Below are positions 1-64,000 of a DNA stretch of 64,000 nt, piece after piece. The DNA is from Blasia pusilla. Taxonomy: Eukaryota. The stretch lies in contig CM114271.1 in assembly GCA_050084515.1 (NCBI GenBank), forward strand, positions 29,946,001 through 30,010,000. The letters run 5' to 3'. The translations under genes were made by a program, and so were the position numbers. The stretch's first letter is position 1. Every line of letters starts with the position of its first letter. The notes below the pieces were generated by a model. It had not been told where the DNA came from. It ran no database searches and saw nothing but the letters and a program-made list of their open reading frames with translations.

Positions 1-1063
1 GGGAACATTGCTCTCAACACTTGTGTCGTCGATGGCATGTGTTCATCCCTGCGACTTAACGCATCTGGAATGACATTGTCCTTCCCCGGCTTGTGGATTA
101 GCTCCACATTCATCAACGCCAAGGTATCATGCCACCGAAGTTGTTTTGGCGTCACGCGATCCTGGGTCTCAAAATACTTGAGCGATATGTTATCGGTGAA
201 TACTCGAGTCCTGTGAAGTCCCAAATAGTGACGCCACTTCCTCAAGCAATGAACCACCGCAAACAACTCTTTCTCATGAGTAGGCCATCTCCTTTCGGTG
301 TCGGTCAGCTTCTTGCTTTCGTATGCTCAGTCTCCTTTTGCACCAACATTCTTGCAATCGCGAAATCGCTAGCATCCGTGTGCACCTCGAACAATTTGTT
401 CAAACTCCGGCGTTTAAGGCGGTTCTGCGAGAGGATCTCTTTGACTCGATTGAACGCTTTATCCACTTCCTCGGTCCATGTAGTATTGGAAAACTTTGCG
501 GTCCAATCCGTGAGAGGTTTCATTATGCCCGAAAAATTCTTCACGTATGTCCGTAAAAGCGACGGACTCGATGAACCTTCATCATCCCTTCACCGTGGAA
601 GGCGGTTCCCATTCGCAATCGCGCTCACCTTTTCCATGTCTGGACTCACTCCATTTGCACTGACCACATGTCCCAAGAACTTGATCTTCGTCAAACCGAA
701 CTCACTCTTATCCGCATTCGCATACAGCTTGTTCGCCCTAAGTTTCTCAAACACCGTCTTCAAATGTCGAGCGTGCTCCTCTAGTGTTTTCGAATAGATG
801 AGTATGTCATCTATATAGATGATCACAAACTCATCCGTCTCCTTGTGAAAGATGGAGTTCATCAAAGTGGTAAACGTCGGAGGCGCATTACAAAGACCGA
901 AGGCATTACTACAAACTCGAACGAACCGTATCTCGCCCTCTGAGCGGTCTTCTCTACATCCGCCGGCAATCCGAATCGATAATATCCTGATTTCAGGTCA
1001 ATCCGGCTGAAATACTTGGCACCCGACAATCGATCAAAGAGGTCATCCATCCTCGGTAGAGGA
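1..1063 (-). mobile_element. Ty3/Gypsy pol fragment (RT-RNase H) of a conventional family distinct from the DNMT element; frameshifted, cut at the RT YPLP motif
   Basis: ORFs 862-1050 ([23 protein letters not shown]), 590-865 (VIIYIDDILIYSK, KFLGHVVS) and 305-544 (EVHTDASDFAI); bases 1-115 translate on - to IHKPGKDNVIPDALSR (RNase H end). Confidence 0.92.
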
Positions 1064-1339
1064 ATAGGTTGGGAAGAGCCAAAAGGCTCAAACCCTAAAA
1101 ATAGCCCTTCCCTTGGTAACCTGCGCGCACAGGTTACCAGGGGCAGGTGACCTGGTCAACAAGTCACCCGACTGTAAAAGACCTCAACATGAAAGTTGTC
1201 AGAAACAACGTTCCTGACGCAATGGACCTATCCTCAACCTCATCCGACACTATGGGACAAAGTTACACTCAAGATAGTCCGCTGGCTCCTACGCCCTATC
1301 CACGATAGATCTCGGCCTATCGGCTACTCAGATGTGACA
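1064..1339 (-). repeat. Truncated second LTR copy (U3-like part only, stops at the TATA box)
   Basis: About 98% identical to 9930-10205; joins directly to the unrelated RT fragment at 1063. Confidence 0.9.
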
Positions 1340-1555
1340 GTTGTCGTGCGCATACATATCGCTACACAACATACATCGCTCATCACATCTACACCACACA
1401 ACACTGATCTTCCCCACACACGGGTCGATCCACACATGTACAAAAATCAACTCATACATATATATGGAGATCACTCAACCGCCCCCCTAGCTGGCAGTTG
1501 GATCCCCCCAACTCCAGATAGAAAATATCACATCTCTCTGACATGACCTACTACC

Positions 1556-1710
1556 CTATACACATCTCGGACACATCCATCGTCCCGTGGGAACCACATC
1601 AAGAGGGGGGGGGTCAGACATGACATATGCCACCCTCGAGAACAACCATCATATACCAACATGGTGGCTGCACCCCTCGCAGATCCGCACGACATACACC
1701 TCAAGCATGC
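1556..1710 (-). CDS. PHD finger at the polyprotein C-terminus
   Basis: CMSC...MLVYDGCSRGWHMSCLTPPL, then after a shift in the G-run at about 1605-1613 DVVPTGRWMCPRCV*; stop at 1556-1558. Confidence 0.88.
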
Positions 1711-2760
1711 AAGTACTACAGCCAAGCTCGGATCCACCGTCCCATCTACGTTCGGAAGATGACATGGCGCACAATTGCGCACATGATCCTTCCAAACCAT
1801 ACCATCACGTCCCTCCAACATGAGGACTCCGGTCGGTAATACCTCGCGTAGGATCGTACGCCCTGCAGTGACATCTAGCGTCGTGGGTTCCGCCTGCTGT
1901 AAATACACGTAATCTCCAGGATGAAACCTCCTAATCCCTGGACGATAACCTCCTCCACGAATGGTTGCGTACCTCAATGTATCTCTATGCTGGGCAATAG
2001 CTAAGTTCTCAAAGGCCATAGGCATAACTCTACGAAAAACTTCTGCCCTCTGAGAACATGCTTGCACCCACACATTTGGATCATCAAGATCTAACACCTC
2101 CGCCATGTCACGTCGAATCGCTGCAGGTAAATCTGGCTCTCTCCCAAAGAGCAAAAAGTACGGTGAAAATGACGCCAAGGATGCCTACCAACTAAAGCGA
2201 TAACCCATAGCCAACCATGGCAAGCTGTGAGGTCCCACTCCCTCAATCGCCCCCCTTTGCAAGCCATACTTGCAGATCCTCTCTTCACCGTCTGTACCAC
2301 TCTCTCCGCCAATCCATCCGCCTCGGGATGATCTCGGGCGTGGTGCGGTGATCTATCGGCCCCTGATCACACAAGGCCTGAAACTCTCCCGAACTGAACT
2401 CGGTACTGGACGGTCAACACCTCATTTGGTGCACCAAAGTAACTAAGCACACGATCTAGAAATGCATAAGTTGTTCCCTTGCTCGCCTTGTCTGGTAGTG
2501 CCACCAACTCTATCCACTTGGAGAAATGCTCCACCATGACCAACACGTACCTATGATGACGCCCTGTCAATGGCAAAGGTCCCGCAAAGTCTAAACTCCA
2601 CCGATAACCTAAACCCATAATCGGCAAAGGATGTAACTGCGGAGTGGGAGCATTGAAGGATGCTCGCAATCTGTCACATACCATACATCTGGCCACAAAC
2701 AGCTGTACCCCAGTATGCATGCCGTGCCACCAATACTTGAACATGGAGTAAGTTGTAAGT
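1710..2760 (-). CDS. DDE integrase core and C-terminal region (frameshifted)
   Basis: CMVC, WSLDFAGPLP, VMVEHFSKW, AERVVQTVK, SPYFLLFGREP, FHPGDYVYL. Confidence 0.93.
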
Positions 2761-4514
2761 ACGCTTTACTCCGAAATGTCCCAACTCCTCATGGGCATGT
2801 CGCACTACACGTGCTCGCTGGGAAGGATGAGGTACCACTCGTATCCTACCATCTCCCCATATCCACAAAATGTGAGTCCGCTCCCACCTGAACCTCTTGG
2901 CTCTCTGTAGGATCCGATCCCACTCCCTAGCACTCACTGTACTCGCAATGACACCAGTGCGGAAGAAGTCCACAACCTCCACGTCGTCATGGATATCACG
3001 ACCACATGTCGCCTCCTCACTAATCTCCGGATCCAAAGACTCATCATCCAATCCCACCACTGGAGTCATCACCTGTGGCTGACTTGCCATAGTCAACCAA
3101 CAAAGATAGGCAGATGCATGCCAACCGGGCACCATCTCCTCATCACTCTCTCCGTGCCATCGAGCTCCCGTGACGTCTCTCTGACTCAGACATGGCTTAC
3201 GACTCAATCCATCCGCATCCTGGTTCATCCGACCTGGCCTATGAACCACCTCAAACTCATACTCCTGTAGTAATAGAGCCCACATGGCAAGCTTTCCCGT
3301 AAGCTTGTCCAACTCCATCAACCACCTCAACGGCTGATGATCAGTGATAAGTGTGAAAGGGTTGCCAAATAAATAGCACCTAAAATGTGCCACGGCCCAC
3401 ACTGCAGCCAAGCACTCTCCCTCGTAGGAGCTGTACTTCGCCTCTCCAATGTTGTTCGATCGACTCGCGTAAACGAACTCCCTCTCCTTGTCATCCCTCT
3501 GAGTAAGCACTGCTCCTAGACCCAACATGCTCCAATCCGTATGTAACTGGAATGGGCGACCCCTAACCGGTCTCTGTAAAATGGGTGAGGACATCAACCT
3601 GTCCTTGAGCTCCTGAAATGCTCGCTCCTGATCATCTCCCCACAACCACACTTGATCAAGTCTTGTCAACAAGGTCAAAGACTTTGCGATCGCACTAAAA
3701 CCCTTGACATACCGTCGATAGAAGTTCGCCAGTCCAAGAAATGCTCGGACTCGACTCACATCTATAGGGCGTGGAATCTGCGCAATAGCCTCTACCTTCG
3801 TCTGCTGAACGCCTAACCCACTTGGGTATATGGTGTGTCCCAAGTACTCAATCTGCTCCTGAAAGAATCTGCACTTGCCTGGATGTAACTTCAGTCCATG
3901 TAACTGCAATCGTCAAAACACCTCCTCCAAGTGTCGCTCATGCTCCTCAACCGTGGAACTGAAGATAAGAATATCATCTATGTAACATCGTACAAAATCC
4001 AAGCCAGACAAAATCCTATCCATCACTCTCTGAAACTCCGCAGGCGCGTTCTTCAACCCAAATGGTAAGAACCGCCATTGATACAAGCAATCTCTCCGGA
4101 ACCGATCTATCCCCTAGAATCTTTGTCTTCTCCTGTCCTCCAACTTTGATAGGAAGGATGATGATAGCCAAGACGGAGATCTAAATCTGAAGATCTTTGC
4201 ATGCCCTACCGCATCAAAGATCTCCTCAGGAGTAGGCATGGCATACCGATCCGACCTCGTCTGTCGGTTGATAGGACGGTAATCTCGACACATCCGCCTA
4301 TCCGTCCAATTGCCATACATATCCTTCTTTTCCGGCATGACTGTGGCAGATGCATACTCCCTATGTGATAACTCCACAAGTCCTGACTCCTGCTCTGAAT
4401 CAAGGCTCGTTCCATATCAGAATACCTGTAGGGTCGACGAAAGATCGGCGTATCACTAGCCAACTCAATCCGTATCCGGGACCCTTCAAAGATACCCAAG
4501 TCTCTCATAATCAA
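2760..4514 (-). CDS. pol: Reverse transcriptase, RNase H and integrase zinc-binding start (frameshifted)
   Basis: RMCRDYRPIN, YAMPTPEEIFD, CYIDDILIFS (about 3960-3990), IEYLGH, LHTDWS, TDHQPL, NQDADGLSR, HEELGHFG. Confidence 0.95.
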
Positions 4515-4894
4515 GGCAAAACAACCGACATGCCCTCTCGAAACCTATGAACTGCCGTCGCTCTCCTCCTATCAACTTGAGACCTATCATAGGCTCCCAA
4601 GTCTCCATCGTGACCTCACTCGGAGAGGCGCAACCTCGGCTTTGGTTGCTATGTAGCAACCCTAGCCACCTCCGCATAATGACCACTCCACTCGACCTCC
4701 TACACCATGCTCCACATCCGAAAAATGAACATGTGCTACTCTAGCCGCCTTTCGCACTCTCTGCTCGAACGATGTCCAGAAGTCCATGGGTGCCTATCTC
4801 TCCTCGTCTCGCCTGACCAATGCTGTCATGCAGACCTTGTAGGCAGTGGTCCAACTCGTGGACGTGACGGCATGGATGACACTCGCATCCGTCT

Positions 4895-5860
4895 CTACTC
4901 AGCCATACCTAGGCTGACTATCCATATGAGACAGTTGAGGTCCATCGCCAGCCCCAACACCTGTCTCCGTGATGCCTCAGTCATCCCTGGCACCGCCGTA
5001 GTACCGGTAGTGAACCCCATGGCGCGCTCGCGCTCATCTGCTATAGGCTCCTCCAATACTCCGGTCACCTCATCCCAAATCATGCCTGGCCCTCCCTGAT
5101 GAAAGGCATGGGATGCTGGGAAGCTCACCAACGTAGGTAAGGTTGCCCTCAACTCCCCCACCCTATTGGTCGTGGCCAACGGTGGTCTATCATCGCGTGT
5201 CACCACCTGAGATCGACGCCCTGAGTCCAAAATAGCATCCACCGTGAGATGTGGTGCTCTCGGACTCGTGTAGGCTCGACTCAAGTACTCTCGATGGTAT
5301 CAGGTTCGTCCACCACAATCGTGGACGATGGGCACGTGACCCAACTCTCGGTGCATCTAACAACACAGCCGGTCCTAACCAGGACCTCACCTAATGTACA
5401 CTCGTCATCACACGTGCACGAGTATCTCCCAACAATGGCACGTTCTCCAAAATGTACGCTGGAGAACATATCTGACTCTGCTGCAAGTGTCGTACTACTC
5501 GCAGCATCTCCCAAAACATCCCTGACCTCGGATCCTGCAATCCTAATCCTCGGCCAGCTGATGAATGACCCTGACATGGCCATCCAGAAATCACCAAATG
5601 AATGGTGCCAACTCTATCCAGATCTTGCGCCCCCACCAAAGATATGTCGGCGGGTAGCGTATGCTGGTATCCCCGTACTGCAGATACCGACAACAACTCA
5701 TGATACCTCTGGACCAATCTCGCCACATGACGTAATGATACTCGCCGCGCGGTCTCATCTCTCTCCACATAAAGGTACTGATGCACCCGTATGCCTGCCT
5801 GCAATATGGCCCCCAATCCGGTGCTAATCCCTCCGAAGAGATCTAACACCCTAACACCCT
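4895..5860 (-). CDS. C5 cytosine DNA methyltransferase catalytic domain (DNMT3-like), split over three ORFs by frameshifts
   Basis: Motif I VLDLFGGISTG, II YVERD, IV VISGWPCQGHS, VI ILENV (ORF 5391-6185); VIII AHRPRLWWTN (5190-5390); IX ERERAMGF and X RRQVLGLAMD (4895-5284). Confidence 0.93.
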
Positions 5861-6209
5861 CCTCTGGGCACTGCCACACAACAGGTGTGGTATCTAGTGG
5901 GGTCATCGTCTCCACTCCAAGAGCCCGATCGCCACGTGACACTCGCTGCTCGGGATAAAAACATGACTCACGCCTTTGCCTCACGAGGTCGTTGGCACTC
6001 CTCTGTAGCTCTCGAGTCGTACCCCATAATGGTGAAGAGGCATCGCTAACATGGGAAGAGACACCCGCCATGGCCTGTCTCTCCGTGGGACTATCCGCTA
6101 CTGGGACATCCTTCGCATGTGCGTTCCCCTCCAACAACTCTCTTGGCCAGCTAACACTACCTGTGAAAGCCGCCAACGTGGTCACAGATTCGCCTCGTGA
6201 TCGACCACC

Positions 6210-7232
6210 TCATCCCGCAAACTGCACGGGTAACTTACTCATCCGACCGTCACCTGACCGCCATCTTGACCGATAAGCAACGGTCTCCTCCCAGAAGTCA
6301 AGGATGAATCCTAGGGGATATAACACTGTACTCCCCACCAACACATCGTACGACTCAATTGGTGTCGTAATCGCACGTGTGCGCACCATAGCACTATCCG
6401 TCGCATGCTCTGGCTGGACTCTCACAACAATCTCCTGTTGAGTCATATACTGAGTGGGTGATACGCCCCCAATCGAGGTCTGTATCTGGAAGGGACAAGG
6501 CTCAATGTCGGCCTTCCGTAACCCCAACGCTAAACACGCTGCCTTCCCTAACATCAAGGGTTGCGCTCCCAAATCAAGTAGGACGCGCTGTGGGTGGTAT
6601 ACTGTCCCCGTCGGACTAACCAAGCAAAATACTCCAGCTCGGTTATCCATTAACACTACTCCAGGTGTCACCACTGCTTGCTCTATGGCCGGTCGAGCTG
6701 GTATATCTACCAACTTTGCCGCCGCCGCATGCCATGACTCTGTGGGGAACGTCCCAAGCAGCGGCTCTGAGGGCAAGTCCACCACCTCCTCAACTACCTC
6801 TGAACAAGAAACAGTCATCTCTCCACGCTCACACAACGTGGCGGCCAACCGGAACACCTCAGCTGGTCCAACTCCCAACGTCGCCAACTCTAAGGCGGAA
6901 AATAGTGGAGTCTGACTCACTCTAGTGGCCACCTCCAATACTATAGTCGACATTGACTCCACTCGAGCCGGCATAGGAGTTGTCACTCCAACTCCTCGTG
7001 ACGTTGACGTAGGTGCCTGAATTGTAGGCACCGCTGGTCGTCGAGGCACCATCGATGGTGTGTGTAGTGCCTCCGACAATGTGACCGACTGTGGAACCCT
7101 GGCCTGCCGCCCATCGGTCCCCTCTGGTGGGTCAATCTCAACTCCACCTCTCGATGGCTCGGTGCCTCTCAGCAGACCCCGAGTCACCATCGCATTTGCC
7201 TCAACCTGGGCTGCACTACACATGAATCCCAT
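6210..7232 (-). CDS. Retroviral-type aspartic protease region of the polyprotein
   Basis: VLLDLGAQPLML (D-x-G active-site motif, DLG rather than DS/TG) and YDVLVGS motif in ORF 6210-7232. Confidence 0.8.
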   Translation of the reverse strand: MGFMCSAAQVEANAMVTRGLLRGTEPSRGGVEIDPPEGTDGRQARVPQSVTLSEALHTPSMVPRRPAVPTIQAPTSTSRGVGVTTPMPARVESMSTIVLEVATRVSQTPLFSALELATLGVGPAEVFRLAATLCERGEMTVSCSEVVEEVVDLPSEPLLGTFPTESWHAAAAKLVDIPARPAIEQAVVTPGVVLMDNRAGVFCLVSPTGTVYHPQRVLLDLGAQPLMLGKAACLALGLRKADIEPCPFQIQTSIGGVSPTQYMTQQEIVVRVQPEHATDSAMVRTRAITTPIESYDVLVGSTVLYPLGFILDFWEETVAYRSRWRSGDGRMSKLPVQFAG

Positions 7233-7289
7233 ATTGAGAGATCCTCACCCGGGTCAGGGTAAGAGGTACAAACCGAGTCACACTAGCGC

Positions 7290-8860
7290 TCGCGACTCCG
7301 TGCCTTCCCTAAGCCTGCATCATCGTCATGGCAGCAATCCTGCTCCAAGCGATCGATGCGTGAGAGAAGGGCCGGCTCTGGTGCTCTGCTCCATCTCCCT
7401 CCGGCTGGTGGTGGTCCTCTACCACCACGCCCAGGAAGAACTCCCCGACCTCCTCCAGACGACCGCCCCAAGCCCTCGGCCTACCCTGGGACGTGCCCCT
7501 CGGCGAAGGTCAAAACATCTATCCCTAGTGTGACCATATCTGTGGCAATGGTCACACTGGTGTGTGGGTGGGGCCATCCTCGTGGCTCTGCGCAATCGAG
7601 GCGCTTTGGTGGTCCCCTCCCATCTTGTGGGCGATCTCTCTGCCTATGGGCCCCTCCACACGCCCAACAAGACCACATCGGTCCCTATTTGGGCAACATA
7701 TGTAGGTGCGGTCGTTGCCTCATAGGCTCACGGTACCCGCCCGCTCTCTAGGCACACTGCCCGCTCCGTGGTATCTGGTGCTCATTTGTGGCACCGGTGG
7801 GGTCACCGCCGCTCGTGGACCCGTCGACTCTCGAGAAAATCCAGCGGTCACTACCGCTCCTCACTCATGTTGAGCTCAATACGCTCAGAAAACTCAAAGA
7901 CCACCTTCAATGCGGGCTTCATTTGTGTGAATCAAGACCGCATCTCGGACTCTCCTCCGTAGTTCTCGGTCCGAACCCGTACCAATCTTTGGACGATCGC
8001 ACCTCGATCCACCCAAACGTAGCAATGATCAGCCTCCTCATGCGTGTGAATGCCTCTTTCGGACTCTCACCCGATCGTCGCTGAAAATCTGTCAGAGACT
8101 CTTGACTTGTCGGTGCGTATGCCCTAGTAGCTCTTCCCCAACCTGTTGGAAGAACTCCCTTTGTGGGGTTGGCGGGTGGCCCTCTACCACCAGAGGTCTC
8201 GCCACATCGCTTTGTGTCCCGCCCTCCTCTCCATCTAGTCTCCGGGATGTTGGTGTGGGTCTCTCTCCTCTCACAATCCCATCATATGCCTCGCGACCAC
8301 TAGTGGACACATACCCTGGAGCCCAATACATCCTCCAGGCATCGATCTCTACTGAATATAGTGATCAGAACTCCATGTAGTCATCCATCGGAGGACCCTC
8401 CAAGTGCTCGAACAACCCCTTCCATGCCATGAAAGGGTTGAACCGTGTCGGGGTCCGTATCTCCTGGAAGTCGCACCATGTGTCAAACTCTTGGATGAAA
8501 TCATCTAAGTCGATGGTGCCCACTACACCCGAGAAACGACGCATGCCCCGATGGCCCATGTCGTCCATCTCCTGCCAAGTACTACTGTCTCTGTCGGTGA
8601 TCGCCGTCACGGACCGGTGTCGATGATAACGATCCGATCCACGGATGGATGTTGAGGGAGCTCCTCACTGGTAACCCCTCGGTATCTCACTCCACTCCGT
8701 GTCACACCACTACCACTGCTCGCACTACCCCGTTCTTCCGAACCCAGGAAGAACGCCGTGATGACAAACCCTGTCTCACCCGCTCAAGCACTCAGACTCA
8801 CCGAGAGTCTCCCACACGCCTCACTAGCTCACCTATGCTAACGTCAATCCCATGATGACA
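7290..8860 (-). pseudogene. gag: Gag (frameshifted) with CCHC zinc knuckle(s); true start uncertain, possibly near 9120 or further upstream
   Basis: FSGVVGTIDLDDFIQEFDTWC (ORF 8365-8610); CDHCHRYGHTRDRC knuckle at about 7516-7557 (my translation); second degenerate knuckle CWACGGAH at about 7640-7670. Confidence 0.8.
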
Positions 8861-9713
8861 TACTCGGCCTCACGCACGCTCAACACTCGGGCTCACCATG
8901 AGCCTCCCAACTGACTCACCTAACCTAGCGACACACTCTCGGGTCATACACGCGACCCCTACTCGGCAACCGCCGTATATCCACCAACATGCTACACATG
9001 AAAATAATCTACACTCGTCACCATCAGTGCACCCATCTAGCACCAACTACTACCCGATACCCATCACTCTCAATCATACACGACAAGTGCGGGAAAAGGG
9101 ACTCGAATGGGTAACCTGATCACGCCCTCCAACCTGCTATACCGTCAATATGCACTCCTCCACATGATATGACAATCTCTGCCACATAACACTCCCCTCG
9201 ACCAACACGTCGATCCTCCCGTCAACAGATGCGGACAACCCGTCGGCATCATGCACACTGTCCCTCCAGCGTAAACTCTCGCAACGCCCTATGCGCGCCT
9301 CAAAAACATCATGTCACGCCCGTTGTCTAACTTGTCGATCACTCAGCACGTCGACATCCTCCTTGCCCTCACGTTGCCCATGCGCACCGCGTTCGCCGGA
9401 CCGACCTCGTCCGTCCTACCACGTTGGAGAGGGGGGGGGGAAGACTTGGACCGCGGCCCTGTAAGACCCAAACCTGCCCGTTCCTTCTCTCTTGACGCCT
9501 TCACTTGCGTACACCCGACGCCCCACCACACGCTACACTCGGCTGCTGTCCCCCAACAATCCGCACCAGCAAAATCTGAGAAAAATGGACAGCGCTTCCG
9601 CCCACGGCCTTCCGAATAGAAAAAATGACACACAACGTCACACACACGTCTCCAGGGGCTCCCGACCAAGGCAACTCGCTTGCCTACCGCAAACTCTTAA
9701 TTCCCACCCCGAC

Positions 9714-9723
9714 ATCTTTCTCA
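9714..9723 (-). promoter_or_regulatory. Putative self-priming PBS (TGAGAAAGAT), complementary to the predicted transcript 5' end
   Basis: Lies immediately after the LTR-terminal CA; 9713-9726 and 9888-9901 form a perfect 14-bp inverted repeat; conserved at 16505-16518 / 16677-16688. Confidence 0.65.
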
Positions 9724-10205
9724 TGTAAAAATAAAGAGTAGTAAAAACGGCACACCTGGCCTAAAACTCCACTCCTCAATCTACATCGGCATATCGAGCC
9801 TCGTCCACCCTGTGCTATCAAGGAATCCGGACACTAGCACCCTAGTCCTAGCTCACACACATATAAGGGAGGTGCTCCAACGGCCCAACATGAGAAAGAT
9901 GGCTTAGGAAAGCTATCTTCCTCTCTTATATAGGTTGGGAAGAGCCAAAAGGCTCAAACCCAAAAAATAGCCCTTCCCTTGGTAACCTGCGTGCACAGGT
10001 TACCAGGGGCAGGTGACCTGGTCAACAAGTCACCCGGTTGTAAAAGACCTCAACATGAAAGTTGTCACAAACGACGTTCCTGACGCAATGGACCTATCCT
10101 CAACCTCATCCGACACTATGGGACAAAGTTACACTCAAGATAGTCCGCTGGCTCCTACGCCCTATCCACGATAGATCTCGGCCTATCGGCTACTCAGATG
10201 TGACA
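9724..10205 (-). repeat. 5' LTR of subfamily A (about 482 bp, TGTCAC...TTTTTACA)
   Basis: Starts TGT at 10205 and ends ACA at 9724 on - strand; contains TATATAA (9926-9932); same boundaries in the older copy at 16516-16830. Confidence 0.8.
9900..9932 (-). promoter_or_regulatory. LTR core promoter: TATA box and predicted TSS (C|A at 9901/9900)
   Basis: TATATAA at 9932-9926 on - strand, 32 nt upstream of a pyrimidine-purine CA initiator. Confidence 0.6.
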
Positions 10206-13200
10206 AGCGCCTAGAGATGTGTGTGTGAATTTTTTTGGTGTGTTTTTTGTTCAGAAGACCATAAGAGGTAGCGTTGCCCATTTTTCATGGGTTTTTCTCA
10301 TAGTAGAATTGTGTAGGGCAGAAGCAAGGTATCTGAGAATTTTGCTCCGGTGTAGCACCGAGGAATCATCATGGAAAGAGTGGTATGTGTCAAGAGATAA
10401 GAGGAAGAGTTTTAGGGCTTGCAGCCGCCCAAAAAGGGGGCTATCAAGTAAAGGGCGGTTGAACTAGGTTTATGGCGGCTAGGTCAGCTAGAGTTTGGTA
10501 TCTGAACATAATTGGTTCATGTCACAAGAATTTTTTAGGTCGCGCATGATACGAATGTCGTGTTAGGTCAACTCAGAGTTGTCCGCGTAAGGAAGAAGAG
10601 GAAACGGAAAACACTTAGTTGTCATAGCCATGGGTTGCCTTGCGCGGGTGCGGCGGACCTATGAAGACGATATACAAAAATCAAAAGGCATAAGGACTTG
10701 TGCAAGGGGACGGAAACCAAGCGGATGGGAAAGGAGAAGGCGTGGTCACGGCTGCATATGAAGCCGTGTCGTGGTCTAGGTGTGGCAGGCCATGCATAGG
10801 GTAATGTGTAAATTGCGGGAAGGGGAGTTCATGGCAGGACAACCAAGAGCGTAGATGCGATATAGCGGCAAAGGCAGGGTTTGTTCACTCATGGCTAAAG
10901 CAAGTTGACGGAGGTATAAGGGAGACGGGGACGTCGCGTAACGGCGTCTAAGAAAGTGGGAGCATTGAAGGGATGAGTATCTGCATAGGGCCATACGCTC
11001 GAAGAGAGGGGGGTGCAGATAAAGTTGCAACAAAGGTTTGCAAGTCGGACGAAGACATAAACAAGAGAGAGGTAGTGTTGGTTGCAGGCTCGAGAGAGTA
11101 CAGGCTCAGATAGAAGGAAGCCAAGGGGTGCTCCTGCATAGGGATGTGGGCTGCAGTGTTGATGGAGGTAGCTACGACATGTGTGAGAGCCATGTTGTGT
11201 GCATAAGCAGTTGGAAGTAGTAAGAGGGGCTCCATGTGGTGAGGCAATGAATACTTAGTTTGTAGAGCAATACATTGTGAACGGTTGATATAGTTAGGCA
11301 TTGGACGTAGTACGTTGGTGATTGGAGAGCTTCTTGGTTAGGGGGGGTTTCAATTTTCCCCATAGTAGTAGGAGGTGTTGCGATGAGGGACGTCCAATTG
11401 GGATCTTGAGTTCAACGATAAAGTATTCATTTGCTAGTTTTTTGCCGATTGGTGTTGAGAGGGGTGATGTATATTTCCAAATTGTGATGGAGTGCTACAG
11501 GTGGAGACACATACACTGATGTTGATAGATAGTCCACATCTATTTATGGGAGGTTTGAAGTGTGCTCGAGGAGATTCTCCGGCTAGGGAAGCTGCCACAC
11601 CACATGGAGTAGTGAGTGTTGACCATGTAATAGAGTGATGGGGGGCGTGTTAACATTATCCATTCAAATCCCTTTTCTCACATTTGTCTTGTGTCATTGG
11701 GGGTGTTGGGTATCAAGTAGAGCTTAGGCTAGATGGATGTAGTGCTGGTGACGGGGTGTATGTGTAGCATATTTGTGGTTATAGGGCGGTTGTCCAACTA
11801 GGGGTTGCGTGCATGATCCGAGAGGGAGTATCCATAGCGTAGGTGAGCTAGTTCGGGAGGCTCAGGGTGAGCTGAGTGTTGAGTGTGCGTGAGGCCTGGT
11901 GTGTTATCACGGGATCGATATTAGCTTAAGTGAGTTGGTATGGAGTGTTGGAGACTCTTGGGGAGTTTGAGTGCTTGAGCGTGTAAGGCAGGATTGTCAT
12001 CACGACATTCTTCTACAATTCGGAAGAATGGGATAGTTGGAGCAGTGGTAGCGATGGTAATTGGATTGCTATGATAGGACATATGGTCTGGTGACAAGAT
12101 TGCAGATGGAGACAATGTCATGTACATGTGGAGGGTGATGGATGATATGAGCCATTGGGGCATGCATCGTTCTTGGATGTGGTAGGCACCATCAACTTAG
12201 ATGATTTCATCCAAGAGTTTGACACATGGTGTGACCTCCAAAAGATACGAGCCCTTATGTTGTTAAAGCCTTTCATGGCTTGGAAGGGTTTGTTTCAACA
12301 CTAAGAGGGTCTTGCAATGGATGATTATATGGAGTTTGGGTCTTTACACTTAGTAGAGATCAATGCATGGAGGATGTATTGGGCTCCCGTATATATATCC
12401 ACATATGAGGTGTATCAAGGGAGAGTAAGAGAGGGTAGACCTACACCATCAACCCAGAAACTAGATGGAGATGATGGCAATGATGGTGGCAAGGTGGCAA
12501 AGATCTCAAGTGCTACAGCACCACCTTCTTTCAGTCCTACAGTGGACTTGTTTCAACTGTTGGGGAGGACCTACCTAGGCCTATGGACCGACAAGCTTAA
12601 GAGTCTACATGATTTCTAGTGGAGATCGGCTGAGAGGCATTCATGCGCATGCAATGATTGATCATTGCCACACATGGAGTGATTGAGGCACAATCAGAGC
12701 AGTATTGGTATAGGGTTCTGGAACGGGAATTACAAAGGAGAGTATGAGATGCAATTTTATTTCCCACAGCCCACATTGAAGGTGGTCTTTGAATTAATTG
12801 AGTAGATTGAGCTCAACATGAGTGAGGAGCAGGTCGTTACCATAGGACTTTCTCGAGAGTCAACGAGTCCACAAGTAGTAGCAGCCCCTTAGGTGCCCCA
12901 GTACCACGGGAGCCGGCCGGTGTGCTTAGAGAGTATCATGAGCCCATGAGACAATGACCCATGCGTACTAATATCCGTTGCCTCGCACGGATCGAAGATG
13001 GCTTGTTGGACGTGTGCTGGATCCCATAGGCTGAGGGAATACCCACAACATGGCAAAGGATCGAGGGAACCTATGATCTCTTATAAGCCACGTAAGATGG
13101 GCCCACCACAATTGCATTGTGACGATTTTCACCGATATGTTTTGATGTTCGTTGAGAGCTACGTCGATAAGTAGGTTGAGGGCCACAAGGTAAGAGAGTT

Positions 13201-14440
13201 GGTGGAGATCAAGGAGTTGAGTATTGGGTGGTAGAGTTCCATCCTCAGTCAAAGGAGATGGAGGACGTGCACCCGATGAAGTGCTCCTCACTTGCATCGA
13301 TATGTTGAAGAAAAGGATTGCTGCCATGACAATGTTGCAACTAGTGACAAATACGGAGCCGAGACAAGCTACTTTGGCTCCATTCTCTACATCATATCAA
13401 GATACGAGGGAGGATTATACATATTTGAGGTTCATATGCAGTGCAGCTCAGGTAGAGGCTGATGTGGTGGTGACTCGGTGCTACAAGAGTGATGGAGCCA
13501 CATAGAGGTAGGGTTGAAATAGACCCACAAGAGGGAACCGATGGGCAACACGCTAGGATTCCCCAATCATTTGTGTAGTCAGAGATACAACATACACCAT
13601 CGATGGTGTCCATAGAGTGTCCACGTGTGAGTAAGGTGCGTCGACGTCACGAGGAGTTGGAGAGAAGACTCCTATTGCAGCTCGAGTGGAGCCAATGTCG
13701 ACCAAGTTGTTGGAAATGCCTACTAGGATGATTCAAGCACAATTATTTTCCGCCATGGAGTTGGTGTCAATAGGAGTTAGACCATTGGAGATATTTCAGC
13801 TAGCTACCATGTTGTGTGAGCATGGAAAGGTGATTTCCTCTCATTCAGAGGTGGTGGACATATCCTCGGAGCAAGTGCTTGGGGCGCCTCCCACTCACTC
13901 ATGGAAGGTTGCGATGAAGAAGTTGGTAGATATATCAGCTACGCCAACGATAGAGCGAGCTATGGTGACACCTGATGTGGTGTTCTTGGACAACCAAGTT
14001 GGATTTTTTTGTTTGGTTAGTCCCACGGGTAAAATGTATCATCACACTACGTCCAACTTGATTTCGGACGTATCCCTTGATGTTAAGGAAGGCTGCATGT
14101 TTGGCGTTAGGGTTACATAAAGGCGACATTGAGCCTATTCTATTGGGGGCGTGTTATCCACATAATACATGACTCAACAAGAGATAGTTGTCAAGCTCCA
14201 ATCTGAGCACTATTTAAGCATGGGCTAGATAGTACACACTTGTGCGATTACAATACCAACAGAGTCGTATGATGTATTAGTAGGAAGTACAATGTTGTAT
14301 CCCTTGGTTTCAACCTTGATTTTTGTTAGAAGACAATTTATAGTGGTGTTCGACCTCGTGAGGATACAGTGATCACGTTGGCAACATCCACAAGTGGTGT
14401 TAGCTGGCCAAAAGAGTTGTTGGAGGGAAACCCACATGCA
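10206..14440 (+). mobile_element. Older, inverted relative of subfamily A (leader, gag, protease); 5'-truncated and ending just before the DNMT
   Basis: 10206-10300 matches the reverse complement of 9580-9660; ORF 12317-12619 (MDDYMEF...WRMYWAP) and ORF 13686-14120 align to the gag/protease region of the young copy. Confidence 0.88.
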
Positions 14441-14529
14441 GAGGTTCGATTTCCCCCTCAGAACCTCACTCCACTCCGTGCAAGCTCTTCCAAACTTCTT
14501 CCAGGGTTCAAGACTCTAGAAGAACGCCT

Positions 14530-17035
14530 TGTTGGAAAACCTACCTCACATGCTCAAGCACTCATACTCACCAAGAGTCTTCCACACTCCTAATGTGTGG
14601 AACACTCTTGGTGAGTCTTCCACACATTAGGAGTGTGAGTCTAATGCTAATTCCTTGATGATATACCCAACCTCATACGCACTCAACACTCGAGTTTACC
14701 CTAAGCCTCCCAATGCAAACTAGCTCACCTAAGCTATTGACAATCTCTTAGGTCATACGTACAACCCCAACTATGGAAAGCACCCTTTATCCACAAACAT
14801 GCTACATGCGCAAGGAATCTACACTCAACACCATTGCTACACCCATCTAGTTAAAGCTCTACTCAATACCCTCAATGATACGAGATAAGTGCGAGAAAAG
14901 AGACTCCACTGGGTAACCTTAATACGGACATCATCACTCTACTACACGATTAGCATTGATTGGCCCATATGGTGTGTCAACCTTGTAGCATGAAAATCTC
15001 CTGAAATAGCATATGAAACCTTCGGTTAATGGTTGTAGACTACCCGTCATCATCAACGCATGTGTCTGCACCACTGACACTCCCTTGGAAAATCTCAGCA
15101 CGGATCACTGATCTCACCTCGAGTTAGCACAATGCAACTAAATCAAACTCTCTTAATGACTATTAGGGCTGGCAAAGCTTGTCACAAATCATAATCCCCG
15201 CTTGAAAACACCAAGTCGCAAAAATATATCCTAAAAATATGGAAAAGCTATCCAACCACGTCAGCCCATCTTACCAAGTATCAACCATGAACATAACCAT
15301 GTAGTAGCTCAATCACGTATGACCTTCAACCACACTCGACTCCCAACCTCATAAGCATGACCACTTTGCAACCTCCCTTCACCGAGTTGAACTTGTTTTG
15401 TGCTTACTGATTAAAGAACCACGTCTGTCCTCTTCCAAATCCTTCTCTTGATCAAGATTGCTTGCATGCCTATGCCTATCCAAGCCCTACACGAGCCCCT
15501 ATGGCTAACCTCTAATTGACCCCTCAATTTTGCCGCCGATGTGTCTCAGCTCTCCTTCCATCGACCTCCACGTGACTCTAGCAGCATGGGGCCTTATGCA
15601 CCTCCCACTACCTTTGGAGCCATAATGGCTCCCTCTTTCCCCTCATGGACCTCCTGCCACAATAGCTACACATCGGCTCTCATGCTCTTTCGCAATCGTG
15701 TACTCTATCCAGCCATTTGTGACCCTCCTTCTGGCACAATCGACACTTCGTACATGCCGCCCTATGCAGCATTGACCCCCTTTCCCTATTTTCTTGGAGC
15801 CATAACGGCTCCTCCTAGCCTCCTTCCAAAATTCGTCTTAGCCTCCTTCAAACTTGATTAAGGCAGTTCTCTTCCCGGATTCCCGGTCACTCAACTCCCT
15901 CCTCCGTTGTTGCTACCATATGTGCAACTCAATCATATGTTTGGGTGCCTCCATCCAGCCCTCATACGCAAGCGCACTCAGTCCTACTTCTTGACTTCCT
16001 ACATACGTTGTACGCACCTTCATAAGACACTAGCCTACTTACTCGTATGGATGTGCGTCCCTCTTTAGTGGACGGCTATCATGCCACTTCTACATCCTTG
16101 TCCGCCTATGCGTCCATCAACTTGCAGGCCAAGGTTGCATATGGAAAAATTTTGTTTTGGTATGTCCATGGGCATGTCTAAACTTTTCCGTCCATGCCCG
16201 TCCTAGGGACTGACTTGTCCAATTTTATGCAACAATGTTGCCGCCCTTAGGCTCGCATCTGCATGAAGCCCTAGTGGATTGCTTCCCTATGAGCTTGCAT
16301 GTCCTCTAACACCGCATGTAGTTGTTTCTTCAACATGTGTTACCCGGTTCACAACTTGTGAGATCCAAACTCGGCTCCATCGTCCTCTCAACCTACTTGG
16401 CCCTTGCAACCTTTGACCTTGCAACACCTAGGCTTCGGCCACTGGCTCTCTTCTTGTAACCTAACCCTAGCCTGACCTAGCCAAAATTTCCCCTTTCCCC
16501 CTCCCATCTTTCTCATGTAAAATTGCAGTAAAAATTGAGTGCAAGGCCAACTTGACTCGGGAATCTACATCGGCATATCAAGTCACATCCACCGTGAGCT
16601 ATGAGGGAATCCATACGCTAGCACCCTAGCTCCTACCACACACAAAGTAGCAAGAGAGATGCTCCAAAGGCCCAATATGAGAAAGATGGCTTGAGAAACC
16701 CATCTCTCCCTCTCTTATAGCCATCCCCATGGTAACCTACGTGGGTAGGTTATCAGGTGACCCTTGACCCTTGACCCTCTATGTCATCAACGTAGTAGAA
16801 GTGTACCTACCGGGTAACTAAGATGTAGCAAGTATCGTGCGCATACATGCTGCTACATAATCCACACCATACAACTGCGATCTTTCCAATACATTGGTAG
16901 ATCAACATAAAAAAAGTACTCTTATGTATATAAATCAAAATCATCCAACCACCCCCTAGCTACCAATTGGATCCCCCTAACTCTAGATAGAAAAGATCAC
17001 CTCTACCTGACATGATCTACTACTCTATACACATT
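14530..17035 (-). mobile_element. Decayed subfamily A tandem remnant: 3' end (16833-17035), LTR (16516-16830), leader and gag start
   Basis: 14530-14925 resembles 8770-9120; 16500-16830 resembles 9710-10205; 16833-17035 resembles 1342-1565. Confidence 0.8.
16130..16237. mobile_element. 108-bp MITE of the hAT-like family
   Basis: TIRs CAAGGTTGCATA / TATGCAACAATG; flanking 8-mers TTGCAGGC / TTGCCGCC (6/8). Confidence 0.7.
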
Positions 17036-17049
17036 TAGCACCGTCAATG

Positions 17050-18020
17050 TTGTCATTCCTTCAGGATCTCCCAACACTTGCACCCACTGAACTATCTCAT
17101 CTATCTCCAGCTAGAGGTATCGATGTATCTGTACATCGTCCTATAACATTGGAGCTAACCTCTATGTTGATCCCTCCAAAGATCTCTGGTACTCTTGCAC
17201 CCTCCTCCCACCACTGCCACTCCACATGTGTGGTATCCAAAGATATCAAGTCTCCACTCCAAGACCACAACCCTCACTTGACTTTGTCTCCTCTGAGAAA
17301 CAGGCATTGCTCCACACCTGCCTCACAAGCTCGTTTGCATTCCTCTGAAAAATGATGGTCTCCACATCATGGGAAGAGACAGCCATCCTCGGATGTCTCT
17401 CCAATGTCGACCATATTATTGGAGATGGCCACTAGGATGAGCTAGGCTCCATTACTTTCCACCATGGACTTGGTAGCGATGGGAGTTGGACCAATATAGG
17501 TCTTCTGACTAGCAACCAGGCTGTGTGGGTGTTGAGAGGCAACTGCCTCTCCACACCCAAGAAGTTGGTGGACCTGCCCTCGCAATAGGTACTTGGTACT
17601 TCCTCCACTAAGTCATGATAGGTCACAACGGCTAAGTTGGCGGATATGCCACCTAGGCTTGTGATAGTGCAAGCCGTGATGACACTAGGTGTAGTTTTGT
17701 TTGATAATTGGACTAGAGTCTTTTGCTTGGTTAATCCCTACGGTACAATACATCATGCATGGTAGGTTCTACTTGATTAAGGAGCGCATCCCTTGATGTT
17801 AGGGAAGGCGGTGTGTTTAGAATAAGGATTATAGAAAGGTGACATTGATGCTCATCCCTTTCAAATATATACCTCTATTGGGAGCATATAATCCGCGCAA
17901 TACATGAATCTACAAGAGTTAGTAGTCAAACTCTAGCCAGAGCATGCGTTAGATGGTGCGATAGAGTGTACTCGTGCAATAACGACACCGGTAGAGTTGT
18001 ATGGCATAGTTGGTAGGGAG
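17050..18020. mobile_element. Rearranged fragments of the DNMT-Gypsy family: DNMT motif I region (-, about 17050-17415) and protease region (+, about 17420-18020)
   Basis: gatccctccaaagatct...cactgccactccacatgtgtggtatc matches about 5825-5895; ccttgatgttagggaaggc matches the PLMLGKA coding sequence in the opposite orientation. Confidence 0.7.
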
Positions 18021-20138
18021 TATGGTTTTGTTTGCAAGTGTGTTTCAAGTCATTTTTTTATGCATGGTATTTGCAATTTATGAGTCATTTGTAAGGCACA
18101 CTCATAAATCTCAATATGGGGTGTTTGTGAGTCTTTTGCATTTCGTAGGACTTGTAAACGCATGGGACTTGCAACTTGATGATATTTGACTTGCAAACTA
18201 TATTTTACTCGAAAATGAATCACACAAAGTGGATTCACAAATCTCAACTATCAAAGTAGTCACAATCGTGGAAAGGACTCATATGATGATAAATGTGCAC
18301 CTCTCATGGATTTAAAAAAAATATAAACGAGGGTCTAAGATGAGGAGTGTATTTTTTTCCCCATTTTTTGTCTATCATGCATACATGACTATGATGACCA
18401 ATGATAATTTCAATTATATATACTTGCTTATGATTTCTTATGATTTTTTATCACAAGAAAAATTGAAAGCATAGAGGTTTTATTTTCCATTTTCTATATG
18501 AATGGTTATGACAAGAAATATGGGATGATGTGATGTTGAGAGGAAGGAAGGAGGGGTTTGTTCTTATTTTTAGAATAAGGATGCTGGATTTTGAGGGGGA
18601 TTAATTTTTTCTAAAATAAATCAGAAATAAATTTTAATATTTCTTTAAAAATTAGTGCAGTGACTAAGTACTTAGGTTTAGAGGTTGGGCATTTTCAAAA
18701 TAAAGGGAAGGATTTGTTCTCTTTAAAATGTGGATTAATGGATGCTTTCAAAATGAAGAAGCGGCAATCTAAGGATTCAACCTCATTTTGAACTCCTTTG
18801 CTTGTTCTTCCTTTGACAACGAAGAGGAGGAAAACCATAAAGTGGAATTTTATCCTCGCGCCTATTCATCATCGGGTTAGGTTTTGGAGGGGGAAAGTCG
18901 AGTTAAGGGGTCAGAAAAACTTGGGAAAAAATTTAGCTCCGATCTGGATTTGAAGACACAACTTGCTCTCTACCAAGGGGAGAGGTTGCCACTACACTAC
19001 ACTCTCCTGCACATTGGAGTTGGGTACATGAACATTTTAGTCTTGCTTTGCAAGAAAATTTGGAAGAGGACCGAGGGTTAACTAACTCAACCTCGGCTTA
19101 GAAAACCCGAGGATGAATAGACGTAACGGGATTTTATTGATATCACATGAGTAGTTTAAAGTTATATCAACCATACCCATGAGAATTTTTTTTCGAGAAC
19201 TCTATAGTTTAAACAAGCCATAATGGTTTAATGGTCCATATGATGCAATAAAGAATCCATTACAACCCTTTGCATATGTATTTGGGAATGAGGGAAGTGG
19301 TTGTATTTAGGCTTGTATCCATAGACACAATGCGTGTGGATTCTTGAAAGACTTTCTATAGAAAGGGAGTATTTTTTTTTCCGAACTCCACATTTCAAGT
19401 TGATGGGATTTTGGAAATTTTGACATTTGCAGAAAATTAAAGATTTTTCCTTCCACAAGACTTATATTTTAGGGGAAGGCCTATGCATGGAAGCCTACAA
19501 GGGCCTACATTAGCTTTTATTTTACGAGTATAATTAAAAGCATAAAAGTTTGTGAAGTGGAATTTAATGGCTACAGAGATGTTCGTGGAAAAAAATGCAA
19601 GCAGGTTGGATAAAACCTACATAGAAGAGTGTATGTTTCTATGTATCTCCAACATATGAATCTCCCTTAAAGTAAACGTGTGTCCAACAAGTAACTACAA
19701 GGTAAAAGCATAGAAGCATATTGATGACTTAATAGATATCAACACAAATAATGAGTTGGCACAAAAATAAGGAAAGGAAACAAGGCCCAAACATAGAACT
19801 TAGAACACCTCTTGAATGAATAAGAATCTGTTCCTGGAAAAGAACTTATAAAGATATGTGGAATAAGATGTTCCATTCAAAGCGGCACCAAGACAATAGT
19901 TTGGCATTGACGAATCCCCATAAGGTGGAAAATTTTGACTCATGTTTCTCTAAGCAAGAACATTAAGCTTTGAGTTGCAAGAGTTGTAGTCTCAAAGTAG
20001 TGGGTGGTCGAAACACCAATAGTAGTAGTGGGCCAATACCAACATGTTAGTCCATCTTGTGCCCTTGTTTCTACCCCCATGGTTCGTAACGCGGGGTTCA
20101 TGCTCCAAGTCCCTTGGAAACCCTCACCCTTATATGTA

Positions 20139-20142
<4 letters not shown>

Positions 20143-20168
<26 letters not shown>
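20143..20168. repeat. (TA)n microsatellite
   Basis: About 13 TA units. Confidence 0.95.
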
Positions 20169-20169
<1 letters not shown>

Positions 20170-20423
20170 GATATCTCCTTATTCCAAAAAAAATCCTTTT
20201 GGACCTCTCCTTGTTGCATTCAACGAGACTATGCTTTTTATAGTTGTGGGTATGTTTCAAGAGTTCAACATGTGCATTTGTCTATGTGTTTGATGGGTTG
20301 GGCATTTGGTAGTTTTCCACATTTGAGGTTAGGACAACCAAATCCAAGATACGTTTGTGATGAATAAACATCACAAACGTAACTACCAAATGCTCAATCA
20401 GTTTCCAACCTAGTCATGAGGCT

Positions 20424-20515
20424 CATGGTTGCACAAAAATGGACAATTATGTCCTTAGGATTGATATGGACACACAAGTTTGGACACGACCACGGACATG
20501 GATTGCAAAACATGG
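20424..20515. mobile_element. Partial copy of the hAT-like MITE family
   Basis: CATGGTTGCACAAAAATGGAC terminus and repeated GGAC motifs; other end not clear. Confidence 0.5.
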
Positions 20516-23500
20516 GGCCCACATTTGTAGTTCATGGAGAACGTAACATAGCTAAAGAAGAAACAAGAGAGAGCCAAAACGTGTGATGAGAACGAGCATA
20601 GGGGAAGGAGGGAGACCAAGTTGCCAAGCCTCTAAATAGGTTTGCACATTCCTCTCTCTCGTCTCTTATTACATGTAGAACTCACACTAGTACATGTCAT
20701 TTTGGCTCATAGTAACAGTCTTAATGAATCCAACTACTGCATCCTTTCCTATGACCCCTTAATTGATTTTACAACATGTAAAAATGCAAATGTTATAGAA
20801 ATCTAGAGAGAATCCATTCATTTTTCGAATTCTTTTCTTCTTGACACTTGTCACTTTCAATCGGTAAGGTCGCTCATCTTTTGAATCAATAAAATTATTC
20901 TAATTCCCATCAAATAAATCATTTCAATTTTATTTTAGACTAAAATTTATTAATTTTTAAAATCAATATAAAATTACTATATCAATAACAACCCTTTACA
21001 AGCTTTCGTAAATTTTTTTCACTTGTCCTCCACTCGAAGGGTCGCAAACTAGCTTAAAGCCGTGCTCGAGACGATTATATGTTTGTACGATTTTGAAATT
21101 AATACACTAATTGACTAATTGGAAGGTGCAGTTCTTGAAGGTGCTCTCTTTCCACTATTTGAACTTATCTCAAAAATACTTTTACCACCTTAACCTGGTT
21201 AAAATTGGTACAGAAAGTCAAATTATTAATGAGGGCCGTGCGATGCATGTACGTTAGAATTCGTTACACCCCTCAAGCACTTTGTAAATTGTTTTCTTAC
21301 GTCTACCTGTGTGTATTAATTATGGCTCCCCTTTAAATCCCGTAAACTGACGGAAACCCGTACATCTTGCTAGCGTACAGAAGTAAGTAAACGATTTGGA
21401 ATACTTTGCAAGTCTTCAAATGAATGAAAGAGTTGTTAGAAGACTGAGAGCGAGCTTTGCGACGATGGACTGATCTCGGAAGACGTGGCGTGTGGGTACG
21501 ACTCCCCTAGTGTAGGGCGCCGCAGTCCACATGAGGCCATCGCTCTAGTCCATGGTACTGCCTTAAACCCTCACAACGACTCGTTGAGCCGTGCAGCGAT
21601 CAATCAATCAAATTGTAGATCCGTCCTGTTTGCGGTCTCTGCCTCGGCAACTCCTACTCGTTTCGTAATGACGAAGCCTAGTACCCACAGGTATACCGTA
21701 GCCTCGTGGATGCAAAAGTAAGGCTGCTAAGGGAACCGGACGCATCTACCACACGCATGGACATATTTAAGTTTTCACCACACGATTCCCACGTTGCACA
21801 TCAAAAGGGTAAAGATCAGTCGTCCAACAACGAGATCAGGCTTAACTGGACGACACTCGGCTTTTCTTTCCCTACGACCAAACAGACACATCGGAAAGTT
21901 CCAAAAGTTTATCTGCTTTTTTCCATTTTGACGGAGAGGGTGGATTTACCGGGTTTGATTTTTCCAACGAACCGGTGTGCGGCCTTTGAGAGAGGAATTA
22001 GAAGTTGAAGTAGTGTGAAGACACGTGGGAAAGCTAGATGATGAATATATGTAGGGGACGTAATGATAAGAAAAAAAATGGGAGTATATTTAGGGGCCGA
22101 AATAACTCGGCGATTTTAAAAGTTTACCGCCTGGTTGCGACCCGCGGAAAACGCCGCGTCCCAGATGGAAACCCTAGGGCAGAAGCAGAATTAGAGTAGA
22201 GAATAGACCGGACCATTTCGCATGTGTCAGATATGCCCGCCCGAGAGATAAACGGAGGACTCATATCCCAGAAACTGAGGTTTCCCGGGTTCTAGAGTCT
22301 ACATGAGACCGAGGACCCTCCGACCCACGAGTCAGAAACGACGGAAGTTTCGGAACCAAGCCCAAATGCACGTGCCTAAAATACGAACTCTCATAGTCCT
22401 CGCCCAAACCTAATTCCATGCCGTTTTCGCGTCCTTCTTCGGACCTTCGCTGTTCCCGACGTCCCGTCACGTCAATGCCCCATGGTCTATTCGAAGTACA
22501 TGGCAAGTCGATTTTGGTATTTTCCTCGAATTTCCAATTTTTCATGAAAATTGGATTAAATTTCGGCGAGAGAGGATTGAAAGTTGAGGCCAACTAATAC
22601 CGAGGCCTTGTGACGGAAGATATTCTTCGTAGATCTATCTAAAATCATGATGCCAAAATGAACGGGACCAAATTGTGATAAAGTGAGTTTTTAAGACGAC
22701 ATTCTAGCAACAAAAGTCTTGGTCTCATCATGTAAGTTATCCAAGTTACTAACGTACTATGGTTACCCTCCGGAATCATTCTTTTGTTCAATTTTATTTT
22801 ACGTTTGTTCAAACTCGATAGATGTAGTCCATGCTAATCCTTAAATGTGTCGAGAGGAAATCTTTTTTAATAATGATGCTAGGAAACATGCAAATTTTGA
22901 AATTTTAAATTTATTTTTTTAAATTTAAATTTAAATTTGATATGGCATTGTGAATAGTTTGAATTACAAGTTGTTTGTGACTTGTGGGCATAAGTTATCT
23001 ATGTATGACGCTCATTTGGAATTCATCTTCCTTCGATTAGATCCTTGTTGGAATCTATGAGATAATGCAATAATGTTGTTGAATTGAGCCTCAATTCTTT
23101 CGGTAAGAGAAAGCTAGGATTGATATGAGATCATATATGGAAATTTTACTGCATATTTTTTTCTCTTGTTGCAACAACTCAATGTTTCTTGAGTGGATAC
23201 TTGGATGAAGCATACCCATTTCATATATGATTTTATATTGGGATGCAACCTATCATTCATGTGTAGATGTATTACAATTCCTGGTTAGATGGATATTAGA
23301 CTTACATACATGACAACCAATGTATGTTGGCAACAATATATATTCAAATGACATTGATGCATGAAAGAAAAATAGAAACTAAATATATAATAGTTTGAAT
23401 AATACCTTAATCATACACTACATATCTACATTTTTTAAAATTATTTTTCTCATGAAGATTACAACATTTTCAAGGGGGCAACACGCTAGTCCTTTCATGA

Positions 23501-24343
23501 CTTGCCCCATTCAACCCAATTGATATCCTCACATGGTGTTGTAACACTAATGAGCAAACATGAGCAAACACGAAACATCATAAATCTAGTGGAGTCATAT
23601 TACCATGGAAATGTTTCAAAGGCTTATGAGTGTGACATGAGTTACAGAAGCGAGATACGCGCCTTGATGGATGTCTTGGATAATTATGGTTATGACTTGG
23701 AAGAGCATAATCCAACTTCGGATAGACCTTCAGAAGAGTTGAAGTCCCAAAAAAGTTAAAATCCAAGGAACTTGGAATCTAGCTTTGAACTTAATTGAGT
23801 ATTTGGGGTTTTCCATATTTAAGGTCATAATTGTTAGTCCCAATATTTATTTGGGATAAATAATGTAGCGTTGGAAAGCTTGTGAGGAGATAACTCTAAA
23901 CACTAAAGATGTGGAAAGATAAAGAAGTAGAAGTATTGAAATGGGCCCAAAAATGTTGGAATGATAGTTTGGGTTGAAGGCTACTATGTTGTTCGCATAC
24001 ACATGATTGGTACACAACATACATCGTTGTCACCAAACATACACGATCCTATACTAACTCATGGAATATACACAATGAGACGGGAAGTACCAAAATATCT
24101 CCAATCGCCCCCCTAGGTGGTGATTAGGTCCCTCTCACTCCAGGTAGCCATCTGTCACTACCTACCATGACACACATCTCTCGGAGGCTAAGAGAAAAAA
24201 TGTGAGGTGCTCATGTGGCCCCATCGTTAGTTGCCTTCTTGTCATCCATGTCACAAACACAAGTCGGAATCTAGAACTATCTACTCTATGTACATTTGAG
24301 ACACATCCATTGTCCCCGAGGAACCCTAGTGAGAGGTGATGTC

Positions 24344-24883
24344 CATGGTTGCACATGGAAAAAGTCCGTATCTACGGACTTACGAGCCCGCATCCAAGCT
24401 CGCACCCGAGCCCACCCGCATCCCATACCCGTTGTGTGGCTGGCAGCTCGGCCTTCTGAAGCCCACACCTGCCCACGCCCGCCTTGTCGGAGCCCGCACG
24501 TGCCCGCCCTAGCCGGCGCTTGCCCGCCCAGAGCTCGCCCTAGCTTGCGCCTAATCAGCCTTGAGCTGATTGCCCGTGCTAGCCCGCGCTAGCCTGCACA
24601 TGCCGGCCTCGATCCCGCACGTTCTTTCCTGGAGCCCGCGTCTGCCCTCCCTAGCCCGCACCCGATAAGTCTTGAGACCGCACTTGCCCGCCTTGAGCTT
24701 GCACCTACCTGCCCACATCCTGCTCCCAATCATCCCGGAGCGTGCGCTAGCCCACCCTAACCGCCCTCTACACCACGTAACGAGTGCCGGCTTTGTCAGC
24801 CCGGGTCTAGGTGGCCGACTCAGAGGCGGGCTTGCGTGTGGGGCGGGGTACGGGCTCGACAGGTCTGTTTTTGTGCAACCTTG
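24344..24883. mobile_element. 540-bp non-autonomous hAT-like DNA transposon inserted in the PHD-coding sequence
   Basis: TIRs CATGGTTGCACA / TGTGCAACCTTG; 8-bp TSD GTGATGTC / GTGGTGTC; the empty site is visible in the paralog at about 49805. Confidence 0.88.
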
Positions 24884-27800
24884 GTGGTGTCACACATGCC
24901 ACATGCCATCCTCTCGAACATCCATCATAGACTAGCATAGTGTCTGCACCACAGGCAGAACCACACAACATACATCGCAAACCTGCAGGAACTACTACTA
25001 AGCTCGGATCAACTGTACCATCAATGTTAGGAAGGTGACATGGCACACATGCAATTACGCACATGGTCCTTCCAAACCATACCATTGCATCCCTCCAATA
25101 AGAGGACACCACATGGCAAAACCTCATGCACTCTCAAGATAATGCACCTTGCAGTGACATCCAATCTCGTGGGTACCGTCTGCTGCAAGTAGACACAGTC
25201 TCATCGAATAGTCGCATACCTCAACATATCCCCATGTTGTGCAATCGCCAAGTTCTCAAATGCCATGGGTATCACTCAGCAAAACAACTCAGGCCTCTCA
25301 AAACATGTTCGCATGCATACATCACGGTCATCAAGATTCAACACCTGACCAACATCTCGACAAATGGCAGCAAGTAAATCCGGCTCTCGGCCATAAAGCA
25401 GCAAGTACGGTGAGAAAGAGGCTAAGGATGCCTGCCAGCTGAATCTGTACCCCATTGCCAACCACAACAACAGGAGGTCCCAATCTCCTCGGTCATGTCT
25501 CTACAAGCAATACTTGCGTAATCCTCTCTTCACTGTCTGCACAACCCTATATGCTAGTCCATCCGCCTTAGGGTGATATCCTGAAGTGGTGGGGTGGTTG
25601 ATCGACGCCTCATCACACAAGTCTTGAAACTCCCTGCATTTGTACCCTGGTCTGTCAACACCTCAGCTAGTCTGCTGCAATGACTAAAAAATTGACTAGG
25701 AAGGCATACGCTACAACCTCACCTTTGTCACACAATGCAACCAACTCTATCCAGTCCGAGAAGTGGTTGACCATTACCAACACATAAGAACTATGAAGCT
25801 CCGACAAAGGGTAAGGTCATGCAAAATCCAAACTCCATCTATAACCTAAACCCTTGATCGAAAGTGGACGCAAAATTATACTCGAAGCATTGAACAATTC
25901 CCAGACCCGATCACATACCATGCACCTGGCAAAGTGTTGAACGTCAGTCAGCATGCCTTGCTACCAATACTATATCTAGAGCAAATTGTACGTCCACTTC
26001 ACTCCAAAATGACCCAAATCCTCGTGGGCATGGCGCACCAATCGTGCTCTCTATGAAGGATGAGGCACTACACGTACTCTACCATCCTCCCAAACTTGCA
26101 ACACATGTGTCTCCTCTCACCAAAAACGTCTGGCTTGCTGTAGGATTTTATCCCACTCTCTAGCACCCACTATGCTCGTGAGGCTTCCAATACGTAGGTA
26201 CTCCAAAACTTCTCCATCGTCATGAAAATCTCTGCCACATGTCGTCTCCTCACCGGCCTTTGTATCTACGGACTCTCCATCAGACCTTGCCATCAAAGTC
26301 TCCGCAATCTGGCTCTCGATAGCCAACAAGCCCAAATAGGCTTCCGCGTGCCATCCTGGCACCAACTCCTCATCACTCTCTCTATGCCAACGAGCTCCAA
26401 TTGCATTTCGTTGGCTCAGACATGGGTTACGACTTAAACCGTCTGCATCCTAGTTGAGCATCCTAGGTCTATGTGCCACGTGGAAGTCATACTCCTGCAA
26501 TAAAAAATCCCACCTCCCAAGCTTCCCTGTAAGCTTTTCAAACTCCATCAACCACTTTAGTGGTTGATAATCAGTTATGATGGTAAAGGGGTTGCCAAAT
26601 AGATAACACCTGAAATATGCGACAACCCATACTACAGCCAAGCACCCCTCTCATATGACCTATACTTTGACTATGTAGTGTTGTTCGAGCGACTAGCGTA
26701 AGCCACCACAATCTCTCTATCCTCATTGTCATGATGGATGAGCGTGGCCCCAAGCCCCAACATGCTCCAATTTGTATGCAACTGGAAAGGACACCCCTTG
26801 ATCGGTCTCCTCAATATGGGCGCGGATGTCAATCTGTCCTTGAGTAGCTGAAATGCTCTCTCCTATTTTTCCATCTAGTGCAACTCTTGATCCACCTTTG
26901 TTAGCAAGGTTACCGGCTTTGAAATTGAACTAAAACCCTTGATGTACCGTTGATAGAAGTTCGCCAATCCCATGAATGCATGAACTCAACTCACATTTGT
27001 AGGGCGTGGAATGCGTGAAATAGCCTCAAACTTTATTTCCTACACTCAAAGGCCCATTGGATATATTATATAACCCAAGTACTCAATCTAGTCATAGTAG
27101 AACTTGCACTTGCCTGGATGTAGGTTCAACCCATGTAATTGCAATCGTTGAAACTCCTCTTCTAGATGTCGCTCATGCTCCTCAATCGTGGCGCTAAAGA
27201 CTACGAAGTCATCCATATAACACCTAGCAAAATCCAGACCTACCAAGATCCTTTCCATGACCTTGTAAAACTCAGCGAGGGTATTCTCTTACCCAAATGG
27301 TAAGAAACGCCACTGGTACAATCCTTCTTGTAAGGATCGATAACCGAAAATACGGTCTTCTGCTTGTTCTCGAATTTGATAGGCAGCTCATGGTATCCGG
27401 CTCAAAGATGTAACAAATTGAAGACCTTTAGATGCTCAATAACATCAAAGATCTCCTCATGGGTGGGCATGGCATACCTATCCTACTTCGTGTACCGATT
27501 GATAGCTCGGTAATCTCCACACATCCGCCTATCCATCTAGTCGTGATGCAGATTCTTTTTGGCAGATGCATGACCATGGTAGATGCATAATCTCCATGGG
27601 ACATCTCCAATAGTCATGCTCCAACCAAGTCTTGGATCCTACCCTGAATCAGAGCCCTCTCCATATCAATGTACCCGTAGGATCTTCAGAAGATCGATGT
27701 GTCACTCGACAACTCAATGCGGATATTAGGGATCTACATTAAGTTGTCGAGTGACACGCCGATCTTGATTTCAATACGTTGAAGGGTCCAACATTGGACC

Positions 27801-28369
27801 CTTTACCCTACCCAACCCTAAACCCTAAACTTGCGGTGCCATTATGGATCTTGATCTTGATTTGGGTACGTTGAAGAGTCAAACGTTGGACCCTTCAACG
27901 TACCCAAATCATGCATGCTAAATGCAAAAAAACTCCTATAACTCCTAAGGAATAGATATATTTTACCCCGCTCTTAGGGCCCGTATCTGGCTCCCAAGTC
28001 TCCATTGTGACTACGGCAGGACTCTCTGGCGTGTTTATCGTTTTGCTATGGTGGAATAACGTCTCAGACAATAGAACTTGGCTGCTCCCCTCCAGCCAAC
28101 TGCAAACTCTAATCTCCTCCACATGCAGTACCCAAAACCACGCTCCATGTTGTGGCTATTATCTCCCGCCATACCTCCAAAACATCCCAAGAAGTCCAAG
28201 GGTGTCTCTCTTGATCATCCCAAGTGTGTTGATATCCTCACGTCTCGCCCTCAGCCCCAACCTCAACCTTCAAGGTAGGCATGGGGTTCACCAACGTAAC
28301 ACTTGTAACCTGTCGCAATCTCAAACGACGTTGCTAAGCTACTCCTAAGCTAGAAATCCATGTAAATCA

Positions 28370-29300
28370 ATTTAGGTCCGTCGTCTTACCCAAGACATGA
28401 CGTCGTGATGTCCGTCATAGTGATGATATTGTCGTCACTCTTATGGGAAATCCCTTTGCTCACTCTCGCTCATCGGCGTTGGGCTCCACCAGCCGTTATA
28501 CATGCTCATCCCAAACCAAGCCTGACCCGGCCTTCTTAAATGCATAGAAAGCGGGAAAACTCACAAATGTCGGAAAGCCTACCTGTGGCATGCCAATCCT
28601 GTTGACCCCATTCAATGTAGGTCGATCAACGTGTCATACTGCGTGTGAGAAACGACCAAGATCCATAAAAGAATCCACCAACAATTGGGAAGGGCGCTCC
28701 ACTCTTGCATACGCCCTAAGCAAAACCGCATGTGGCACCAAGTTGGTCCACCAAAGACGCGAGCAATGTGCTCGTAAATCTACACTCGCCGCATCCAACA
28801 ACACTTCGTGGCCGATCCATGCGTGCAACTGATGTACACTCGTTACCATGCGGGACCTTGAATCGCCCAAAATCAGCACATTCTCTTGAATGTATGTTGG
28901 AGGATGGGACTGATGCTCTTGCAAGTGTCGCAAGATCCGCATCACCTCCCAAAACAACGTAGATCGAGTTTCAGCCAATCTGCTACCTTGTATAGCACTC
29001 GATTGGTTGTGAGAGGGCCAACAAGCGATGACCAAATCTATGGTCCCTACGCACCCCAAGTCTTCCGCCCCCTGAAATGAAATGTCCCTCATTAGGGAAT
29101 TATGGTACTCTTGGAAAGCGGACGTAGACAACAAGTTGCAAAATGGGAGGCGTAAGTGCGCCACATGGTGAAGTGAAGCGCGCCTCATACCATCATCAAT
29201 CTCAATGTATAGGTATTGCTACACACACACTCTTGCCTGCAAAACAACAACTGAGCATGTGCTAATCCTTCCAAAGAGATCCAACAAGCAAAAATTCTCC
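28370..29300 (-). pseudogene. Degenerate C5 DNA methyltransferase domain of subfamily B
   Basis: LLDLFGRIST (I), VIACWPSH (IV, catalytic Cys replaced), IQENV (VI), AHCSRLWWTN (VIII). Confidence 0.88.
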
Positions 29301-30364
29301 TCTAAGATGCGCCACACGGTCACGGTGTATCCAAAGGGCTCTCCCCCTCTCCCCCTCGTCTGAAGATGACACAAAAGGAGGTCGAGGCAGTCCCTCACGT
29401 GAAGACCCTCGAAACCTCGTGCCACTCCGCGTAAACCCTCTAGAGCTTCTCTCATGTCCACCACCTCGCCTCTCAAAGTCACGAAGGGATGCCGTGATGA
29501 ACCTCGTGCCCCTCTCATGCGATCACTCTCAATCTCACGAGTTATACCTCAATCACTCAACTCAAACATGCGGCACTCAATCTACACTCCCTCACTAAGA
29601 CAAGCCCTGTGCGGCAACTAGCGATGTGGTGCGGAAAATCGGCTACTATCCTATCATCCCATCGACAAGACATACTCTTAATTGTGGACATCCCACACAA
29701 GTCTATGTCCGAGAAACCCATCCATCAACGATGCTCTCAGCATCTGCACGAAACGCAATATCCAGATAATTGCCCAATACTCGGAAATCCCTAACACGTG
29801 CACGACAAAAGACCAAAATGGGTAACCTGACAATAAGGTTGATGTCACTCCTCAACAACTGCAAATCACAACCCCAACTAGGTCTTAAAGAAAAACTCCT
29901 CCAAATAGCACGTCATACTCCCCTAGTACAGACGATGCTCAAATCTCCTTCATGTGAGGTACGGATCTAGCGGTACGGTACGGCACTCATGGTACGAAAT
30001 GACTAAAAATGGCATGGCACTTAGGAATGCGGTGTAGCACTCAACGGCATACCCTCCCCAACTGAAAAACATGATTAGCTCCCCAGTGATGGTGCGGATC
30101 CGCGATCGAGACGGTGTGGTGTGATGTGGCCACAAGTGGCACAACGCGGCAATCGGCAGTGCATTGCGGCTACGGGGGTCACGGCATGGTACTTGATTGT
30201 TGTTGAGCAACTACAACCTGAAGATAGAGCAAAGAAAAAGAAAAGGCAAACCCATCATCCCAAAATGTCCCATGCCCTCGGTTATGACGAAAACTGCCAA
30301 GACGGTGGCGGCCATAACAAATACGTGGCGGTGGCTCAAATCTCCAAAGCAACGGCATTTGACG

Positions 30365-31150
30365 CAAGGATCCATATAGACCGTTTCCTAAGTCCGCGGA
30401 CATGGGCTTGTCCGCGGACTTATGTCCGTCCTATGGACTTATGTGTCCATGTGGGCCTAGGTACCTAGGGCCCGCACCCGAGCCCGCCCGCAGCGCGCAC
30501 CCATTGTGTGGCTCGTAGCTCGGCCTTGGGTGGGCTCAATGTGGGCCCTAGGTGTGGGCTTAAGGCCCGCAAAGTTTGGTCTGGTAAACCAATGTTTGAT
30601 CCAAATTTTTGCGGGTCCTCAAGCCCGCATTTTCCCGCCCCTACCCTGGACTTGTCCGCCCTTGCCCGCCCGGACCATGCACTTGCCCGCCCAAAGCTTG
30701 CGCTTGCTTGCGCCCGCCTAGAGCTTGTGCTTGCTTGAGCCTGTGCCTAGCCCTAGCCCAATCAGCTCTCAGTCTACGCCCACCCTAGCCCACGCGTGCC
30801 CGCCTAGAGCCTGTACCTGCCCGCCCAGAGCCCACCCTAGCCTACGTCGAATTAGCCTCGAGCTCGTGCCTGCCCTCCCTATTTGCAGGTGCCCGCCTCA
30901 AGCGTGCACCTGACCGCCCAAAGCCCGCACTTGCCCACCGTGAGCTCGCGTGTGCCCGTGCCCAATCAGCCTTAAGCCCGCGCTTGCCTGCTCAGAGCCC
31001 GCACTTGCCCGCCTTGAGCCTGCATCTGCATGTCGAGAGCCTGTGCCCAATCAATCATGAGCCCGCGCGTGCCCGCCCTAGCTGGCGCCTAGACCCCAAA
31101 CTGCCCGCCAAGGGCTGACGGAGCCTGCACCCGTTGCGTGCCACTCACGG
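30365..31150. mobile_element. GC-rich relative of the hAT-like element with many GCCCG(C) motifs, inside the subfamily B leader
   Basis: Internal similarity to 24385-24720; degenerate left TIR CAAGGATCCATATAGAC; right end not resolved. Confidence 0.6.
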
Positions 31151-32475
31151 ATCAGGACAGACGGAGTAGCAAAGAAAGGAGCACGGTTGAACGGAGTCCA
31201 ATCAAGTTGACGTCATGACAGCTTTGTATCGCCATTGGTTGTAGTGGAAAATCAGGACCCAACGATAAGCAGCTCGCAGCAACCACGTGGTAGGTTGGGT
31301 CGATATGGACACGGTAGCAGGCGAGAGGTGTCGAAACCGTGTATCGACGACAGCGGCTGGAGAAAAAACATTGGCACAAGAAGGATAGTCAGTGGCTGCG
31401 AACAAAGATGAAGACGCACAAATTTTGGGCCGCCAAGCGTCGATGCGGCAATCCTTAACTCTCAGCGGAAAGCGCGGTACCCAAGCTACGGCAAGCGAGC
31501 AGAATGTCTGGACTAGGCGATAACAGGGCCAGGGCGCCTAAATACCACCTACAATCCAAGGCTAGAACAAGGTCCGTTGATTGCGAACAAGGGCCCCTAA
31601 AAATTGACGTTATAGGCTAAATTGAGTTGACTTGCATGTGGTCAGCAAGGAATGCAGTTTATCCCCACAAATTCACTAAATCGATCGCTAGAATCCCGAA
31701 TTTTCATTCAAAATTTCCCACTACTCCACAATAAGTGGGTCAGCTCCCTCCAAATTTATTTTTCAATGATCTTCTACTCCCAGGTATAAATTTTCTTGTC
31801 CGATCCACTCAAAATAAAAAGGTGTTTACTTTTGTACCCCTCACTCAAGGAGTTACCCAAGAAAATTGGAAGTTTCACTCACACAGTAGCGCACTGGCTA
31901 TGGCAGCTTGCTCAATCAACCACAACTTTGTGCTCCAAACTCAAAATTTTGCATTGTTTCCTCAACGGCGTACACAGCTTCTTGATCTATGACCTTGTCA
32001 AATTGATTTCTTCATTTACACTTCCAATAAAAACAGACAGGGACTGTCATGCTGCCCTTCAATCTGCACTCCTACAAAAAATTTGGCAGCGCTTCCGCAT
32101 TGATTCCTCCCAATGAAAACTTCATGCCTATAAAATCAGAAATGAGAGAGGTACATGGTACTCTCGAGAGCACCCGCATGGGGAAATCCACCCCCATACT
32201 AAAGGCATGTGGAAGCGCCTTGGGTTGCGCTTCCACGTGCCATTCTCATGTACGAAAATCAGCAATGAAAACAACAAACTTGAGTGGCTCTTGATCTGGT
32301 GAGCACTCCCATGAGCTGCTAAATGGGAAACACCGTCCCCAAAATGCACATCAGCAAGTAACCACTCACCTCCTCCATTGAAACTCTGTCACTCTTTGCA
32401 TTCTCTCTTTGTAAAATCGATCCAATCTCTCTCAACAACTCACACCAAGCTCTCAAGGGTTTGCACTCTCTCTCA

Positions 32476-32918
32476 TGTCAAACCAAACTCATTCTCCTAA
32501 TGAGAGGCTTGGGTTACACACACAAGGCAAGAAGGACCATAGCTCCGCCGCCTCATGCCCAAAGTTTCAACAAATAGATAATGAACTCTGAAGCTCTCTC
32601 TCTTGGAGGTATACCCCCTTCCCTCTCCCAAGCCCTCTCCACGGTAATCTATGCTCGCACGTCACCTCCTTGGCTCTTGACCTATTGTAGCGGGTCAACG
32701 GACACTTCCCAAAGTGTAAAGTCAACTATACCAAAAATGATAACTTACTTGAAATAGTAAGTTCCTCAATATGGCTCCAAATGAGCCGAAAGGAAGGGGA
32801 AACTTGCTCTCAGGTTACCGTGCCCTTAGCAGATCATCCTCGATCGCTTGAGGCTGTCCTCTTGTATCTTTGAAGGAGCTCTACTAGATCTTGCCGATCT
32901 ATCCTAAAAGACGTGCGA
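32476..32918 (-). repeat. LTR of subfamily B (ends TTTGACA, followed by TGAGAGAGAG)
   Basis: Homologous to 51944-52384, 49404-49529 (internally deleted) and, inverted, 33330-33721. Confidence 0.75.
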
Positions 32919-33329
32919 ATGTCGTGTTGAAGTTCTATAGAACTCTATCAAGGGGAAGGATCTTCAAAGGAGTTTGGAATATGAGCCTTTTATTTGGGAA
33001 CCATGGGGGTTGACCACAGATACATGATGGATTGTATCAATTCTTTTCTAGCAAATGGAGAATTTCTATGCAATGAGTTGCAAGATATTGGAGAGAGAGC
33101 CTAGAGGGTAAAGAATGACTTCCATAGAATATGCTAACCTAAAATTGAAAATTTTCCTTGGTTTGAGGTTTCTTGAAACGTATTTGAGGAACTTATTATT
33201 TTGAGAATGGTAACTTTCCATTTATGGAATGTAACATTTCATCCACTATTTCAAGTTTATGACAAAGGATGTGACTTGCGTGCACAAGTCACCAAAGAGA
33301 TAGAGATCATATTCTCTGCTTGTTGAACC

Positions 33330-33721
33330 TATTACGTCTTTCACGATAGATTGATGAGTATATATCCTTAGGGTGGCTTTGAGGAGATTGGAGAACATTC
33401 TTAGGAGCTCAAGGATGATCTTCTAAGACCTATGATAATCCCAAAGAATAAGCTTATCATTTGTTTTTGGCTGATTTGGAGCAATATTGAGAAAAATACT
33501 ATTTTGGTCAAATTCCTATTAAGAGTATGGTTGCCTTGATCCATTATTTATAGTCAAGTGCCAAATAGGTAACCTACGATCAAATGTTGCTCAGGAGAAA
33601 TCTTTGGAGTTCATTATGTCTTTGCTATAAATACATCTTGGCCTAAGATAGCAAGACTATGGTCTTCCTTGCCTTATAAACAACCCAAGTCATACATAAG
33701 AAGAATGGGTTTGGTTTGACA
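33330..33721 (+). repeat. Diverged subfamily-B-like LTR, inverted
   Basis: TATTACGTCTTTCACGATAGAT start and GGGTTTGGTTTGACA end match the reverse complement of 32476-32918. Confidence 0.65.
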
Positions 33722-34199
33722 CAAGAGAGAGATGGAGATTATGTGCATGATATTTTTGTTCTTAATGTGGAGAGTTATTCACTCCCAACCTTGAGCTTTG
33801 TAAGTAGAAATCTTAGGTTGAGTTCCAAAGCGTCACCCAATTGCACATTCCATAGGTATCTCAGAAACGACCAAATGCTAATCAGGTTGAGTCTCCGAAA
33901 GTACGTATCATTTCCCTAGGATTCCCCTTTCCTAAGCTTTGACCCATCTCTCGAACTAACTTACCTATACGAGAGCGGATTGGTTATTTCTCAAGATTTG
34001 TCCCCTAGCTCAAATTGGAAACATGACTAAACATGCATCACGACTAGTTTCTCGTTCAAGGACTTGAGTGGGTATGGAGAGAGAGTGTCCTAGCTATCCC
34101 TATAGGTATGTTTGGGGTTTTCATGTAAACCTCATCTCCCCTATTGTCACCCCCTTAGGCCCTTAAATTTGGCCCCCAACCCAAACACAAGAATGTCCG

Positions 34200-36920
34200 T
34201 AGACACAAAATTGTTCAATGTGAAAATAGATTAACTCATGTATTGCATTTACTAGAGGTGAAGTAGAATTTTCTTTCATTCACAATAATATGTGACCGTA
34301 ACTTAGACGTTCGCTTCAAGAAATCTTGAGTAGCCATTAAGGATGCCAAAGGAAAAGTATCGGGTGAAGGAATCCAAAGTGGAAACATCTACTAGTTTTA
34401 TGCTTTCACGACAAGCGTAGGTACAAATCTTGGTAGAAGTAGGTTTTGGCAAGAGAAAATTGGCTACCTAAGCTTTCGCTTACTCAATTAGATGTAGAAA
34501 TCTGGCATGGTTGTTGATTCACCGATAATTTCTAGAGTGTCAGAAAAATGATAAACTTGTATGATAGGCAAGCATTCCCACAAGAATCCAACAATAGAGC
34601 AAAGGATCCATGAAGGATGATATATGCTAACCTATGTGGTAAGATGCGAATAGTGGCATTAAGTGGTTCTTCCTACTTTCTGCTAGTTTTTTACAATTAT
34701 AGTAGGAAGATGTGGGTGTATTTCTTTCGCGATTACGCAAGTGCTCTTGGAAAGTTTTAAGCATGGCACAAGCTAGTTGAGAATAAGATAGGAAAGAAGA
34801 TACAAGAGCTTTGATCGGATCTAGAAGGATAATTCTTATCAAAAGAATTCAAAAAATATCTAGGGGAGCATGAAATCAAGTGACAAGAAACCATAACACA
34901 TACACTACAACAAAAGGAAGTTGTTGAGCATCAAAACCGAATAACGATAGAGATGGCAAGATGTATGATGAAAGCAAGAGTTTTGAAAGAAGGCTTTTGG
35001 GTAGAAGCTTTTAATATTGATGTTTATATTCTAAATAGAGTGCTATGAAGTCAGTTGAAGGCATGACTCCTCATCAAGCATAATCAAATTAAGGTATCAT
35101 CAGTCCAACACTCCAGGAATTTTGGTAGCAAGTGCTTTGTATAGATTCCCGAAACTTTGAGGACCAAGCTTGAGTCTAAGAGCATGAAGGGAATATTTAT
35201 TGGATTCTATTATGAGTGTAAAGCTTATCGTAGTTATATTGCTTATGGTGACCTCTAACAAAGAAGATGCTTGTAAGTCGTAATGTGGTGTTCTAGAAAT
35301 AACCTTGTGAAGTAGCGAACATTAGTGGTATATCCTCATTATCCTCAAACGAAGGGATAATCCACTAGAGCACAACAACAATTTTACACGAAATCTCCAA
35401 GAAGAAGAATTTGGTGATGATTATAAAGAGGAGCCTACTCTTCCACTACGATTGTCATACACTAAGTGGAGAAAGCACCTCTTGGATGGTAAGGATCCAC
35501 CAACAAGTGATAAAGTCACTACTCATCCAAGGAGATCCAAGAGACTAGAGGAGCAAATAGAGCTTCCCCAGATCTTGTCAATATGGCCTATAGAACAAAG
35601 GTCTTGAAGGTGGCAGAGCCATCATGATTGGATGAGGCTTTTGCTGATTCTAAATGGAAAGAGACCATGCAAATGGAGATGGACATTATTCAAAGAATTG
35701 AAATCTAGAATTTGGTTAAAAAGCCAAAGGACAGGAACGAAATTGCACCAAGTGGGTATACAAGACCAAGTACAAGTCTGGCATATGTTGGATAAAATCA
35801 AAGCAAGATTGATCGCATAAGGATGTTCACAAATTGAATGTTTTGATTATTATGGGACTTTTGCCCTTACTGCAAGGATGACAACCATTTAAACTATTAT
35901 AGGAGTAGCGAGAACAAGATGTTGGCTTGAACACCAATACTATATGAAGTCTGCATTTGTGAACTGAAGTCTCAAGGAGGAGGTTTATGTATCTCTACCA
36001 CCGGGTCTTGAGACACCCGATCAGAAGAGAAAGTTGGTTGGCTTTATTGAGCATTGTATGGGTCAAAGAAAGCCCCTAGGGTATGGTATCAATGCATAGA
36101 TACATTGTTAAGAGAAAGGGGTGTTATCAAGAGTCCATTGGAAGCAAATTTATGTGTGTTTTTCGAATAACGGATGCATATATTGATAGTCCTTTATATG
36201 GCTGATCTCATCATCATATAAGACCACAGTAACAAAATAGAGGAAATGAAGGAAATGTTGAATCTAAGTTTGAAATGTTAGATCTAGTCTTTTGCATTGC
36301 TTTTTTGGCCTTGAGATTTAGCAACAGTCATATTGTAATTTTATTTCTCAACAAAACTATACTAGAGAAATCTTGAAGGCATTCAGAATGACCAAGTGGA
36401 AGGAAGTGGTCTTGTCAATGGAGGATTTGTCCCTACGTACTAGGGATGAATCACATGCTTTTGTTATTCATGTTGGGCAAGAGACTCACATTCTTGGAGA
36501 TCTATTTTGGGTCATTTCTTCTTGACGGGATTGAGTGTGGTATCATGGATCAACAAGAAGAAACCTATATTGGATTTTTCTTCTATCAAGAAGAGTACAA
36601 GGCAAATTTGTATGCTTCATGTGAAGTAGTATGGTTAATATGGATATTGGAGGACATAAAAGAAGTATCAGAAACTGCTACTGTAATGTGGTATCACAAC
36701 CAAAGTTGAATTGCCATAGCACAAAATCGTGTGTTTCATGCTCATACGAAGCACATAGAGATCACATATCATTTTCTTTGTGAGTTGATCGAGAGAGATG
36801 TTTTGAAGTTAGTGTATTGTCCAATTGAGGCTAATTGTGCAAGTATATTCAACAAAACCTTGAATGGAGATAAACTTTAGCGAGACCTGAAGGGTCTTAG
36901 CATCGCTCCAAGATAGTAGT
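34200..36920 (+). mobile_element. Decayed Ty1/Copia pol (IN-RT-RNase H)
   Basis: Remnants of PQQNGVAERKNRT..EMARCMM (about 34900-34970), FWVEA, RTKLESKS, KWVYKTK, KARLIA and FHAHTKHIEI (about 36735), in Copia order; purine run near 36940. Confidence 0.88.
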
Positions 36921-37399
36921 CAATTTGAGAGTGGATATTGAGGGGGTTCCAAGTACGTTGTTGGGGCTTGCCACAAACATGTATCACGATCTATTAGGAT
37001 ATTCTTAGTTTTTTTGTCAAGGTGTTTTGACCGGCCATGATGTTATATAACCATGGTGTTGAGGACCTTAAATGTTGAGGGCCATACGTTGACGCCAAGT
37101 TTGGATGGCTACAATAGTAAAGTTACTAGCAAGACATGTTGTAGAGACGTCATGGTTCTTCTCATAGTGGTATTATTGAAAAATAAGCATGGTACTTTAT
37201 GCTTTATTAGTCTTAAATGTAGAGTTTATTTTCCATAAAATGTCTTGTTGGATTCAATAGTCCAACCCTTGATTTTTGGGGAAAGCAGATTTTATGTTTG
37301 CAGTTAGGGTTGATATTGAGTGAGATCCATTACATATTTACATGTCACTAGATAGAGCTAGTACAACATAGTTTATCACTCAATATGAGATAATAAAAA

Positions 37400-37950
37400 A
37401 GCTTATACTAGAATACCTAGGCAATGATTCTATGTTATAAGCCAAGGTGATAGTGACTGCTTCCGAGTCCTACGATTTATCGGTTGGTGGAGTAATACTA
37501 CATGGGATGGATTGTACCACATATTACTAAGAGGAATTATACTCTTCCAAGCTAGGATGGAAGTCTAATGATTGACGTATTAGCTCATTTCCAATTTGAT
37601 TACTAGTGATGTGAGATAGCAACAACCATGAGATGCGGAAACATTATTGATATTCAATAGAACCATCACAAGGCCAAGAGATTTGATGGAGGGCCAAATC
37701 CATATAGATGACACATACAAGGCCAATACTTCTATCGATAGGAATGTCAAGTCAGCCACACTAGATTTTTGAGAGATGGTACAGTATGTAGGGCTTGTTT
37801 GAAGAGCTTGAACAAAGTGCTAATAACCACGTATAGCTAGCTTGGAGTAAGGTTTTGCTCCATGTCAACACAGATCGGAGGAGTACAAGGTAATAAAGAG
37901 GCTACGTTATGTACATTGTCATCTTTAGACACTACATTGGTTGTGTGGAT
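37400..37950 (-). mobile_element. Possible highly decayed Gypsy integrase fragment
   Basis: IYMDL (ISMDF-like) at about 37700 with weakly similar flanking segments; no open frame. Confidence 0.3.
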
Positions 37951-40900
37951 CTGCTTAAAGGGGACATTATTAGTTTGGTTGTCATGTTACGAGCATGTCT
38001 TTACATGTAGAAGTACTTGTATGTGGATAAAGGCGAACTTCCATTTGAGGCGATGTCAGATCTCTTGACATCATCAATAGTATAGGGTCACCATTGACTC
38101 ATTTAACTTCCTTGCCAAAGGATATCTTTCTTTTGGGATATGGTATATAGATTGGATGGAAATTATTCATTCGGTGATTGTAGGTTAACCATGTTGGTCA
38201 ATTGAGTGTTGTCAACAATAGGTGGTTTAGAAGACCCTTTGTCTATGTTATTTTGTTAGATGGTGTAGATCTTGCGACCTCTATATGAGCGTAAACCTTG
38301 TTCTCTAGTATACATCATGGAGAATGTTATGTTGTTGGGTGACTCTTGGCCATGCTTAGTGACAAATGTACATGTGATCCATCCATTGAACTGAAAGTCT
38401 TGTTGGATGTGGTGACAAAAGAGGCACATGTGCATTGTCCAGTTCTCTAGTGGAAAAACTTGATGCCACATGAGCTATTGAGGAGGGCCTATGCAAAATT
38501 GGATCAACCCAATGAGTTGTTGGTGGATTCTCTTTTGGATCCCTCGCATCAATATTTTCCACCTGTTCCCTGAAATTTTGATTTTCAATGTTGTAAGAGT
38601 TTGCATTCATTATATCACACTCTCCTTATTGTTACATATACAAACATCTTCATATTAGCCATGGTTTGGGTCAACCAACCTTGTGTCTCTAGAGTCAAGG
38701 TCTTGAGACACAAGCTTAAAAATTTTATATGTGGTTAGACAGACTTTAGCCCCTCACTCTCAAACATAAGAAAGTCATTCAAGTTTTGGGACATAACTAT
38801 CTAATAGTCAAGGAAGGTGAAATATTGCTAGGATACTTTGAGTTTCTAATTGCCCTTGGATCTTGAGCGAGTCTCAAACCGGAATTTGATATCTAAGTCA
38901 TAGGTGAAGGTCAAAGGTTGACATACTAAGTTGAACTACATGAACTTATCTTGGAGTAAACACCCAAAGCCAACCTCTAAATCCATCTTATTCCTTTGAT
39001 CCAACTCCATGATTTCCAAGGTGGGATTCACTTTCCAAACTTCCTTGGAAACCCTCTCCATAATATGCAGTTTTAGGGAAATAAACTCCCTTCCTTTACC
39101 CAAGGAATTTTCTTGGAATGCTCCTTATGGCCATCAACCCAAAGTATCATTGTGACAATTCTAAGTTGGTTTCACTAAGAGAAAAATATGATGTTTACAA
39201 CCAAAGAATGAATCAGTAAAACAAATTACCATTGAGATCATGATTTTATTTAGGATAAATTTTAAAATTTTAAAAAACATTTAAAATTTATGTAAAATTT
39301 GCACAACACATGATTTATGGCTATATGATGAATATCCCTATTTTTTTTATAGATTTAGAACATACATGTTAAAAATTATAATCGAGCAAGTTGATTAAAA
39401 ATGCAAATTTCACATTATTCCCTCAAACTTTTCAAGAATAATTCCATGAATATATAATCTATATTATCTAAGTTTGAAATGCAAGGAAAAATAAAAGATG
39501 TATAATCTTTAAGAGGAGAAGGGAAGAGAGGAAGAAATAAAATTTCTAAGGGTAGAAGGGAAGGTCAGATGATTTGTTTTTGTTTCTTTCCAAATAAGGG
39601 GGTGGGGAATAAGGGAATATGTTCCCCGAATAATGAAGAAGGGAAATCTTACTTTTTTTGAATACGAGGGATGGGTAATAGATTTTTCTTTCCTAAATCT
39701 AAGATGTAGGATGAGTTGGATGCAAGGCTCCTTACAAGGGGGAAAAGAACATGATATTTTCACAAAGGAAGAAAATTTATGAAAGGGGAACCAAGGAAAA
39801 GTGCTATAAAACTATATGAAAAAATCATTTATTCGTGTATTGCATAAGCATGCTAACTATTATTGCTTCATATTTTCTACTGAATAAGTATAGTTTATAC
39901 ATATAAGGAAGCCAAACTATATTTACATAGAAAGAATATCATCATCATGAGAATCTAAGGGCGGATAATATGTTGATGGTGGTGGAAGTTAAGAAACACC
40001 TTTAGTTTGCAACATGAAAATCTTGTTGAAGTGAAATGAGACTACTTCTAAACTTTCCCCTCATGAAAGTGTAGTTTTGCGCTTACTCTATTTGAAAATG
40101 AGATCTCGTAGTATTAAATTGAGCATAATGATTTTATTTTATTGTAATTGTGCGGATGTCCAATCCATTCCTTATTATCATAAATTTTGATAGATGCGTT
40201 AGGGTCTATGGAGTCCAAACTTGTAAATCAATTTCTATTTCATATTTTCACTCCTTGAAACAACTATTTGCTATAATAAAACATCATCACTATTGATAAA
40301 AATGAACATAAATTTGCAATAAAAAAATTTTCATAGCATTTATGAATGAAAAACTTGTTGTAACGAAGATTTTTTCCATTCCCCCTCTAACAAGGCCAAA
40401 CAAGTTTAGCTTCATACTATGTAGTAGGATAGGGTCATATCACTTTCTATTTTGGGCTCTTCCTCAAAGTGAAACCAAATATATATCTTCTCGGGTCCTA
40501 TTTTATTGCTCTTATAAGTAAGCTACCCTTCTTTCATGGGATTTTATGAGGTCTTAAAATTTGTAGTATACTCATTTGGATATTTTATGTTCTTTACATA
40601 TAACATTATCAATTCGCAATTAAAAAAAGTTAGGATTCTCTAGTTTAGTCACACCAAAGAAATCTCCATCGAGATGCACATGATGTAAATTTCATCTCAA
40701 TTTGGCGAGTCTTCATACTCATGGGAGATAAATGTGGAGATCCCATCCCCATATTACATAGCAAGTCACAAAGTATTCGCGTTATGCGGCAATGTTCTTC
40801 CATCTTCTTGCAAGGCTACACTTCCATTGCCACTCATCTTTGTTTGTACATGTTTGAGTGTACAGAAATTTGAGAAAGGGTAGAAGGATGTCCTTATTGC

Positions 40901-43900
40901 ATGCCCTACAAGGAGACTCTTTCGGTCCAGCTCTCAACTAAACTTTGATGGGTCAATATTATTCAAGCCAAAAAAATCTACTTGGGATAAAAAAAACTCA
41001 TCCCTTTCAGAGGGGAGATCACACCACTTTTTTGTGGTGTGGAGATTCCGTAAGATTTAGTCCCCTCCTAATATCAAGAAAATTGAGATGCTATGGTGAG
41101 TCAAGCCAACTTGCCGTAGGGCTTAGTGGCTCAAGATGATACAAACTTAGGAGTGAGTGTTGTCATGAATATGGCCAGAATGTAACAATGCATTTGAACA
41201 TATATTACATTGGTTTTTAGAACGTTCGGAAAGTATATAGATTGATGTAGGATAAATAGCTCAAAATGTGATAGGTTGGGGGAGAGACCATCTCGAGGAG
41301 ACCATGTCCTTAAATCTAAAGATGAAGGATCATATGATACCCTATAGTCGGAAAATGACTCTACATATAAGCTTCACGAGGTGAAAATTTAGAAATGGGC
41401 AAGTTAGTTGAAGAGATTTCTTCTAATGTCAAATGTGGGACAATGAAAGTGGCTTGTTTTGTTTTAACTTTGTACTTTTGTAATAGAAAGACTCTCCATA
41501 TAATATATATTTTTACTCTCTAGTATTTTTAAAAGCATGAAATCTAGAAACATTAACAACCGCATAATATTCGCAATATTTTGAATGGAGCAAGATAAAT
41601 AAATTCTATGGGGATAGCTAGGAAGGCTATCTTAAATGCATTTTTGAGTTCTAGAAAGATTAACCTGAATTCCCCAAATCTCTCTTTACGGCCTTACATG
41701 TAAGCCTCATTTTTTTTCTTCGACAAGCAGGCTATCTAGGCCTATTTAGCACATCACTTTTGCCTCGTGTGATTCTGTCCACTGTGAGATGAGAATTTTG
41801 TATGGAGATATGTAATGTAATCCGTGAGAAATTAATGTGAGTTTAATATGGTTCGTGTGATATTTATCACGATCATGATTTAATGGGTGATCCGGCACGG
41901 TAGAATCGGATTTCTTACCTACCCTACCAATTTTCACTTTCACATACCTTTTACAAAATCCTGCCGACTAGTTTCCAATGGAATAGGAAATTTTTGGCTT
42001 TGATTGGCCACGGGATCTTCCAATAAGAACGTTTTTTATGTGAACCAAACTAAAAGCATTTGCATATTGTTAGTATTTTTCCAAGGGGTGCCCTTAACCA
42101 TACCTTGTACTCCCTTCCCGGTTTCTATCAACTCCATTTTCACCATTCCCCCCTCAAAACCGGGCCAGACACTGGTTTTTTAACATATAACAATGATAGC
42201 TAAAATGATCAAAATATGCGGGAATTGCTGATTATTGTATGGTATACTTCTATACATTAAATATGTTTTCCTTGGATCTAAAGAGTTGGTGTACATACAA
42301 TTAGTCACACAAGAACATGCAAAAGTAACAACATGTGGCTATAAATGGGCATGGGTGCACGTAAGCTAAGCAATTTTCCATCTACGCTAGAGGCGTGATT
42401 TATGGCCAAGTGCCAATGAAAGATTGGTATGTTTCCTTTAGAGACCCCTGAGAACACGATGTAAAGTTGTGATTGCAAATGTATATTTTATCATAGATTC
42501 TATACTTACAACCGAAGGGTCCAATGTGTGTTAAGCTAATCTTCTAAATCGATAGCCTATCTCGCTCTCCACTAACTAGAGCATAGGTTAATATATGTGA
42601 TGAGTTATTTTATTTTTACATTCACCCAATGTTTGACTTTATGACAATCGAATTTTATGAGATTTACCTAGAATCCTATAATCATGCCATGTCCTAAAAT
42701 GGATTTTCTCACAAAGACAAGCTTCATCCGAAAAGGGCGTTTGTGATTTCCTCCTTTTAAGAAAAAAAATTACGCTTGCAATAACATATTTTTTATTCTC
42801 TTCCTTCTTTTTAAATTTATTACTACATATTTCATATAAGGGGAAGTATCTCCTTTAAAAAAATTGCAACTTGAATAGAGGAGCAGGAAACATGAGCTTA
42901 CGATAGACTTCAAGGAGAGGCTTCGTCTAAGAAAAAACATTCTTACCAAGGGGAATTCTTTTCAAATGGGGAAATGAATTGGATTGAATTGAAGAATATT
43001 TTTTTTTTAAAAGGAGAGTGATGTGGTGGGAAACTTATGTCTAGTTCTCTATAGTATTATTTTCAACAAAGCTTGCAGAATAGGACAAAATAAGAGATAA
43101 TAATTTTTTTGAAAATGACTCGATTAAATTAGAATATTATTAGTGGAAAGGTAGAATATTCGTTAAAGATAGATTACAAAATATCCGTGCAACACAATCA
43201 TGGACTTAAACTATTGGTTCATAATTTTGATAGAGCGAGGAATTTCCAAAAGCAAGATTTGTAAGAAGGAGCATGCATATTTTCTTGGATCCCTAGTCAT
43301 GGGTTATGCATTCTCCTTTCTTGCAAACCAAGTATGCTTTCCAATGGTCTTTGGTACGGAGTGATGTCATCGTGATGTCTTCCGGGGGTTCCTCTGCCTC
43401 TTCCCTCATCTCCACGTGAAAGTTATTCTTGTGTCACTCTCATAAATTCCTCTTTCATGGGGTTGCTCGGCAGCGCGAGTCGGCTTTGTGCACACTTTCG
43501 ATTATCGATAGCGTAGCCTCCCTCTTACCGAACCGTGAACTCTCCTACATCGTGCATTCTGCGAACGTGCCTTTTAGCACGCTGCAAGGTGACTTATCCA
43601 CCTGGCTCTCACATCCTTAGTTAGGCACCGTACTTTCCTACCCTCATCACACATCGACGTCGCGCAAGTCCACACGGTGCCAGCTCTCCACTGTAAATGT
43701 TTAAACGGAAGGGAGGATTCCAAAGACGTGCACATAGTTAGACTTTTGGAGTGTTACTTCTGGAGTTTTGAAATGGATCACACGCAGTTGATTGAGTTAC
43801 GAATGAGGTAAATTTTGTTGAATCTAAGAAATGGGGGGCTACTATCTACAAGAATTTTGACTGCATTTACCTCGTGTATCTCATGACACCGCTTCTATCT

Positions 43901-44243
43901 TCCCTCTGACCCATAAAGTTAGGCTAAATAAAACGTTACGTTCAGTAAGCCCTAGGGTTCTTCTAATTCTTTATACTAATTCACGTTCATTGGTAAGGTT
44001 AACACTAATCGGCCAGCTCGACACGTAACCTGGGTTATCCCCGGAGTTCGAAGAGGTCTCTTTTTTCGTTCCCCCGCTTGATGCGGTCTTGGCGTTGTGG
44101 GACTCTTCACTCGAGGAAAATCAAACGCTGGTGCTAGTTTCTTGCTTTCTCCACTCTTTTCTTTCTTATGATTGTCTCCTTCCTCCCCAGCCAGGAGCTA
44201 GCCGGAAGAATTTGGAAATTTTAGATTCGATTTTTCAATTACC

Positions 44244-44434
44244 GGCCAAAAACTGACGATATAAGAAGAAGATGCTATTTTGTATTTGTGTTGGAAAGAA
44301 GAAAATGTACCGGTTCCCACCGAGAAACTACCCGGACCCTGGCCAAAAACTGACGATATAAAAAGGCGCTACTTTGTCTTTGTTTTGGAAAGAAGAAAAT
44401 GTACGGGTTCTCACTAAGAAACTACCCGGACCCT
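44244..44434. repeat. Tandem duplication, 2 x about 95 bp
   Basis: GGCCAAAAACTGACGATATAA...GAAACTACCCGGACCCT occurs twice back to back. Confidence 0.9.
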
Positions 44435-45433
44435 GCCCCAGTCCGGAGGCTTTATCTACGCCGGCCCAAGCCCAAGGCTGCAATATGGCAGATGTTCTCT
44501 GCAGATATCTCTGCACTTTCCTCCGTCGTCCACGGAGGAAAGTGGGAAAGACTGAATAGTTTGTTTGGACATGCAACATCTCAAACACAAAGTATTCGAG
44601 ATATTAAATCTCCTCTCCCACATTCACAGAAGTCAACTCAACCACAGCTCTGGGGTGACGAATTCAGGTCCAAGGAAATCAATGGCGGGTGCCGGCTACA
44701 GGTTGATATTAGCTCCATATCTGCATCCATTTAGAAAGTAAGAAAATAGAGTTGGAGAATTATTGTCACACCCAAGTCTCGTCAGAGATCTTCGCAGCTG
44801 ATTTTGAATGTCAGCCGCTAATTCTTTATAGAGAAAATATCGCCTATATTTTATTGTCGTTGACTCGGCTCACAGTCGTACAAAGCCCAACGTGACAGAA
44901 ACTCCAAACATCTGTACACTGTTCGCACCATGATCTAACAGTCAGAGACGGACATTAAGTACGCTATATAGGCAATCTTCTCCGGCGAAATCCGTTTGGT
45001 TACAAGAACGTTCACACGAGCAGCGCAGCTTAAAAGCCGCTGAGCCGAGCGTAGTTTGAACCTCACTGTACACATCACCACAGTTCAGGTTACGGATGGT
45101 TTTAGTTGGCGACGGGGCTGCCTCAAGAGCGCGAAAGGGCGAGCAGCTAACCTACTAGTGCGACCTACAGGACTAGCATCCCAGGATTCGCCAAATCGAG
45201 CAGAGCCATGATTCATTACTGGCGGGTCCAAGTTAGAGACGTGATCTATTGCCCATTTTCAAGGCGACAACTACTCCAGTACCCCGAAATAGAACACTTT
45301 GTCCTTCTTCACGAAATAATTAATATATAATGATAGTGGTAACTTGAAAAATCCACTTTATAAAGAAAACAAGTAATAGTGGTGACTCCACCCACGGACG
45401 ATCATATAAGTTGCTAGTCATACTGGTCCTCAT

Positions 45434-45610
45434 CTACCTAGCCCACCCACATGCGACACTTCCGTACCATTGCGTGATAGTGACATCGTCTTGGGTCGCG
45501 AGGACAGGTACGGAGGTTGGTCTTCCCTCAGCGTTAATTATTCCTCTGGCCCTTAACTTGTCTAGTATCCGCGAAAGCGGTGCGTATATCTGTATTCGGA
45601 ACGCGTTGGT
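45434..45610 (-). pseudogene. Group II intron maturase domain X fragment (MatR/nMAT-like)
   Basis: RIQIYAPLSRILDKLRARGIINAEGRPTSVPVLATQDDVTITQWYGSVA fits the domain X pattern I.AP+..I+.KL...G.+..P......DD..I..WY; truncated before the expected GLL.YY. Confidence 0.72.
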
Positions 45611-48600
45611 TCGTGGGGACGTCTTTTGCGCCTGGGCCTGGACCCGTTGATTCTTTTCGCTCAACCTGGGACTCTGGGTATAAGAGCTTGTGCACCGATA
45701 CGACGAATTCGTCGAAATTTCTCACCACTCCCTGGTATATATGGTGGATTTGATAGTGCATAAATGGGATGATCGTCCTACGGTGACGTTCAAAATGTGA
45801 TGACATTGAACTCATTATATCTCCTCGGGCCAGGGGCGATTATAAAAATTCCAAATGTGATTATAATAAAATTCCAACAGGCACCTTAGGAGGTGAGGCG
45901 CACTCCCACCATAACTTGCCCCGGTGCCGACGCCTTCTTCGTCTAACGTCCATGACATAACTCCACGTAAGCAAAATAAGCATTTAGTTCACAAAAACGA
46001 GAATTGTCAAGAGAATGATAAGGACCCAAGCGTCACATCTAAAGAAAATGTATCTACAAATCAAGTGACACAGGAGGGATTAAAGAATTTTTATTTTCGA
46101 AATGAAAAATATAACTGAGAAAGATTAAGCTAAATGAAAACCATCTTACGAATGAGCAAGACGAAGTCCAGTCTAAACATGTAACCAGTTGTACAGATAA
46201 TTCGAAGTTAGCCTTAAGTACATCACAATCTACCGAACTTCATACGATCTTGTACAATTAGTGGAGAAGTAAACTTGTGAGTTCTCTTCTCTCAGGCTGA
46301 TGTGGGTGTTGCCAAACATATATAACATGATCTTAGCGGATGAGGGAAATTTTGGGGAATGACATTTATAATACGTAAGATATTCCAATTTGCCTTAAAT
46401 ATGGGTGGTTTTTTCGAAAATGTGTGTTCATTAGGTTCCTCCATTAAATGGGTAGCCAACATCCACTTAATATATTTGGACACAGGGGGCGTCGAATTCG
46501 CTGAGCAACTTTGGTCATAGGATTTCGTTGTCAACAACTAAAACATCACCAATGGTATATATTGGATGCTTTACCTTTTTTTCTCCGTCAGCCGTTGTCC
46601 AACTTCTTTACATCGTGAATAACACCCAACATTTGTGAGTTTATCACCTCTACCGGTTCCCACGGATAGAGGGGATGTTTTATCATCACCAACTGTATTT
46701 GGATTATCCACTCCTAAATTACATATCCAAATCCCCAATTGGGTGTCGTACGTATGACAGTTGGAGAAGAGGAAGAAGCATGAACGAAATGCACGAGTGG
46801 TATTAGAAATTTTAGACGAAATTTATTTTGTCGTTTGATCAGCTTAATAATAAATGTTTAATTTTTTTAAAATAAATCACTTGGACCCTAGAAAAAAATT
46901 TACTTATTATTATTTTTTAAGTAAAATTAGATTCAAGCCTCCCCGCCCTTGGAAAGAGTAAAATCCTTCCCTTTAATAAGATAATATTAAATATTTATAC
47001 CTTCCTTGCTCATTTCAAGAAATTCATTCCCCCCTCCTCATTCACTCCCCTCCCAAAAATCCGAAAAATATTATTATACATATCATGTGTATTATTTTAT
47101 CTTTTCATGACTTTTACAATCTACATAACATAAAGGTTATATTCTTACTAATCCTCTAGTCAACTTGCTAGCTCTTTCGTGCAATCTTACTTATGGTGGG
47201 CATCGTTAAGGATTGATTGGCACATATTTGTAAACACTATGCATGCATGCAACAGCCATGGGGTTTTAAAAAAAAAAATCATTTGAATTTGAAAAACCCT
47301 CAAACCGACTGCCCCTCCATTTGAAGACCCTAGCCCCAAATACACCACCTAACTTTGAAAAAAAACCCTCACTGTATCATTGTTTCTTATTTGGGTAAAA
47401 GGAAATGTTCCTAACCCTCGCATCATTTGGAATAGTGATAGTGAACTCGTTGGATGATTAAGATCCTATCATAAGAACAATGGTTGGAAAGTAAATCCTC
47501 AAATAATGAAAAAAAAACATAGTTTCTTGGGCAAGTTCATGTGTAACTTGAAGATATGTAAGCCATTAGAAGGGGGATAAAAAAGGAAGAAGTGAGTGTT
47601 TCCTAGTTTAAAAATAATCAGAGAATGAATTGAAGCAAGGTGAAGTGGAGACATTTCTTTTGTTTTTCCAAAACAAGAATGTAGGAGAATAGAGATAATA
47701 AAAAGAGGACTTCCTTATCATGGTTAAACATGGAATTAAAGAAGGAAGAAAAACTCATTTATCTAAAACAATAAAGTTGGCGAGGGCGAGGTTGTTCTTA
47801 AAATTAGTGAGACATTTATTTCTTAGATTTATTTTCTTAGAACAAAGTGTTAGGAGTATTGCATTTCCAAATGAAAAAAAGGGAGAAGACACAAGCTGGG
47901 TGGGAAAAAGTTGAGTTTAAAATTAATAGGAATGCAGAAAGGACATGAATGGGAATTAACTTATTTAGAACAATAAGAATTATTCTTATGGGAGATTTCT
48001 TGTACATATTTATTTACAATGATTTTACATGTTAAGAATGGATTAGAATTGGATGATTAGATAAACATCAAATTAAAAAGGTGGGGATAGGGTCCTCAAT
48101 ACAATTGTGGAAAAACGACTTTTGAAAGAAAAAGGTAACTTAAGGAAATAAGGTTGGATTTTTCTTTTTGAAATAGTGCACTACAAAGGCACATCAAATA
48201 GCACTTTTACTTTTACTTTTTTTAGTTATAGCTAGGTTGGTTCTGAACTTTATTGGAATGAAGATCTGAAAATGTGAGCCTTTCTAAGTTTTCTCTTCGA
48301 GAATACACCTCTGCAATCGCCCAAGGTCTTGAGACGGTGGTATCTGCAAACAAGTCATCCCAACTTGCTAAATTGGTTATGAACTAATCAAAATCCTCTA
48401 AGAGGATTCCAAGAAATCTTACCACTAACTATACAAATAGCCCCTGAGGACATGTTATCTACTCTTGCTCGACTACAACTACTGTGATAATTATTGTGCA
48501 CATCATAAAAAAACATACATTATTATCATATACATACACACAAACACTAAAAGTTAACACAACATACAAGATATCATATCAATATCTACATCAAAGTCCA

Positions 48601-49205
48601 AAAATATTCTCCTCTAAATAATGATTGATGGTTCCCTCCAACCTTTGATTGTCGATCATCCCATCAAGAATCACATTAAACTGTTTGGTGCTAAGATAAG
48701 GGGGTTGGTTTCACAATCAATTACCTCCATCTAGAATGTTATCCATAGTTAAGTGTGTTAATCGCTAAAGAGTCCCATAGGTCTTTTGCAACACCTCCTA
48801 TGGCACCAAGTTTTTCCACTAAAATGTAGGAGAATGTGATTCTGAGCCCATGCTCGCGGCATCCAACAACACTATACTAATATCTTACCACCACAAGTGC
48901 ATGATTTTTACCCAACAGAAATAGATTCTCCAACATGTGAGTTGGGGAGTGCTCTTGGATATCTCTCTGCCTAGAGATATTGTATAACCCACATCATCTC
49001 CTAAAAGATATTTGAACGTGGGTCGTGAAAGCCTAGGCCCTATCTTCCCATAGAGTGTCTTTGACATGGTCTCCATTCACTAGGTGGATAGGCTTAACAC
49101 TCCTTAACTTATAGGCCTCCATAATGACTCATTTATTATTAATGAGATGTCCATTGTAAATGACCATTGGTACTCATGCATCGCAAACATTGGAAACAAG
49201 CGCAC

Positions 49206-52200
49206 TGTCGTACGCATACACATCGCTACACAACACACATCGGTGTCACCGAACACACATACAAACACGCACGATCCCATGCTAACTAATGGCATCCAAA
49301 CAACAAGAAAAGAAGTACTAAAATATCTCCAATAAATTAAGATCCAATCTCTCTATACACCATCTCACACCATAGCTCTCAAAGGTGTGCACTCTCTCTC
49401 TCATGTGAAACCAAACCCACTCTTCTAATGAGAGGCTTAGGTTACACTCACAAGGCAAGGGAGCATGTCTTCCACTACTCACGAAGGCGCTCTACTAGAT
49501 CTCACCAATCTATCCTAAAAGACATGACAATTGTCGTGCGTATACACATCATCCCTACACAACATACATCGCTGTCACTGAACACACACGCACGATCCCA
49601 TGCTAACTCATGGCACCCAAACAACGAGACAAGAAGTACTACATCTCTAGGACGCTAAGAGCATAAAGGCTGGGTGCTCATGTGGGCCCATCGTTAGTCG
49701 CCTTCCTATCATCCATGTCACAGAAAAATTCGGAATCAAAACCTACCTAGTATCTCCTCTATGTACATCTGGGACACATCCATCATCCCCGAGGAATCTT
49801 AGTGAGAGGTGGCGTCAAATATGCCATATGCCAACCTCTCGAACATCCATCATAGACTATCATCGTGGCCGCACCACGAGCAAAACTTGCAAGCTTGCAG
49901 GAACTATTGTTGAGCTCGGATCTACTGTACCATCAATGTTAGGAAAGAGACATGGCGCACAATTACGCACATGGTCCTTCCATACCATACCATCGCGTCC
50001 CTCCAGCAAGAGAACACCGGATGGCTAAACGTCACGCACTCTTCGGATAGTGCGCCCTACAATCACATCCAACGTCGTCGATTCCGTCTGCAGCAAGTAG
50101 ACATAATCTCCCTGATGAATCCTCTGGATAGTTGGTTGATAACCACCACCCCGAATAGTTGAATACCTCAACATATCCCGACGTTGCGCAATCGCCAAGT
50201 TCTCAAACGCCATGGGCATCACTCTCCAAAATAACTCAGCCCTCTGAGAACATGCTCGCATCCATACATCTGGGTCATCAAGGTCTAGCACCTCACCATC
50301 ATCTCGACGAATGGCCGTGGGTAGATCTGGCTCTCGGTCATAAAGTAGCAAGTACGGTGACAAAGACGCTAAGGATGCCTGCCTGCTGAATTTGTATCCC
50401 ATCGCCAACTGGAAATCTCAACCCCAACTCGGTTGTGGAGAAAACTCCTCCAATTAGCAAGTCATACTCCTCCCGTACTAACGCTACTCAAAACTCCTCG
50501 ATGGACAGTGCGGTTCCAACAGAACAACAAGGCCCTCGATGGTGGGATGCGGCACTCGGCGGCATACCCTCCTCAATCAACAATAAACCCACACTGTGCT
50601 CCACAATGACGGTGCGGCTCCGCGATCAAGACGGTGCGGTGCGGCAACCAGCGGTACGACTCGGAAATCGGCCGTGCGTTGCAGCTACGGGCGTCACGGC
50701 ACGATACTCGATCTTCGTTGAGCAGATACCAATCACAAAATAACAGCATGAAATCAAAACTCAAACACCATAACCGGAGATCATCTACCATTACTGGTTG
50801 ATGTTGAAACGATTCCAACGAAACGGTGCGGCGTTGCAGGCGGTACCGAACGGCACGACCCTTGATGGTGGGATGCGGAACTTGGCGGCATACCCTCCTC
50901 AAAAAAAATAAACCCACACTTTGCTCCACAATGACCGTGCGGCTCCGCGATCGAGACGGTGTGGTACGGCCACGAGCGGCACGACGCGGAAATCAGCGGC
51001 GCGTTGCGGCTACGGGCGTCACGGCACGGTACTCGATCGTCGTCGAGCGGCTACCAATCACAACATAGCAGCATGAAATCAAAACTCTAACACCATAACC
51101 AGAGGTCATCTACCATTACTTGTTGATGACAAAACTGCGATGAAGGTGGCGGCCAAAACAAAGTACGTGGTGACGATGCAAGTCAGAGAATCAACGAACT
51201 TCGTGGAAGACCCTCCACTCCATGGCAACCAAAGGGTGGACAACAAACGGTGGACCATTGACGGTGCCAGTTGACCGTTGACGATGACTATGACGGCAAC
51301 GGCCGCCGCCGCCGGCGTGGCAGCTGGTTTAGGGTTTGAACAATTTAACCCTAAAAATTGCCTAGCAATGGCAGTTTTGGAAGATTGACCATAAATTTTT
51401 ACTTGCAGCTCCAAATTGCGCATTTTTTTATTGCATAACGTGCACAGCTTCACGATCTACAACGCTGTCAAAAAATATTTGGAATTGGACGTTCCAATAA
51501 AAACTGACATGGACTGTTGTAAAGCCCAATGTTTCTTTGTCCTATACAAAATGTGGGAGCGCTTCCGCGCTGATTTCTCCCAAAAAAAATGTAAAACCTG
51601 TAAAAATACAAATCAGAAAGCTACATGGTGCTCCTGATAGCAGCGGCATGGGGCAACCGGCCCCCATAATCAATCTCTATCAGAAATTGGGCAGTACTTT
51701 TGCGCGCCACTCTTCCACACGAAAAATCAGAAAATGCAAAGAATAATCAAAGCAGCCCTTGCTCCAGTGAGCACTCCCATAAGCCGCTGAACGGAGAACA
51801 CGGTCCCCAACCTGTAAAAACAACGAGTGATCGACAAGCTCCCCCATGAAGCTCTTTCATTCTCTCTTTGTAAAGTAAGATCCAATCTCTTTGTACACCA
51901 TCTCACACCATAGCTCTCAAAGGTGTGCACTCTCTCTCTCTCATGTCAAACCAAACCCACTCTTCTAATGAGAGGCTTGGGTTACACTCACAAGGCAAGG
52001 GACCATATCTCCGCCGCCTTATGCCAAGAGGTTCAACAAAGAGTGAATGAGCTCTCAAGCTTTCTCTCTCTCCTTGAGGTATACCCTTCCCCTCTTCAAG
52101 CTCTCTCCATGGTAATCTATTCTCCCAAGTCACCTCCTTGGCTCTTGACCTGATGTAGGAGGTCAAGGGCCACTTACCAAAAATATTAAGTTGATAATAT

Positions 52201-52384
52201 ACTCAAAATGATACTTAGCTAAAATAATAAGTTGCTCAATATGGCTCCAAATGAGCTGAAACGAAGGGAAAACATGCTCTCTCAGGTTTCCTGGGGCCTC
52301 AGCAGGTCATACTCCACCTACTGAGCCTGTTCTCCACTACTCACAAAGGGTCTCTACTAGATCTCATTGATCTATCCTAAAAGT
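49206..52384 (-). mobile_element. Non-autonomous subfamily B derivative (LTR, CpG-rich leader, IN C-terminus, PHD, 3' end) in tandem with a 324-bp mini-unit (49206-49529)
   Basis: ORF 50025-50408 matches the IN C-terminus; PHD remnant at about 49770-49870; LTR 51944-52384; GACA-AT-TGTC junction at 49526-49535. Confidence 0.85.
50538..51128. repeat. CpG-rich tandem duplication (period about 326 bp) in the subfamily B leader
   Basis: ATGGTGGGATGCGG...CATCTACCATTACT.GTTGATG occurs twice; a single homolog lies at about 30040-30210. Confidence 0.9.
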
Positions 52385-55300
52385 TGGTGGAACAAATTTT
52401 TTTCCACCAACTTTGACGCATGCATCATGATTCAATGAGAGTTATCTTGCAGTATCATCCCACTCCATGCCTAGATTCTCTTGCATATGTATCATTGGAT
52501 GCAACACTGCCGCTAAACTATGCTTATATATCCTCCACATAGCTTGACCACTTGTACACCCTCGTATGGGTACGACACACAATATGTTGGTGCAATATAG
52601 AAGGGTGCAAAGTTGCTATCCCCGCCACATCTCTACTGCCACTCCTCTCACCAACTGCCATTGGCTTATGTATTTTTTTGCACTCCAATACAATGACTCT
52701 CTTGAGCCTACCATTGGCGCCCAATCTACACGTGTTGTCATGCCAACCAACACAACATGTAGAACTTAGTCCTCAATGATCTAAATGTCATCCACTTGTG
52801 GCTTGTCTTCCCACAGATTACCAAAATAATTCACCACTTAAACATATGCTACAAAGATCACCTCCATGCCCACTTGTATAGAGTCAATGAGCCGTAGATG
52901 AAAATGACTAGTATGACCATCGCCTCAATGCCGATCTAGCCTATGTGAGTCCAACTCCTCCTAATATTCTAATGTGAACCCTATAGAATAAAAAATGACA
53001 CCACCAATCAACACATCATAAGAATTGGGGTGAGTCACTACCATTGAAGATCTCACCATAGAACTATAATAAGGTATCCTAGTTACACAATAACCATCAA
53101 CACCTACCACCTCATGAATTTGAGTGCACTAGAACCAATAAGGGCCTTTAGGATCCAAAATAGAACCTCTAGACCATGGAACCCTACAATTCCAAACTTA
53201 CAACTAGCGCCCATCCCAACATCAAGGGTACCTGGCACAAGCAAAGTCATTGACCATGCAGGAAACTCCTTCATTTGAGTAGTTGCTACTTGCCAAAAGT
53301 CGTGAAAATCCACCAACATTGAAGGCTCTATACCCATCTTCCCAAAAAGAGACACCATCATTCCCCAATACCTCAATAAGCGTGGCCATAAACCGAAACA
53401 TCTCAAAAACCCTTCACCAACATCACCATATTTGTGGCCAAAAATAAATATTCTTGGCACACCCCCAAAAACATATTGGAGTGAGGCTCCTCTCAAGATT
53501 TTGCACTCTCCACCGACACTCTCGCCAGACCACTTGATTAACTTTATCCCTCGCTATAAACCGGGGTCATAAAGTAACTAGGACTAGTTGATGCATTCCT
53601 CATCAACTCATAAAACATGAAAGAAATACCAATTGCATCTATCACCTAGCCTTCCCTAGTTGTGGGTTTGACTCTAGTCACTCCACATGCACACGGTGCG
53701 GCTAAGATACCCTATCTACACCATGGGTCACAACAACTTTCATGTCCACTTGCACATCACCTCCCATGAAACCCAAAAAAAAAACCCCATTGTCAAAATC
53801 CAACAATGAAGTGACACTATTTGCAATCCCAACACCAACCACTCAATGCGGGTTCGACACAACAACCACTTGCTTCTCCACTTGTTTGTATCATGGAACA
53901 CAAATGTCCGTTCATCATGCAACCTCCATAACCTATAGAAGGAAATGATCTCTTTCCACTACCAAATCCGAGTCCAATGCTGCCCTACACCGTATACTCT
54001 ACCACCATCAGGCTCACTAAAATGCATTGATGCTCCATTGAACCTCATCTCCGGGTGTAGGCCAAAAACATCCCACAATAAGATGACCATGACGCTAACA
54101 ATGGTCACAGGGTGTGAATATCCCGCTCACCTTATTTTACAGCTAATATTCACAAACTTGGTGTGCATCACCACAAGTCCAACAACTCAATCCTACCTCA
54201 AATTTGTCTTGCAAAAGACAAGGAAAACCTCACTCCTAGAAGCACAAATGGACCACCCTAGCCCTGTGGTGCCCCCCATATGACCATGGAACTCAAGTAT
54301 ATACCTAAGATTATTCTTGATGATGATTTTGTGTAGGGCATAATTTTAACATACATCCACATGAGATTCAATTAGCCTTATCTGATAACTTAAAAGTTGG
54401 AACTCAATATTTTAGGATGATTAAATGGAACATACTTTCTATTCCATAGAATTCGCTACTAAATTTGTCTCTAAAAAAAAATCTATAGCCGCGGTACGTG
54501 GAATAAACATTTTGCTTCTCCTTTGTTTTGGTCATGGTCTAAACGAATCCAAAATTTTCCAATTAATTGTAGTCGCAACCCAAAAATTATCAATAAATTG
54601 TAGTTGCACAAATTTGGGCATACGTTAGACAACCCTTCTTGTAGACATGGAATGGTTGTACTATGTATATAATCATATTTTAGTTCATTTTAAAGGATAC
54701 TACGACATAGAAGTATTCCACATCTGCAAGGTTTAGGATAGGAAAATGAGTAATGAGTATAAGGTTTTCACACTAGAGATGGTTAAAAAATTCATCAAAA
54801 AGAATTTCTTCGTATTAAACCGATGAAGAGGTAAGTGAATTAAAGTGATAAGCGGTCAATTCATCTAATTTTACATTGAATAATAGTAATGAGAGAAGAC
54901 GCAAAACTTTATTCTCTTTATCTTTTGATTTGCAATTTGGTAAGAAGATATTTTTGGCAGTAAGGACTCTTGAAATCAATAGCAACTACATCTTAGTGGT
55001 GGTTTAACAACTTCATCAGCCGATGAAGTTAATCTCAAAAATATTCAATTCATGATTAAAACATGAGTGGATTAAACTTTGGAGCAAGGCTTCCAAGTTT
55101 GCGTAGGCCTCCAATCTAAGTTCTTATGGTGAAGAGCTTTTGGTAGTAGTGACTTTGAGAAAACTAGGATGGATCATATCTAGGTACTAGTTCATACGAT
55201 TGATGGTCTACCACTCAATTACATGCACACTGATTGTTTGAAAGAGAATATGATTCAATTTCTTAAGTTCATTTACAAGAGGCAAAGTTCTTGAATGGTT

Positions 55301-58300
55301 CCTTCTATACCATACCAATTGTCTTTCCTCATAATTATTCTCTTTTTAGTGCATCCAAATTCTTACTTAATTTAGTGAATACTGATATTTTCCTTCTTCG
55401 GTGTATTTAGGTTTCCACTTCATAAAACCTTTGATTCAATCTTTGTATGTTGGCTTCGAGGATAAATATCAAAAAAATTTGGAAGTTTTTGGCCATTTGC
55501 TTTTATATTTGTACTTTTTGGCCTTCTGATTCGATATCTGAATTTTGGATGCGATGAAAAATGCAATTGTCCTAGTGAGAAGAATATCTCAATCACTATG
55601 GAATAAAAAAAAGAGTATATAAATTGTTGACTACAACACCAAAACATTGTGCTTGATTTCAAAACAAAAATTGTAATGACAGGATCTCGGCCTCATAAAA
55701 CCTAGGTGGGAAGTGAGAAAGGAAGTGGGTGTGCACCTTTTTGAAGTTAGCAAAGCTTAACATCCATATTTGGCGAGTGCACAATTCGAATATGCACACA
55801 TCTCCAAGTGTTTTTGCGGTTGGGTATTCATTGGGCAATCATCGGGTGATGTAGGATGGATTAGGAAAAACTAGTCGGTGTCGGTGCCATTTCAAAATCG
55901 AAAGGGAGAATTAGGGGGAGAAGATCATCCTAAAAGGATATTGGCCCAAAAAGACAAGTGTCATCAGGAGGAGGCCCAAGCACTCTCCAATATAACATAG
56001 ATTTGACATAAACTCGTATTTCTGAAAAGCTTGCAAATATTATTAGAGACAAGTCGAGAGTCTTGATTCATAGGAAGATGCCAACAAGTCACGTCCAGCT
56101 GCTTTTTGTTGTCCCATCCCCTTATAAGATATGTAAACCCCACACGAGTTTGCATGGTTTCTGCTCGAGGGAAAGATGGTCTTCACATGGACAAGTATTC
56201 TGGATGTATTAGGGACAAACAAGAAGTCAAATAATTCACCACGATGCTCACCATTCACCGCGAGCTACTTTTGGGTCTTCTCACAAGAATTGTAAGGTCT
56301 AATCAGGCTCGAAACACATGGAGGAAGCCTAGTAGTGCATGAGCGAGATAAGGTAGCCATAAAGTTGAAGATGTCCACCGGACATGAAAATACCATGGTG
56401 GTGGGTGAATTACAACATTACACAAAAAGACATCGCCTCCTTTTTCGAGTTGTTTATTCTCATGTCAGAAATAAGTTGAGATTTTCCCATTTGAAGGCTG
56501 GAAAAAGAAAAGAAAAACCTTCATTTACTTGCACGTGAAGGTTTCTTAGAAAGGAGTCATCTCGAGTCCATTTCTGACGGTTATTGACAAGGGAAGGACC
56601 AAAACCTATTCCTTTGAAGTCCCGACAGCTCCAATCCCCAAGTCAAAGTGGAGAACCAAGCGAACCAAAACTCAGGTCTTTGAGACCTTCATCGGTCCAA
56701 CATAAATGAAAGCCAAACCAACCTCTTGATGGGCTCCATTTGTCCGATCCTAAACTCGAAGAGCGTAGCGTGACCAAAACTCGGGGAGTTCATAATTTCG
56801 ATCCTAAATGTGAAGATAACTGAGAGAAGAGAACCAAAAATGAATTCCTTGGGAAAAAATAATTCGTACCCTCCAACGGAATATAATCGATGCCAACTCC
56901 AAGACCAAAATTTATACCCATATATGTATGAGACGTGTTAGGTCCAAATGTTGATACTTGAGAAGAGAATTCTCTTATATTGAGAGAGAGAGAACCGAAT
57001 ATTTCCATATGTGAAGTTTTTATACGCAGAGAGAACTGAATATCTCCATATGTATATATGAGTAGTGGTAGCATATTTTGTACTCTTAAATGAGGTGTTA
57101 GACAAGAAATGGAAAAAAAATTTCTCTGGACACTATTCATGTTTGGGTTTTTCAATCCCTGACCCAAATTCATTTTGGAATAACTCGTTTATTTTCTCCA
57201 CTCCTCAAGAGCATGAGACTAGATCACATCTGGAGGTCGAATATCCTTATGGGCATTTAGTTTGTTTGAGTCCCTCCTCAATTATCACTCACTTCTAACC
57301 TGATTCACACTAACCCTCACACTCACGCGAGGGAAAATCGACCGGACAGAAGACGACGATTAGAAAATCGAAATTGTAATTGTGAAGGAGTCCTCCGTAA
57401 CTCATATACTACAATTGGGCTCGGCTGGTGATATGGAGCATATGCAACGTCATCATTGTGATTGAGCTTTCCAAGAGATCTTCAAAAAATCTTAGTGACC
57501 CCATTTATAAGTTATTCTGATTCTACGCTTATTCACGCTTGCGTCTACAACTTTGGGTGCTCGTTCATTCTCTCTCTCATGTGAGATTGTCCTATCCTTA
57601 GATGTTTGGAGGAAAACTCATACCCGAGTCACAAAGCGAGAGTCTCACATCAAAGCGGCTGTCTCCAATCGGAACCTCCCACGCGGTCACTCACTTTTAG
57701 ATATTATCCAGTTTGCCACTTAACGTGGTTCGCTTGCCAACGACATTGCCTAAAATTGCACGATTTGGACGATTCCCTGCTCCCTACTTAGTCTTAGCCT
57801 ACTACAAAAAGCTCCCTTTCAACCAAAAACTTTTATAAAGTAGTAAGAGTAAAAAGGCTCAGCAAGTTGGAAACAACTGTTCCTAAAAATTATTAAGGCT
57901 TTGTTCAGTAACCCGCAAAGGTGCCGCTTTTGGACGGGATGAACTACAACCGCTGTTTCTGGTTGGTGGGGGGGGGGGGGGGGAGGTAGCTTGTCCATTC
58001 GGATGCGCATTTCTTGAAGCGCAAACCGATGTGGGTAATTATCCTCAACGGTCAGGTGCTGGTTGAGGGATTTCATCCGACGGTGACAGCTCGATTCCAT
58101 CCATAAATGACGAAGTCGACAAAACGTCTCCTCAACCGTGTCATGGCCAGAAGAGAAATCATGGAGAAGACCCACCAAAGCAAAGCCGTCTATGGACTTA
58201 TGAGGATTTTGGAATAATGTTCATGGACTTCATATTAGTAGCGATGTCTACGTCCATCTGGTCGAAACCTTTCCTACTCATGAAGAAGGTCCGTCCGTGC

Positions 58301-60887
58301 AAGCAAACCAGCATGGCATGTCCAAATAAAAAGTTAATCTTGGGATTTCAACGGCCGACATTCTTCCCCTAATAAGAGTTTACATCATGCTTTTTTAATG
58401 CTTATAATTTATATGAGGTGAAAGAAGATAACTTCCTCTTTCCACTCGTCATAGTCTGCCATGATCTAGTCCCTTATCAGAGCGGGAGCGAATACATGCA
58501 TGAAACCCCATCAAACATGATGTCTCTAAAAAATTCTTCAAAATAGGCATCCATCCAAGAAGATTAGAATCCGGATAGACAAGTGACGATTAAGGAAAGA
58601 AAGTTGAGAGAATGGTCCTAGCCGCATGCATAATGGAATCCTTGCATGCTATGAGAGAAGATTATAGTAGAAAGAAGCCCTCATCTATCTAAGACACATG
58701 ATATAGTAGGAGGGGTCTATCTTTACCAACGAATCTAGAGTAACGATGGGATGCTCCTTTGGCCCAACAATGATATCTAAAGAGGCTTTACTACAACCAT
58801 TCACACAAACTTCAGATTTTTTTTTGGAGATATCAGGCCATATAAGTATCCTTGGAGGGCTAAAGGGTGTAATCCGAATGTTGTATATGTGTCTAAATTT
58901 CCAATTAGAGTTGAATTTCCATAAACCATGAACGTTGAAAATCTTGATAAGTGTGATTATTTTTTCGACGACTTCTTCGACTAGAAAGTATCGTCCAATT
59001 GTCCAACTTTGACTCAAAGTAGTCACAAAATAAGTAGCCTCCATAATCTAGTAAATGGTTGCAAAAATTTCCCAACCTTTTCTTAGAATAATTTGGATGC
59101 TTACAACGGTCGATTTTAAGTGTCATCCATTGCATACGCCCATGGCAAGAAGAATATGTGTTCATATTTGTTCATCTGCAAACTTGATATGGTTATATAC
59201 TCACTTGCCTTAATTTTATTGCATTACCCCTTTGAATAATCTGATTATCCTCGATGTACACTAGTAAGAGCACATGCGCTTGCACTTGCATAAGAATGTA
59301 CCTTCTATGTTTTTCATTTTCAACACCATTAAATAAAATCCTATGTCCATGCAAATATTCTTATAGTTGGGTCACATCTCTCGGAGGTTCTCATGTCTCT
59401 AAACTCTATTTTATGTTGGCTAGTGTTGAAGATCCAATGTTAGTAGAAATAATCTTCCATGTATAAAGAATCCACTCTAATCTTTACATCTGTGACCCTA
59501 CTATTTTTCAAGGGACTTTCTTTTTCAAGAAGGCATCCACTTCTTAGGGAGTAGAAATACCCGATTAACCCCCCCCCTTCTCCTCGTTTTATAATGTAGA
59601 TGCATCTAAAATGTCTTCATTCTTTTGCCAAGATTTCAATTTAGTCACCCCCTTTAAAATTGTGTTACTGTGAATATGGGGAATAATTTCATGCACATTC
59701 TTGGTCTCCCATGGCACACACAAAGCTTTTAAATTGCGCATTTTCCACGGCTGGAGAGGACAAGGAGTTCAAATTTCTTTTCCCCCTTCAAATATGATCA
59801 GATTTTTTAAATGAAAATTTGTAATTATTCCACAACACCCTTGGAATCGGAATGTGTTCTGTTCTCACGCAACCGATGTTACAATTGACTTAAAAATATC
59901 ATTTTAAAGTATTTTAAATAATTTATAAGAAATTTTTGAAACAGATGCCTTGTTGAGAGGGGATGGGAAAAAGGGCCCCATAATAACTTTTCAGAAAAGT
60001 AAGGTTCGGTCGAAAGGAGGATGGGCGAACTCATCCGAAAAATGAAAGAAAAGGTGACTCGGGGGATGCCGAGGCCTCATGGGAAGGAAGTATGATGGAA
60101 ATGAGCTCCAGCGAGGTTTTGGTCCCTGGGACAGCCCGACCCTCGCGAGTAGGAACAGGACAAGAAACTCGTCCATTCACTTGAATTAGAATTAGGACTT
60201 CTGTATTCGGAAGGATCACGAGTTCCGTGTGCCCCAGCCGAACCGCTGGAGCCTCATCACTGGCAGACGCCTGGCAGAGTGCGGACCCGGACCCGCAACC
60301 AGAGGGCAGAGAGGATGGAGAATGGAATACCACATTCCGGGGGTCTTCGTGCGCGTCTCGCTCTCAGTCGTCGGTCAGAGTTGATCCGCACGAATCACTT
60401 GGATTTCGACCGTGACTGCCAGCAGAAGACTGGACTCTGGAGCCGACATCATGTGTGAAACGCTCGTACGTCGTCGTGGCGATTGTTAATATCACATTAA
60501 AAAATTACATAACTAAATCCAAGGTCTTATGGGTTTTGGAAATTGACGCATATATCCAAATGTCCATTATGAACTTATCCAATTTCTGATAATTTAGTGA
60601 GATCCTCCCATTTCTTTTCACTGGATTTCTTTCAGTTAGATTGTGAAAATCCATAAGCCTGGAGAGGGAAAGTCTTTGGGATTAGAAATTGAATAATCCG
60701 AATTTTGGAGATAAATAAATATAAAGAAAAAAATAAATATTTCCATATCCGCAAGAAGAATCCCACAACAGAAAATTGGGAAAAGAGAAACTGAGGTAAA
60801 GTGGAAAGTTGGCATTCCTAAGAAATTCTTTAAAATAAGGTGCATCTTTGGTATAGTAAGGAACCCATCGACCCACTCCCTCGTATA

Positions 60888-61008
60888 CTATGATAGAGGA
60901 ATTCTTGGCAACTCAATATGCACCATATAATCAAGCTACATTTTATGCTATGATGGTGGAATTCTTGGCTTTTCAATATGAACCAAATGATCAAGCTCCA
61001 TTGTATGC
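60888..61008. repeat. Tandem duplication, 2 x about 60 bp
   Basis: CTATGAT.G.GGAATTCTTGGC...TCAAGCT.CATT.TATG occurs twice. Confidence 0.85.
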
Positions 61009-61838
61009 CTTTATAGCTTGTGGATGTAACAACACATACCCCGAATATTGATGTGCAATCAAATTCCACTTGAAAAATCCTCCTTCTTGTTGAAACTCAT
61101 TGCTCTCCAAATTCCCCCTACTACACATGAGAAAAAATTTGTGAGATAGACTCTCAAAAATAGTTGCAACTAGGTCACATGCAACTTGCAAAGCACACCG
61201 GAAGAGTATGTCCCGTAGGATATATTAGGGGACATACAATTGTGTCCTAGGGTATTTTTTAAGAGGAATATTTCTTTAATTTTTTTTAATTTTTTTTTCA
61301 AAATCTGTTTTCTAAACTAACTCTTTTGTTAGAAACTATGTGTAGGGTGGTAAGAGAAAAGTGGACGAGAGGGAAAAACATTTCATGGAAAAAACCTCGT
61401 AATTTCCTCATGTGGGGACAGAGAGAAATCACAAAGGATTACTAAATCTTGAGAGTGAGAAAAAATCTTAATGCAGAGAAAATCCTTATGACATAGATGA
61501 AAATTCTAACATGGATGGAAACTATCTTGCACATGAAGGAAAATATTGGAGTGGAGAGGAAGGTGTTAGATAAGGAATAAGAATTAAATAAATCTAATCC
61601 ATGAAATACACATTAAGGAAGGAAAACATTAAATGCAGATGAGAGTATAAATATAAAATATGTCCCAATTTCAATCCAAAAGCAATCTGAATTTCGATCC
61701 GATAACAAGCATTATATAAGTTGTGCACTTTGCATCAAGTAAGTTGGCTTGGAAATATGACCATGTCTCATCATGAGAAGTAAAAGTAAAACTTGTGCAC
61801 TACTAGTAGGGCTTATTAATATAATTGTAAGTGATGAG

Positions 61839-62408
61839 TAGGGTTGCACATGGACAAAGTCGCGTGGGTTTGACCACCCACATCCTTGCTCCCGATCCCT
61901 AACCACTACCACCCCTCACGTTCTCTTGGCCCACATCCCTCCCGTGACCTTGGCCTGCACCCTGTCCACATGGGAGGAGCATAGGTTGTGGGCGGGGCAG
62001 CCCACACTATGCTTGGACCCTACTCGTGCTAGGGCCATTTTTTTGTTGGGAACGCACGTGGGCAGGATGCAAGCTTTGCAAGCCCGCATCATGTTTGCAC
62101 CTCACCCTCTTGCGTCTTGCCGATACCCTGCTTGCACATAGAAATGGACTTGTCCATGGACATACCATCCCACACAAGTACCTCGCTTGTATAGGCCAAT
62201 CATGGGCGAGGGTTGCGGGCCAGGTGGGTGGGTGGAGCCCAATGCAAGAATGGTCACAGATGATGCAGTATGCGGCCCTTGTTCTTGCATCATGCCCCGC
62301 CCAATGCATATCCCTACCATGACCCCTGCCCTCTTCCGGCTTGCGCAGGCAGACGCTGATCAGACCCAAATAGGTGCACGATGACATGCCCGTTGCTATG
62401 CAACCTTG
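61839..62408. mobile_element. 570-bp non-autonomous hAT-like element
   Basis: TIRs TAGGGTTGCACA / TATGCAACCTTG; flanking 8-mers GTGATGAG / GTTATGAA (6/8). Confidence 0.75.
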
Positions 62409-62684
62409 GTTATGAATCTACTTTGAATCAAGATAAAAAAAATTCTCACACGAAAATCACAACTTGAACTTTTTTTTCACTCTTAGAAAATTAATTGAAA
62501 AAAAATTCATATTTGCAATTAACTCACAAATTTCTTTCAGTGTTCTTTGGGGAATAGGGGAAAGGATCAATATTGGAAAGGAACATTTCCATGAAATTTG
62601 TAGAAACCATGAACTTTTCTTCATGGTAGGGATGTAAAATTCCACACGTTTGTGGTTAGTGAGGTTTATGCTTATAATCTCAAC

Positions 62685-62757
62685 CAAGGTTGTATGTGGA
62701 CAAATTCCGTGTTCATGGACATGTTCATGACCGTCCTATGGAAGGACTTATCCGTAT
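62685..62757. mobile_element. Partial hAT-like MITE end
   Basis: CAAGGTTGTATGTGGACAAATTCCG resembles the family TIR and subterminal sequence. Confidence 0.5.
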
Positions 62758-63651
62758 GAGCCCTACTTTTCCCTTTTTTCTCATTCCCCTTACTTGCCTT
62801 CGTGTTCCATACTCCCAATTTCTTCCTCCCTCCACCTCCACTCCCTCCTCCCTCAATGTCAAGGAATTGGCTAGAAGAATTTCCATAGATCAAGTAAATA
62901 AGATAGCATATTTTGATGCTATTAGTGACGATTGCAGATGGTAATTGTATAAAGTCCTATCCCAAATGAGGATGCAATGGAACACGACCCTCTTCCACTT
63001 CCCATAACCAATCGACTATGATATCATTGAGCGGAAATTAATCTCTCCACGTCCATTAACGACCCACCAACACTTGCCATCTGCATAATACACCACGAAA
63101 CTATTATATAAATATGGTGATTGCAAAACAAAATTTTCAGAATTCCTTTAATTTTAAAATAATTTGATTAAATTTGAGAGAAATTTTTAATTAAGAAATT
63201 GTAAATTTGTATTGGGTCGGGAATAGGGTTGGTGACCTATCCAAGTGGAAAATTAAATGGGGAATTTTTTAAAAATCAAGGGGAAGAAGAGAAATAGTGG
63301 AGGGAGGTATTCTTCTTTAAGAAAATAAAATCCCAGGTTTGGTTAGGGAAAGGGTCGGAATCTTACCCGAACCTATCCCCAACCTCTGCCAACCCTACCC
63401 TACTCCGTGCAGGGCGATTGCCGCCGCCACCGCCCTAGGGTGGTCGATCGGCTCAATAGCCATTCGATTAAAATGGCCAAATCTATCTGGCCGTTCGTTC
63501 CCCTGCCAGCCCCCTCACTCGCCCTCTCACTCGCCCTTCCACTCCCCCTCTACCTCTGCCCTTCCATTCTTCCTTGTTCCTCTGCTGGTCTACGGGATTT
63601 CAGTCCACGCGCTGCTCCTCTCACCCCGTCTTGGTCCGCCCACATGCCCAA

Positions 63652-63740
63652 ACTACAACTGGGAGGCTTCTTGAGATCCCAAGATGCAACCGGGATCCTT
63701 CTTGAGATCCCAAAATGCAACTGGGAGTTGCTTTCTTAGA
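63652..63740. repeat. Short tandem repeat of about 31-32 bp (2-3 units)
   Basis: TTCTTGAGATCCCAA.ATGCAAC.GGGA repeated. Confidence 0.8.
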
Positions 63741-64000
63741 ACGCCGACTGCAATTTGGACTTCATTTTTAATGCAGAAAGCAGAATTGTAAGAGTCGAGC
63801 TAGATGGTGCCTAGTACATAAAACTTAATGGTAAGAGTAGAGTTGGATCTTACATAGAATATTCCATGTACTAATAATGATCCGATGCGGATATGAGCCA
63901 ACGTCCGGGGAGAACCGGCGTTACGTGTTGAGCTGGCCGGTAGAATTTGAGAATTGCCGAATCAGGTCGTCAGTTACCGGCCAAAAACCGAGGGTTCAGG

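Follow-up and report, generated by a model that had tools for sequence, protein, structure and literature searches.

A GACA-NN-TGTC junction in Blasia pusilla as the likely inner seam of split direct repeats in bryophyte Gypsy-DNMT3 retrotransposons

The retrotransposons in the window

The window analysed here is a stretch of 64,000 nt from Blasia pusilla (assembly GCA_050084515.1, contig CM114271.1, positions 29,946,001 to 30,010,000), and it contains copies of a group of Gypsy retrotransposons. All sequence readings given below are of the - strand. Best preserved among them is e1 (- strand, 10205 to 1064). Its order is A-B-C-AC-A', in which A is a promoter-bearing repeat, B holds the leader and the genes, C is a conserved shorter segment, AC is a 2-nt spacer and A' is a cut-off second A. 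The features at this end of the window are as follows.

9727..10205, - strand: A1 of e1, 479 nt, promoter-bearing; starts TGTCACATC (TGTCAC...) at 10205 and ends ..CTCTTTATTTTT at 9727
1481..9726, - strand: B of e1, leader and genes; terminates in the G-run CTAGGGGGGC (1490..1481)
6209..5394, - strand: DNMT domain of e1 (this and the next three by Pfam and tblastn)
3912..2677, - strand: RNase H domain of e1
2765..2370, - strand: DDE integrase domain of e1
2184..1531, - strand: PHD domain of e1
1342..1480, - strand: C1 of e1, 139 nt, GT-rich, from GGTTGAGTG... to ..GCGCACGACA; starts just past the G-run
1340..1341, - strand: spacer of e1, 2 nt (AC), at the centre of the GACA-NN-TGTC palindrome
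1064..1339, - strand: A', the second A of e1, 276 nt, cut at the equivalent of 9930 and joined to foreign sequence
1..1063, - strand: RT/RNase H piece from another Gypsy lineage (Pfam RVT_1, RT_RNaseH), adjoining the cut-off A'

Pfam searches, together with tblastn using Marchantia and Sphagnum proteins, find in e1 a gag-like N-terminus, a C5 DNMT, RT, RNase H, a zinc-binding and DDE integrase and a C-terminal PHD finger. The Pol domains follow one another on the - strand as RVT_1, RT_RNaseH, Integrase_H2C2 and rve (Pfam), which is the Ty3/Gypsy order. The methyltransferase (PF00145, at 6209..5394 and again at 29218..28637) is encoded upstream of RT and reads in the same direction. Twelve of twelve PDB matches to the DNMT ORF are to DNMT3A, all of them weak (E 2.5e-4 to 9e-4), and judging by these the enzyme is probably a DNMT3-like C5 methyltransferase carried inside the polyprotein. 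A tyrosine recombinase (Phage_integrase, PF00589) is absent from the 82 window ORFs of at least 90 aa, and also from seven Marchantia and Sphagnum relatives and further ORFs at E values up to 5 (82 + 14 + 8 proteins scanned). The nearest named proteins come from liverworts and Sphagnum (Marchantia polymorpha, Calypogeia fissa, Sphagnum); their identity is 44-70% across the DNMT ORF and 76% across the PHD region. Two word-based protein searches returned no Klebsormidium sequence, and scans of viral contigs and of genome contigs with the PHD ORF gave no relatives in either.

The flank upstream of A1 in e1 is unrelated to the element. At the other end, the first 276 nt of A1 (10205..9930) and A' (1339..1064) are 97.8% identical, and A' then gives way to the foreign RT fragment, which shares no more than 27-36% of its residues with the Marchantia Gypsy-DNMT proteins P0013 and P0022. 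Five RNA molecules (run X21) end at 9927 within A1, which is weak evidence that transcription starts there. The break in A' falls 3 nt from these RNA ends, and either a chimeric cDNA or a deletion could account for the fusion to a different Gypsy RT.

Head to head with the left end of e1 lies an inverted, 5'-truncated relative (10206-10298 and 11532-14439, both on the + strand), whose leader-like part begins directly at 10206 and is 71-73% identical to the e1 leader. Heavy rearrangement, with fragments inverted or deleted, marks the region 10206-18022. Over positions 1-10400, most of the changes that separate e1 from related contigs are transitions; in X1 these are T>C 100, C>T 87, A>G 71 and G>A 67, against 6-19 for each transversion type. 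Several of the differences between repeat copies are CG to TG/CA, as expected for methylated repeats. Elsewhere in the window, an ORF at 45437-45721 (- strand) has a weak match to type II intron maturases (PF01348, E 2e-4) and may be an organelle-derived insert.

The GACA-NN-TGTC junction

Segment C, which is about 115-140 nt long, is present in five copies in the window, and each of them terminates in ..CACGACA. A nhmmer profile built from the five copies matches exactly those five in the window. Besides e1, the copies lie in the following elements.

16519..16949, - strand: J2 tandem; C 16949..16833, spacer CT 16832-16831, A 16830..16519, then leader-like B
49206..52387, - strand: complete, internally deleted element with the full layout A1-B-C1-AT-A2-C2
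52382..51871, - strand: A1 of this element, with B from 51870
49641..49532, - strand: C1 of this element, followed by its spacer at 49531-49530
49529..49333, - strand: A2 of this element
49332..49206, - strand: C2 of this element, ending ..GTACGACA
52388..53092, - strand: upstream flank of the 52382 element, interior of a DNMT element, H; matches Marchantia P0003 residues ~650-923
48729..49205, - strand: downstream flank of 49206, where H resumes at P0003 residues ~925-1091
23987..32925, - strand: A-B-C element; ACGACA-TT 32925..32918, A1 32917..32412, then B, G-run and C
29338..28181, - strand: DNMT of the A-B-C element
25133..24810, - strand: PHD of the A-B-C element
24116..24106, - strand: G-run of the A-B-C element
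24105..23987, - strand: C of the A-B-C element

In three of the five copies, the end of C is followed by a 2-nt spacer and by TGTCA.., the start of the promoter-bearing segment A; the other two (23987 and 49206) continue into unrelated DNA. The five C ends read:

Junction 1: 1342 ..GCGCACGACA / spacer AC (1341-1340) / TGTCACATC.. from 1339; in a wider reading ..GATATGTATGCGCACGACA / AC / TGTCACATCTGAG..
Junction J2: 16833 ..GCGCACGATA / CT / TGCTACATC..
Junction 3: 49532 ..ACGCACGACA / AT / TGTCATGTC..
C end at 23987: ..GCGAACAACA / TAGTAGCC, no TGTCA following
C end at 49206: ..GCGTACGACA / GTGCGC, no TGTCA following

A preliminary description of this DNA had pointed to the threefold recurrence of the junction with different spacers, and both the homologous flanks and the five-copy profile confirm it. 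The spacers that it gave, GT, AG and AT, are the + strand spellings and read AC, CT and AT on the strand of the element. The motif GACANNTGTC occurs four times in the 64 kb, against about one expected, and the two exact matches at junctions are embedded in more than 100 nt of homologous flank. Therefore, the junction is no chance motif but reflects homology among members of a single retrotransposon group. Upstream of the 5' A of the 32917 element lies a fourth site that resembles the junction, ..CACGACA TT CGCACGTC... The consensus of the seam is GCGCACGACA-NN-TGTCAYRYC, with the spacer constant at 2 nt and free in sequence (AC, CT, AT, TT, GT and CA). In this it resembles an integrase att site of the form CA-NN-TG, as had been suggested.

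It also holds, as described previously, that no purine tract abuts the TGTC, and a canonical 3' LTR with an abutting polypurine tract (PPT) is absent; a conserved G-run, CTAGGGGGGCG (1490-1481 in e1), sits 139 nt upstream. Formation of a hairpin at the palindrome was considered and set aside, since the fold energies are not better than those of shuffled sequences (z -1.0, 0.05, 0.39).

Segment C (1342-1480 and its homologues) is rich in conserved TGTA/TGTG motifs, and CGATGTATGTTGTGTA is identical in three diverged copies. The conservation of these motifs hints at a functional role, for example in polyadenylation or as a packaging signal.

A split-direct-repeat layout

The preliminary description stated that two of the three downstream repeats continue into a primer site and leader, and read these two as heads of tandem units. 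Only one, that at 16830, does so; it has deletions relative to e1, and its leader-like B, ACATGAGAAAGATG, starts at 16518. The A at 1339 breaks off after 276 nt, where the RT of another Gypsy begins, and the A at 49529 is followed by a second C. The C end at 49206, which had been counted with 23987 as a copy stopping at GACA, is a real end but no separate copy: it lies 324 nt downstream of the junction at 49530 and is the right terminus of the same element, of which it is the second C. In this element C1 and C2 are 82% identical over 118 nt and A1 and A2 94% over 140 nt, and A2 lacks about 310 nt found in A1. The coding sequence of H runs up to 52427 and restarts just past 49206, and thus A1 to C2 (52382..49206) is one discrete nested insertion. 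Since the element carries its own second A, its layout is that of the split direct repeats of DIRS-type elements.

Outside the window, metagenome contigs scanned with the PHD ORF yielded nine loci. One, L009, proved unrelated and was rejected. In L001 the order is G-run, C1 (2392-2497, ..CACGACA), GT, A (2500-2962, TGTCATGAC..), C2 (2963-3069) and flank, with C1 and C2 97.3% identical over 111 nt. The distant family L006/L005 (38% protein identity) has the same order, with the A1 tail followed by B, and so has L008/L007, likewise a more distant family. Thus, the full layout A1-B-C1-NN-A2-C2 is found in the window element 52382..49206 and in three metagenome families, each in the A-coding-B-A-B order of DIRS-like elements. 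L002 ends at GACA with no A, and L004 reads GACA-CA-TGTCATGC and then passes into unrelated DNA. Past these 7-8 nt of A, the L004 continuation (478-700) is 75% identical to an inverted stretch of L008 (1540-1693); perhaps this is one more small repeat, either inserted at the junction or cutting it short.

The boundaries of the segments are exact. Six right ends were examined: four are A-C followed by flank (49206, L001, L006, L008), two are B-C followed by flank (23987, L002), none is a canonical LTR, and all six stop at the ..ACA of C. At the left, all five 5' copies of A continue into B, never into C. Integrated copies thus begin with TGTC and end with GACA, as had been proposed. In all five families (e1, 49206/23987, L001, L006, L008) C2 starts at the base after the G-run ..GGGC(G), as in e1, where the C boundary reads GGGGGGCG/GTTGAG vs TTATTTTT/GTTGAG. 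The end of A is the base before the conserved leader, ACATGAGAAAGATG in e1 and the 16830 copy and CAAAGAGAGAATG in the other family.

Several simpler arrangements were examined and rejected. An apparent match in L006 raised the possibility of a hidden C after the 5' A, but in all five families the start of B resembles C no more than shuffled sequences do. An LTR made of A-C with canonical ends is ruled out because C never follows a 5' A. Finally, the second A-C could have been an independent insertion with a 2-bp target duplication; in all four cases, however, the spacer and the 2 nt past C2 differ (GT/GG, AT/GT, AA/CA, GC/AA).

It is likely, then, that the junction is the inner seam C1/A2 of a split-direct-repeat layout, A1-B(genes)-C1-NN-A2-C2, in bryophyte Gypsy-DNMT3 retrotransposons; the architecture and the family assignment, taken jointly, we regard as very likely. 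Two identical terminal LTRs, with a primer site after the 5' LTR and a PPT abutting the 3' LTR, are not what these copies show: at the left they have nothing but A, at the right they finish in C-NN-A-C or C, and the G-run is 139 nt from TGTC. Nor is any of the four intact right ends that bear an A2 canonical, and in this the doubts of the preliminary description about ordinary two-LTR copies have held up. Could the elements nevertheless be ordinary two-LTR Gypsy elements, with A or C-NN-A as the LTR, that were truncated and rearranged in a transposon graveyard? The heavy rearrangement of 10206-18022, the two A copies of e1 at 97.8% identity and the truncation of its A' would all fit. Random truncation, however, would not leave all five left ends without C and all six right ends at the end of C; the identical layout recurs on independent metagenome contigs from other samples; and one copy sits cleanly nested in another element, with A1 and C2 as its limits. 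We therefore consider degraded two-LTR elements highly improbable.

A/C joints in genomic contigs and RNA

Contigs and RNA reads from the same species, when aligned to e1, also show A joined directly to C, with B absent, as joints from 1465-1480 to 9727:

X1, contigs: at least 24 contigs among the joints listed; short side 20-22 nt, weak singly
X2, contigs: at least 2 contigs among the joints listed; short sides 27 and 48 nt
X20, RNA: at least 6 reads among the joints listed; short sides 45 and 61 nt
X21, RNA: at least 7 reads among the joints listed; short sides 39 and 73 nt

In the listed joints the A side is constant at 9727, and the variable letters are diverged versions of the start of C. 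Splicing was rejected as their origin, since the skipped stretch lacks GT..AG ends on the strand of the element and the joint is also present in DNA contigs. The RNA reads over e1 have their first mate mainly on the + strand, which is the sense orientation if the library is of the usual stranded type. Over A (9717-10063) there is RNA in both orientations (first mate + 13.8 and 15.8, first mate - 7.0 and 5.0), and over the coding region almost only one orientation is seen.

These joints bear on the unit that the preliminary description had put forward, namely a single-LTR element A-B-C (TGTC..GACA) derived from a one-LTR circle, in which any A that comes after a C would open the next unit of a tandem, and the redundancy of the ends would come from such tandems. 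The palindrome termini of all copies agree with such a unit, and so do the two bare A-B-C right ends (23987 and L002) and the one true tandem, at 16831, whose A runs into a leader. But four of the six right ends have a second A before the last C, and there the order is A-C rather than A-B; bare A-B-C accounts for two of the six, and 16831 is the only true tandem among the junctions. Moreover, the A/C joint is exact at the G-run and leader boundaries in five families and recurs in e1-family contigs and RNA. Separate internal deletions of a second unit would not repeat the same exact joint, and the single-LTR unit is, accordingly, unlikely. The accompanying idea of a circle opened at an att-like junction fares better in part: a circular or concatemeric intermediate is the simplest route to the observed layout, even though the one-LTR unit is not borne out.

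Possible origin of the layout

The G-run is directly before C, and the leader is directly after A. From these positions we infer that the G-run serves as polypurine tract and that minus-strand priming takes place where B begins, in which case the repeat generated by reverse transcription would be C-NN-A. U3 would then consist of C-NN and the first part of A, and the A/C joint would correspond to a U5/U3 joint such as occurs in a two-LTR circle. The genomic order A-B-C-NN-A-C would be a circular permutation of [C-NN-A]-B-[C-NN-A] from which one spacer has been lost.

It is tempting to propose that a two-LTR circle, or an equivalent concatemer, is cut open by the element's own DDE integrase at a single internal CA-NN-TG palindrome. 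If both strands were nicked, in staggered fashion, behind their CA, the result would be 3'-OH CA ends with 2-nt 5' overhangs, the normal substrate of an integrase. After insertion, transcription from A1 through B-C1-NN-A2 would rebuild the full genomic RNA, with C2 left over. Bare A-B-C copies could be products of one-LTR circles or C1xC2 deletions, and tandems such as that at 16831 could result from A1xA2 exchange. We put forward the circle-opening step tentatively. Equally speculative is the wider proposition of a lineage in which a closed two-LTR circle, ordinarily a dead end, is the obligatory integration substrate and the integrase cuts a palindrome internal to U3 rather than the cDNA ends. 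If it were true, every provirus would be a circular permutation that keeps the U5/U3 joint, and the lineage would have reached DIRS-type split repeats by a convergent, recombinase-free route.

Several observations sit uneasily with this route. At the start of B we saw no tRNA-type primer site (TGG-type), and the window holds no tRNA genes. A circle with two palindromes should also give the other permutation, A-C-NN-A-B-C, which is absent among the five left ends. A DDE integrase is expected to leave a clean target duplication of 4-6 bp. The termini of old copies look ragged: ACGACA-TT stands before the 32917 element, the first 9 nt of A are missing from the 52382 copy, C2 of L001 is followed by GGTTG, and C of L004 by CA and TGTCATGC before unrelated DNA. 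The sole flank repeats found are in two old copies, measure 7-10 bp and lie 5-8 nt away from the TGTC/GACA termini, one of 9-10 bp at 52388-52396 / 49191-49200 (TTTGTTCCA / CTTGTTTCCA) and one of 7 bp at 32926-32932 / 23973-23979 (CTTCAAC on both sides).

Both the raggedness, which is within about 10 nt of the palindrome, and the long, offset flank duplications would fit with a layout that arose during reverse transcription without a circle, and with insertion by repair instead of by integrase. The minus strand would start near the 3' end of the RNA, at the end of C2 or C1 (C is TGTA-rich and could be the polyadenylation region), and a later template switch from the 5' end of the RNA to the internal A would be followed by a stop near the palindrome. 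An RNA ending at C1 or at C2 would also explain both C-ended forms. On the other hand, the exact match of the C2 start to the G-run and of the A2 end to the leader is what ends defined by a PPT and a primer predict, not what a template switch predicts. In addition, the integrase has been retained, and C1 and C2 are 97.3% identical in the young L001 although two RNA-carried C copies could diverge over cycles. An origin in reverse transcription alone is thus improbable, and the opening of a circle at the palindrome, tentative as it is, remains the simplest route.

Relation to known elements

Retroviral integrase can nick the palindromic LTR-LTR junction of two-LTR circles after each CA and so produce integration-competent ends, which is a minor route. 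In retroviruses that palindrome is the ligated U5/U3 joint, whereas in the window elements it would lie inside U3 and the A/C joint survives integration. With canonical Ty3/Gypsy elements the copies in the window share the RT-RNase H-integrase order, the gag-like N-terminus, ends of the form TG..CA and, close to the 3' repeat, a G-rich tract; they differ in having no two identical LTRs, in the distance of 139 nt between the purine tract and the apparent LTR start and in the extra C after A.

Retroelements with a tyrosine recombinase have been regarded as the typical bearers of split direct repeats, whose origin was ascribed to a circle inserted by the recombinase. The split-repeat layout needs no recombinase, as a Gypsy lineage with a DDE integrase has the same one. 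In the DIRS order, PAT, Ngaro and VIPER are defined by split direct repeats A1-B1-A2-B2 (PMC4157794). The topology A1 - genes - B1 A2 B2 is thus shared with the window elements, and many DIRS elements also carry a methyltransferase (PMC4157794). According to the same source, however, DIRS elements have a tyrosine recombinase, no DDE integrase and a methyltransferase of the adenine type, whereas the window elements have rve, no Phage_integrase among the proteins scanned and what appears to be a C5 DNMT3-like enzyme. They agree with DIRS elements in their split direct repeats, and not in having a tyrosine recombinase in place of a DDE integrase.

The closest parallel is KnitGypsy-Dnmt3 of Klebsormidium nitens (de Mendoza et al. 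2018), which the Fig. 4c legend describes as having a DIRS repeat structure, defined as A-coding-B-A-B, with Gypsy domains (PMC5890265). As far as the available text goes, it shares with the window elements a Gypsy polyprotein with an embedded DNMT3-like methyltransferase, the A-coding-B-A-B order and a streptophyte host (PMC5890265). The likeness is one of description: KnitGypsy-Dnmt3 is from a charophyte, whereas the relatives of the window elements are from bryophytes (Marchantia, Calypogeia, Sphagnum). The accessible parts of that paper do not mention a PHD finger, an inner CA-NN-TG palindrome, PPT and leader boundaries or a mechanism (PMC5890265). A 2026 preprint mentions 'streptophytes (Gypsy-DNMT3)', and a full-text literature search, within the text that it covered, found no account of the layout for bryophytes, and none of the palindrome or of a mechanism. 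A DIRS-like layout with Gypsy domains is thus already published for the algal KnitGypsy-Dnmt3, and the window elements are new members of a little-studied kind. To this the boundary evidence and the integrase-palindrome hypothesis add a means of testing how the layout comes about.

There are also practical consequences. LTR finders that expect identical LTRs and an abutting PPT would mis-annotate or miss such bryophyte elements, and dating by LTR pairs must rely on A1/A2 or C1/C2. Because they have DNMT3-like and PHD domains and matching RNA reads from the same species, these elements are candidates for the study of self-methylating transposons in land plants.

What the first reader, a model, noticed from the sequence alone, without database searches (positions are those of the whole stretch)
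1556..1710. PHD finger in place of a chromodomain: a histone reader and a DNA writer in one polyprotein
Seen: the integrase ends in a C4HC3-type PHD in all three copies that keep a 3' coding end (about 1556-1710, 24300-24980, 49770-49870). It has Gly, not Trp, two residues before the Zn-binding His. Established: that Trp forms the H3K4me3 cage in ING-type PHDs, and animal DNMT3 uses its PHD-like ADD domain to read unmethylated H3K4. Inference: this PHD may read H3K4me0, steering integration (and possibly the DNMT) into silent chromatin, in line with the heavy nesting here.
Basis: partly seen in the sequence, partly recalled or inferred. Interest (0 to 1): 0.7.

Follow-up and report, generated by a model that had tools for sequence, protein, structure and literature searches.

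The report
Retrotransposon integrase PHD behind leaky stop
A common jumping-gene family in this moss- or liverwort-like plant carries both a histone-tail-reading finger and its own DNA methyltransferase, but a conserved leaky stop codon lies between them, so the methyltransferase is probably made in bulk with the particle protein while the finger rides only on the rare integrase.

Summary
The PHD is real. It ends the integrase of an abundant Ty3/gypsy family that also carries a DNMT3-like domain, split direct repeats and 4-bp TSDs, the KnitGypsy-Dnmt3 layout. All three window copies are broken; 20 of 30 sampled genome copies are complete.

Gly replaces the cage Trp (0 of 59 related PHDs have Trp), and the best structural matches are unmodified-H3 readers. 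The H3A1 pocket and H3R2 Asp are kept, but this family lacks the K4-contacting acidic residues. It is probably a reader of the free H3 N-terminus with weak K4 discrimination. Binding is untested.

'One polyprotein' is wrong here. An in-frame TAG at 4649-4651 separates Gag-PR-DNMT from RT-RH-INT-PHD in 849 of 915 genome matches. It is followed by the TMV-type readthrough hexamer CAR-YYA, as five different hexamers across divergent lineages, including intact two-ORF elements. The DNMT is therefore probably made at Gag level and is unlikely to be steered by the PHD.

Heterochromatin targeting is unproven: flanks are CHG-depleted, but copies are evenly spread along contig C1. PHD-bearing and DNMT-bearing retrotransposons are both published. 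I found no report of the readthrough, or of DNMT plus PHD across the green lineage.

The parts
1556..1698 (-). PHD finger at the integrase C-terminus, copy 1 (C1 at 1696-1698, G-W-H at 1627-1635, stop at 1556-1558); broken by Cys3-to-Tyr and a frameshift in the C-run
   Evidence: intact genome copies
1699..2830 (-). Integrase (H2C2 zinc finger, core, SH3-like C-terminal part ending in the conserved CAPCH motif) and the linker to the PHD; decayed. Bounds approximate.
   Evidence: one natural ORF from H2C2 to PHD in L061
2831..4642 (-). Start of ORF2: reverse transcriptase, RNase H and spacer; decayed. Bounds approximate.
4643..4651 (-). Family-wide in-frame amber stop (4649-4651) followed by CAA CCA, matching the CAR-YYA readthrough hexamer
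   Evidence: divergent lineages
4900..5860 (-). DNMT3-like C5 cytosine methyltransferase near the end of ORF1 (motifs I, IV PCQ, VI ENV, VIII, X); decayed. Bounds approximate.
   Evidence: all 25 PDB hits are DNMT3A/B/C; 66% identical to Marchantia Mp4g09160
6290..6600 (-). Aspartic protease in ORF1, upstream of the DNMT. Bounds approximate.
   Evidence: weak Pfam protease hits in intact L151 ORF1
6601..8580 (-). Gag-like part of ORF1 (with a Cys/His knuckle in relatives); decayed. The Gag label is inferred from position; Pfam gave no Gag hit in L151 ORF1.
9727..10205 (-). 5' terminal repeat A1 (479 bp, starts TG)
1342..1479 (-). Internal repeat B1 (138 bp) of the split direct repeats A1...B1-A2-B2
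   Evidence: RNA joint 1480/9727
1064..1339 (-). Repeat A2, truncated after 276 bp (97.8% identical to A1); B2 is lost, and A2 is fused to the RT of an unrelated gypsy element
24286..24974 (-). PHD of copy 2 (a divergent subfamily), split by a ~550-bp insertion
28043..28048 (-). Homologous TAG CAA between DNMT and RT in copy 2
49759..49891 (-). Decayed PHD of copy 3

Best explanation
The window holds decayed copies of a large Ty3/gypsy family of the KnitGypsy-Dnmt3 kind. SHOWN: the layout is A1 - ORF1 (Gag-protease-DNMT3-like) - TAG-CAR-YYA - ORF2 (RT-RNaseH-integrase-PHD) - B1-A2-B2, with 4-bp target duplications. PHD and DNMT are both under purifying selection in intact relatives. INFERRED (~0.85): ORF2 is made by programmed readthrough of the amber codon, so the DNMT is produced at Gag-like levels and RT/INT/PHD at a small fraction of that. 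Many DNMT copies would then be packaged with the particle and could methylate the new cDNA, the self-methylation idea of de Mendoza 2018 (~0.5). INFERRED (~0.65): the PHD stays on the mature integrase and binds the free H3 N-terminus through the A1 pocket (P-x-G-x-W) and the R2 aspartate. It has no K4me3 cage and weak K4 discrimination. INFERRED (~0.4): this tethers the intasome to nucleosomes and biases insertion away from H3K4me3 promoters. The PHD probably does not steer the DNMT in this lineage (~0.1 that it does).
For: Stop: TAG in 849 of 915 genome matches. Subfamily 3 has TAG CAA CCA in 24 of 30 loci. Subfamily 2 has TAG CAG CCA in 8 of 30. Outside intact elements L149, L151 and L152 each have a 1047-aa ORF2 directly behind the TAG, with TAG CAATCA, CAGTTA and CAATCA. 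Five different CARYYA hexamers occur, and the second codon uses all four YYA codons (Pro, Ser, Leu, Leu) while the flanking amino acids diverge. Background: 84 of 40,769 stop triplets are followed by CARYYA. The first Met of ORF2 is residue 117 in L149, L151 and L160, beyond conserved RT-region sequence at 78, so AUG re-initiation cannot give the whole ORF2 there. The 17 best DNMT homologues (of 53 hits), including Marchantia Mp4g09160, end 93-162 aa after motif X. UAG-CARYYA is an established plant readthrough signal (PMC4132726 passages; TMV 6-10% in stable Arabidopsis lines, PMC2754532 passages). PHD: C4HC3, the Asp after C3, Pro, and Trp are invariant in 22 aligned proteins. Hits are to unmodified-H3 readers. 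KDM5A D312, P331, G333 and W335 are conserved (alignment; roles from bioRxiv 715474 passages). dN/dS is 0.04-0.06 for the PHD and 0.07-0.11 for the DNMT (dS near saturation). Flanks of 40 insertions have lower CHG o/e (0.44 against 0.80, P=0.004) and CpG o/e (0.50 against 0.62, P=0.03) than 40 evenly spaced sites.
Against: No binding or readthrough was measured. The residues matching KDM5A D292, E305 and D315 are Ala, Ala and Ser, and the finger is net basic (+2). KDM5A D292A and E305A each cost about 6-fold in affinity, so H3 binding may be weak or lost. In subfamily 2 only 8 of 30 loci have the canonical context: 7 read TAG CGA CCA and 15 differ at the site, mostly by indels (the sample is biased toward a CGA-type query). 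An AUG lies two codons after the stop in that lineage. 10 of 27 outside junction loci read CAACCC, one mismatch from the consensus. RNA depth from a relative is roughly 15-65 over ORF2 and 0.2-14 over ORF1, with the step near the stop, which also fits an ORF2-only transcript. Copies are spread uniformly along C1. Nesting in repeats is not significantly enriched. Flank depletion is expected of any old LTR element after selection and methylation spreading. The isolated KnitGypsy DNMT showed no activity in yeast, a result the authors call inconclusive.
Confidence: 0.6

Rival explanations
1. One reading: a strict H3K4me0 reader that steers both integration and the DNMT into silent chromatin from one polyprotein, like the DNMT3 ADD domain.
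For: No cage Trp; top fold hits are BHC80, AIRE and ATXR5. Some relatives do carry DNMT and PHD in one ORF: P0075 and P0128, and others with the DNMT between RNase H and integrase (P0084, P0015, P0018, P0023, P0141, P0147, P0153, P0154). Flanks are CHG-depleted.
Against: A conserved stop separates the two domains in this family. About 1000 aa and likely protease sites lie between them even in a readthrough product (inference). The K4-contacting acidic residues are absent. No pericentromeric clustering.
Confidence: 0.12
2. The PHD no longer reads histones. It serves a structural or nucleic-acid/protein-binding role in the intasome or particle.
For: The acidic wall is lost in the streptophyte-like clade: net charge 0 to +3, against -1 to -7 in most chlorophyte-like relatives.
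Against: The A1 pocket and the R2 Asp are kept (57 of 59 have the Asp). UHRF1 PHD binds H3 mainly through R2 without a K4 Asp (PMC3214078 passages).
Confidence: 0.2
3. ORF2 is expressed without readthrough: from an internal promoter, by splicing out the stop, or by re-initiation at a nearby AUG.
For: RNA depth steps up near the stop. An AUG lies 2 codons after the stop in subfamily 2 and about 14 codons after it in subfamilies 1 and 3. Tca2 has a minor junction promoter (PMC2194720 passages). Marchantia gene models bridge the site with predicted introns.
Against: This does not explain selection on a degenerate CARYYA hexamer. There is no usable AUG in L149, L151 or L160. The Marchantia models join at different places. 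None of the 15 joints shown (of 20) spans the TAG, and reads lie on both sides of it. Most laid reads are under 95% alike, and the loose ends at 4475 match subfamily 2, so cross-mapping to the conserved pol part can explain the depth step.
Confidence: 0.15
4. The TAG is a founder nonsense mutation (for example by deamination) in a non-autonomous family mobilised in trans.
For: All own-genome copies examined are decayed. A shared decay TAG does occur in another clade: L202-L222 have TAG where P0136 has Gln.
Against: The stop is at the homologous place in three subfamilies 74-79% identical in RT DNA. It is also in otherwise intact outside elements with dS of about 0.8-2.6 and dN/dS 0.01-0.06 downstream of it.
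Confidence: 0.03

Closest known systems
KnitGypsy-Dnmt3 of Klebsormidium nitens (de Mendoza et al. 2018, PMC5890265; passages, section 3 part 3, and supplement searches read; Fig. 4c drawing not visible)
   Same: Gypsy domain set, an intronless DNMT3-like domain in the polyprotein, and DIRS-like split repeats (A1...B-A2-B).
   Different: The paper places the DNMT in the same ORF as RT and RNase H; here a conserved TAG-CARYYA separates them. 'PHD' occurs 0 times in its main text and the held supplements, though the figure might show one. It was described for an alga; these relatives reach liverworts and this genome.
PHD-bearing retrotransposons: Chlamydomonas Gypsy-7a_cRei (bioRxiv 2022.06.16.496473 passages), REM1 and CR1-like LINEs (seen only as citations), and cnidarian PYGO-PHD fusions (bioRxiv 2021.11.30.470311 passages)
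   Same: A PHD as accessory domain of the retroelement polyprotein, with a proposed role in avoiding harmful insertions.
   Different: The Gypsy-7a legend lists the PHD before INT and names no DNMT. Here the PHD is the extreme C-terminus after the integrase and lacks the acidic wall.
Chromoviruses (MAGGY, Physcomitrium RLG1; passages)
   Same: A chromatin-reader domain at the integrase C-terminus, in the same position.
   Different: PHD instead of chromodomain, no chromodomain in any relative scanned, split repeats instead of plain LTRs. Targeting is shown for chromodomains but not for this PHD.
EpiLTRs / DAM-LTRs (bioRxiv 10.64898/2026.05.21.726589 passages)
   Same: A reader and a DNA methyltransferase in one LTR element.
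   Different: Chromodomain plus DAM plus a DNMT sister to DNMT4; that paper calls these distinct from streptophyte Gypsy-DNMT3.
Stop-codon-separated retroelements (MuLV gag-pol, Tca2, SIRE1; PMC2194720 passages) and TMV-type UAG-CARYYA readthrough (PMC4132726, PMC2754532 passages)
   Same: An in-frame stop controls the stoichiometry of downstream enzymes; the hexamer is the same as in TMV.
   Different: The stop lies after the protease and a DNMT rather than after Gag, so an enzyme cargo is on the high-expression side.

Membership tests
PHD finger (C4HC3) | Eight Zn ligands C4HC3 and the conserved Trp | tested here: met
   Met in the family (20 of 30 copies; Pfam full-length; fold). Not intact in the three window copies.
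H3K4me3-reading PHD (ING/BPTF type) | Trp two residues before the His, forming the aromatic cage | tested here: not met
   0 of 59 distinct PHDs (56 Gly, 2 Phe, 1 Ala). No ING or BPTF among the 60 shown of 81 PDB hits.
Unmodified-H3 reader PHD (BHC80/AIRE/KDM5 PHD1) | A1 pocket (P-x-G-x-W) and R2-binding Asp after Cys3 | tested here: met
   Alignment to KDM5A PHD1, residue roles, Asp in 57 of 59.
Unmodified-H3 reader PHD (BHC80/AIRE/KDM5 PHD1) | Acidic residue(s) contacting K4 before Cys1 and before strand 1 | tested here: not met
   Ala at both equivalent positions in family 1 (the D292 equivalent is placed by counting from Cys1). A UHRF1-like mode without that Asp remains possible.
Unmodified-H3 reader PHD (BHC80/AIRE/KDM5 PHD1) | Measured H3-tail binding that falls with K4 methylation | not testable with these tools
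   Needs peptide binding assays.
KnitGypsy-Dnmt3 / streptophyte Gypsy-DNMT3 | DNMT3-related intronless domain within a Gypsy element | tested here: met
   PF00145; 25 of 25 PDB hits are DNMT3A/B/C.
KnitGypsy-Dnmt3 / streptophyte Gypsy-DNMT3 | DIRS-like split direct repeats with a DDE integrase | tested here: met
   B1-A2-B2 in 11 of 12 copies examined. 4-bp TSD in the two copies with both ends held (L070, L078).
KnitGypsy-Dnmt3 / streptophyte Gypsy-DNMT3 | DNMT in the same ORF as RT | tested here: not met
   TAG in 849 of 915 matches. Met only in relatives such as P0075 and P0128.
KnitGypsy-Dnmt3 / streptophyte Gypsy-DNMT3 | Sequence clustering with the K. nitens copies | not tested
   No protein named K. 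nitens came back; the held supplements gave no sequences.
Chromovirus | Chromodomain at the integrase C-terminus | tested here: not met
   No PF00385 in the 23, 53 and 4 hits, or in the 11 and 12 proteins scanned.
Chromovirus | RT falls in the chromovirus clade | not tested
   The tree held no reference chromovirus RT.
Phygy (Neumann 2019) | 4-bp TSD with NCGN preference | tested here: not met
   TSD is 4 bp, but CG is central in only 1 of 40 flanks. Phygy row read in the supplement. Decay could hide some CG.
TMV-type (type I) readthrough | In-frame UAG followed by CAR-YYA with a continuous ORF downstream | tested here: met
   exceptions
TMV-type (type I) readthrough | Measured readthrough product | not testable with these tools
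   Needs a reporter, ribosome profiling or proteomics.

The most novel reading that the evidence does not exclude
A green-lineage-wide Ty3/gypsy clade (Scenedesmus and Pleodorina to Coleochaete, Marchantia and this genome) has long carried a PHD, and in most members a DNMT3-like writer. One streptophyte branch gained a plant-virus-type leaky amber codon after the DNMT. This turns the methyltransferase into a Gag-stoichiometric particle cargo that pre-methylates each new cDNA, while the rare integrase-PHD picks nucleosomes with an unmodified H3 N-terminus, so that new copies arrive pre-silenced in non-promoter chromatin.
Probability: 0.3. Interest if true: 0.8.

Novelty: new variant of a known kind. 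Interest (0 to 1): 0.58.

Why it matters
Why retrotransposons keep their own DNA methyltransferases is an open question, and de Mendoza 2018 could not show activity for the Gypsy enzyme. Close relatives sit in Marchantia polymorpha (Mp4g09160, 66% identical DNMT), annotated as hypothetical genes. By my own knowledge that species has genetics and chromatin maps, so readthrough, PHD binding and insertion bias could all be tested there. The finding also warns that these two-ORF elements get mis-annotated as host DNMT genes or as dead copies.

Tried and rejected
Complex prediction of the PHD (L037) with the genome's own H3 1-31: no verdict (score 0.31, mark 0.34). It is not used as evidence either way.

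The look-up of sequencing runs: no RNA holder listed for the stretch. The raw RNA runs laid came in by species label only, so their relation to this genome is not established.

My first protein search included the out-of-frame tail and so enriched frameshifted copies; it was replaced by a neutral pattern. A programmed frameshift in the C-run was rejected: 78 of 100 listed copies are in register. A -1 frameshift between DNMT and RT, suggested, was rejected: copies without private indels (L068, L079) are in frame with a single conserved TAG at that site.

NCGN (Phygy-like) target preference was not seen. 'Nested in another gypsy' for copy 1 could not be shown: the 3' end is lost and no TSD remains.

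Three DNMT dN/dS rows involving L170 were misaligned and dropped, and two pairs had saturated dS. The subfamily-2 tally and the 'complete PHD' count there failed through regex errors and were redone.

No tRNA genes in the window. Earlier-finding look-ups by place, by readthrough words and by sequence returned nothing.

Literature searches that returned no report of DNMT plus PHD in one Gypsy family, or of readthrough in it. The library lacks most subscription papers. Fig. 4c of PMC5890265 could not be seen, the three supplement files held gave no element sequences, and bioRxiv supplements were not consulted; any of these may bear on novelty.

Full report
OBSERVATION. Six-frame translation shows a PHD-like sequence on the minus strand at 1556-1698, and remnants at 24286-24974 and 49759-49891. 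Each has Gly-Trp-His at the fifth ligand. None is complete: all three have Tyr for the third Cys. Copy 1 is also frameshifted in a C-run, copy 2 is split by an insertion, and copy 3 has further damage. Pfam hits the window ORF only over 32 of 47 positions and below cut-off. The window lies in a 390-Mb genome of 26 contigs. A neutral PHD pattern matches 467 places, against 0 for the reversed control. 78 of the 100 listed matches are in register, and 20 of 30 fetched copies encode a complete C4HC3 finger, 19 of them ending one residue before a stop. L061 carries H2C2, integrase core and PHD in one natural ORF. The PHD is therefore a real, terminal part of the integrase of a large family.

THE ELEMENT. 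Copy 1 spans 1064-10205. In order it holds repeat A1 (479 bp), a Gag-like region, protease, a C5 methyltransferase, RT, RNase H, integrase, PHD, repeat B1 (138 bp) and a truncated A2. In 11 of 12 other copies examined, B is repeated after A2, giving A1...B1-A2-B2. The two copies with both ends held have 4-bp target duplications. All 25 PDB hits of the methyltransferase are DNMT3A/B/C, and it is 66% identical to Marchantia Mp4g09160. A bryophyte-like host is my inference from this. The layout is the one de Mendoza et al. give for KnitGypsy-Dnmt3: Gypsy domains, DIRS-like repeats and DNMT3 in Pol.

BREADTH. Homologue searches return RT-RH-INT-PHD proteins from Coleochaete scutata, Pleodorina starrii and many unnamed assemblies (23 hits; names). 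They also return DNMT-bearing polyproteins from Marchantia and Scenedesmus (53 and 4 hits). Three layouts exist. One is a single ORF PR-DNMT-RT-RH-INT-PHD (P0075, P0128). A second has the DNMT between RNase H and integrase (P0084, P0015, P0018, P0023, P0141, P0147, P0153, P0154). The third is the two-ORF form below. No relative showed a chromodomain. In a quick midpoint-rooted RT/RNase H tree of 100 rows, the two-ORF elements fall in one group of 58 rows (SH-aLRT 95) that also holds the single-ORF P0010/P0075. The other single-ORF forms lie outside it. This fits a single gain of the stop but does not prove it.

THE STOP BETWEEN WRITER AND READER. No copy joined DNMT to RT in one ORF (0 of 4 scorable). 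Alignment showed why: an invariant in-frame TAG CAA in 12 of 12 aligned copies, followed by CCA in 11 (window 4649-4651). Genome-wide, 849 of 915 matches have TAG; the other codons among the 100 listed are single-base variants. A subfamily 79% identical in RT DNA has TAG CAA CCA in 24 of 30 loci. One 74% identical has TAG CAG CCA in 8, TAG CGA CCA in 7, and other variants, mostly indels, in 15 of 30.

OUTSIDE LOCI. Of 82 outside loci, 81 had RT, and 27 had their first upstream stop 38-48 codons before the RT anchor. Of these 27, 9 read TAG-CARYYA, 10 read CAACCC, 1 looks like a decayed CAG CCA, and 7 belong to a clade whose protein has Gln there, so their stops are ordinary decay. The 9 are not independent; they come from about three lineages. 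L149, L151 and L152 have an intact 1047-aa ORF2 directly behind the TAG. Across lineages the hexamer is CAACCA, CAATCA, CAACTA, CAGTTA or CAGCCA: all four YYA codons and three amino acids, while neighbouring residues diverge. That points to nucleotide-level constraint. Background is 84 of 40,769. UAG-CARYYA is the TMV-type plant readthrough signal. ORF2 has no Met before residue 117 in L149, L151 and L160, and dN/dS downstream is 0.01-0.06. The 17 best DNMT homologues, Marchantia included, end at the equivalent place. Programmed readthrough is the best reading (inferred, ~0.85). It puts the DNMT with Gag and the PHD with the scarce integrase.

WHAT THE PHD MAY READ. The 60 PDB sequence hits shown (of 81) and the top fold hits of an AlphaFold model (mean pLDDT 79; 81-93 over the finger) are KDM5 PHD1, BHC80, AIRE, ATXR5, BAZ2, DPF, CHD4/5, UHRF1 and ORC1b. 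Many are titled as complexes with unmodified H3. None of 59 distinct related PHDs has the cage Trp. Against KDM5A PHD1, the A1 pocket (P331, G333, W335) and the essential R2 Asp (D312) are kept, but D292, E305 and D315 correspond to Ala, Ala and Ser. The finger is net basic in the streptophyte-like clade and mostly acidic in chlorophyte-like relatives. UHRF1 shows that an R2-centred mode without a K4 Asp exists and tolerates K4me3. So 'not a K4me3 reader' is well supported, 'reads the free H3 N-terminus' is likely, and 'strictly K4me0' is doubtful.

TARGETING. Eighty copies on C1 are uniform (KS P=0.96). The 3' flanks of 40 insertions have lower GC, CpG o/e and CHG o/e than 40 evenly spaced sites (P=0.02, 0.03, 0.004). 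They do not hit known repeats significantly more often (22 against 16 of 40, P=0.26; the library was only 0.94 Mb and rich in this family). Without a control family this cannot separate targeting from selection or methylation spreading.

EXPRESSION. Two stranded RNA runs of a related organism gave 2191 and 2344 reads, mostly under 95% alike, and mainly on the element's sense strand. Depth is higher over ORF2, reads lie on both sides of the stop, and none of the 15 joints shown (of 20) crosses it. Loose ends match subfamily 2, so the depth step may be cross-mapping; an ORF2-only RNA is not excluded.

KNOWN VERSUS NEW. PHD domains on retrotransposons and their proposed targeting role are in print. 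So are Gypsy-DNMT3 and reader-plus-methyltransferase elements. Two earlier scan notes in other genomes reached the same PHD-plus-DNMT reading (unchecked, not support). Nine searches found no report of the readthrough or of the green-lineage-wide DNMT-plus-PHD clade. The library is incomplete and Fig. 4c of de Mendoza 2018 was not visible. For every paper I saw search listings and matched passages only, plus section 3 part 3 of PMC5890265 and supplement searches of PMC5890265 and PMC6317226. The REM1, Kapitonov and Jurka, Gao 2008 and SIRE1 papers were seen only as citations.

VERDICT. A real feature and a new variant of a known kind. The conserved leaky stop is the more novel and more testable result.

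Noticed in passing
window 24336-24885: A ~550-bp insertion in the PHD of copy 2 with 11-bp terminal inverted repeats (10 of 11 matching) and an 8-bp target duplication (1 mismatch): an hAT-like MITE. Related sequence lies at 30470-31088.
   Followed up: partly
window 1651-1653 and the equivalent codons near 24927 and 49850: All three window copies, from different subfamilies, have Tyr at the third Zn-ligand Cys, while 0 of 30 family-1 genome copies do. Probably independent G-to-A decay, but the coincidence is unexplained.
   Followed up: partly
window 1-1068: RT/RNase H of an unrelated Ty3/gypsy element (30-40% identical), fused to the truncated repeat A2 across a short microhomology. Its class was not tested.
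   Followed up: no
window 11489-14439 (+), 16495-18022, 37182-38549, 48729-49069, 52427-53041: Further fragments of the same DNMT-gypsy clade in both orientations.
   Followed up: partly
L081-L110, junction: In subfamily 2, half the sampled copies differ at the stop, mostly by 1-base indels and mostly in the CGA-type copies, and an AUG follows two codons later. This may be a lineage that lost readthrough or switched to re-initiation, or assembly error.
   Followed up: partly
L149 (genome contigs): An intact two-ORF element lies in a record titled as an uncultured cyanobacterium assembly; most likely mis-binned eukaryotic DNA (inference).
   Followed up: no
P0022 838-871; P0141 1184-1223; P0023 2179-2227: Distant relatives carry extra domains: a weak D12 adenine-methyltransferase hit after the PHD (E 0.002, below cut-off; compare DAM-LTRs), a G-patch, and a peptidase S26.
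   Followed up: no
P0013, P0017, P0096: One clade keeps the PHD but its DNMT region looks degenerate (no Pfam DNMT hit in P0096), which suggests the two domains can be lost independently.
   Followed up: no
B1|A2 junction, window 1340-1341: B1 ends CA, two variable bases follow, and A2 begins TG, so the internal junction resembles joined element ends. How a DDE-integrase element regenerates split repeats is unexplained.
   Followed up: no

Follow-up and report, generated by a model that had tools for sequence, protein, structure and literature searches.

A Decayed DNMT3-Type Methyltransferase Module Within the pol Region of Ty3/Gypsy Retrotransposons in Blasia pusilla

Introduction

A stretch of 64,000 nucleotides of Blasia pusilla DNA (contig CM114271.1, positions 29,946,001 to 30,010,000; hereafter the window) contains a cytosine methyltransferase domain that very probably represents what is left of the methyltransferase module of a Gypsy-DNMT3 element, a kind of Ty3/Gypsy LTR retrotransposon for whose intact members a way of working is proposed below. 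The family follows a common plan in which gag, with its zinc knuckle, is succeeded by an aspartic protease, a DNMT3-type methyltransferase (DNMT), reverse transcriptase (RT), RNase H, integrase, and a PHD finger. At least five DNMT remnants of at least two subfamilies are present in the window, and none is functional. The evidence that follows establishes the identity and position of the domain, its recurrence and decay, its DNMT3 affinity, and its relatives.

The Methyltransferase Domain of Element 1

The DNMT3-type C5 cytosine methyltransferase domain of the element described here as element 1 occupies positions 5843-4895 of the minus strand, as delimited by its match to PF00145, by motif coordinates, and by the frames and stops of tblastn alignments. 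All six of motifs I, IV, VI, VIII, IX, and X were found, in linear order, between 5843 and 4940 (minus). Translation and motif look-up place motif I (DLFGGISTG) at 5843-5817, motif IV (GWPCQGHS, containing PCQ) at 5585-5562, motif VI (ILENV, containing ENV) at 5453-5439, and motif VIII, containing RxR (SRAHRPRLWWTN), at 5339-5304, all four in one reading frame, while motif IX (ADERERAMGF, 5041-5012) and motif X (RRQVLGLAMD, 4969-4940) share a second frame. The motif names and signatures used (FxGxG for I, PCQ for IV, ENV for VI, and RxR for VIII, together with IX and X) are those which we take to be general to the C5 methyltransferase family.

The ORF at 5391-6209(-) matches PF00145 with an E-value of 3.6e-10 and 40.2 bits, the Pfam cut-off being 22. 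The C-terminal piece of the domain alone, ORF 4895-5299(-), gives no Pfam match; it is about 58-59% identical to residues 1068-1240 of the Marchantia protein P0003 over ~172 positions (tblastn). The preliminary description of this DNA had placed a C5 methyltransferase motif set at 4895-5860, inside a Gypsy pol and between protease and RT. These coordinates fit, with the feature assigned to the minus strand, and the placement is borne out by the motif coordinates, the PF00145 match, and the tblastn layout; the profile search proposed there as a check is significant for element 1 and also for element 2 (25.5 bits).

Three lesions interrupt the domain: stop codons at 5393-5391 (in frame) and 4897-4895, and between them a frameshift near 5290. 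An uninterrupted DNMT reading frame is lacking in element 1, in element 2, and in the three fragments described below, and since all copies in the window are broken, no methyltransferase is encoded there now.

The Retrotransposon Backbone

Element 1 is a Ty3/Gypsy element spanning about 10205-1064 on the minus strand. Its 5' terminal direct repeat (LTR; 10205-9930, minus, by self-BLAST) begins with TGTCAC at 10205, and its 3' terminal direct repeat (1339-1064, minus, by self-BLAST) seems cut short at 1064, the point at which an unrelated Gypsy RT fragment starts (1065-51(-), about 35% identical to Marchantia protein P0013 by tblastn). The two repeats (9930-10205 and 1064-1339) are 97.8% identical over 276 bp, with 6 differences (self-BLAST). 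The 5' LTR probably extends to about 9727, as suggested by the resemblance of 9778-9930 to the copy 3 sequence at 16562-16719 (self-BLAST) and by RNA read joints at 9727. A TATA-like box lies at about 9931-9924, within the 5' LTR region. Reading of the sequences flanking the repeats, the 3' one seemingly truncated, revealed no target-site duplication, and no trustworthy primer-binding site or polypurine tract was recognised in the LTR structure.

A heavily decayed gag-like region (8568-7613, minus) was located by tblastn with P0003, a protein labelled as a CCHC-type domain protein by its source database: residues 1-215 match 8568-7930 with 41.5% identity and residues 110-320 match 8215-7613. 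The protease region (7013-6231, minus) is matched in tblastn by residues 6-572 of P0013 and residues 6-242 of a second Marchantia protein, P0022, both alignments starting at 7013. Its active-site stretch reads LLDLGAQ (6581-6561) vs. a family consensus of LLDSGAQ, and Pfam aspartyl-protease matches fall at the aligned place in the homologues P0024, P0040, and P0143. Pfam gave no match for the protease ORF (6210-7244) or the gag ORFs of element 1, and because of this silence gag, protease, and the C-terminal part of the DNMT were assigned by way of the named homologues.

RT and RNase H (4599-2866, minus) match residues 696-1189 of P0013 at 54.7% and residues 516-939 of P0022 at 68% (tblastn); the reading frame changes near 4540 and again near 4377, and stops interrupt it at 4116 and 3915. 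Pfam identifies RT_RNaseH at 4e-30 in ORF 2674-3912; RVT_1 reaches only E 0.0081 in the window ORF, the same stretch being 68% identical to P0022, in which RVT_1 scores 2.8e-29. The integrase zinc-binding and core domains (2765-2280, minus) are represented by rve (2e-8) and Integrase_H2C2 (3.2e-4) in ORF 2367-2765, by a further Integrase_H2C2 match (5.3e-5) at the end of ORF 2674-3912, and by 63% identity to residues 1106-1230 of P0028 (tblastn). The integrase C-terminal region and PHD finger follow at 2271-1528 (minus). Here the Pfam PHD match (E 6.4e-4, 20.1 bits) falls under the cut-off of 24; the stretch is 76% identical to residues 371-594 of the Marchantia PHD-type protein P0027, and PHD exceeds the cut-off in the homologues P0191, P0043, P0155, and P0207. 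Chromoviruses carry a chromodomain where element 1 has its PHD finger.

In tblastn, pol thus runs protease, DNMT, RT, RNase H, integrase, and PHD along 7013-1603(-), and judged by homology element 1 has the protease, RT, RNase H, integrase order of Ty3/Gypsy elements. From protease to PHD finger, about six frame changes and at least 7 in-frame stops were counted.

Recurrence and Decay Within the Window

A second element, of a diverged subfamily, carries its DNMT domain at 29338-28181 on the minus strand (tblastn with P0003 residues 866-1243, 48%), where ORF 28634-29218(-) matches PF00145 with E 1.1e-5. Motif I is mutated from G to R (DLFGRISTC), motif IV reads PSH and not PCQ, so that the catalytic cysteine is lost, and the domain contains 7-8 in-frame stops. 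RT, RNase H, integrase, and PHD of element 2 lie directly downstream of its DNMT (27997-24807, minus; tblastn with P0013 residues 700-1190, P0028, and P0027), with the PHD at 22.6 bits in ORF 24807-25133. The two elements share 72% nucleotide identity over 2469 bp (self-BLAST). That the methyltransferase holds the same position in a diverged subfamily, as had been proposed, is upheld on the downstream side by the RT that follows it; on the upstream side no gag or protease homology was found in 29400-33500. Because the DNMT recurs in a diverged subfamily, it is a family cargo and not a one-off capture, in agreement with the preliminary description.

The fragment reported earlier at about 17050-17415 can be retained in reduced form. 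Six-frame translation by eye and relaxed tblastn identify a stub, copy 3, consisting of the linker and DNMT motif I only (17357-17153, minus), with a motif I-like EIFGGINIE at 17186-17160(-); the match is weak (28% identity to P0003 over 69 aligned positions in relaxed tblastn), and tblastn at E<=1e-3 returned nothing over 17050-17415. By flank similarity in self-BLAST, sequence resembling a 3'-UTR and an LTR comes after the stub at 17034-16562. Two further decayed fragments are additions to the earlier account: one at 38224-38549 (plus) extends from after motif IV through motif VIII (tblastn with P0003 residues 985-1094, 40-45%, with stops in the alignment) and has a protease-region fragment upstream at 37182-37715(+), and the other at 49069-48729 (minus) extends from motif IV (PCQRHS) through motif VIII (P0003 residues 973-1091, about 50%).

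The window as a whole is a dense nest of rearranged elements, in which copies stand head to head at 10205 and 11630 and the fragments within 48700-53100 are out of order. Pfam assigned no family to 10 long ORFs outside the elements, and searches of the window for Rfam matches and tRNAs yielded none.

Comparison of elements 1 and 2 gives a dN/dS of 0.28 in the DNMT, with lower values in RT-RNase H (0.17) and in the integrase C-terminus plus PHD (0.10); all are rough because dS is saturated (1.56-1.87) and both copies have decayed since insertion. The check by dN/dS that had been suggested beforehand therefore gives a DNMT value that is not near 1 but that comes from two decayed copies. Stops of the sort that C-to-T decay would create, those aligned to Q, R, or W of a homologue, make up only 6 of 31 in element 1 and 8 of 24 in element 2, many stops in the gag alignment being frame artefacts. 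CpG observed/expected ratios are not distinctive (0.72-0.81 in the elements vs. 0.64-0.74 in the flanks). Across three RNA runs, 206, 220, and 220 reads were found at >=95% identity and 8, 18, and 9 at >=99%; depth is 0-0.9 in the DNMT bins (4704-5971) vs. 1-12 over RT to integrase, and the three runs gave no sign of expression of the element 1 DNMT.

Assignment to the DNMT3 Class

Class assignment was based on the intact homologues P0003 and P0038 and not on the broken window copy. In a phmmer search of PDB with P0003, 27 distinct sequences were recovered at E<=0.01, 25 of which are DNMT3A, 3B, or 3C; the best DNMT3 match has an E-value of 1.7e-8 and is colinear. An AlphaFold model of the family member P0038 (pLDDT 95.1) was compared by Foldseek, and among the matches listed, ranks 1-50 are all DNMT3A, 3B, or 3C chains, the best of those listed being 6w89_A (E 5.3e-21, TM-scores 0.71 and 0.80). 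By the sequence and predicted fold of its homologues, the domain is thus of DNMT3 type. A Protein Atlas search with the domain returned generic phage-type methylase clusters only.

The animal enzymes DNMT3A, 3B, and 3C (PDB 6w89, 6kda, 8tci), which provide the best sequence and fold matches, have motif order, RxR, and ERxxGF in common with the retrotransposon domain. Identity in the structural alignment, however, is only 22-24%, and the retrotransposon domain is embedded in a polyprotein with no adjoining PWWP or ADD module, unlike animal DNMT3s. Plant DRM, a de novo methyltransferase represented by the tobacco structure 4onj, belongs to the same DNMT3-related superfamily but is circularly permuted, with motifs VI-X before I-V, whereas the window domain is colinear. 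A reading of the domain as a permuted DRM was rejected: the motif order is linear, and the match of 4onj to P0003 is weak (only E 0.0026 in phmmer) and offset, pairing motifs I-IV with C-terminal residues 224-349. The linear, non-DRM arrangement noted in the preliminary description, with motifs I-X colinear, is therefore confirmed.

Relatives and Known Systems

Among named proteins, those closest to the window DNMT are polyproteins from two liverworts, Marchantia and Calypogeia, and a moss, Sphagnum. All 28 of the 28 matches in the first protein search are relatives (17 from Marchantia polymorpha, 2 from Calypogeia fissa, 2 from Sphagnum, and 7 others), and a profile search recovered 442 cluster representatives at E<=1e-30. 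In Marchantia, P0013 and P0022 each combine a DNMT with RVT_1 and RNase H in one ORF, and the order protease-DNMT-RT-RNase H(-integrase) occurs in uninterrupted single ORFs of Marchantia and Closterium, with Closterium proteins showing gag-protease-DNMT-RT as in element 1. The protease-DNMT-RT order was typed in 58 (25 B and 33 B*) of 303 proteins with a DNMT match. M. polymorpha has long uninterrupted copies that are 81-95% mutually identical across the DNMT region. Hundreds of green-algal and metagenomic relatives carry the DNMT between RNase H and integrase instead.

These relatives bear on whether the DNMT stretch could be a chance chimera, formed when a fragment of a host DNMT3 or of another element became nested in one Gypsy copy. 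The dense nesting of the window, including the head-to-head copies at 10205/11630 and the out-of-order fragments of 48700-53100, would suit such an origin, as would the missing gag and protease homology upstream of the element 2 DNMT. Yet identical junctions recur in two subfamilies with only 72% nucleotide identity, the same arrangement is uninterrupted in single Marchantia and Closterium ORFs and was typed in 58 of the 303 DNMT-matching proteins, and dN/dS is well under 1. Contradicted by the recurrent junctions and intact single ORFs, a one-off chimera was rejected as having a negligible probability.

In a DNMT tree inferred with IQ-TREE, sequences of the RNase H-DNMT-integrase order form one side of a branch with SH-aLRT 98, and the other side holds the window copies, bryophytes, Closterium, and Klebsormidium nitens. 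The window copies fall in an 8-row clade (SH-aLRT 100) with Marchantia and Calypogeia proteins, apart from the K. nitens group. The tree was a quick one, built with one partial K. nitens protein and without a host outgroup (DNMT3, DRM, CMT, or DNMT1), and so does not bear on whether the domain was captured once.

The Gypsy-DNMT3 kind was first described in Klebsormidium, as KnitGypsy-Dnmt3 of K. nitens (de Mendoza et al., 2018, Nat Commun 9:1341; PMC5890265), and in 2018 the known hosts were a single charophyte alga and dinoflagellates. Later papers use the name "streptophyte Gypsy-DNMT3" and mention "streptophytes" only. No report of Gypsy-DNMT3 in bryophytes or chlorophytes was found in the literature searched, of which the supplementary lists may contain cases.

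By sequence and layout, element 1 is a further Gypsy-DNMT3 of the KnitGypsy-Dnmt3 kind, extending the kind to bryophyte-type elements. Both are Ty3/Gypsy LTR elements whose pol ORF includes a DNMT3-type domain of non-permuted motif order. The link to the 2018 work drawn in the preliminary description stands: in the K. nitens protein P0143, a single partial sequence, the zinc knuckle (297) precedes the protease (598) and the DNMT (833), as in element 1, and in the tree the protein shares its side of the branch with the window copies. According to the 2018 report, K. nitens copies group with host DNMT3, away from DNMT1, CMT, and DRM, and are under purifying selection (Ka/Ks < 0.2), compared with 0.28 from two decayed copies here (PMC5890265). 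Differences between the two are also apparent. In the profile search P0143 reaches 234 bits, far less than the bryophyte proteins (587 for the best match), and the window copies are all dead. The terminal repeats may differ as well: KnitGypsy-Dnmt3 is described with a DIRS-like arrangement (PMC5890265), and element 1 has a plain 276-bp direct repeat with a seemingly truncated 3' end.

More distant comparisons can be made with green-algal and metagenomic elements, among them a pol of Scenedesmus sp. PABB004, proteins of Haematococcus lacustris, and a transcript of Tetradesmus deserticola. These share a DNMT3-type domain scoring >220 bits against the bryophyte profile, a Gypsy backbone, and a PHD finger after integrase, but differ from the window elements in their order of RT, RNase H, DNMT, integrase, and PHD. 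The SymbioDIRS-Dnmt3 and SymbioLINE-Dnmt elements of Symbiodinium, compared here by their description, are likewise retrotransposons with a cytosine methyltransferase, but their backbones differ from Gypsy, being DIRS with a tyrosine recombinase and LINE, respectively; they are described as independent acquisitions, and the DIRS-borne DNMT performs de novo CG methylation in yeast (PMC5890265).

Proposed Working of Intact Members

As the DNMT is translated within pol, it is made together with the replication enzymes, and it is probably packaged with them. In intact members the domain would be a working SAM-dependent DNA cytosine-5 methyltransferase, and that it acts on DNA is, on balance, the favored reading. 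Across 32 family sequences with a mean column identity of 21%, no variation is seen at the catalytic Cys and Glu, and almost none at the Q of PCQ, the N of ENV, and the two Arg of RxR. This conservation weighs against the notion that the domain, though real cargo, does not methylate DNA, serving instead as a silent regulatory or scaffold subunit, as DNMT3L does for DNMT3A, or as an RNA m5C methyltransferase on genomic RNA, since loss of such residues would be expected in a silent scaffold. The closest structures, moreover, are DNA-bound catalytic domains of DNMT3A/B/C. What favors a role of this kind comes from the 2018 report, in which the KnitGypsy-Dnmt3 domain, in the one published assay of a Gypsy-borne DNMT3, produced no de novo methylation in yeast and RNA methylation is raised for the LINE-borne DNMT; the authors, however, deemed the yeast result inconclusive, and it is uninformative because human DNMT3B was inactive in the same assay (PMC5890265). 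We regard a role without DNA methylation as improbable.

For an active DNA methyltransferase, the target would be either the fresh cDNA of the element itself or DNA at the integration site, such that a new copy may enter the genome already methylated in a pattern suiting the element. Self-methylation of cDNA is put forward as a possible purpose of the enzyme, at somewhat less than even chances. The PHD finger at the C-terminus is probably a histone-tail reader that steers integration, by analogy with the chromodomains of chromoviruses. A PHD finger, a typical reader of histone tails, at the end of the polyprotein also hints at action on chromatin, and the methyltransferase might accordingly be supposed to modify host chromatin near insertions or genome-wide instead of cDNA, dampening transcription of the element or disturbing host silencing. 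However, the pol proteins of an LTR element do not generally leave the particle before integration, and the PHD, placed as it is after integrase, may serve integration targeting only. Silent KnitGypsy-Dnmt3 copies are reported to carry CHG and CHH methylation (PMC5890265), as action on host chromatin would allow. Such action is held to be unlikely, if slightly less so than a role without DNA methylation, and self-methylation of cDNA is preferred to it.

Biological Meaning

Plant genomes fight transposons chiefly by methylating cytosines, and a transposon with its own de novo methyltransferase would turn this logic round. All of its copies being dead, the window itself adds little as a functional locus; together with the database relatives, it shows that the Gypsy-DNMT3 type lives in bryophyte-type genomes. 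It is conceivable, and suggested here only tentatively, that Gypsy-DNMT3 is an old green-plant lineage and not a Klebsormidium oddity, spanning chlorophytes (Scenedesmus, Haematococcus, Tetradesmus), charophytes (Closterium, Klebsormidium), and land plants (Marchantia, Calypogeia, Sphagnum, and the window), with a PHD finger after integrase throughout and the DNMT seated at either the RNase H-integrase or the protease-RT junction of pol. Given the long uninterrupted copies in M. polymorpha, transposon-encoded methyltransferases could, on the same tentative reading, still shape the methylome of a land plant. With its intact-looking copies, routine genetics, and methylome profiling, M. polymorpha makes the question of function approachable, and if the reading is true, the function of a transposon-encoded de novo methyltransferase would become genetically testable in this transformable species.

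The methyltransferase domain and its class

Element 1, a decayed Ty3/Gypsy copy at about 10205-1064(-), contains within pol a C5 cytosine methyltransferase (DNMT) domain whose motifs, all on the minus strand, lie in linear order. Stop-to-stop ORF 5391-6209(-) matches PF00145 (C5 cytosine methylase) in Pfam with E 3.6e-10 and 40.2 bits (cut-off 22). Three-frame translation and coordinate look-up place motif I at 5843-5817, motif IV, the PCQ cysteine included, at 5585-5562, ENV at 5453-5439 and the RxR motif at 5339-5304; following a frame change near 5290, the ERERAMGF motif (5041-5012) and the last motif of the domain (4969-4940) occupy another frame, and a stop codon is present at 4897-4895. 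The preliminary description, made from the sequence alone, had placed such a domain at 4895-5860, and its coordinates and motif list were right; its interpretation, a methyltransferase inside Gypsy pol with linear motifs and family relatives, was essentially right as well. The HMM search it had proposed is significant for element 1, and element 2, the diverged-subfamily copy with 72% nucleotide identity to element 1, still scores 25.5 bits with PF00145.

As to the kind of METHYLTRANSFERASE, a search of all PDB sequences with P0003, an intact Marchantia relative, returned 27 distinct matches at E<=0.01; 25 of them are DNMT3A, 3B or 3C, colinear over the whole span of motifs I to X. The remaining two are M.HaeIII (0.001) and tobacco DRM (0.0026); the permuted plant DRM gives a weak and offset match, whereas the motifs of the window domain are colinear. 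P0038, a DNMT-only family member, was modelled by AlphaFold from a 32-sequence alignment with high confidence (pLDDT 95.1, pTM 0.92), and every match that Foldseek lists from the PDB is a DNMT3 chain (best E 5.3e-21). Within that alignment (mean column identity 21%), no sequence departs from the catalytic Cys or from the ENV Glu, and the PCQ Gln, the ENV Asn and the two RxR arginines are nearly invariant.

Layout and decay of the window copies

Mapping by tblastn with intact relatives as queries resolves element 1, all on the minus strand, into gag (8568-7613), a protease region (7013-6231), DNMT (5843-4895), reverse transcriptase (RT) with RNase H (4599-2866), integrase (2765-2280) and a tail with a PHD finger (2271-1528). 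In Pfam, ORF 2674-3912(-) runs from the last part of RT through RNase H (4e-30) into the first part of the integrase zinc domain, and ORF 1528-2184(-) contains a weak PHD finger (20.1 bits, below the cut-off of 24). A direct repeat of 276 bp (1064-1339 and 9930-10205; 97.8% identical, 6 differences) flanks the coding region. The 5' repeat probably extends to about 9727, because 9778-9930 resembles LTR-like sequence in another copy and because genomic read joints end at 9727. The 3' repeat breaks off at 1064 against a piece of an unrelated Gypsy element (51-1065(-)), which comprises RT and RNase H and is about 35% identical to the RT of the DNMT family. No target-site duplication was found in the flanks of either repeat. 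Element 1 is dead: best alignments show about six frame changes and at least seven stops from protease to PHD, and three of these stops (5393, 4897, 4828) lie in or just past the DNMT.

Numerous genomic contigs, together with a few RNA reads, connect 1465-1480 in the 3' untranslated part directly to 9727 in the 5' leader, skipping about 8250 bp; a few letters vary at the joint. The resulting structure (repeat, about 200 bp, about 140 bp, repeat) resembles a non-autonomous family member shortened by internal deletion.

Five DNMT pieces were recognized in the window by tblastn, relaxed tblastn and eye. That of element 1 keeps its catalytic residues in a broken frame. Recurrence in a diverged subfamily, earlier put at 28370-29300, was confirmed at 29338-28181(-) in element 2, where motif I carries a mutation, PSH replaces PCQ and 7-8 stops occur; RT adjoins this domain downstream (tblastn), and no gag or protease homology was detected upstream in 29400-33500. 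Fragments spanning motifs IV to VIII lie at 38224-38549(+) and 49069-48729(-) (tblastn). The third copy proposed at about 17050-17415 held in part: a stub with linker and motif I only was recovered at 17357-17153(-) by eye and relaxed settings, and no match appeared at E<=1e-3. The stub abuts an inverted protease fragment at about 17400. Further family copies with gag and protease parts (11630-14306(+), 17402-18022(+)) stand head-to-head with element 1, and another decayed copy includes a tandem duplication of about 270 bp (50533-50803 and 50859-51128; 89% identity). Strand skew is strong at 1-10000, 10001-14000 and 24001-32000; G exceeds C by 0.17-0.34 on the sense strand of every copy, the sign reversing with inverted copies, and G+C is 49-57% in the elements versus 34-41% in their surroundings. 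The region is a nest of rearranged family copies, and the window copies are relics.

Constraint and the PHD tail

Elements 1 and 2 were compared by the Nei-Gojobori method, codons being paired via an intact homologue. The preliminary description had proposed dN/dS across copies as a check; between these two it is 0.28 for the DNMT (364 codons), below 1, 0.17 for RT with RNase H and 0.10 for the integrase tail with PHD, dS being saturated (1.56-1.87) and both copies having decayed later. Given both, the values show only that the DNMT domain was constrained through most of the divergence, somewhat less than RT.

The PHD tail is the most conserved part between the two elements and is common to both DNMT architectures. 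It occurs at the integrase end at 1528-2271(-), 24807-25620(-) and 49762-50408(-), and above cut-off in homologues P0191, P0043, P0155 and P0207. While chromoviruses carry a chromodomain at that place, the integrase of the DNMT family carries a PHD finger.

Relatives and two positions of the module

A first word-indexed protein search with the 272-aa ORF, restricted to longer proteins, found 28 proteins at 37-68% identity (17 Marchantia polymorpha, 2 Calypogeia fissa, 2 Sphagnum, 7 unnamed), and PF00145 was present in seven of the eight run through Pfam. Marchantia proteins P0013 and P0022 each have a single ORF in which the DNMT precedes RVT_1 and RNase H, and in relative P0024 it comes after the protease (Pfam). 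Over the DNMT region, the Marchantia copies, with lengths of 1150-1330 residues, share 81-95% identity with P0003; this identity and length suggest recent activity of the DNMT-bearing family in M. polymorpha, where it looks young and is possibly still active. Long M. polymorpha gene models (P0003, P0004, P0005, P0009, P0010, P0017; 1159-1333 aa) are mutually 85-95% identical there, and the cluster of P0003 has 18 member sequences.

When nine bryophyte-type proteins were combined into a profile and 1.84 billion cluster representatives were scored with it, 8948 matched at E<=0.001, 1924 of them at 1e-10 and 442 at 1e-30; each of the top 150 scores above 220 bits. Of 30 clusters checked for an organism name, four have one: Scenedesmus sp. 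PABB004 ('pol'), Closterium twice and a Tetradesmus deserticola transcript. Haematococcus lacustris is among the 120 of 192 matches listed from a second indexed search, and a third, seeded with a Closterium domain, gave 31 (19 Closterium, one Klebsormidium nitens, namely the partial KFL_013780020, P0143, one Marchantia, one EukProt, 9 unnamed). No vascular-plant protein is among the matches listed in the protein searches, which is weak evidence only. P0278, a 1974-aa algal-type polyprotein (RT, RNase H, integrase, PHD, DNMT match), is assigned to a metagenome-assembled 'Minisyncoccia bacterium', most likely because eukaryotic DNA was wrongly binned with bacterial sequence.

Domain order was typed by Pfam and in-house HMMs in 303 proteins with a DNMT match. 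The DNMT3 module occupies two positions in pol: protease-DNMT-RT (streptophyte-type) in Marchantia (P0013), Closterium (P0295), K. nitens (P0143) and the window, versus RT-RNase H-DNMT-integrase (chlorophyte-type, the algal order; P0191, P0043, P0155, P0301) in Haematococcus, Scenedesmus and most metagenomic matches. A PHD finger ends both wherever the tail is present. The algal order accounts for 136 proteins, with 27 more probable, and the protease-DNMT-RT order for 25; in 33 others an RT-free stretch of 500 or more residues precedes the DNMT, compatible with the latter order, and 82 were not typeable.

For FastTree, 234 proteins covering at least 80% of the 386-position DNMT profile were combined with the two window copies, whose breaks were bridged by X; 69 proteins, both Sphagnum ones included, fall outside this set. 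In an unrooted IQ-TREE quick search (LG+C20, no outgroup) of 69 rows hand-picked from the 236, a branch with SH-aLRT 98 separates the 30 algal-order rows from all others. On its other side lie Closterium, the bryophyte group and the K. nitens group, whose 8 rows make up one clan (93), and both window copies fall in an 8-row clade (SH-aLRT 100) with Marchantia, Calypogeia and two unnamed proteins, their highest identity being 69%, to Calypogeia.

Sequencing reads

DNA contigs from one run cover the whole of element 1 at very high summed depth, and 64 of the 80 places counted by kind of change are transitions. Samples of 6-12% from each of three raw RNA runs with this species label yielded 206, 220 and 220 reads at >=95% identity (8, 18 and 9 at >=99%), the first mate on the plus strand in nearly all; depth is 1-12 over RT to integrase versus 0-0.9 over DNMT bins. 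These reads suggest that related copies are weakly transcribed, and in these samples there is no evidence for expression of element 1's own DNMT.

Relation to known elements and possible function

The Gypsy-DNMT3 kind of element is already published. As described by de Mendoza et al. 2018, KnitGypsy-Dnmt3 of K. nitens has intronless, non-permuted Dnmt3 domains inside Gypsy pol, with Ka/Ks <0.2, and its copies carry CHG and CHH methylation (PMC5890265); two later papers name 'streptophytes (Gypsy-DNMT3)' (bioRxiv 10.64898/2026.05.21.726589) and retrotransposon-embedded DNMT3 members 'in streptophytes and dinoflagellates' (PMC12344493). The suggested link to Klebsormidium is borne out by P0143, which shares architecture (Pfam) and DNMT lineage (tree) with the window elements; these therefore belong to the Gypsy-DNMT3 kind, in a bryophyte-type clade. 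Full-text search found no published report of such elements in Marchantia, liverworts or bryophytes, though supplementary files may hold cases, and the literature searched contained no description of the two-position placement.

In intact relatives the DNMT is translated within pol, catalytic residues are kept and a DNMT3 fold is predicted; on this sequence and model evidence, intact copies probably encode an active DNA methyltransferase. The rival reading is a silent or RNA-directed enzyme. In yeast, de novo methylation by the isolated KnitGypsy-Dnmt3 domain is reported as undetectable, a result the authors call inconclusive (PMC5890265). More tentatively, the methyltransferase of intact copies might act on the element's cDNA or its integration site, by analogy with the proposal of de Mendoza et al. 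for DIRS-borne enzymes (PMC5890265), the alternative being host chromatin rather than cDNA; the PHD finger would read histone tails and guide integration. To the published kind, this analysis adds a bryophyte-type placement, a view of how broad the family is and the finding that its DNMT module occupies two positions.

What the first reader, a model, noticed from the sequence alone, without database searches (positions are those of the whole stretch)
9713..9901. Tf1-like self-priming instead of a tRNA primer
Seen: the 10 nt right after the LTR-terminal CA (TGAGAAAGAT) are exactly complementary to ATCTTTCTCA, which starts 32 nt downstream of the TATA box at a CA initiator. The inverted repeat is 14 bp in total. 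Both halves persist in the much older copy (16505-16518, 16677-16688) while the sequence between them has diverged. I found no TGG-starting tRNA PBS. Established: fission-yeast Tf1 primes minus-strand synthesis with the first 11 nt of its own mRNA. Inference: this family does likewise, which is unusual for plant Gypsy elements.
Basis: partly seen in the sequence, partly recalled or inferred. Interest (0 to 1): 0.78.

Follow-up and report, generated by a model that had tools for sequence, protein, structure and literature searches.

The report
Self-priming Gypsy retrotransposon with split repeats
A decayed plant jumping gene, like its relatives, carries next to its terminal repeat a short stretch that pairs with the likely start of its own RNA, so it probably begins copying itself without a borrowed tRNA, a known trick seen here in a lineage where it had not been described.

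Summary
A perfect 14-bp inverted repeat joins 9713-9726 to 9888-9901; 0.07 such pairs are expected per window. The element lies on the minus strand. One arm begins exactly where the terminal repeat ends (9727, set from public DNA and RNA runs). The other arm begins 31 nt after a TATATAA box.

The self-priming reading is supported by comparison. Three decayed copies in the window and 13 related metagenome copies keep the same arrangement with four different sequences. In register, 191 of 221 positions pair, against 93-121 of 221 when shifted, and every position shows at least two pair types. No copy has a TGG site next to the repeat. The transcription start is not shown: RNA reads gave no start peak near 9900. 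Host tRNAs could not be checked.

Two corrections apply. Self-priming was already predicted for two plant lineages, Tcn1 chromoviruses and TAR copia. This element belongs to neither. It is a Gypsy with a cytosine methyltransferase and a PHD finger, like KnitGypsy-Dnmt3. Its "LTR" is the A part of DIRS-like split direct repeats (A-PBS-coding-PPT-B-A-B) with TG...CA ends and 4-bp target duplications. The mechanism is known; the lineage and architecture are unusual.

The parts
9727..10205 (-). On the minus strand it starts TGTCAC at 10205 and ends ...TTTATTTTT at 9727.
   Evidence: Its left part matches 1064-1339 at 97.8%. DNA word depth in run X1 is 23,000-300,000 inside it, 0 beyond 10211 and about 1,100 below 9694. 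Reads diverge at 9727 and at 10205.
9926..9932 (-). TATATAA box, 31 nt upstream of the arm
   Evidence: Read directly. TATA-type boxes lie 29-33 nt upstream of the arm in all four groups of relatives.
9888..9901 (-). Upstream arm CATCTTTCTCATGT, the proposed 5' end of the RNA and self-primer
   Evidence: This is the stretch of the repeat with the highest word depth in run X1 (bin 9879-9915, about 298,000), and no DNA variant reaching 10% of depth is listed for 9888-9901.
9713..9726 (-). Primer-binding site ACATGAGAAAGATG, starting at the first base after A1
   Evidence: Contigs from two runs bridge the repeat end and this site and stop at 9711/9712 (X13 record 9 with 0 differences; X1 record 1).
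1531..9712 (-). Internal region of the main element, decayed, with several stops and frameshifts. In order: leader, CCHC knuckle about 7600, protease-like ORF 6213-7244, DNMT 5394-6209, RT 3916-4416, RNase H and integrase 2370-3912, PHD finger 1531-2184.
   Evidence: ORF lists, Pfam and translations.
1481..1489 (-). G-run polypurine tract (TAGGGGGGC) directly upstream of B1
   Evidence: Read directly. The same G-run abuts the start of B in relatives L009, L014, L026, L037 and L046.
1340..1480 (-). Repeat B1 (141 nt), between the polypurine tract and A2
   Evidence: In RNA runs, other copies of the repeat are followed at 9727 by the start of this segment and preceded at 10205 by its end. In relatives, B recurs after A2 in 7 of 9 loci.
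1064..1339 (-). Repeat A2, truncated at 1064, so B2 and the right end of the element are missing
   Evidence: blastn; sequence.
16505..16830 (-). Older copy: A repeat 16519-16830, arm 16675-16688 (13 of 14 pair), PBS 16505-16518. It is preceded by B and a 3' UTR (16831-17034), so this is a tandem form.
32399..32926 (-). Element B: A repeat 32413-32926, arm 32570-32583, PBS 32399-32412 (ACAAAGAGAGAATG; 12 of 14 pair)
51858..52400 (-). Element C (non-autonomous): A repeat, arm 52036-52049, PBS 51858-51871 (13 of 14 pair). Its 3' end is B, A, B at 49206-49641.

Best explanation
The inverted repeat is most likely the self-priming device of a Ty3/Gypsy-type retrotransposon.

Proposed mechanism, with each step marked as shown or inferred:
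1. Transcription probably starts about 31 nt after the TATA box, at the upstream arm near 9901. This is inferred from spacing only.
2. The first 13-14 nt of the RNA fold back over about 160 nt and pair with the sequence immediately after the terminal repeat (9726-9713). The complementarity, its position and its covariation are shown.
3. As in Tf1, the element's RNase H would nick the RNA at the 3' end of this duplex, and the freed 3'-OH would prime minus-strand DNA synthesis into the repeat. This step is inferred by analogy.
4. A G-run polypurine tract at 1481-1489 would prime the plus strand. Its position abutting B is shown; its function is inferred.

The element is not a Tf1/sushi chromovirus by domain content. 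It belongs to a green-lineage Gypsy group that carries a C5 cytosine methyltransferase in pol and a PHD finger after the integrase. Its repeats are split: A-PBS-coding-PPT-B-NN-A-B.
For: Anatomy of the main copy:
- The 14-bp repeat is perfect and improbable by chance: 0.07 expected per window, and 0 of 200 shuffles of the repeat reach it.
- The repeat end at 9727 was fixed independently from public runs, and the PBS arm starts at the next base.
- The other arm starts 31 nt after TATATAA.

Other copies:
- I tested 20 PBS-class repeat ends. Fourteen have at least 12 of 14 complementary bases, four have 11 of 14, and two (L029, L046, where the site is deleted or replaced) have 9 of 14.
- The upstream arm lies 123-178 nt before the repeat end (apart from L014 and L013, counted under evidence against) and 29-33 nt after a TATA box in every group.
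- Four different PBS sequences occur: ACATGAGAAAGATG, ACAAAGAGAGAATG, CTCAAAGAA.., and TCTAGAAAAACTA.
- L009 differs from L027 by two compensatory double changes.
- Over 17 instances, 191 of 221 cells form standard pairs in register, against 93-121 of 221 at shifts of 1-3 nt. Each of the 13 pairs shows 2-5 standard pair types.

Folding: the arms pair in the minimum-free-energy fold of the main copy (the first 10 nt in this helix). They also pair in L037 (16 bp, z = -5.36, 0 of 200 shuffles as stable) and in L027 (14 bp).

No tRNA-type site: no TGG lies at the repeat end in any group. A host tRNA site would not be expected to change in step with the element's own repeat.

Precedent: self-priming is an accepted mechanism and has been predicted in plants (PMC6317226).
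Against: - The transcription start is not demonstrated. RNA reads from X20 and X21 over the repeat were few (127 and 103 laid), mostly 90-95% alike and so from other copies, and gave no start peak near 9900.
- Host tRNAs and tRNA halves could not be compared. There are none in the window or in the 45 loci scanned, and no genome is held.
- The register and arm position in each relative were chosen by maximising complementarity, which inflates the 86% paired figure. The sequences of the largest group are AT-rich and partly palindromic, and shifted controls still pair 42-55% of cells.
- Overall fold stability is not unusual for the main copy (z = -1.73) or for L027 (z = -0.99).
- L014 and L013 have a decayed arm at the homologous site, and L014's best match lies elsewhere, at -86.
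- The canonical Tf1 pathway does not by itself explain the extra B copy after A2.
- The window copy is dead: it has stops and frameshifts, and A2 is truncated.
Confidence: 0.7

Rival explanations
1. The two arms form a long-range stem in the leader RNA that serves another purpose, such as packaging, dimerisation, stability or translation control. Reverse transcription would then be primed by something else.
For: Covariation shows pairing, not priming. The stem closes a structured domain of about 160 nt in all three folds.
Against: - The downstream arm sits exactly where a primer-binding site must be, within -3 to +1 nt of the repeat end in every group.
- No alternative site is conserved there, neither a TGG motif nor anything else.
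- The 3' end of the upstream arm faces the repeat end, which is the geometry priming needs.
Confidence: 0.12
2. The complementarity works in a DIRS-like replication scheme, bridging or restoring ends or circularising the cDNA, rather than as a Tf1-type primer. The reason to consider this is that the element has DIRS-like split direct repeats.
For: The A-coding-B-A-B arrangement is real in relatives (7 of 9 loci). It is the arrangement described for DIRS-type elements and for KnitGypsy-Dnmt3 (PMC5890265). The primer of DIRS-1 is unknown (PMC7192593).
Against: - The complementarity involves a sequence that occurs only after A1 and not after A2, and it does not involve the element termini.
- The elements encode a DDE integrase, not a tyrosine recombinase.
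- They have TG...CA ends and 4-bp target duplications.
- The PBS and the G-run tract sit at the canonical places.
Confidence: 0.08
3. The site after the repeat binds a host RNA primer, such as an internal tRNA fragment or another small RNA, and the match inside the repeat is incidental.
For: Half-tRNA priming exists in plant copia lineages (PMC6317226). Host tRNAs could not be checked here.
Against: Four different PBS sequences each match their own repeat, with compensatory changes. A host primer would hold the site constant and would put no constraint on the repeat.
Confidence: 0.05
4. The inverted repeat is a chance match.
For: None beyond the low complexity of purine and pyrimidine runs.
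Against: 0.07 are expected per window; 0 of 200 shuffles reach the match in 8 instances; it recurs at the homologous position in relatives.
Confidence: 0.01

Closest known systems
Tf1 and Tf2 of Schizosaccharomyces pombe and the Tf1/sushi group (self-primed Ty3/Gypsy chromoviruses)
   Same: The site directly after the upstream repeat is complementary to the presumed first bases of the element's own RNA. There is no tRNA-type TGG site. The duplex geometry is suited to an RNase H nick followed by extension into U5. I saw the general mechanism described in PMC5006619 (passage) and PMC6317226 (passages).
   Different: The duplex here is 13-16 bp. The integrase is followed by a PHD finger, not a chromodomain. 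Pol carries a cytosine methyltransferase. The repeats are split (A...B-A-B) instead of two plain LTRs. Phylogenetic placement against Tf1/sushi was not tested.
Plant lineages already predicted to self-prime: Tcn1-clade chromoviruses (mosses, club-mosses) and TAR Ty1/copia (Neumann et al. 2019, PMC6317226)
   Same: Plant LTR retrotransposons whose PBS is predicted to pair with their own LTR rather than a tRNA; 12% of the elements surveyed.
   Different: This is a different lineage. The main text of that survey has no occurrence of Marchantia, liverwort, Klebsormidium, methyltransferase or PHD. Its supplementary tables were not opened.
KnitGypsy-Dnmt3 of Klebsormidium nitens / streptophyte 'Gypsy-DNMT3' (de Mendoza et al. 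2018, PMC5890265; bioRxiv 10.64898/2026.05.21.726589)
   Same: A Gypsy-type pol with an embedded C5 DNMT. The repeat structure is described as 'the same as that of a DIRS retrotransposon' (A-coding-B-A-B). K. nitens proteins are among the homologues at 36-41% identity.
   Different: Priming is not discussed: the main text has 0 occurrences of priming, primer binding or PBS. The PHD finger is not mentioned. Whether the K. nitens hits are that very family was not checked.
DIRS, PAT-like and Ngaro tyrosine-recombinase retrotransposons
   Same: Split direct repeats A1...B1-A2-B2, with an internal junction of the two element ends.
   Different: Those encode a tyrosine recombinase, make no DDE-type target duplications, and have an unknown primer (PMC7192593). 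The elements here have an rve integrase, TG...CA termini, 4-bp duplications, and a recognisable PBS and polypurine tract.

Membership tests
Self-priming (Tf1-type) LTR retrotransposons, as a mechanism class | The sequence immediately downstream of the upstream repeat is complementary to a site inside that repeat | tested here: met
   14 of 14 in the main copy; at least 12 of 14 in 14 of 20 instances.
Self-priming (Tf1-type) LTR retrotransposons, as a mechanism class | The complementary site is the 5' end of the element's RNA | tested here: inconclusive
   A TATA box lies 29-33 nt upstream in all groups, but the RNA reads gave no start peak near 9900.
Self-priming (Tf1-type) LTR retrotransposons, as a mechanism class | No PBS complementary to a tRNA 3' end | tested here: inconclusive
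   No TGG lies at the repeat end in any group. No host tRNA set was available for comparison.
Self-priming (Tf1-type) LTR retrotransposons, as a mechanism class | The pairing is maintained by compensatory change among relatives | tested here: met
   191 of 221 cells pair, against 93-121 of 221 when shifted; 2-5 pair types at each of 13 pairs; two double changes between L009 and L027.
Self-priming (Tf1-type) LTR retrotransposons, as a mechanism class | RNase H nick releasing the primer, and strong-stop DNA attached to the element's own RNA | not testable with these tools
   Needs biochemistry.
Tf1/sushi (Tcn1) chromovirus clade | Chromodomain at the integrase C-terminus | tested here: not met
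   Pfam finds a PHD finger (below its cut-off, 20.1 against 24 bits) and no chromodomain in 1531-2184. The closest relatives carry PF00628, not PF00385.
Tf1/sushi (Tcn1) chromovirus clade | RT and integrase group with Tf1, sushi and Tcn1 in a phylogeny | not tested
Streptophyte Gypsy-DNMT3 (KnitGypsy-Dnmt3-like) | C5 DNMT domain inside a Gypsy-order pol (RT, RNase H, integrase) | tested here: met
   PF00145 hits at 5394-6209 (E 3.6e-10) and 28637-29218, with RT, RNase H and rve downstream. The same holds in L014 and L026. DNMT subclass (Dnmt3) was not tested.
Streptophyte Gypsy-DNMT3 (KnitGypsy-Dnmt3-like) | Repeat arrangement A-coding-B-A-B | tested here: met
   7 of 9 related loci. In the window it is seen at element C's 3' end, and for the main family through A|B and B|A junction reads. 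The main copy itself is truncated before B2.
DIRS order (tyrosine-recombinase retrotransposons) | Tyrosine recombinase instead of a DDE integrase | tested here: not met
   rve and Integrase_H2C2 domains are present, and 4-bp target duplications flank 4 of 5 complete relatives.

The most novel reading that the evidence does not exclude
These Gypsy-DNMT elements may reverse-transcribe canonically and then integrate in a circularly permuted form.

They would be self-primed at the PBS after A, with the plus strand primed at the G-run before B. That should give a cDNA whose true LTR is B-NN-A at both ends.

The integrated copy, A-PBS-coding-PPT-B-NN-A-B with 4-bp duplications, would then be a two-LTR circle or an end-to-end concatemer opened by the DDE integrase. 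The cut would fall at an internal palindrome (CATGACA NN TGTCATG) that mimics an LTR-LTR junction.

If so, this would be a mechanistic bridge between LTR and DIRS-type architectures. It would also point to self-priming as a candidate for the unknown primer of split-repeat retroelements.
Probability: 0.25. Interest if true: 0.8.

Novelty: new variant of a known kind. Interest (0 to 1): 0.6.

Why it matters
Self-priming removes a retrotransposon's dependence on a host tRNA. It has been shown experimentally only for fission-yeast Tf1-type elements. In plants it has been predicted for just two lineages.

Here the same device, with clear covariation, appears in a third lineage that is domain-wise distinct. 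This group of bryophytes and green algae carries a DNA methyltransferase and a PHD finger, and its members are as little as about 35% identical in RNase H-integrase. So the trait is old and maintained in this group.

The lineage also combines a canonical PBS and polypurine tract with DIRS-like split repeats and a DDE integrase. That combination makes two questions directly testable with mobilome or extrachromosomal DNA sequencing and 5'-end mapping in a liverwort or charophyte model: how such repeats are generated, and what primes them (unknown even for DIRS-1).

Tried and rejected
- **Whole-genome search:** no genome is held for this window.
- **Earlier notes of this scan:** nothing for this place or sequence.
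- **tRNA comparison:** ARAGORN found no tRNA gene in the window or in the 45 related loci scanned. The PBS could therefore not be compared with host tRNAs or tRNA halves.
- **RNA runs:** no RNA holder was listed by the index. The two raw-read RNA runs I laid gave low depth over the repeat (at most about 40), almost none over this copy's leader (0.3-3.5), and no start peak at 9900. The only begin or end places were 10094 and 9927, with 5 molecules each. The 9927 'end' coincides with an indel variant at 9932, so I do not read it as a start.
- **Depth peak at 9879-9915:** this comes from a 42-nt fragment of the repeat embedded in another transcript. I rejected it as a start signal.
- **MAFFT alignment of the four window copies:** it misaligned the arms of B and C, so I counted pairs with a script on fixed coordinates instead.
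- **Longer LTR including the 141-nt segment (1340-1480):** rejected, because the two copies diverge at 10205/1339 and the DNA flanks at 10205 are heterogeneous (agreement 0.46).
- **The repeat-to-B junction as a splice:** rejected, because the boundaries are not GT...AG.
- **LTR copy D (33330-33745, + strand):** it has a recognisable arm but no PBS, being truncated, so it was not used.
- **Phylogenetic placement against Tf1/sushi:** not attempted, for lack of labelled references.

Full report
**What is in the sequence**

On the + strand, 9713-9726 (CATCTTTCTCATGT) is the exact reverse complement of 9888-9901. Perfect inverted 14-mers with a 20-300 nt loop are rare. The window has only a few, and 30 first-order Markov simulations of the window gave a mean of 0.07.

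The element that holds the repeat lies on the minus strand. Going down in coordinates, Pfam finds:
- a C5 DNA methyltransferase (5394-6209)
- reverse transcriptase (3916-4416)
- RNase H and integrase (2370-3912)
- a PHD finger (1531-2184)

A CCHC knuckle and a protease-like ORF lie upstream of these. The copy is dead, with several stops and frameshifts.

**Where the terminal repeat ends**

Only 276 nt of the repeat are duplicated in the window (1064-1339 matches 9930-10205 at 97.8%). The downstream copy is cut off at 1064 against a reverse-transcriptase fragment of another element. The end next to the putative primer site therefore could not be set from the window.

Public runs settle it:
- In DNA contigs of run X1, summed word depth is 0 beyond 10211 and 23,000-300,000 inside the repeat. 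It is about 98,000 in bin 9731-9767, about 35,000 in bin 9694-9730 and about 1,100 in bin 9657-9693.
- Reads and contigs from other copies stop matching exactly before 9727 in X20 (9 reads), X21 (7 reads) and X13 (2 contigs).
- Contigs from two runs run from the repeat through the 14-nt site and end at 9711/9712.

On the minus strand the repeat therefore runs from TGTCAC (10205) to ...TTTATTTTT (9727). The arm ACATGAGAAAGATG begins at the very next base. The other arm begins 31 nt after TATATAA (9932-9926).

**Other copies in the window**

| Copy | PBS arm | Upstream arm | Pairing |
|---|---|---|---|
| Older copy | 16505-16518, unchanged | 16675-16688, one change | 13 of 14 |
| Element B | 32399-32412, ACAAAGAGAGAATG | 32570-32583 | 12 of 14 |
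| Element C | 51858-51871, ACAAAGAGAGAATG | 52036-52049 | 13 of 14 |

Around the older copy's arms the repeat is only 76% identical to the main copy. Elements B and C are about 70-75% identical to the main element internally. Their PBS differs from the main PBS at seven positions, and its exact complement differs from the main arm at the seven mirrored positions.

**Relatives from elsewhere**

The RNase H-integrase ORF has its best named homologues in liverworts (Calypogeia fissa at 67%, Marchantia polymorpha), in charophytes (Closterium, Klebsormidium nitens) and in a volvocine alga. Many of these carry PF00145 (DNMT) and PF00628 (PHD).

A scan of metagenome contigs with an alignment of 25 such proteins returned 80 loci.
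- I examined 50 of the 80 for direct repeats flanking the match, and 13 had them.
- One of the 13 (L048) is a contig-end overlap and was dropped.
- A blastn search with ten repeat sequences found 49 repeat 3' ends in these loci and the window.
- Downstream of those ends lies either a PBS-type leader or a conserved segment, B.

**The test of self-priming**

For 20 PBS-type ends I looked for the best 14-nt complement of the junction sequence inside that copy's own repeat.

| Result | Instances |
|---|---|
| At least 12 of 14 | 14 |
| 11 of 14 | 4 (L009, L013, L052, L057) |
| 9 of 14 | 2 (L029, L046; the site is deleted or replaced) |
| 0 of 200 shuffles reaching the observed value | 8 |

The arm lies 123-178 nt before the repeat end. 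It always lies 29-33 nt after a TATA-type box (TATATAA, TATAAAA, TATAAAG or TATACC).

Four sequence states occur:
- the main and older copies
- elements B and C
- a group with CTCAAAGAA.. (L013, L014, L027, and L009 with TTCGAAGAA..)
- a large group with TCTAGAAAAACTA (L024, L026, L037 and others, only 34-48% identical to the query protein)

L009 differs from L027 by two compensatory double changes.

In a fixed 13-bp register over 17 instances (dropping L013, L029 and L046), 191 of 221 cells are standard pairs. At shifts of 1-3 nt the count is 93-121 of 221. Every pair position shows 2-5 standard pair types.

Two cautions apply. The arm positions were chosen by best complementarity. The largest group is AT-rich and partly palindromic.

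RNA folds from the arm to just past the PBS pair the two arms in three cases:
- main copy: first 10 nt, overall z = -1.73
- L037: 16 bp, z = -5.36
- L027: 14 bp, z = -0.99

**What is not shown**

The transcription start is unproven. RNA reads were sparse and mostly came from other copies, and they gave no start peak near 9900. A depth peak at 9879-9915 comes from a 42-nt repeat fragment inside another transcript.

Host tRNAs were unavailable. Priming by a tRNA fragment is therefore excluded only by argument: four PBS variants each track their own repeat.

**The architecture**

In 7 of the 9 related loci that I could test, the 111-180 nt just upstream of the downstream repeat (B1) recur directly after it (B2). 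B1-B2 identity is close to that of the A1-A2 pair, for example 92% against 91% in L014 and L026. L024 and L058 showed no such repeat.

Further features:
- B1 starts right after a G-run polypurine tract.
- The elements start TGTCATG and end CATGACA.
- The internal B1|A2 junction reads CATGACA-NN-TGTCATG.
- Four of five complete copies have 4-bp flanking duplications matching at 3-4 of 4 positions.

For the main family the same A|B and B|A junctions appear in RNA reads. Element C shows B-A-B at 49206-49641, although there B1 and B2 are only 82% alike and the surroundings are rearranged.

The PBS abuts the end of A and the polypurine tract abuts the start of B. Canonical reverse transcription should therefore give B-NN-A at both ends. 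How the integrated A...B-NN-A-B form arises is unexplained. A permuted circle or a concatemer cut at the palindrome is my inference only.

**Comparison with what is known**

- **Self-priming mechanism.** It is established for Tf1. I saw the general mechanism described in PMC5006619 (passage).
- **Plants.** Neumann et al. 2019 predicted self-priming for 12% of plant elements, in the Tcn1 chromovirus clade and TAR copia (PMC6317226, passages). Their main text does not mention liverworts, Klebsormidium, methyltransferase or PHD. Their supplements were not opened.
- **DNMT-bearing Gypsy elements.** Elements with 'DIRS-like' A-coding-B-A-B repeats were reported from Klebsormidium (PMC5890265, passages), with no mention of priming. 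A 2026 preprint calls the group streptophyte Gypsy-DNMT3.
- **DIRS-1.** Its primer is stated to be unknown (PMC7192593, passages).
- **Literature searches.** Full-text searches for self-priming with liverwort, and for Gypsy-DNMT3 names, found no description of self-priming in this lineage. A search for split direct repeats with Gypsy and integrase found no account of such repeats in DDE-integrase elements beyond the 2018 figure legend.

**Verdict**

The self-priming interpretation is well supported by position and covariation but lacks a mapped RNA start. The mechanism is known, and it has been predicted in other plant lineages. Its presence in the DNMT/PHD Gypsy lineage with split repeats is, as far as my searches show, undescribed.

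Noticed in passing
window 5394-6209 (-), 28637-29218 (-); L014:8007-8615, L026:8196-8849: A C5 cytosine DNA methyltransferase domain (PF00145) lies inside pol, between a protease-like ORF and RT. In the translation, motif I FGG.S.G, motif IV PCQ and ENV are visible; those motif names are recalled. It is present in two window subfamilies and in distant relatives.
   Followed up: partly
window 1531-2184 (-): A PHD-type zinc finger follows the integrase where chromoviruses have a chromodomain. Here it scores below the Pfam cut-off (20.1 against 24 bits), but PF00628 is precomputed for many close relatives. The non-autonomous element C retains this region (49759-50409).
   Followed up: partly
L009, L014, L026, L037, L046, L051, L057; window 49206-49641 and 1340-1480: Split direct repeats A-PBS-coding-PPT-B-NN-A-B in elements that have a DDE integrase. 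The termini are TGTCATG...CATGACA, there is an internal palindromic junction, and the flanks carry 4-bp duplications. The A|B junction varies by 1-2 nt among relatives.
   Followed up: partly
window 16487-17034 (-): The older copy reads 3' UTR, G-run, B, A, PBS, leader. A repeat is thus shared between two internal regions (a tandem form). The upstream unit has a large internal deletion (17095-17347 matches 5753-6005).
   Followed up: partly
window 10206-10325 (+) against 9542-9660: Directly outside the start of A1 lies an inverted, 67%-identical copy of the element's own leader. It belongs to an older head-to-head copy on the + strand (about 10206-14334) that lacks its repeat and PBS.
   Followed up: no
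window 590-1063 (-): A reverse-transcriptase fragment of another Gypsy element (PF00078, E 8e-18) abuts the truncation point of A2 at 1064.
   Followed up: no
window 9865-9906: In RNA runs X20 and X21, a 42-nt piece of the repeat that includes the upstream arm is embedded between unrelated sequences in a comparatively well-covered transcript (loose ends with agreement 1). It carries the changes 9885 C>A, 9900 T>G and 9903 C>T.
   Followed up: no
L014:4040-4090, L027 and L009 at the equivalent place: In one group of relatives a copy of the PBS sequence also sits just upstream of the arm. This makes a local palindrome (CTCAAAGAAC-ATA-GTTCTTTGAG) between the TATA box and the presumed RNA start.
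   Followed up: no
window 14583-14640 and 27699-27911: Other perfect inverted repeats of 14 nt or more (hairpin-like) lie inside decayed copies of related elements.
   Followed up: no
window 1340-1355, 16831-16846, 49530-49545; B ends in loci: The last roughly 16 nt of B (GTATGCGCACGACA.. and variants), just before the start of A, are much better conserved than their surroundings and are not purine-rich.
   Followed up: no
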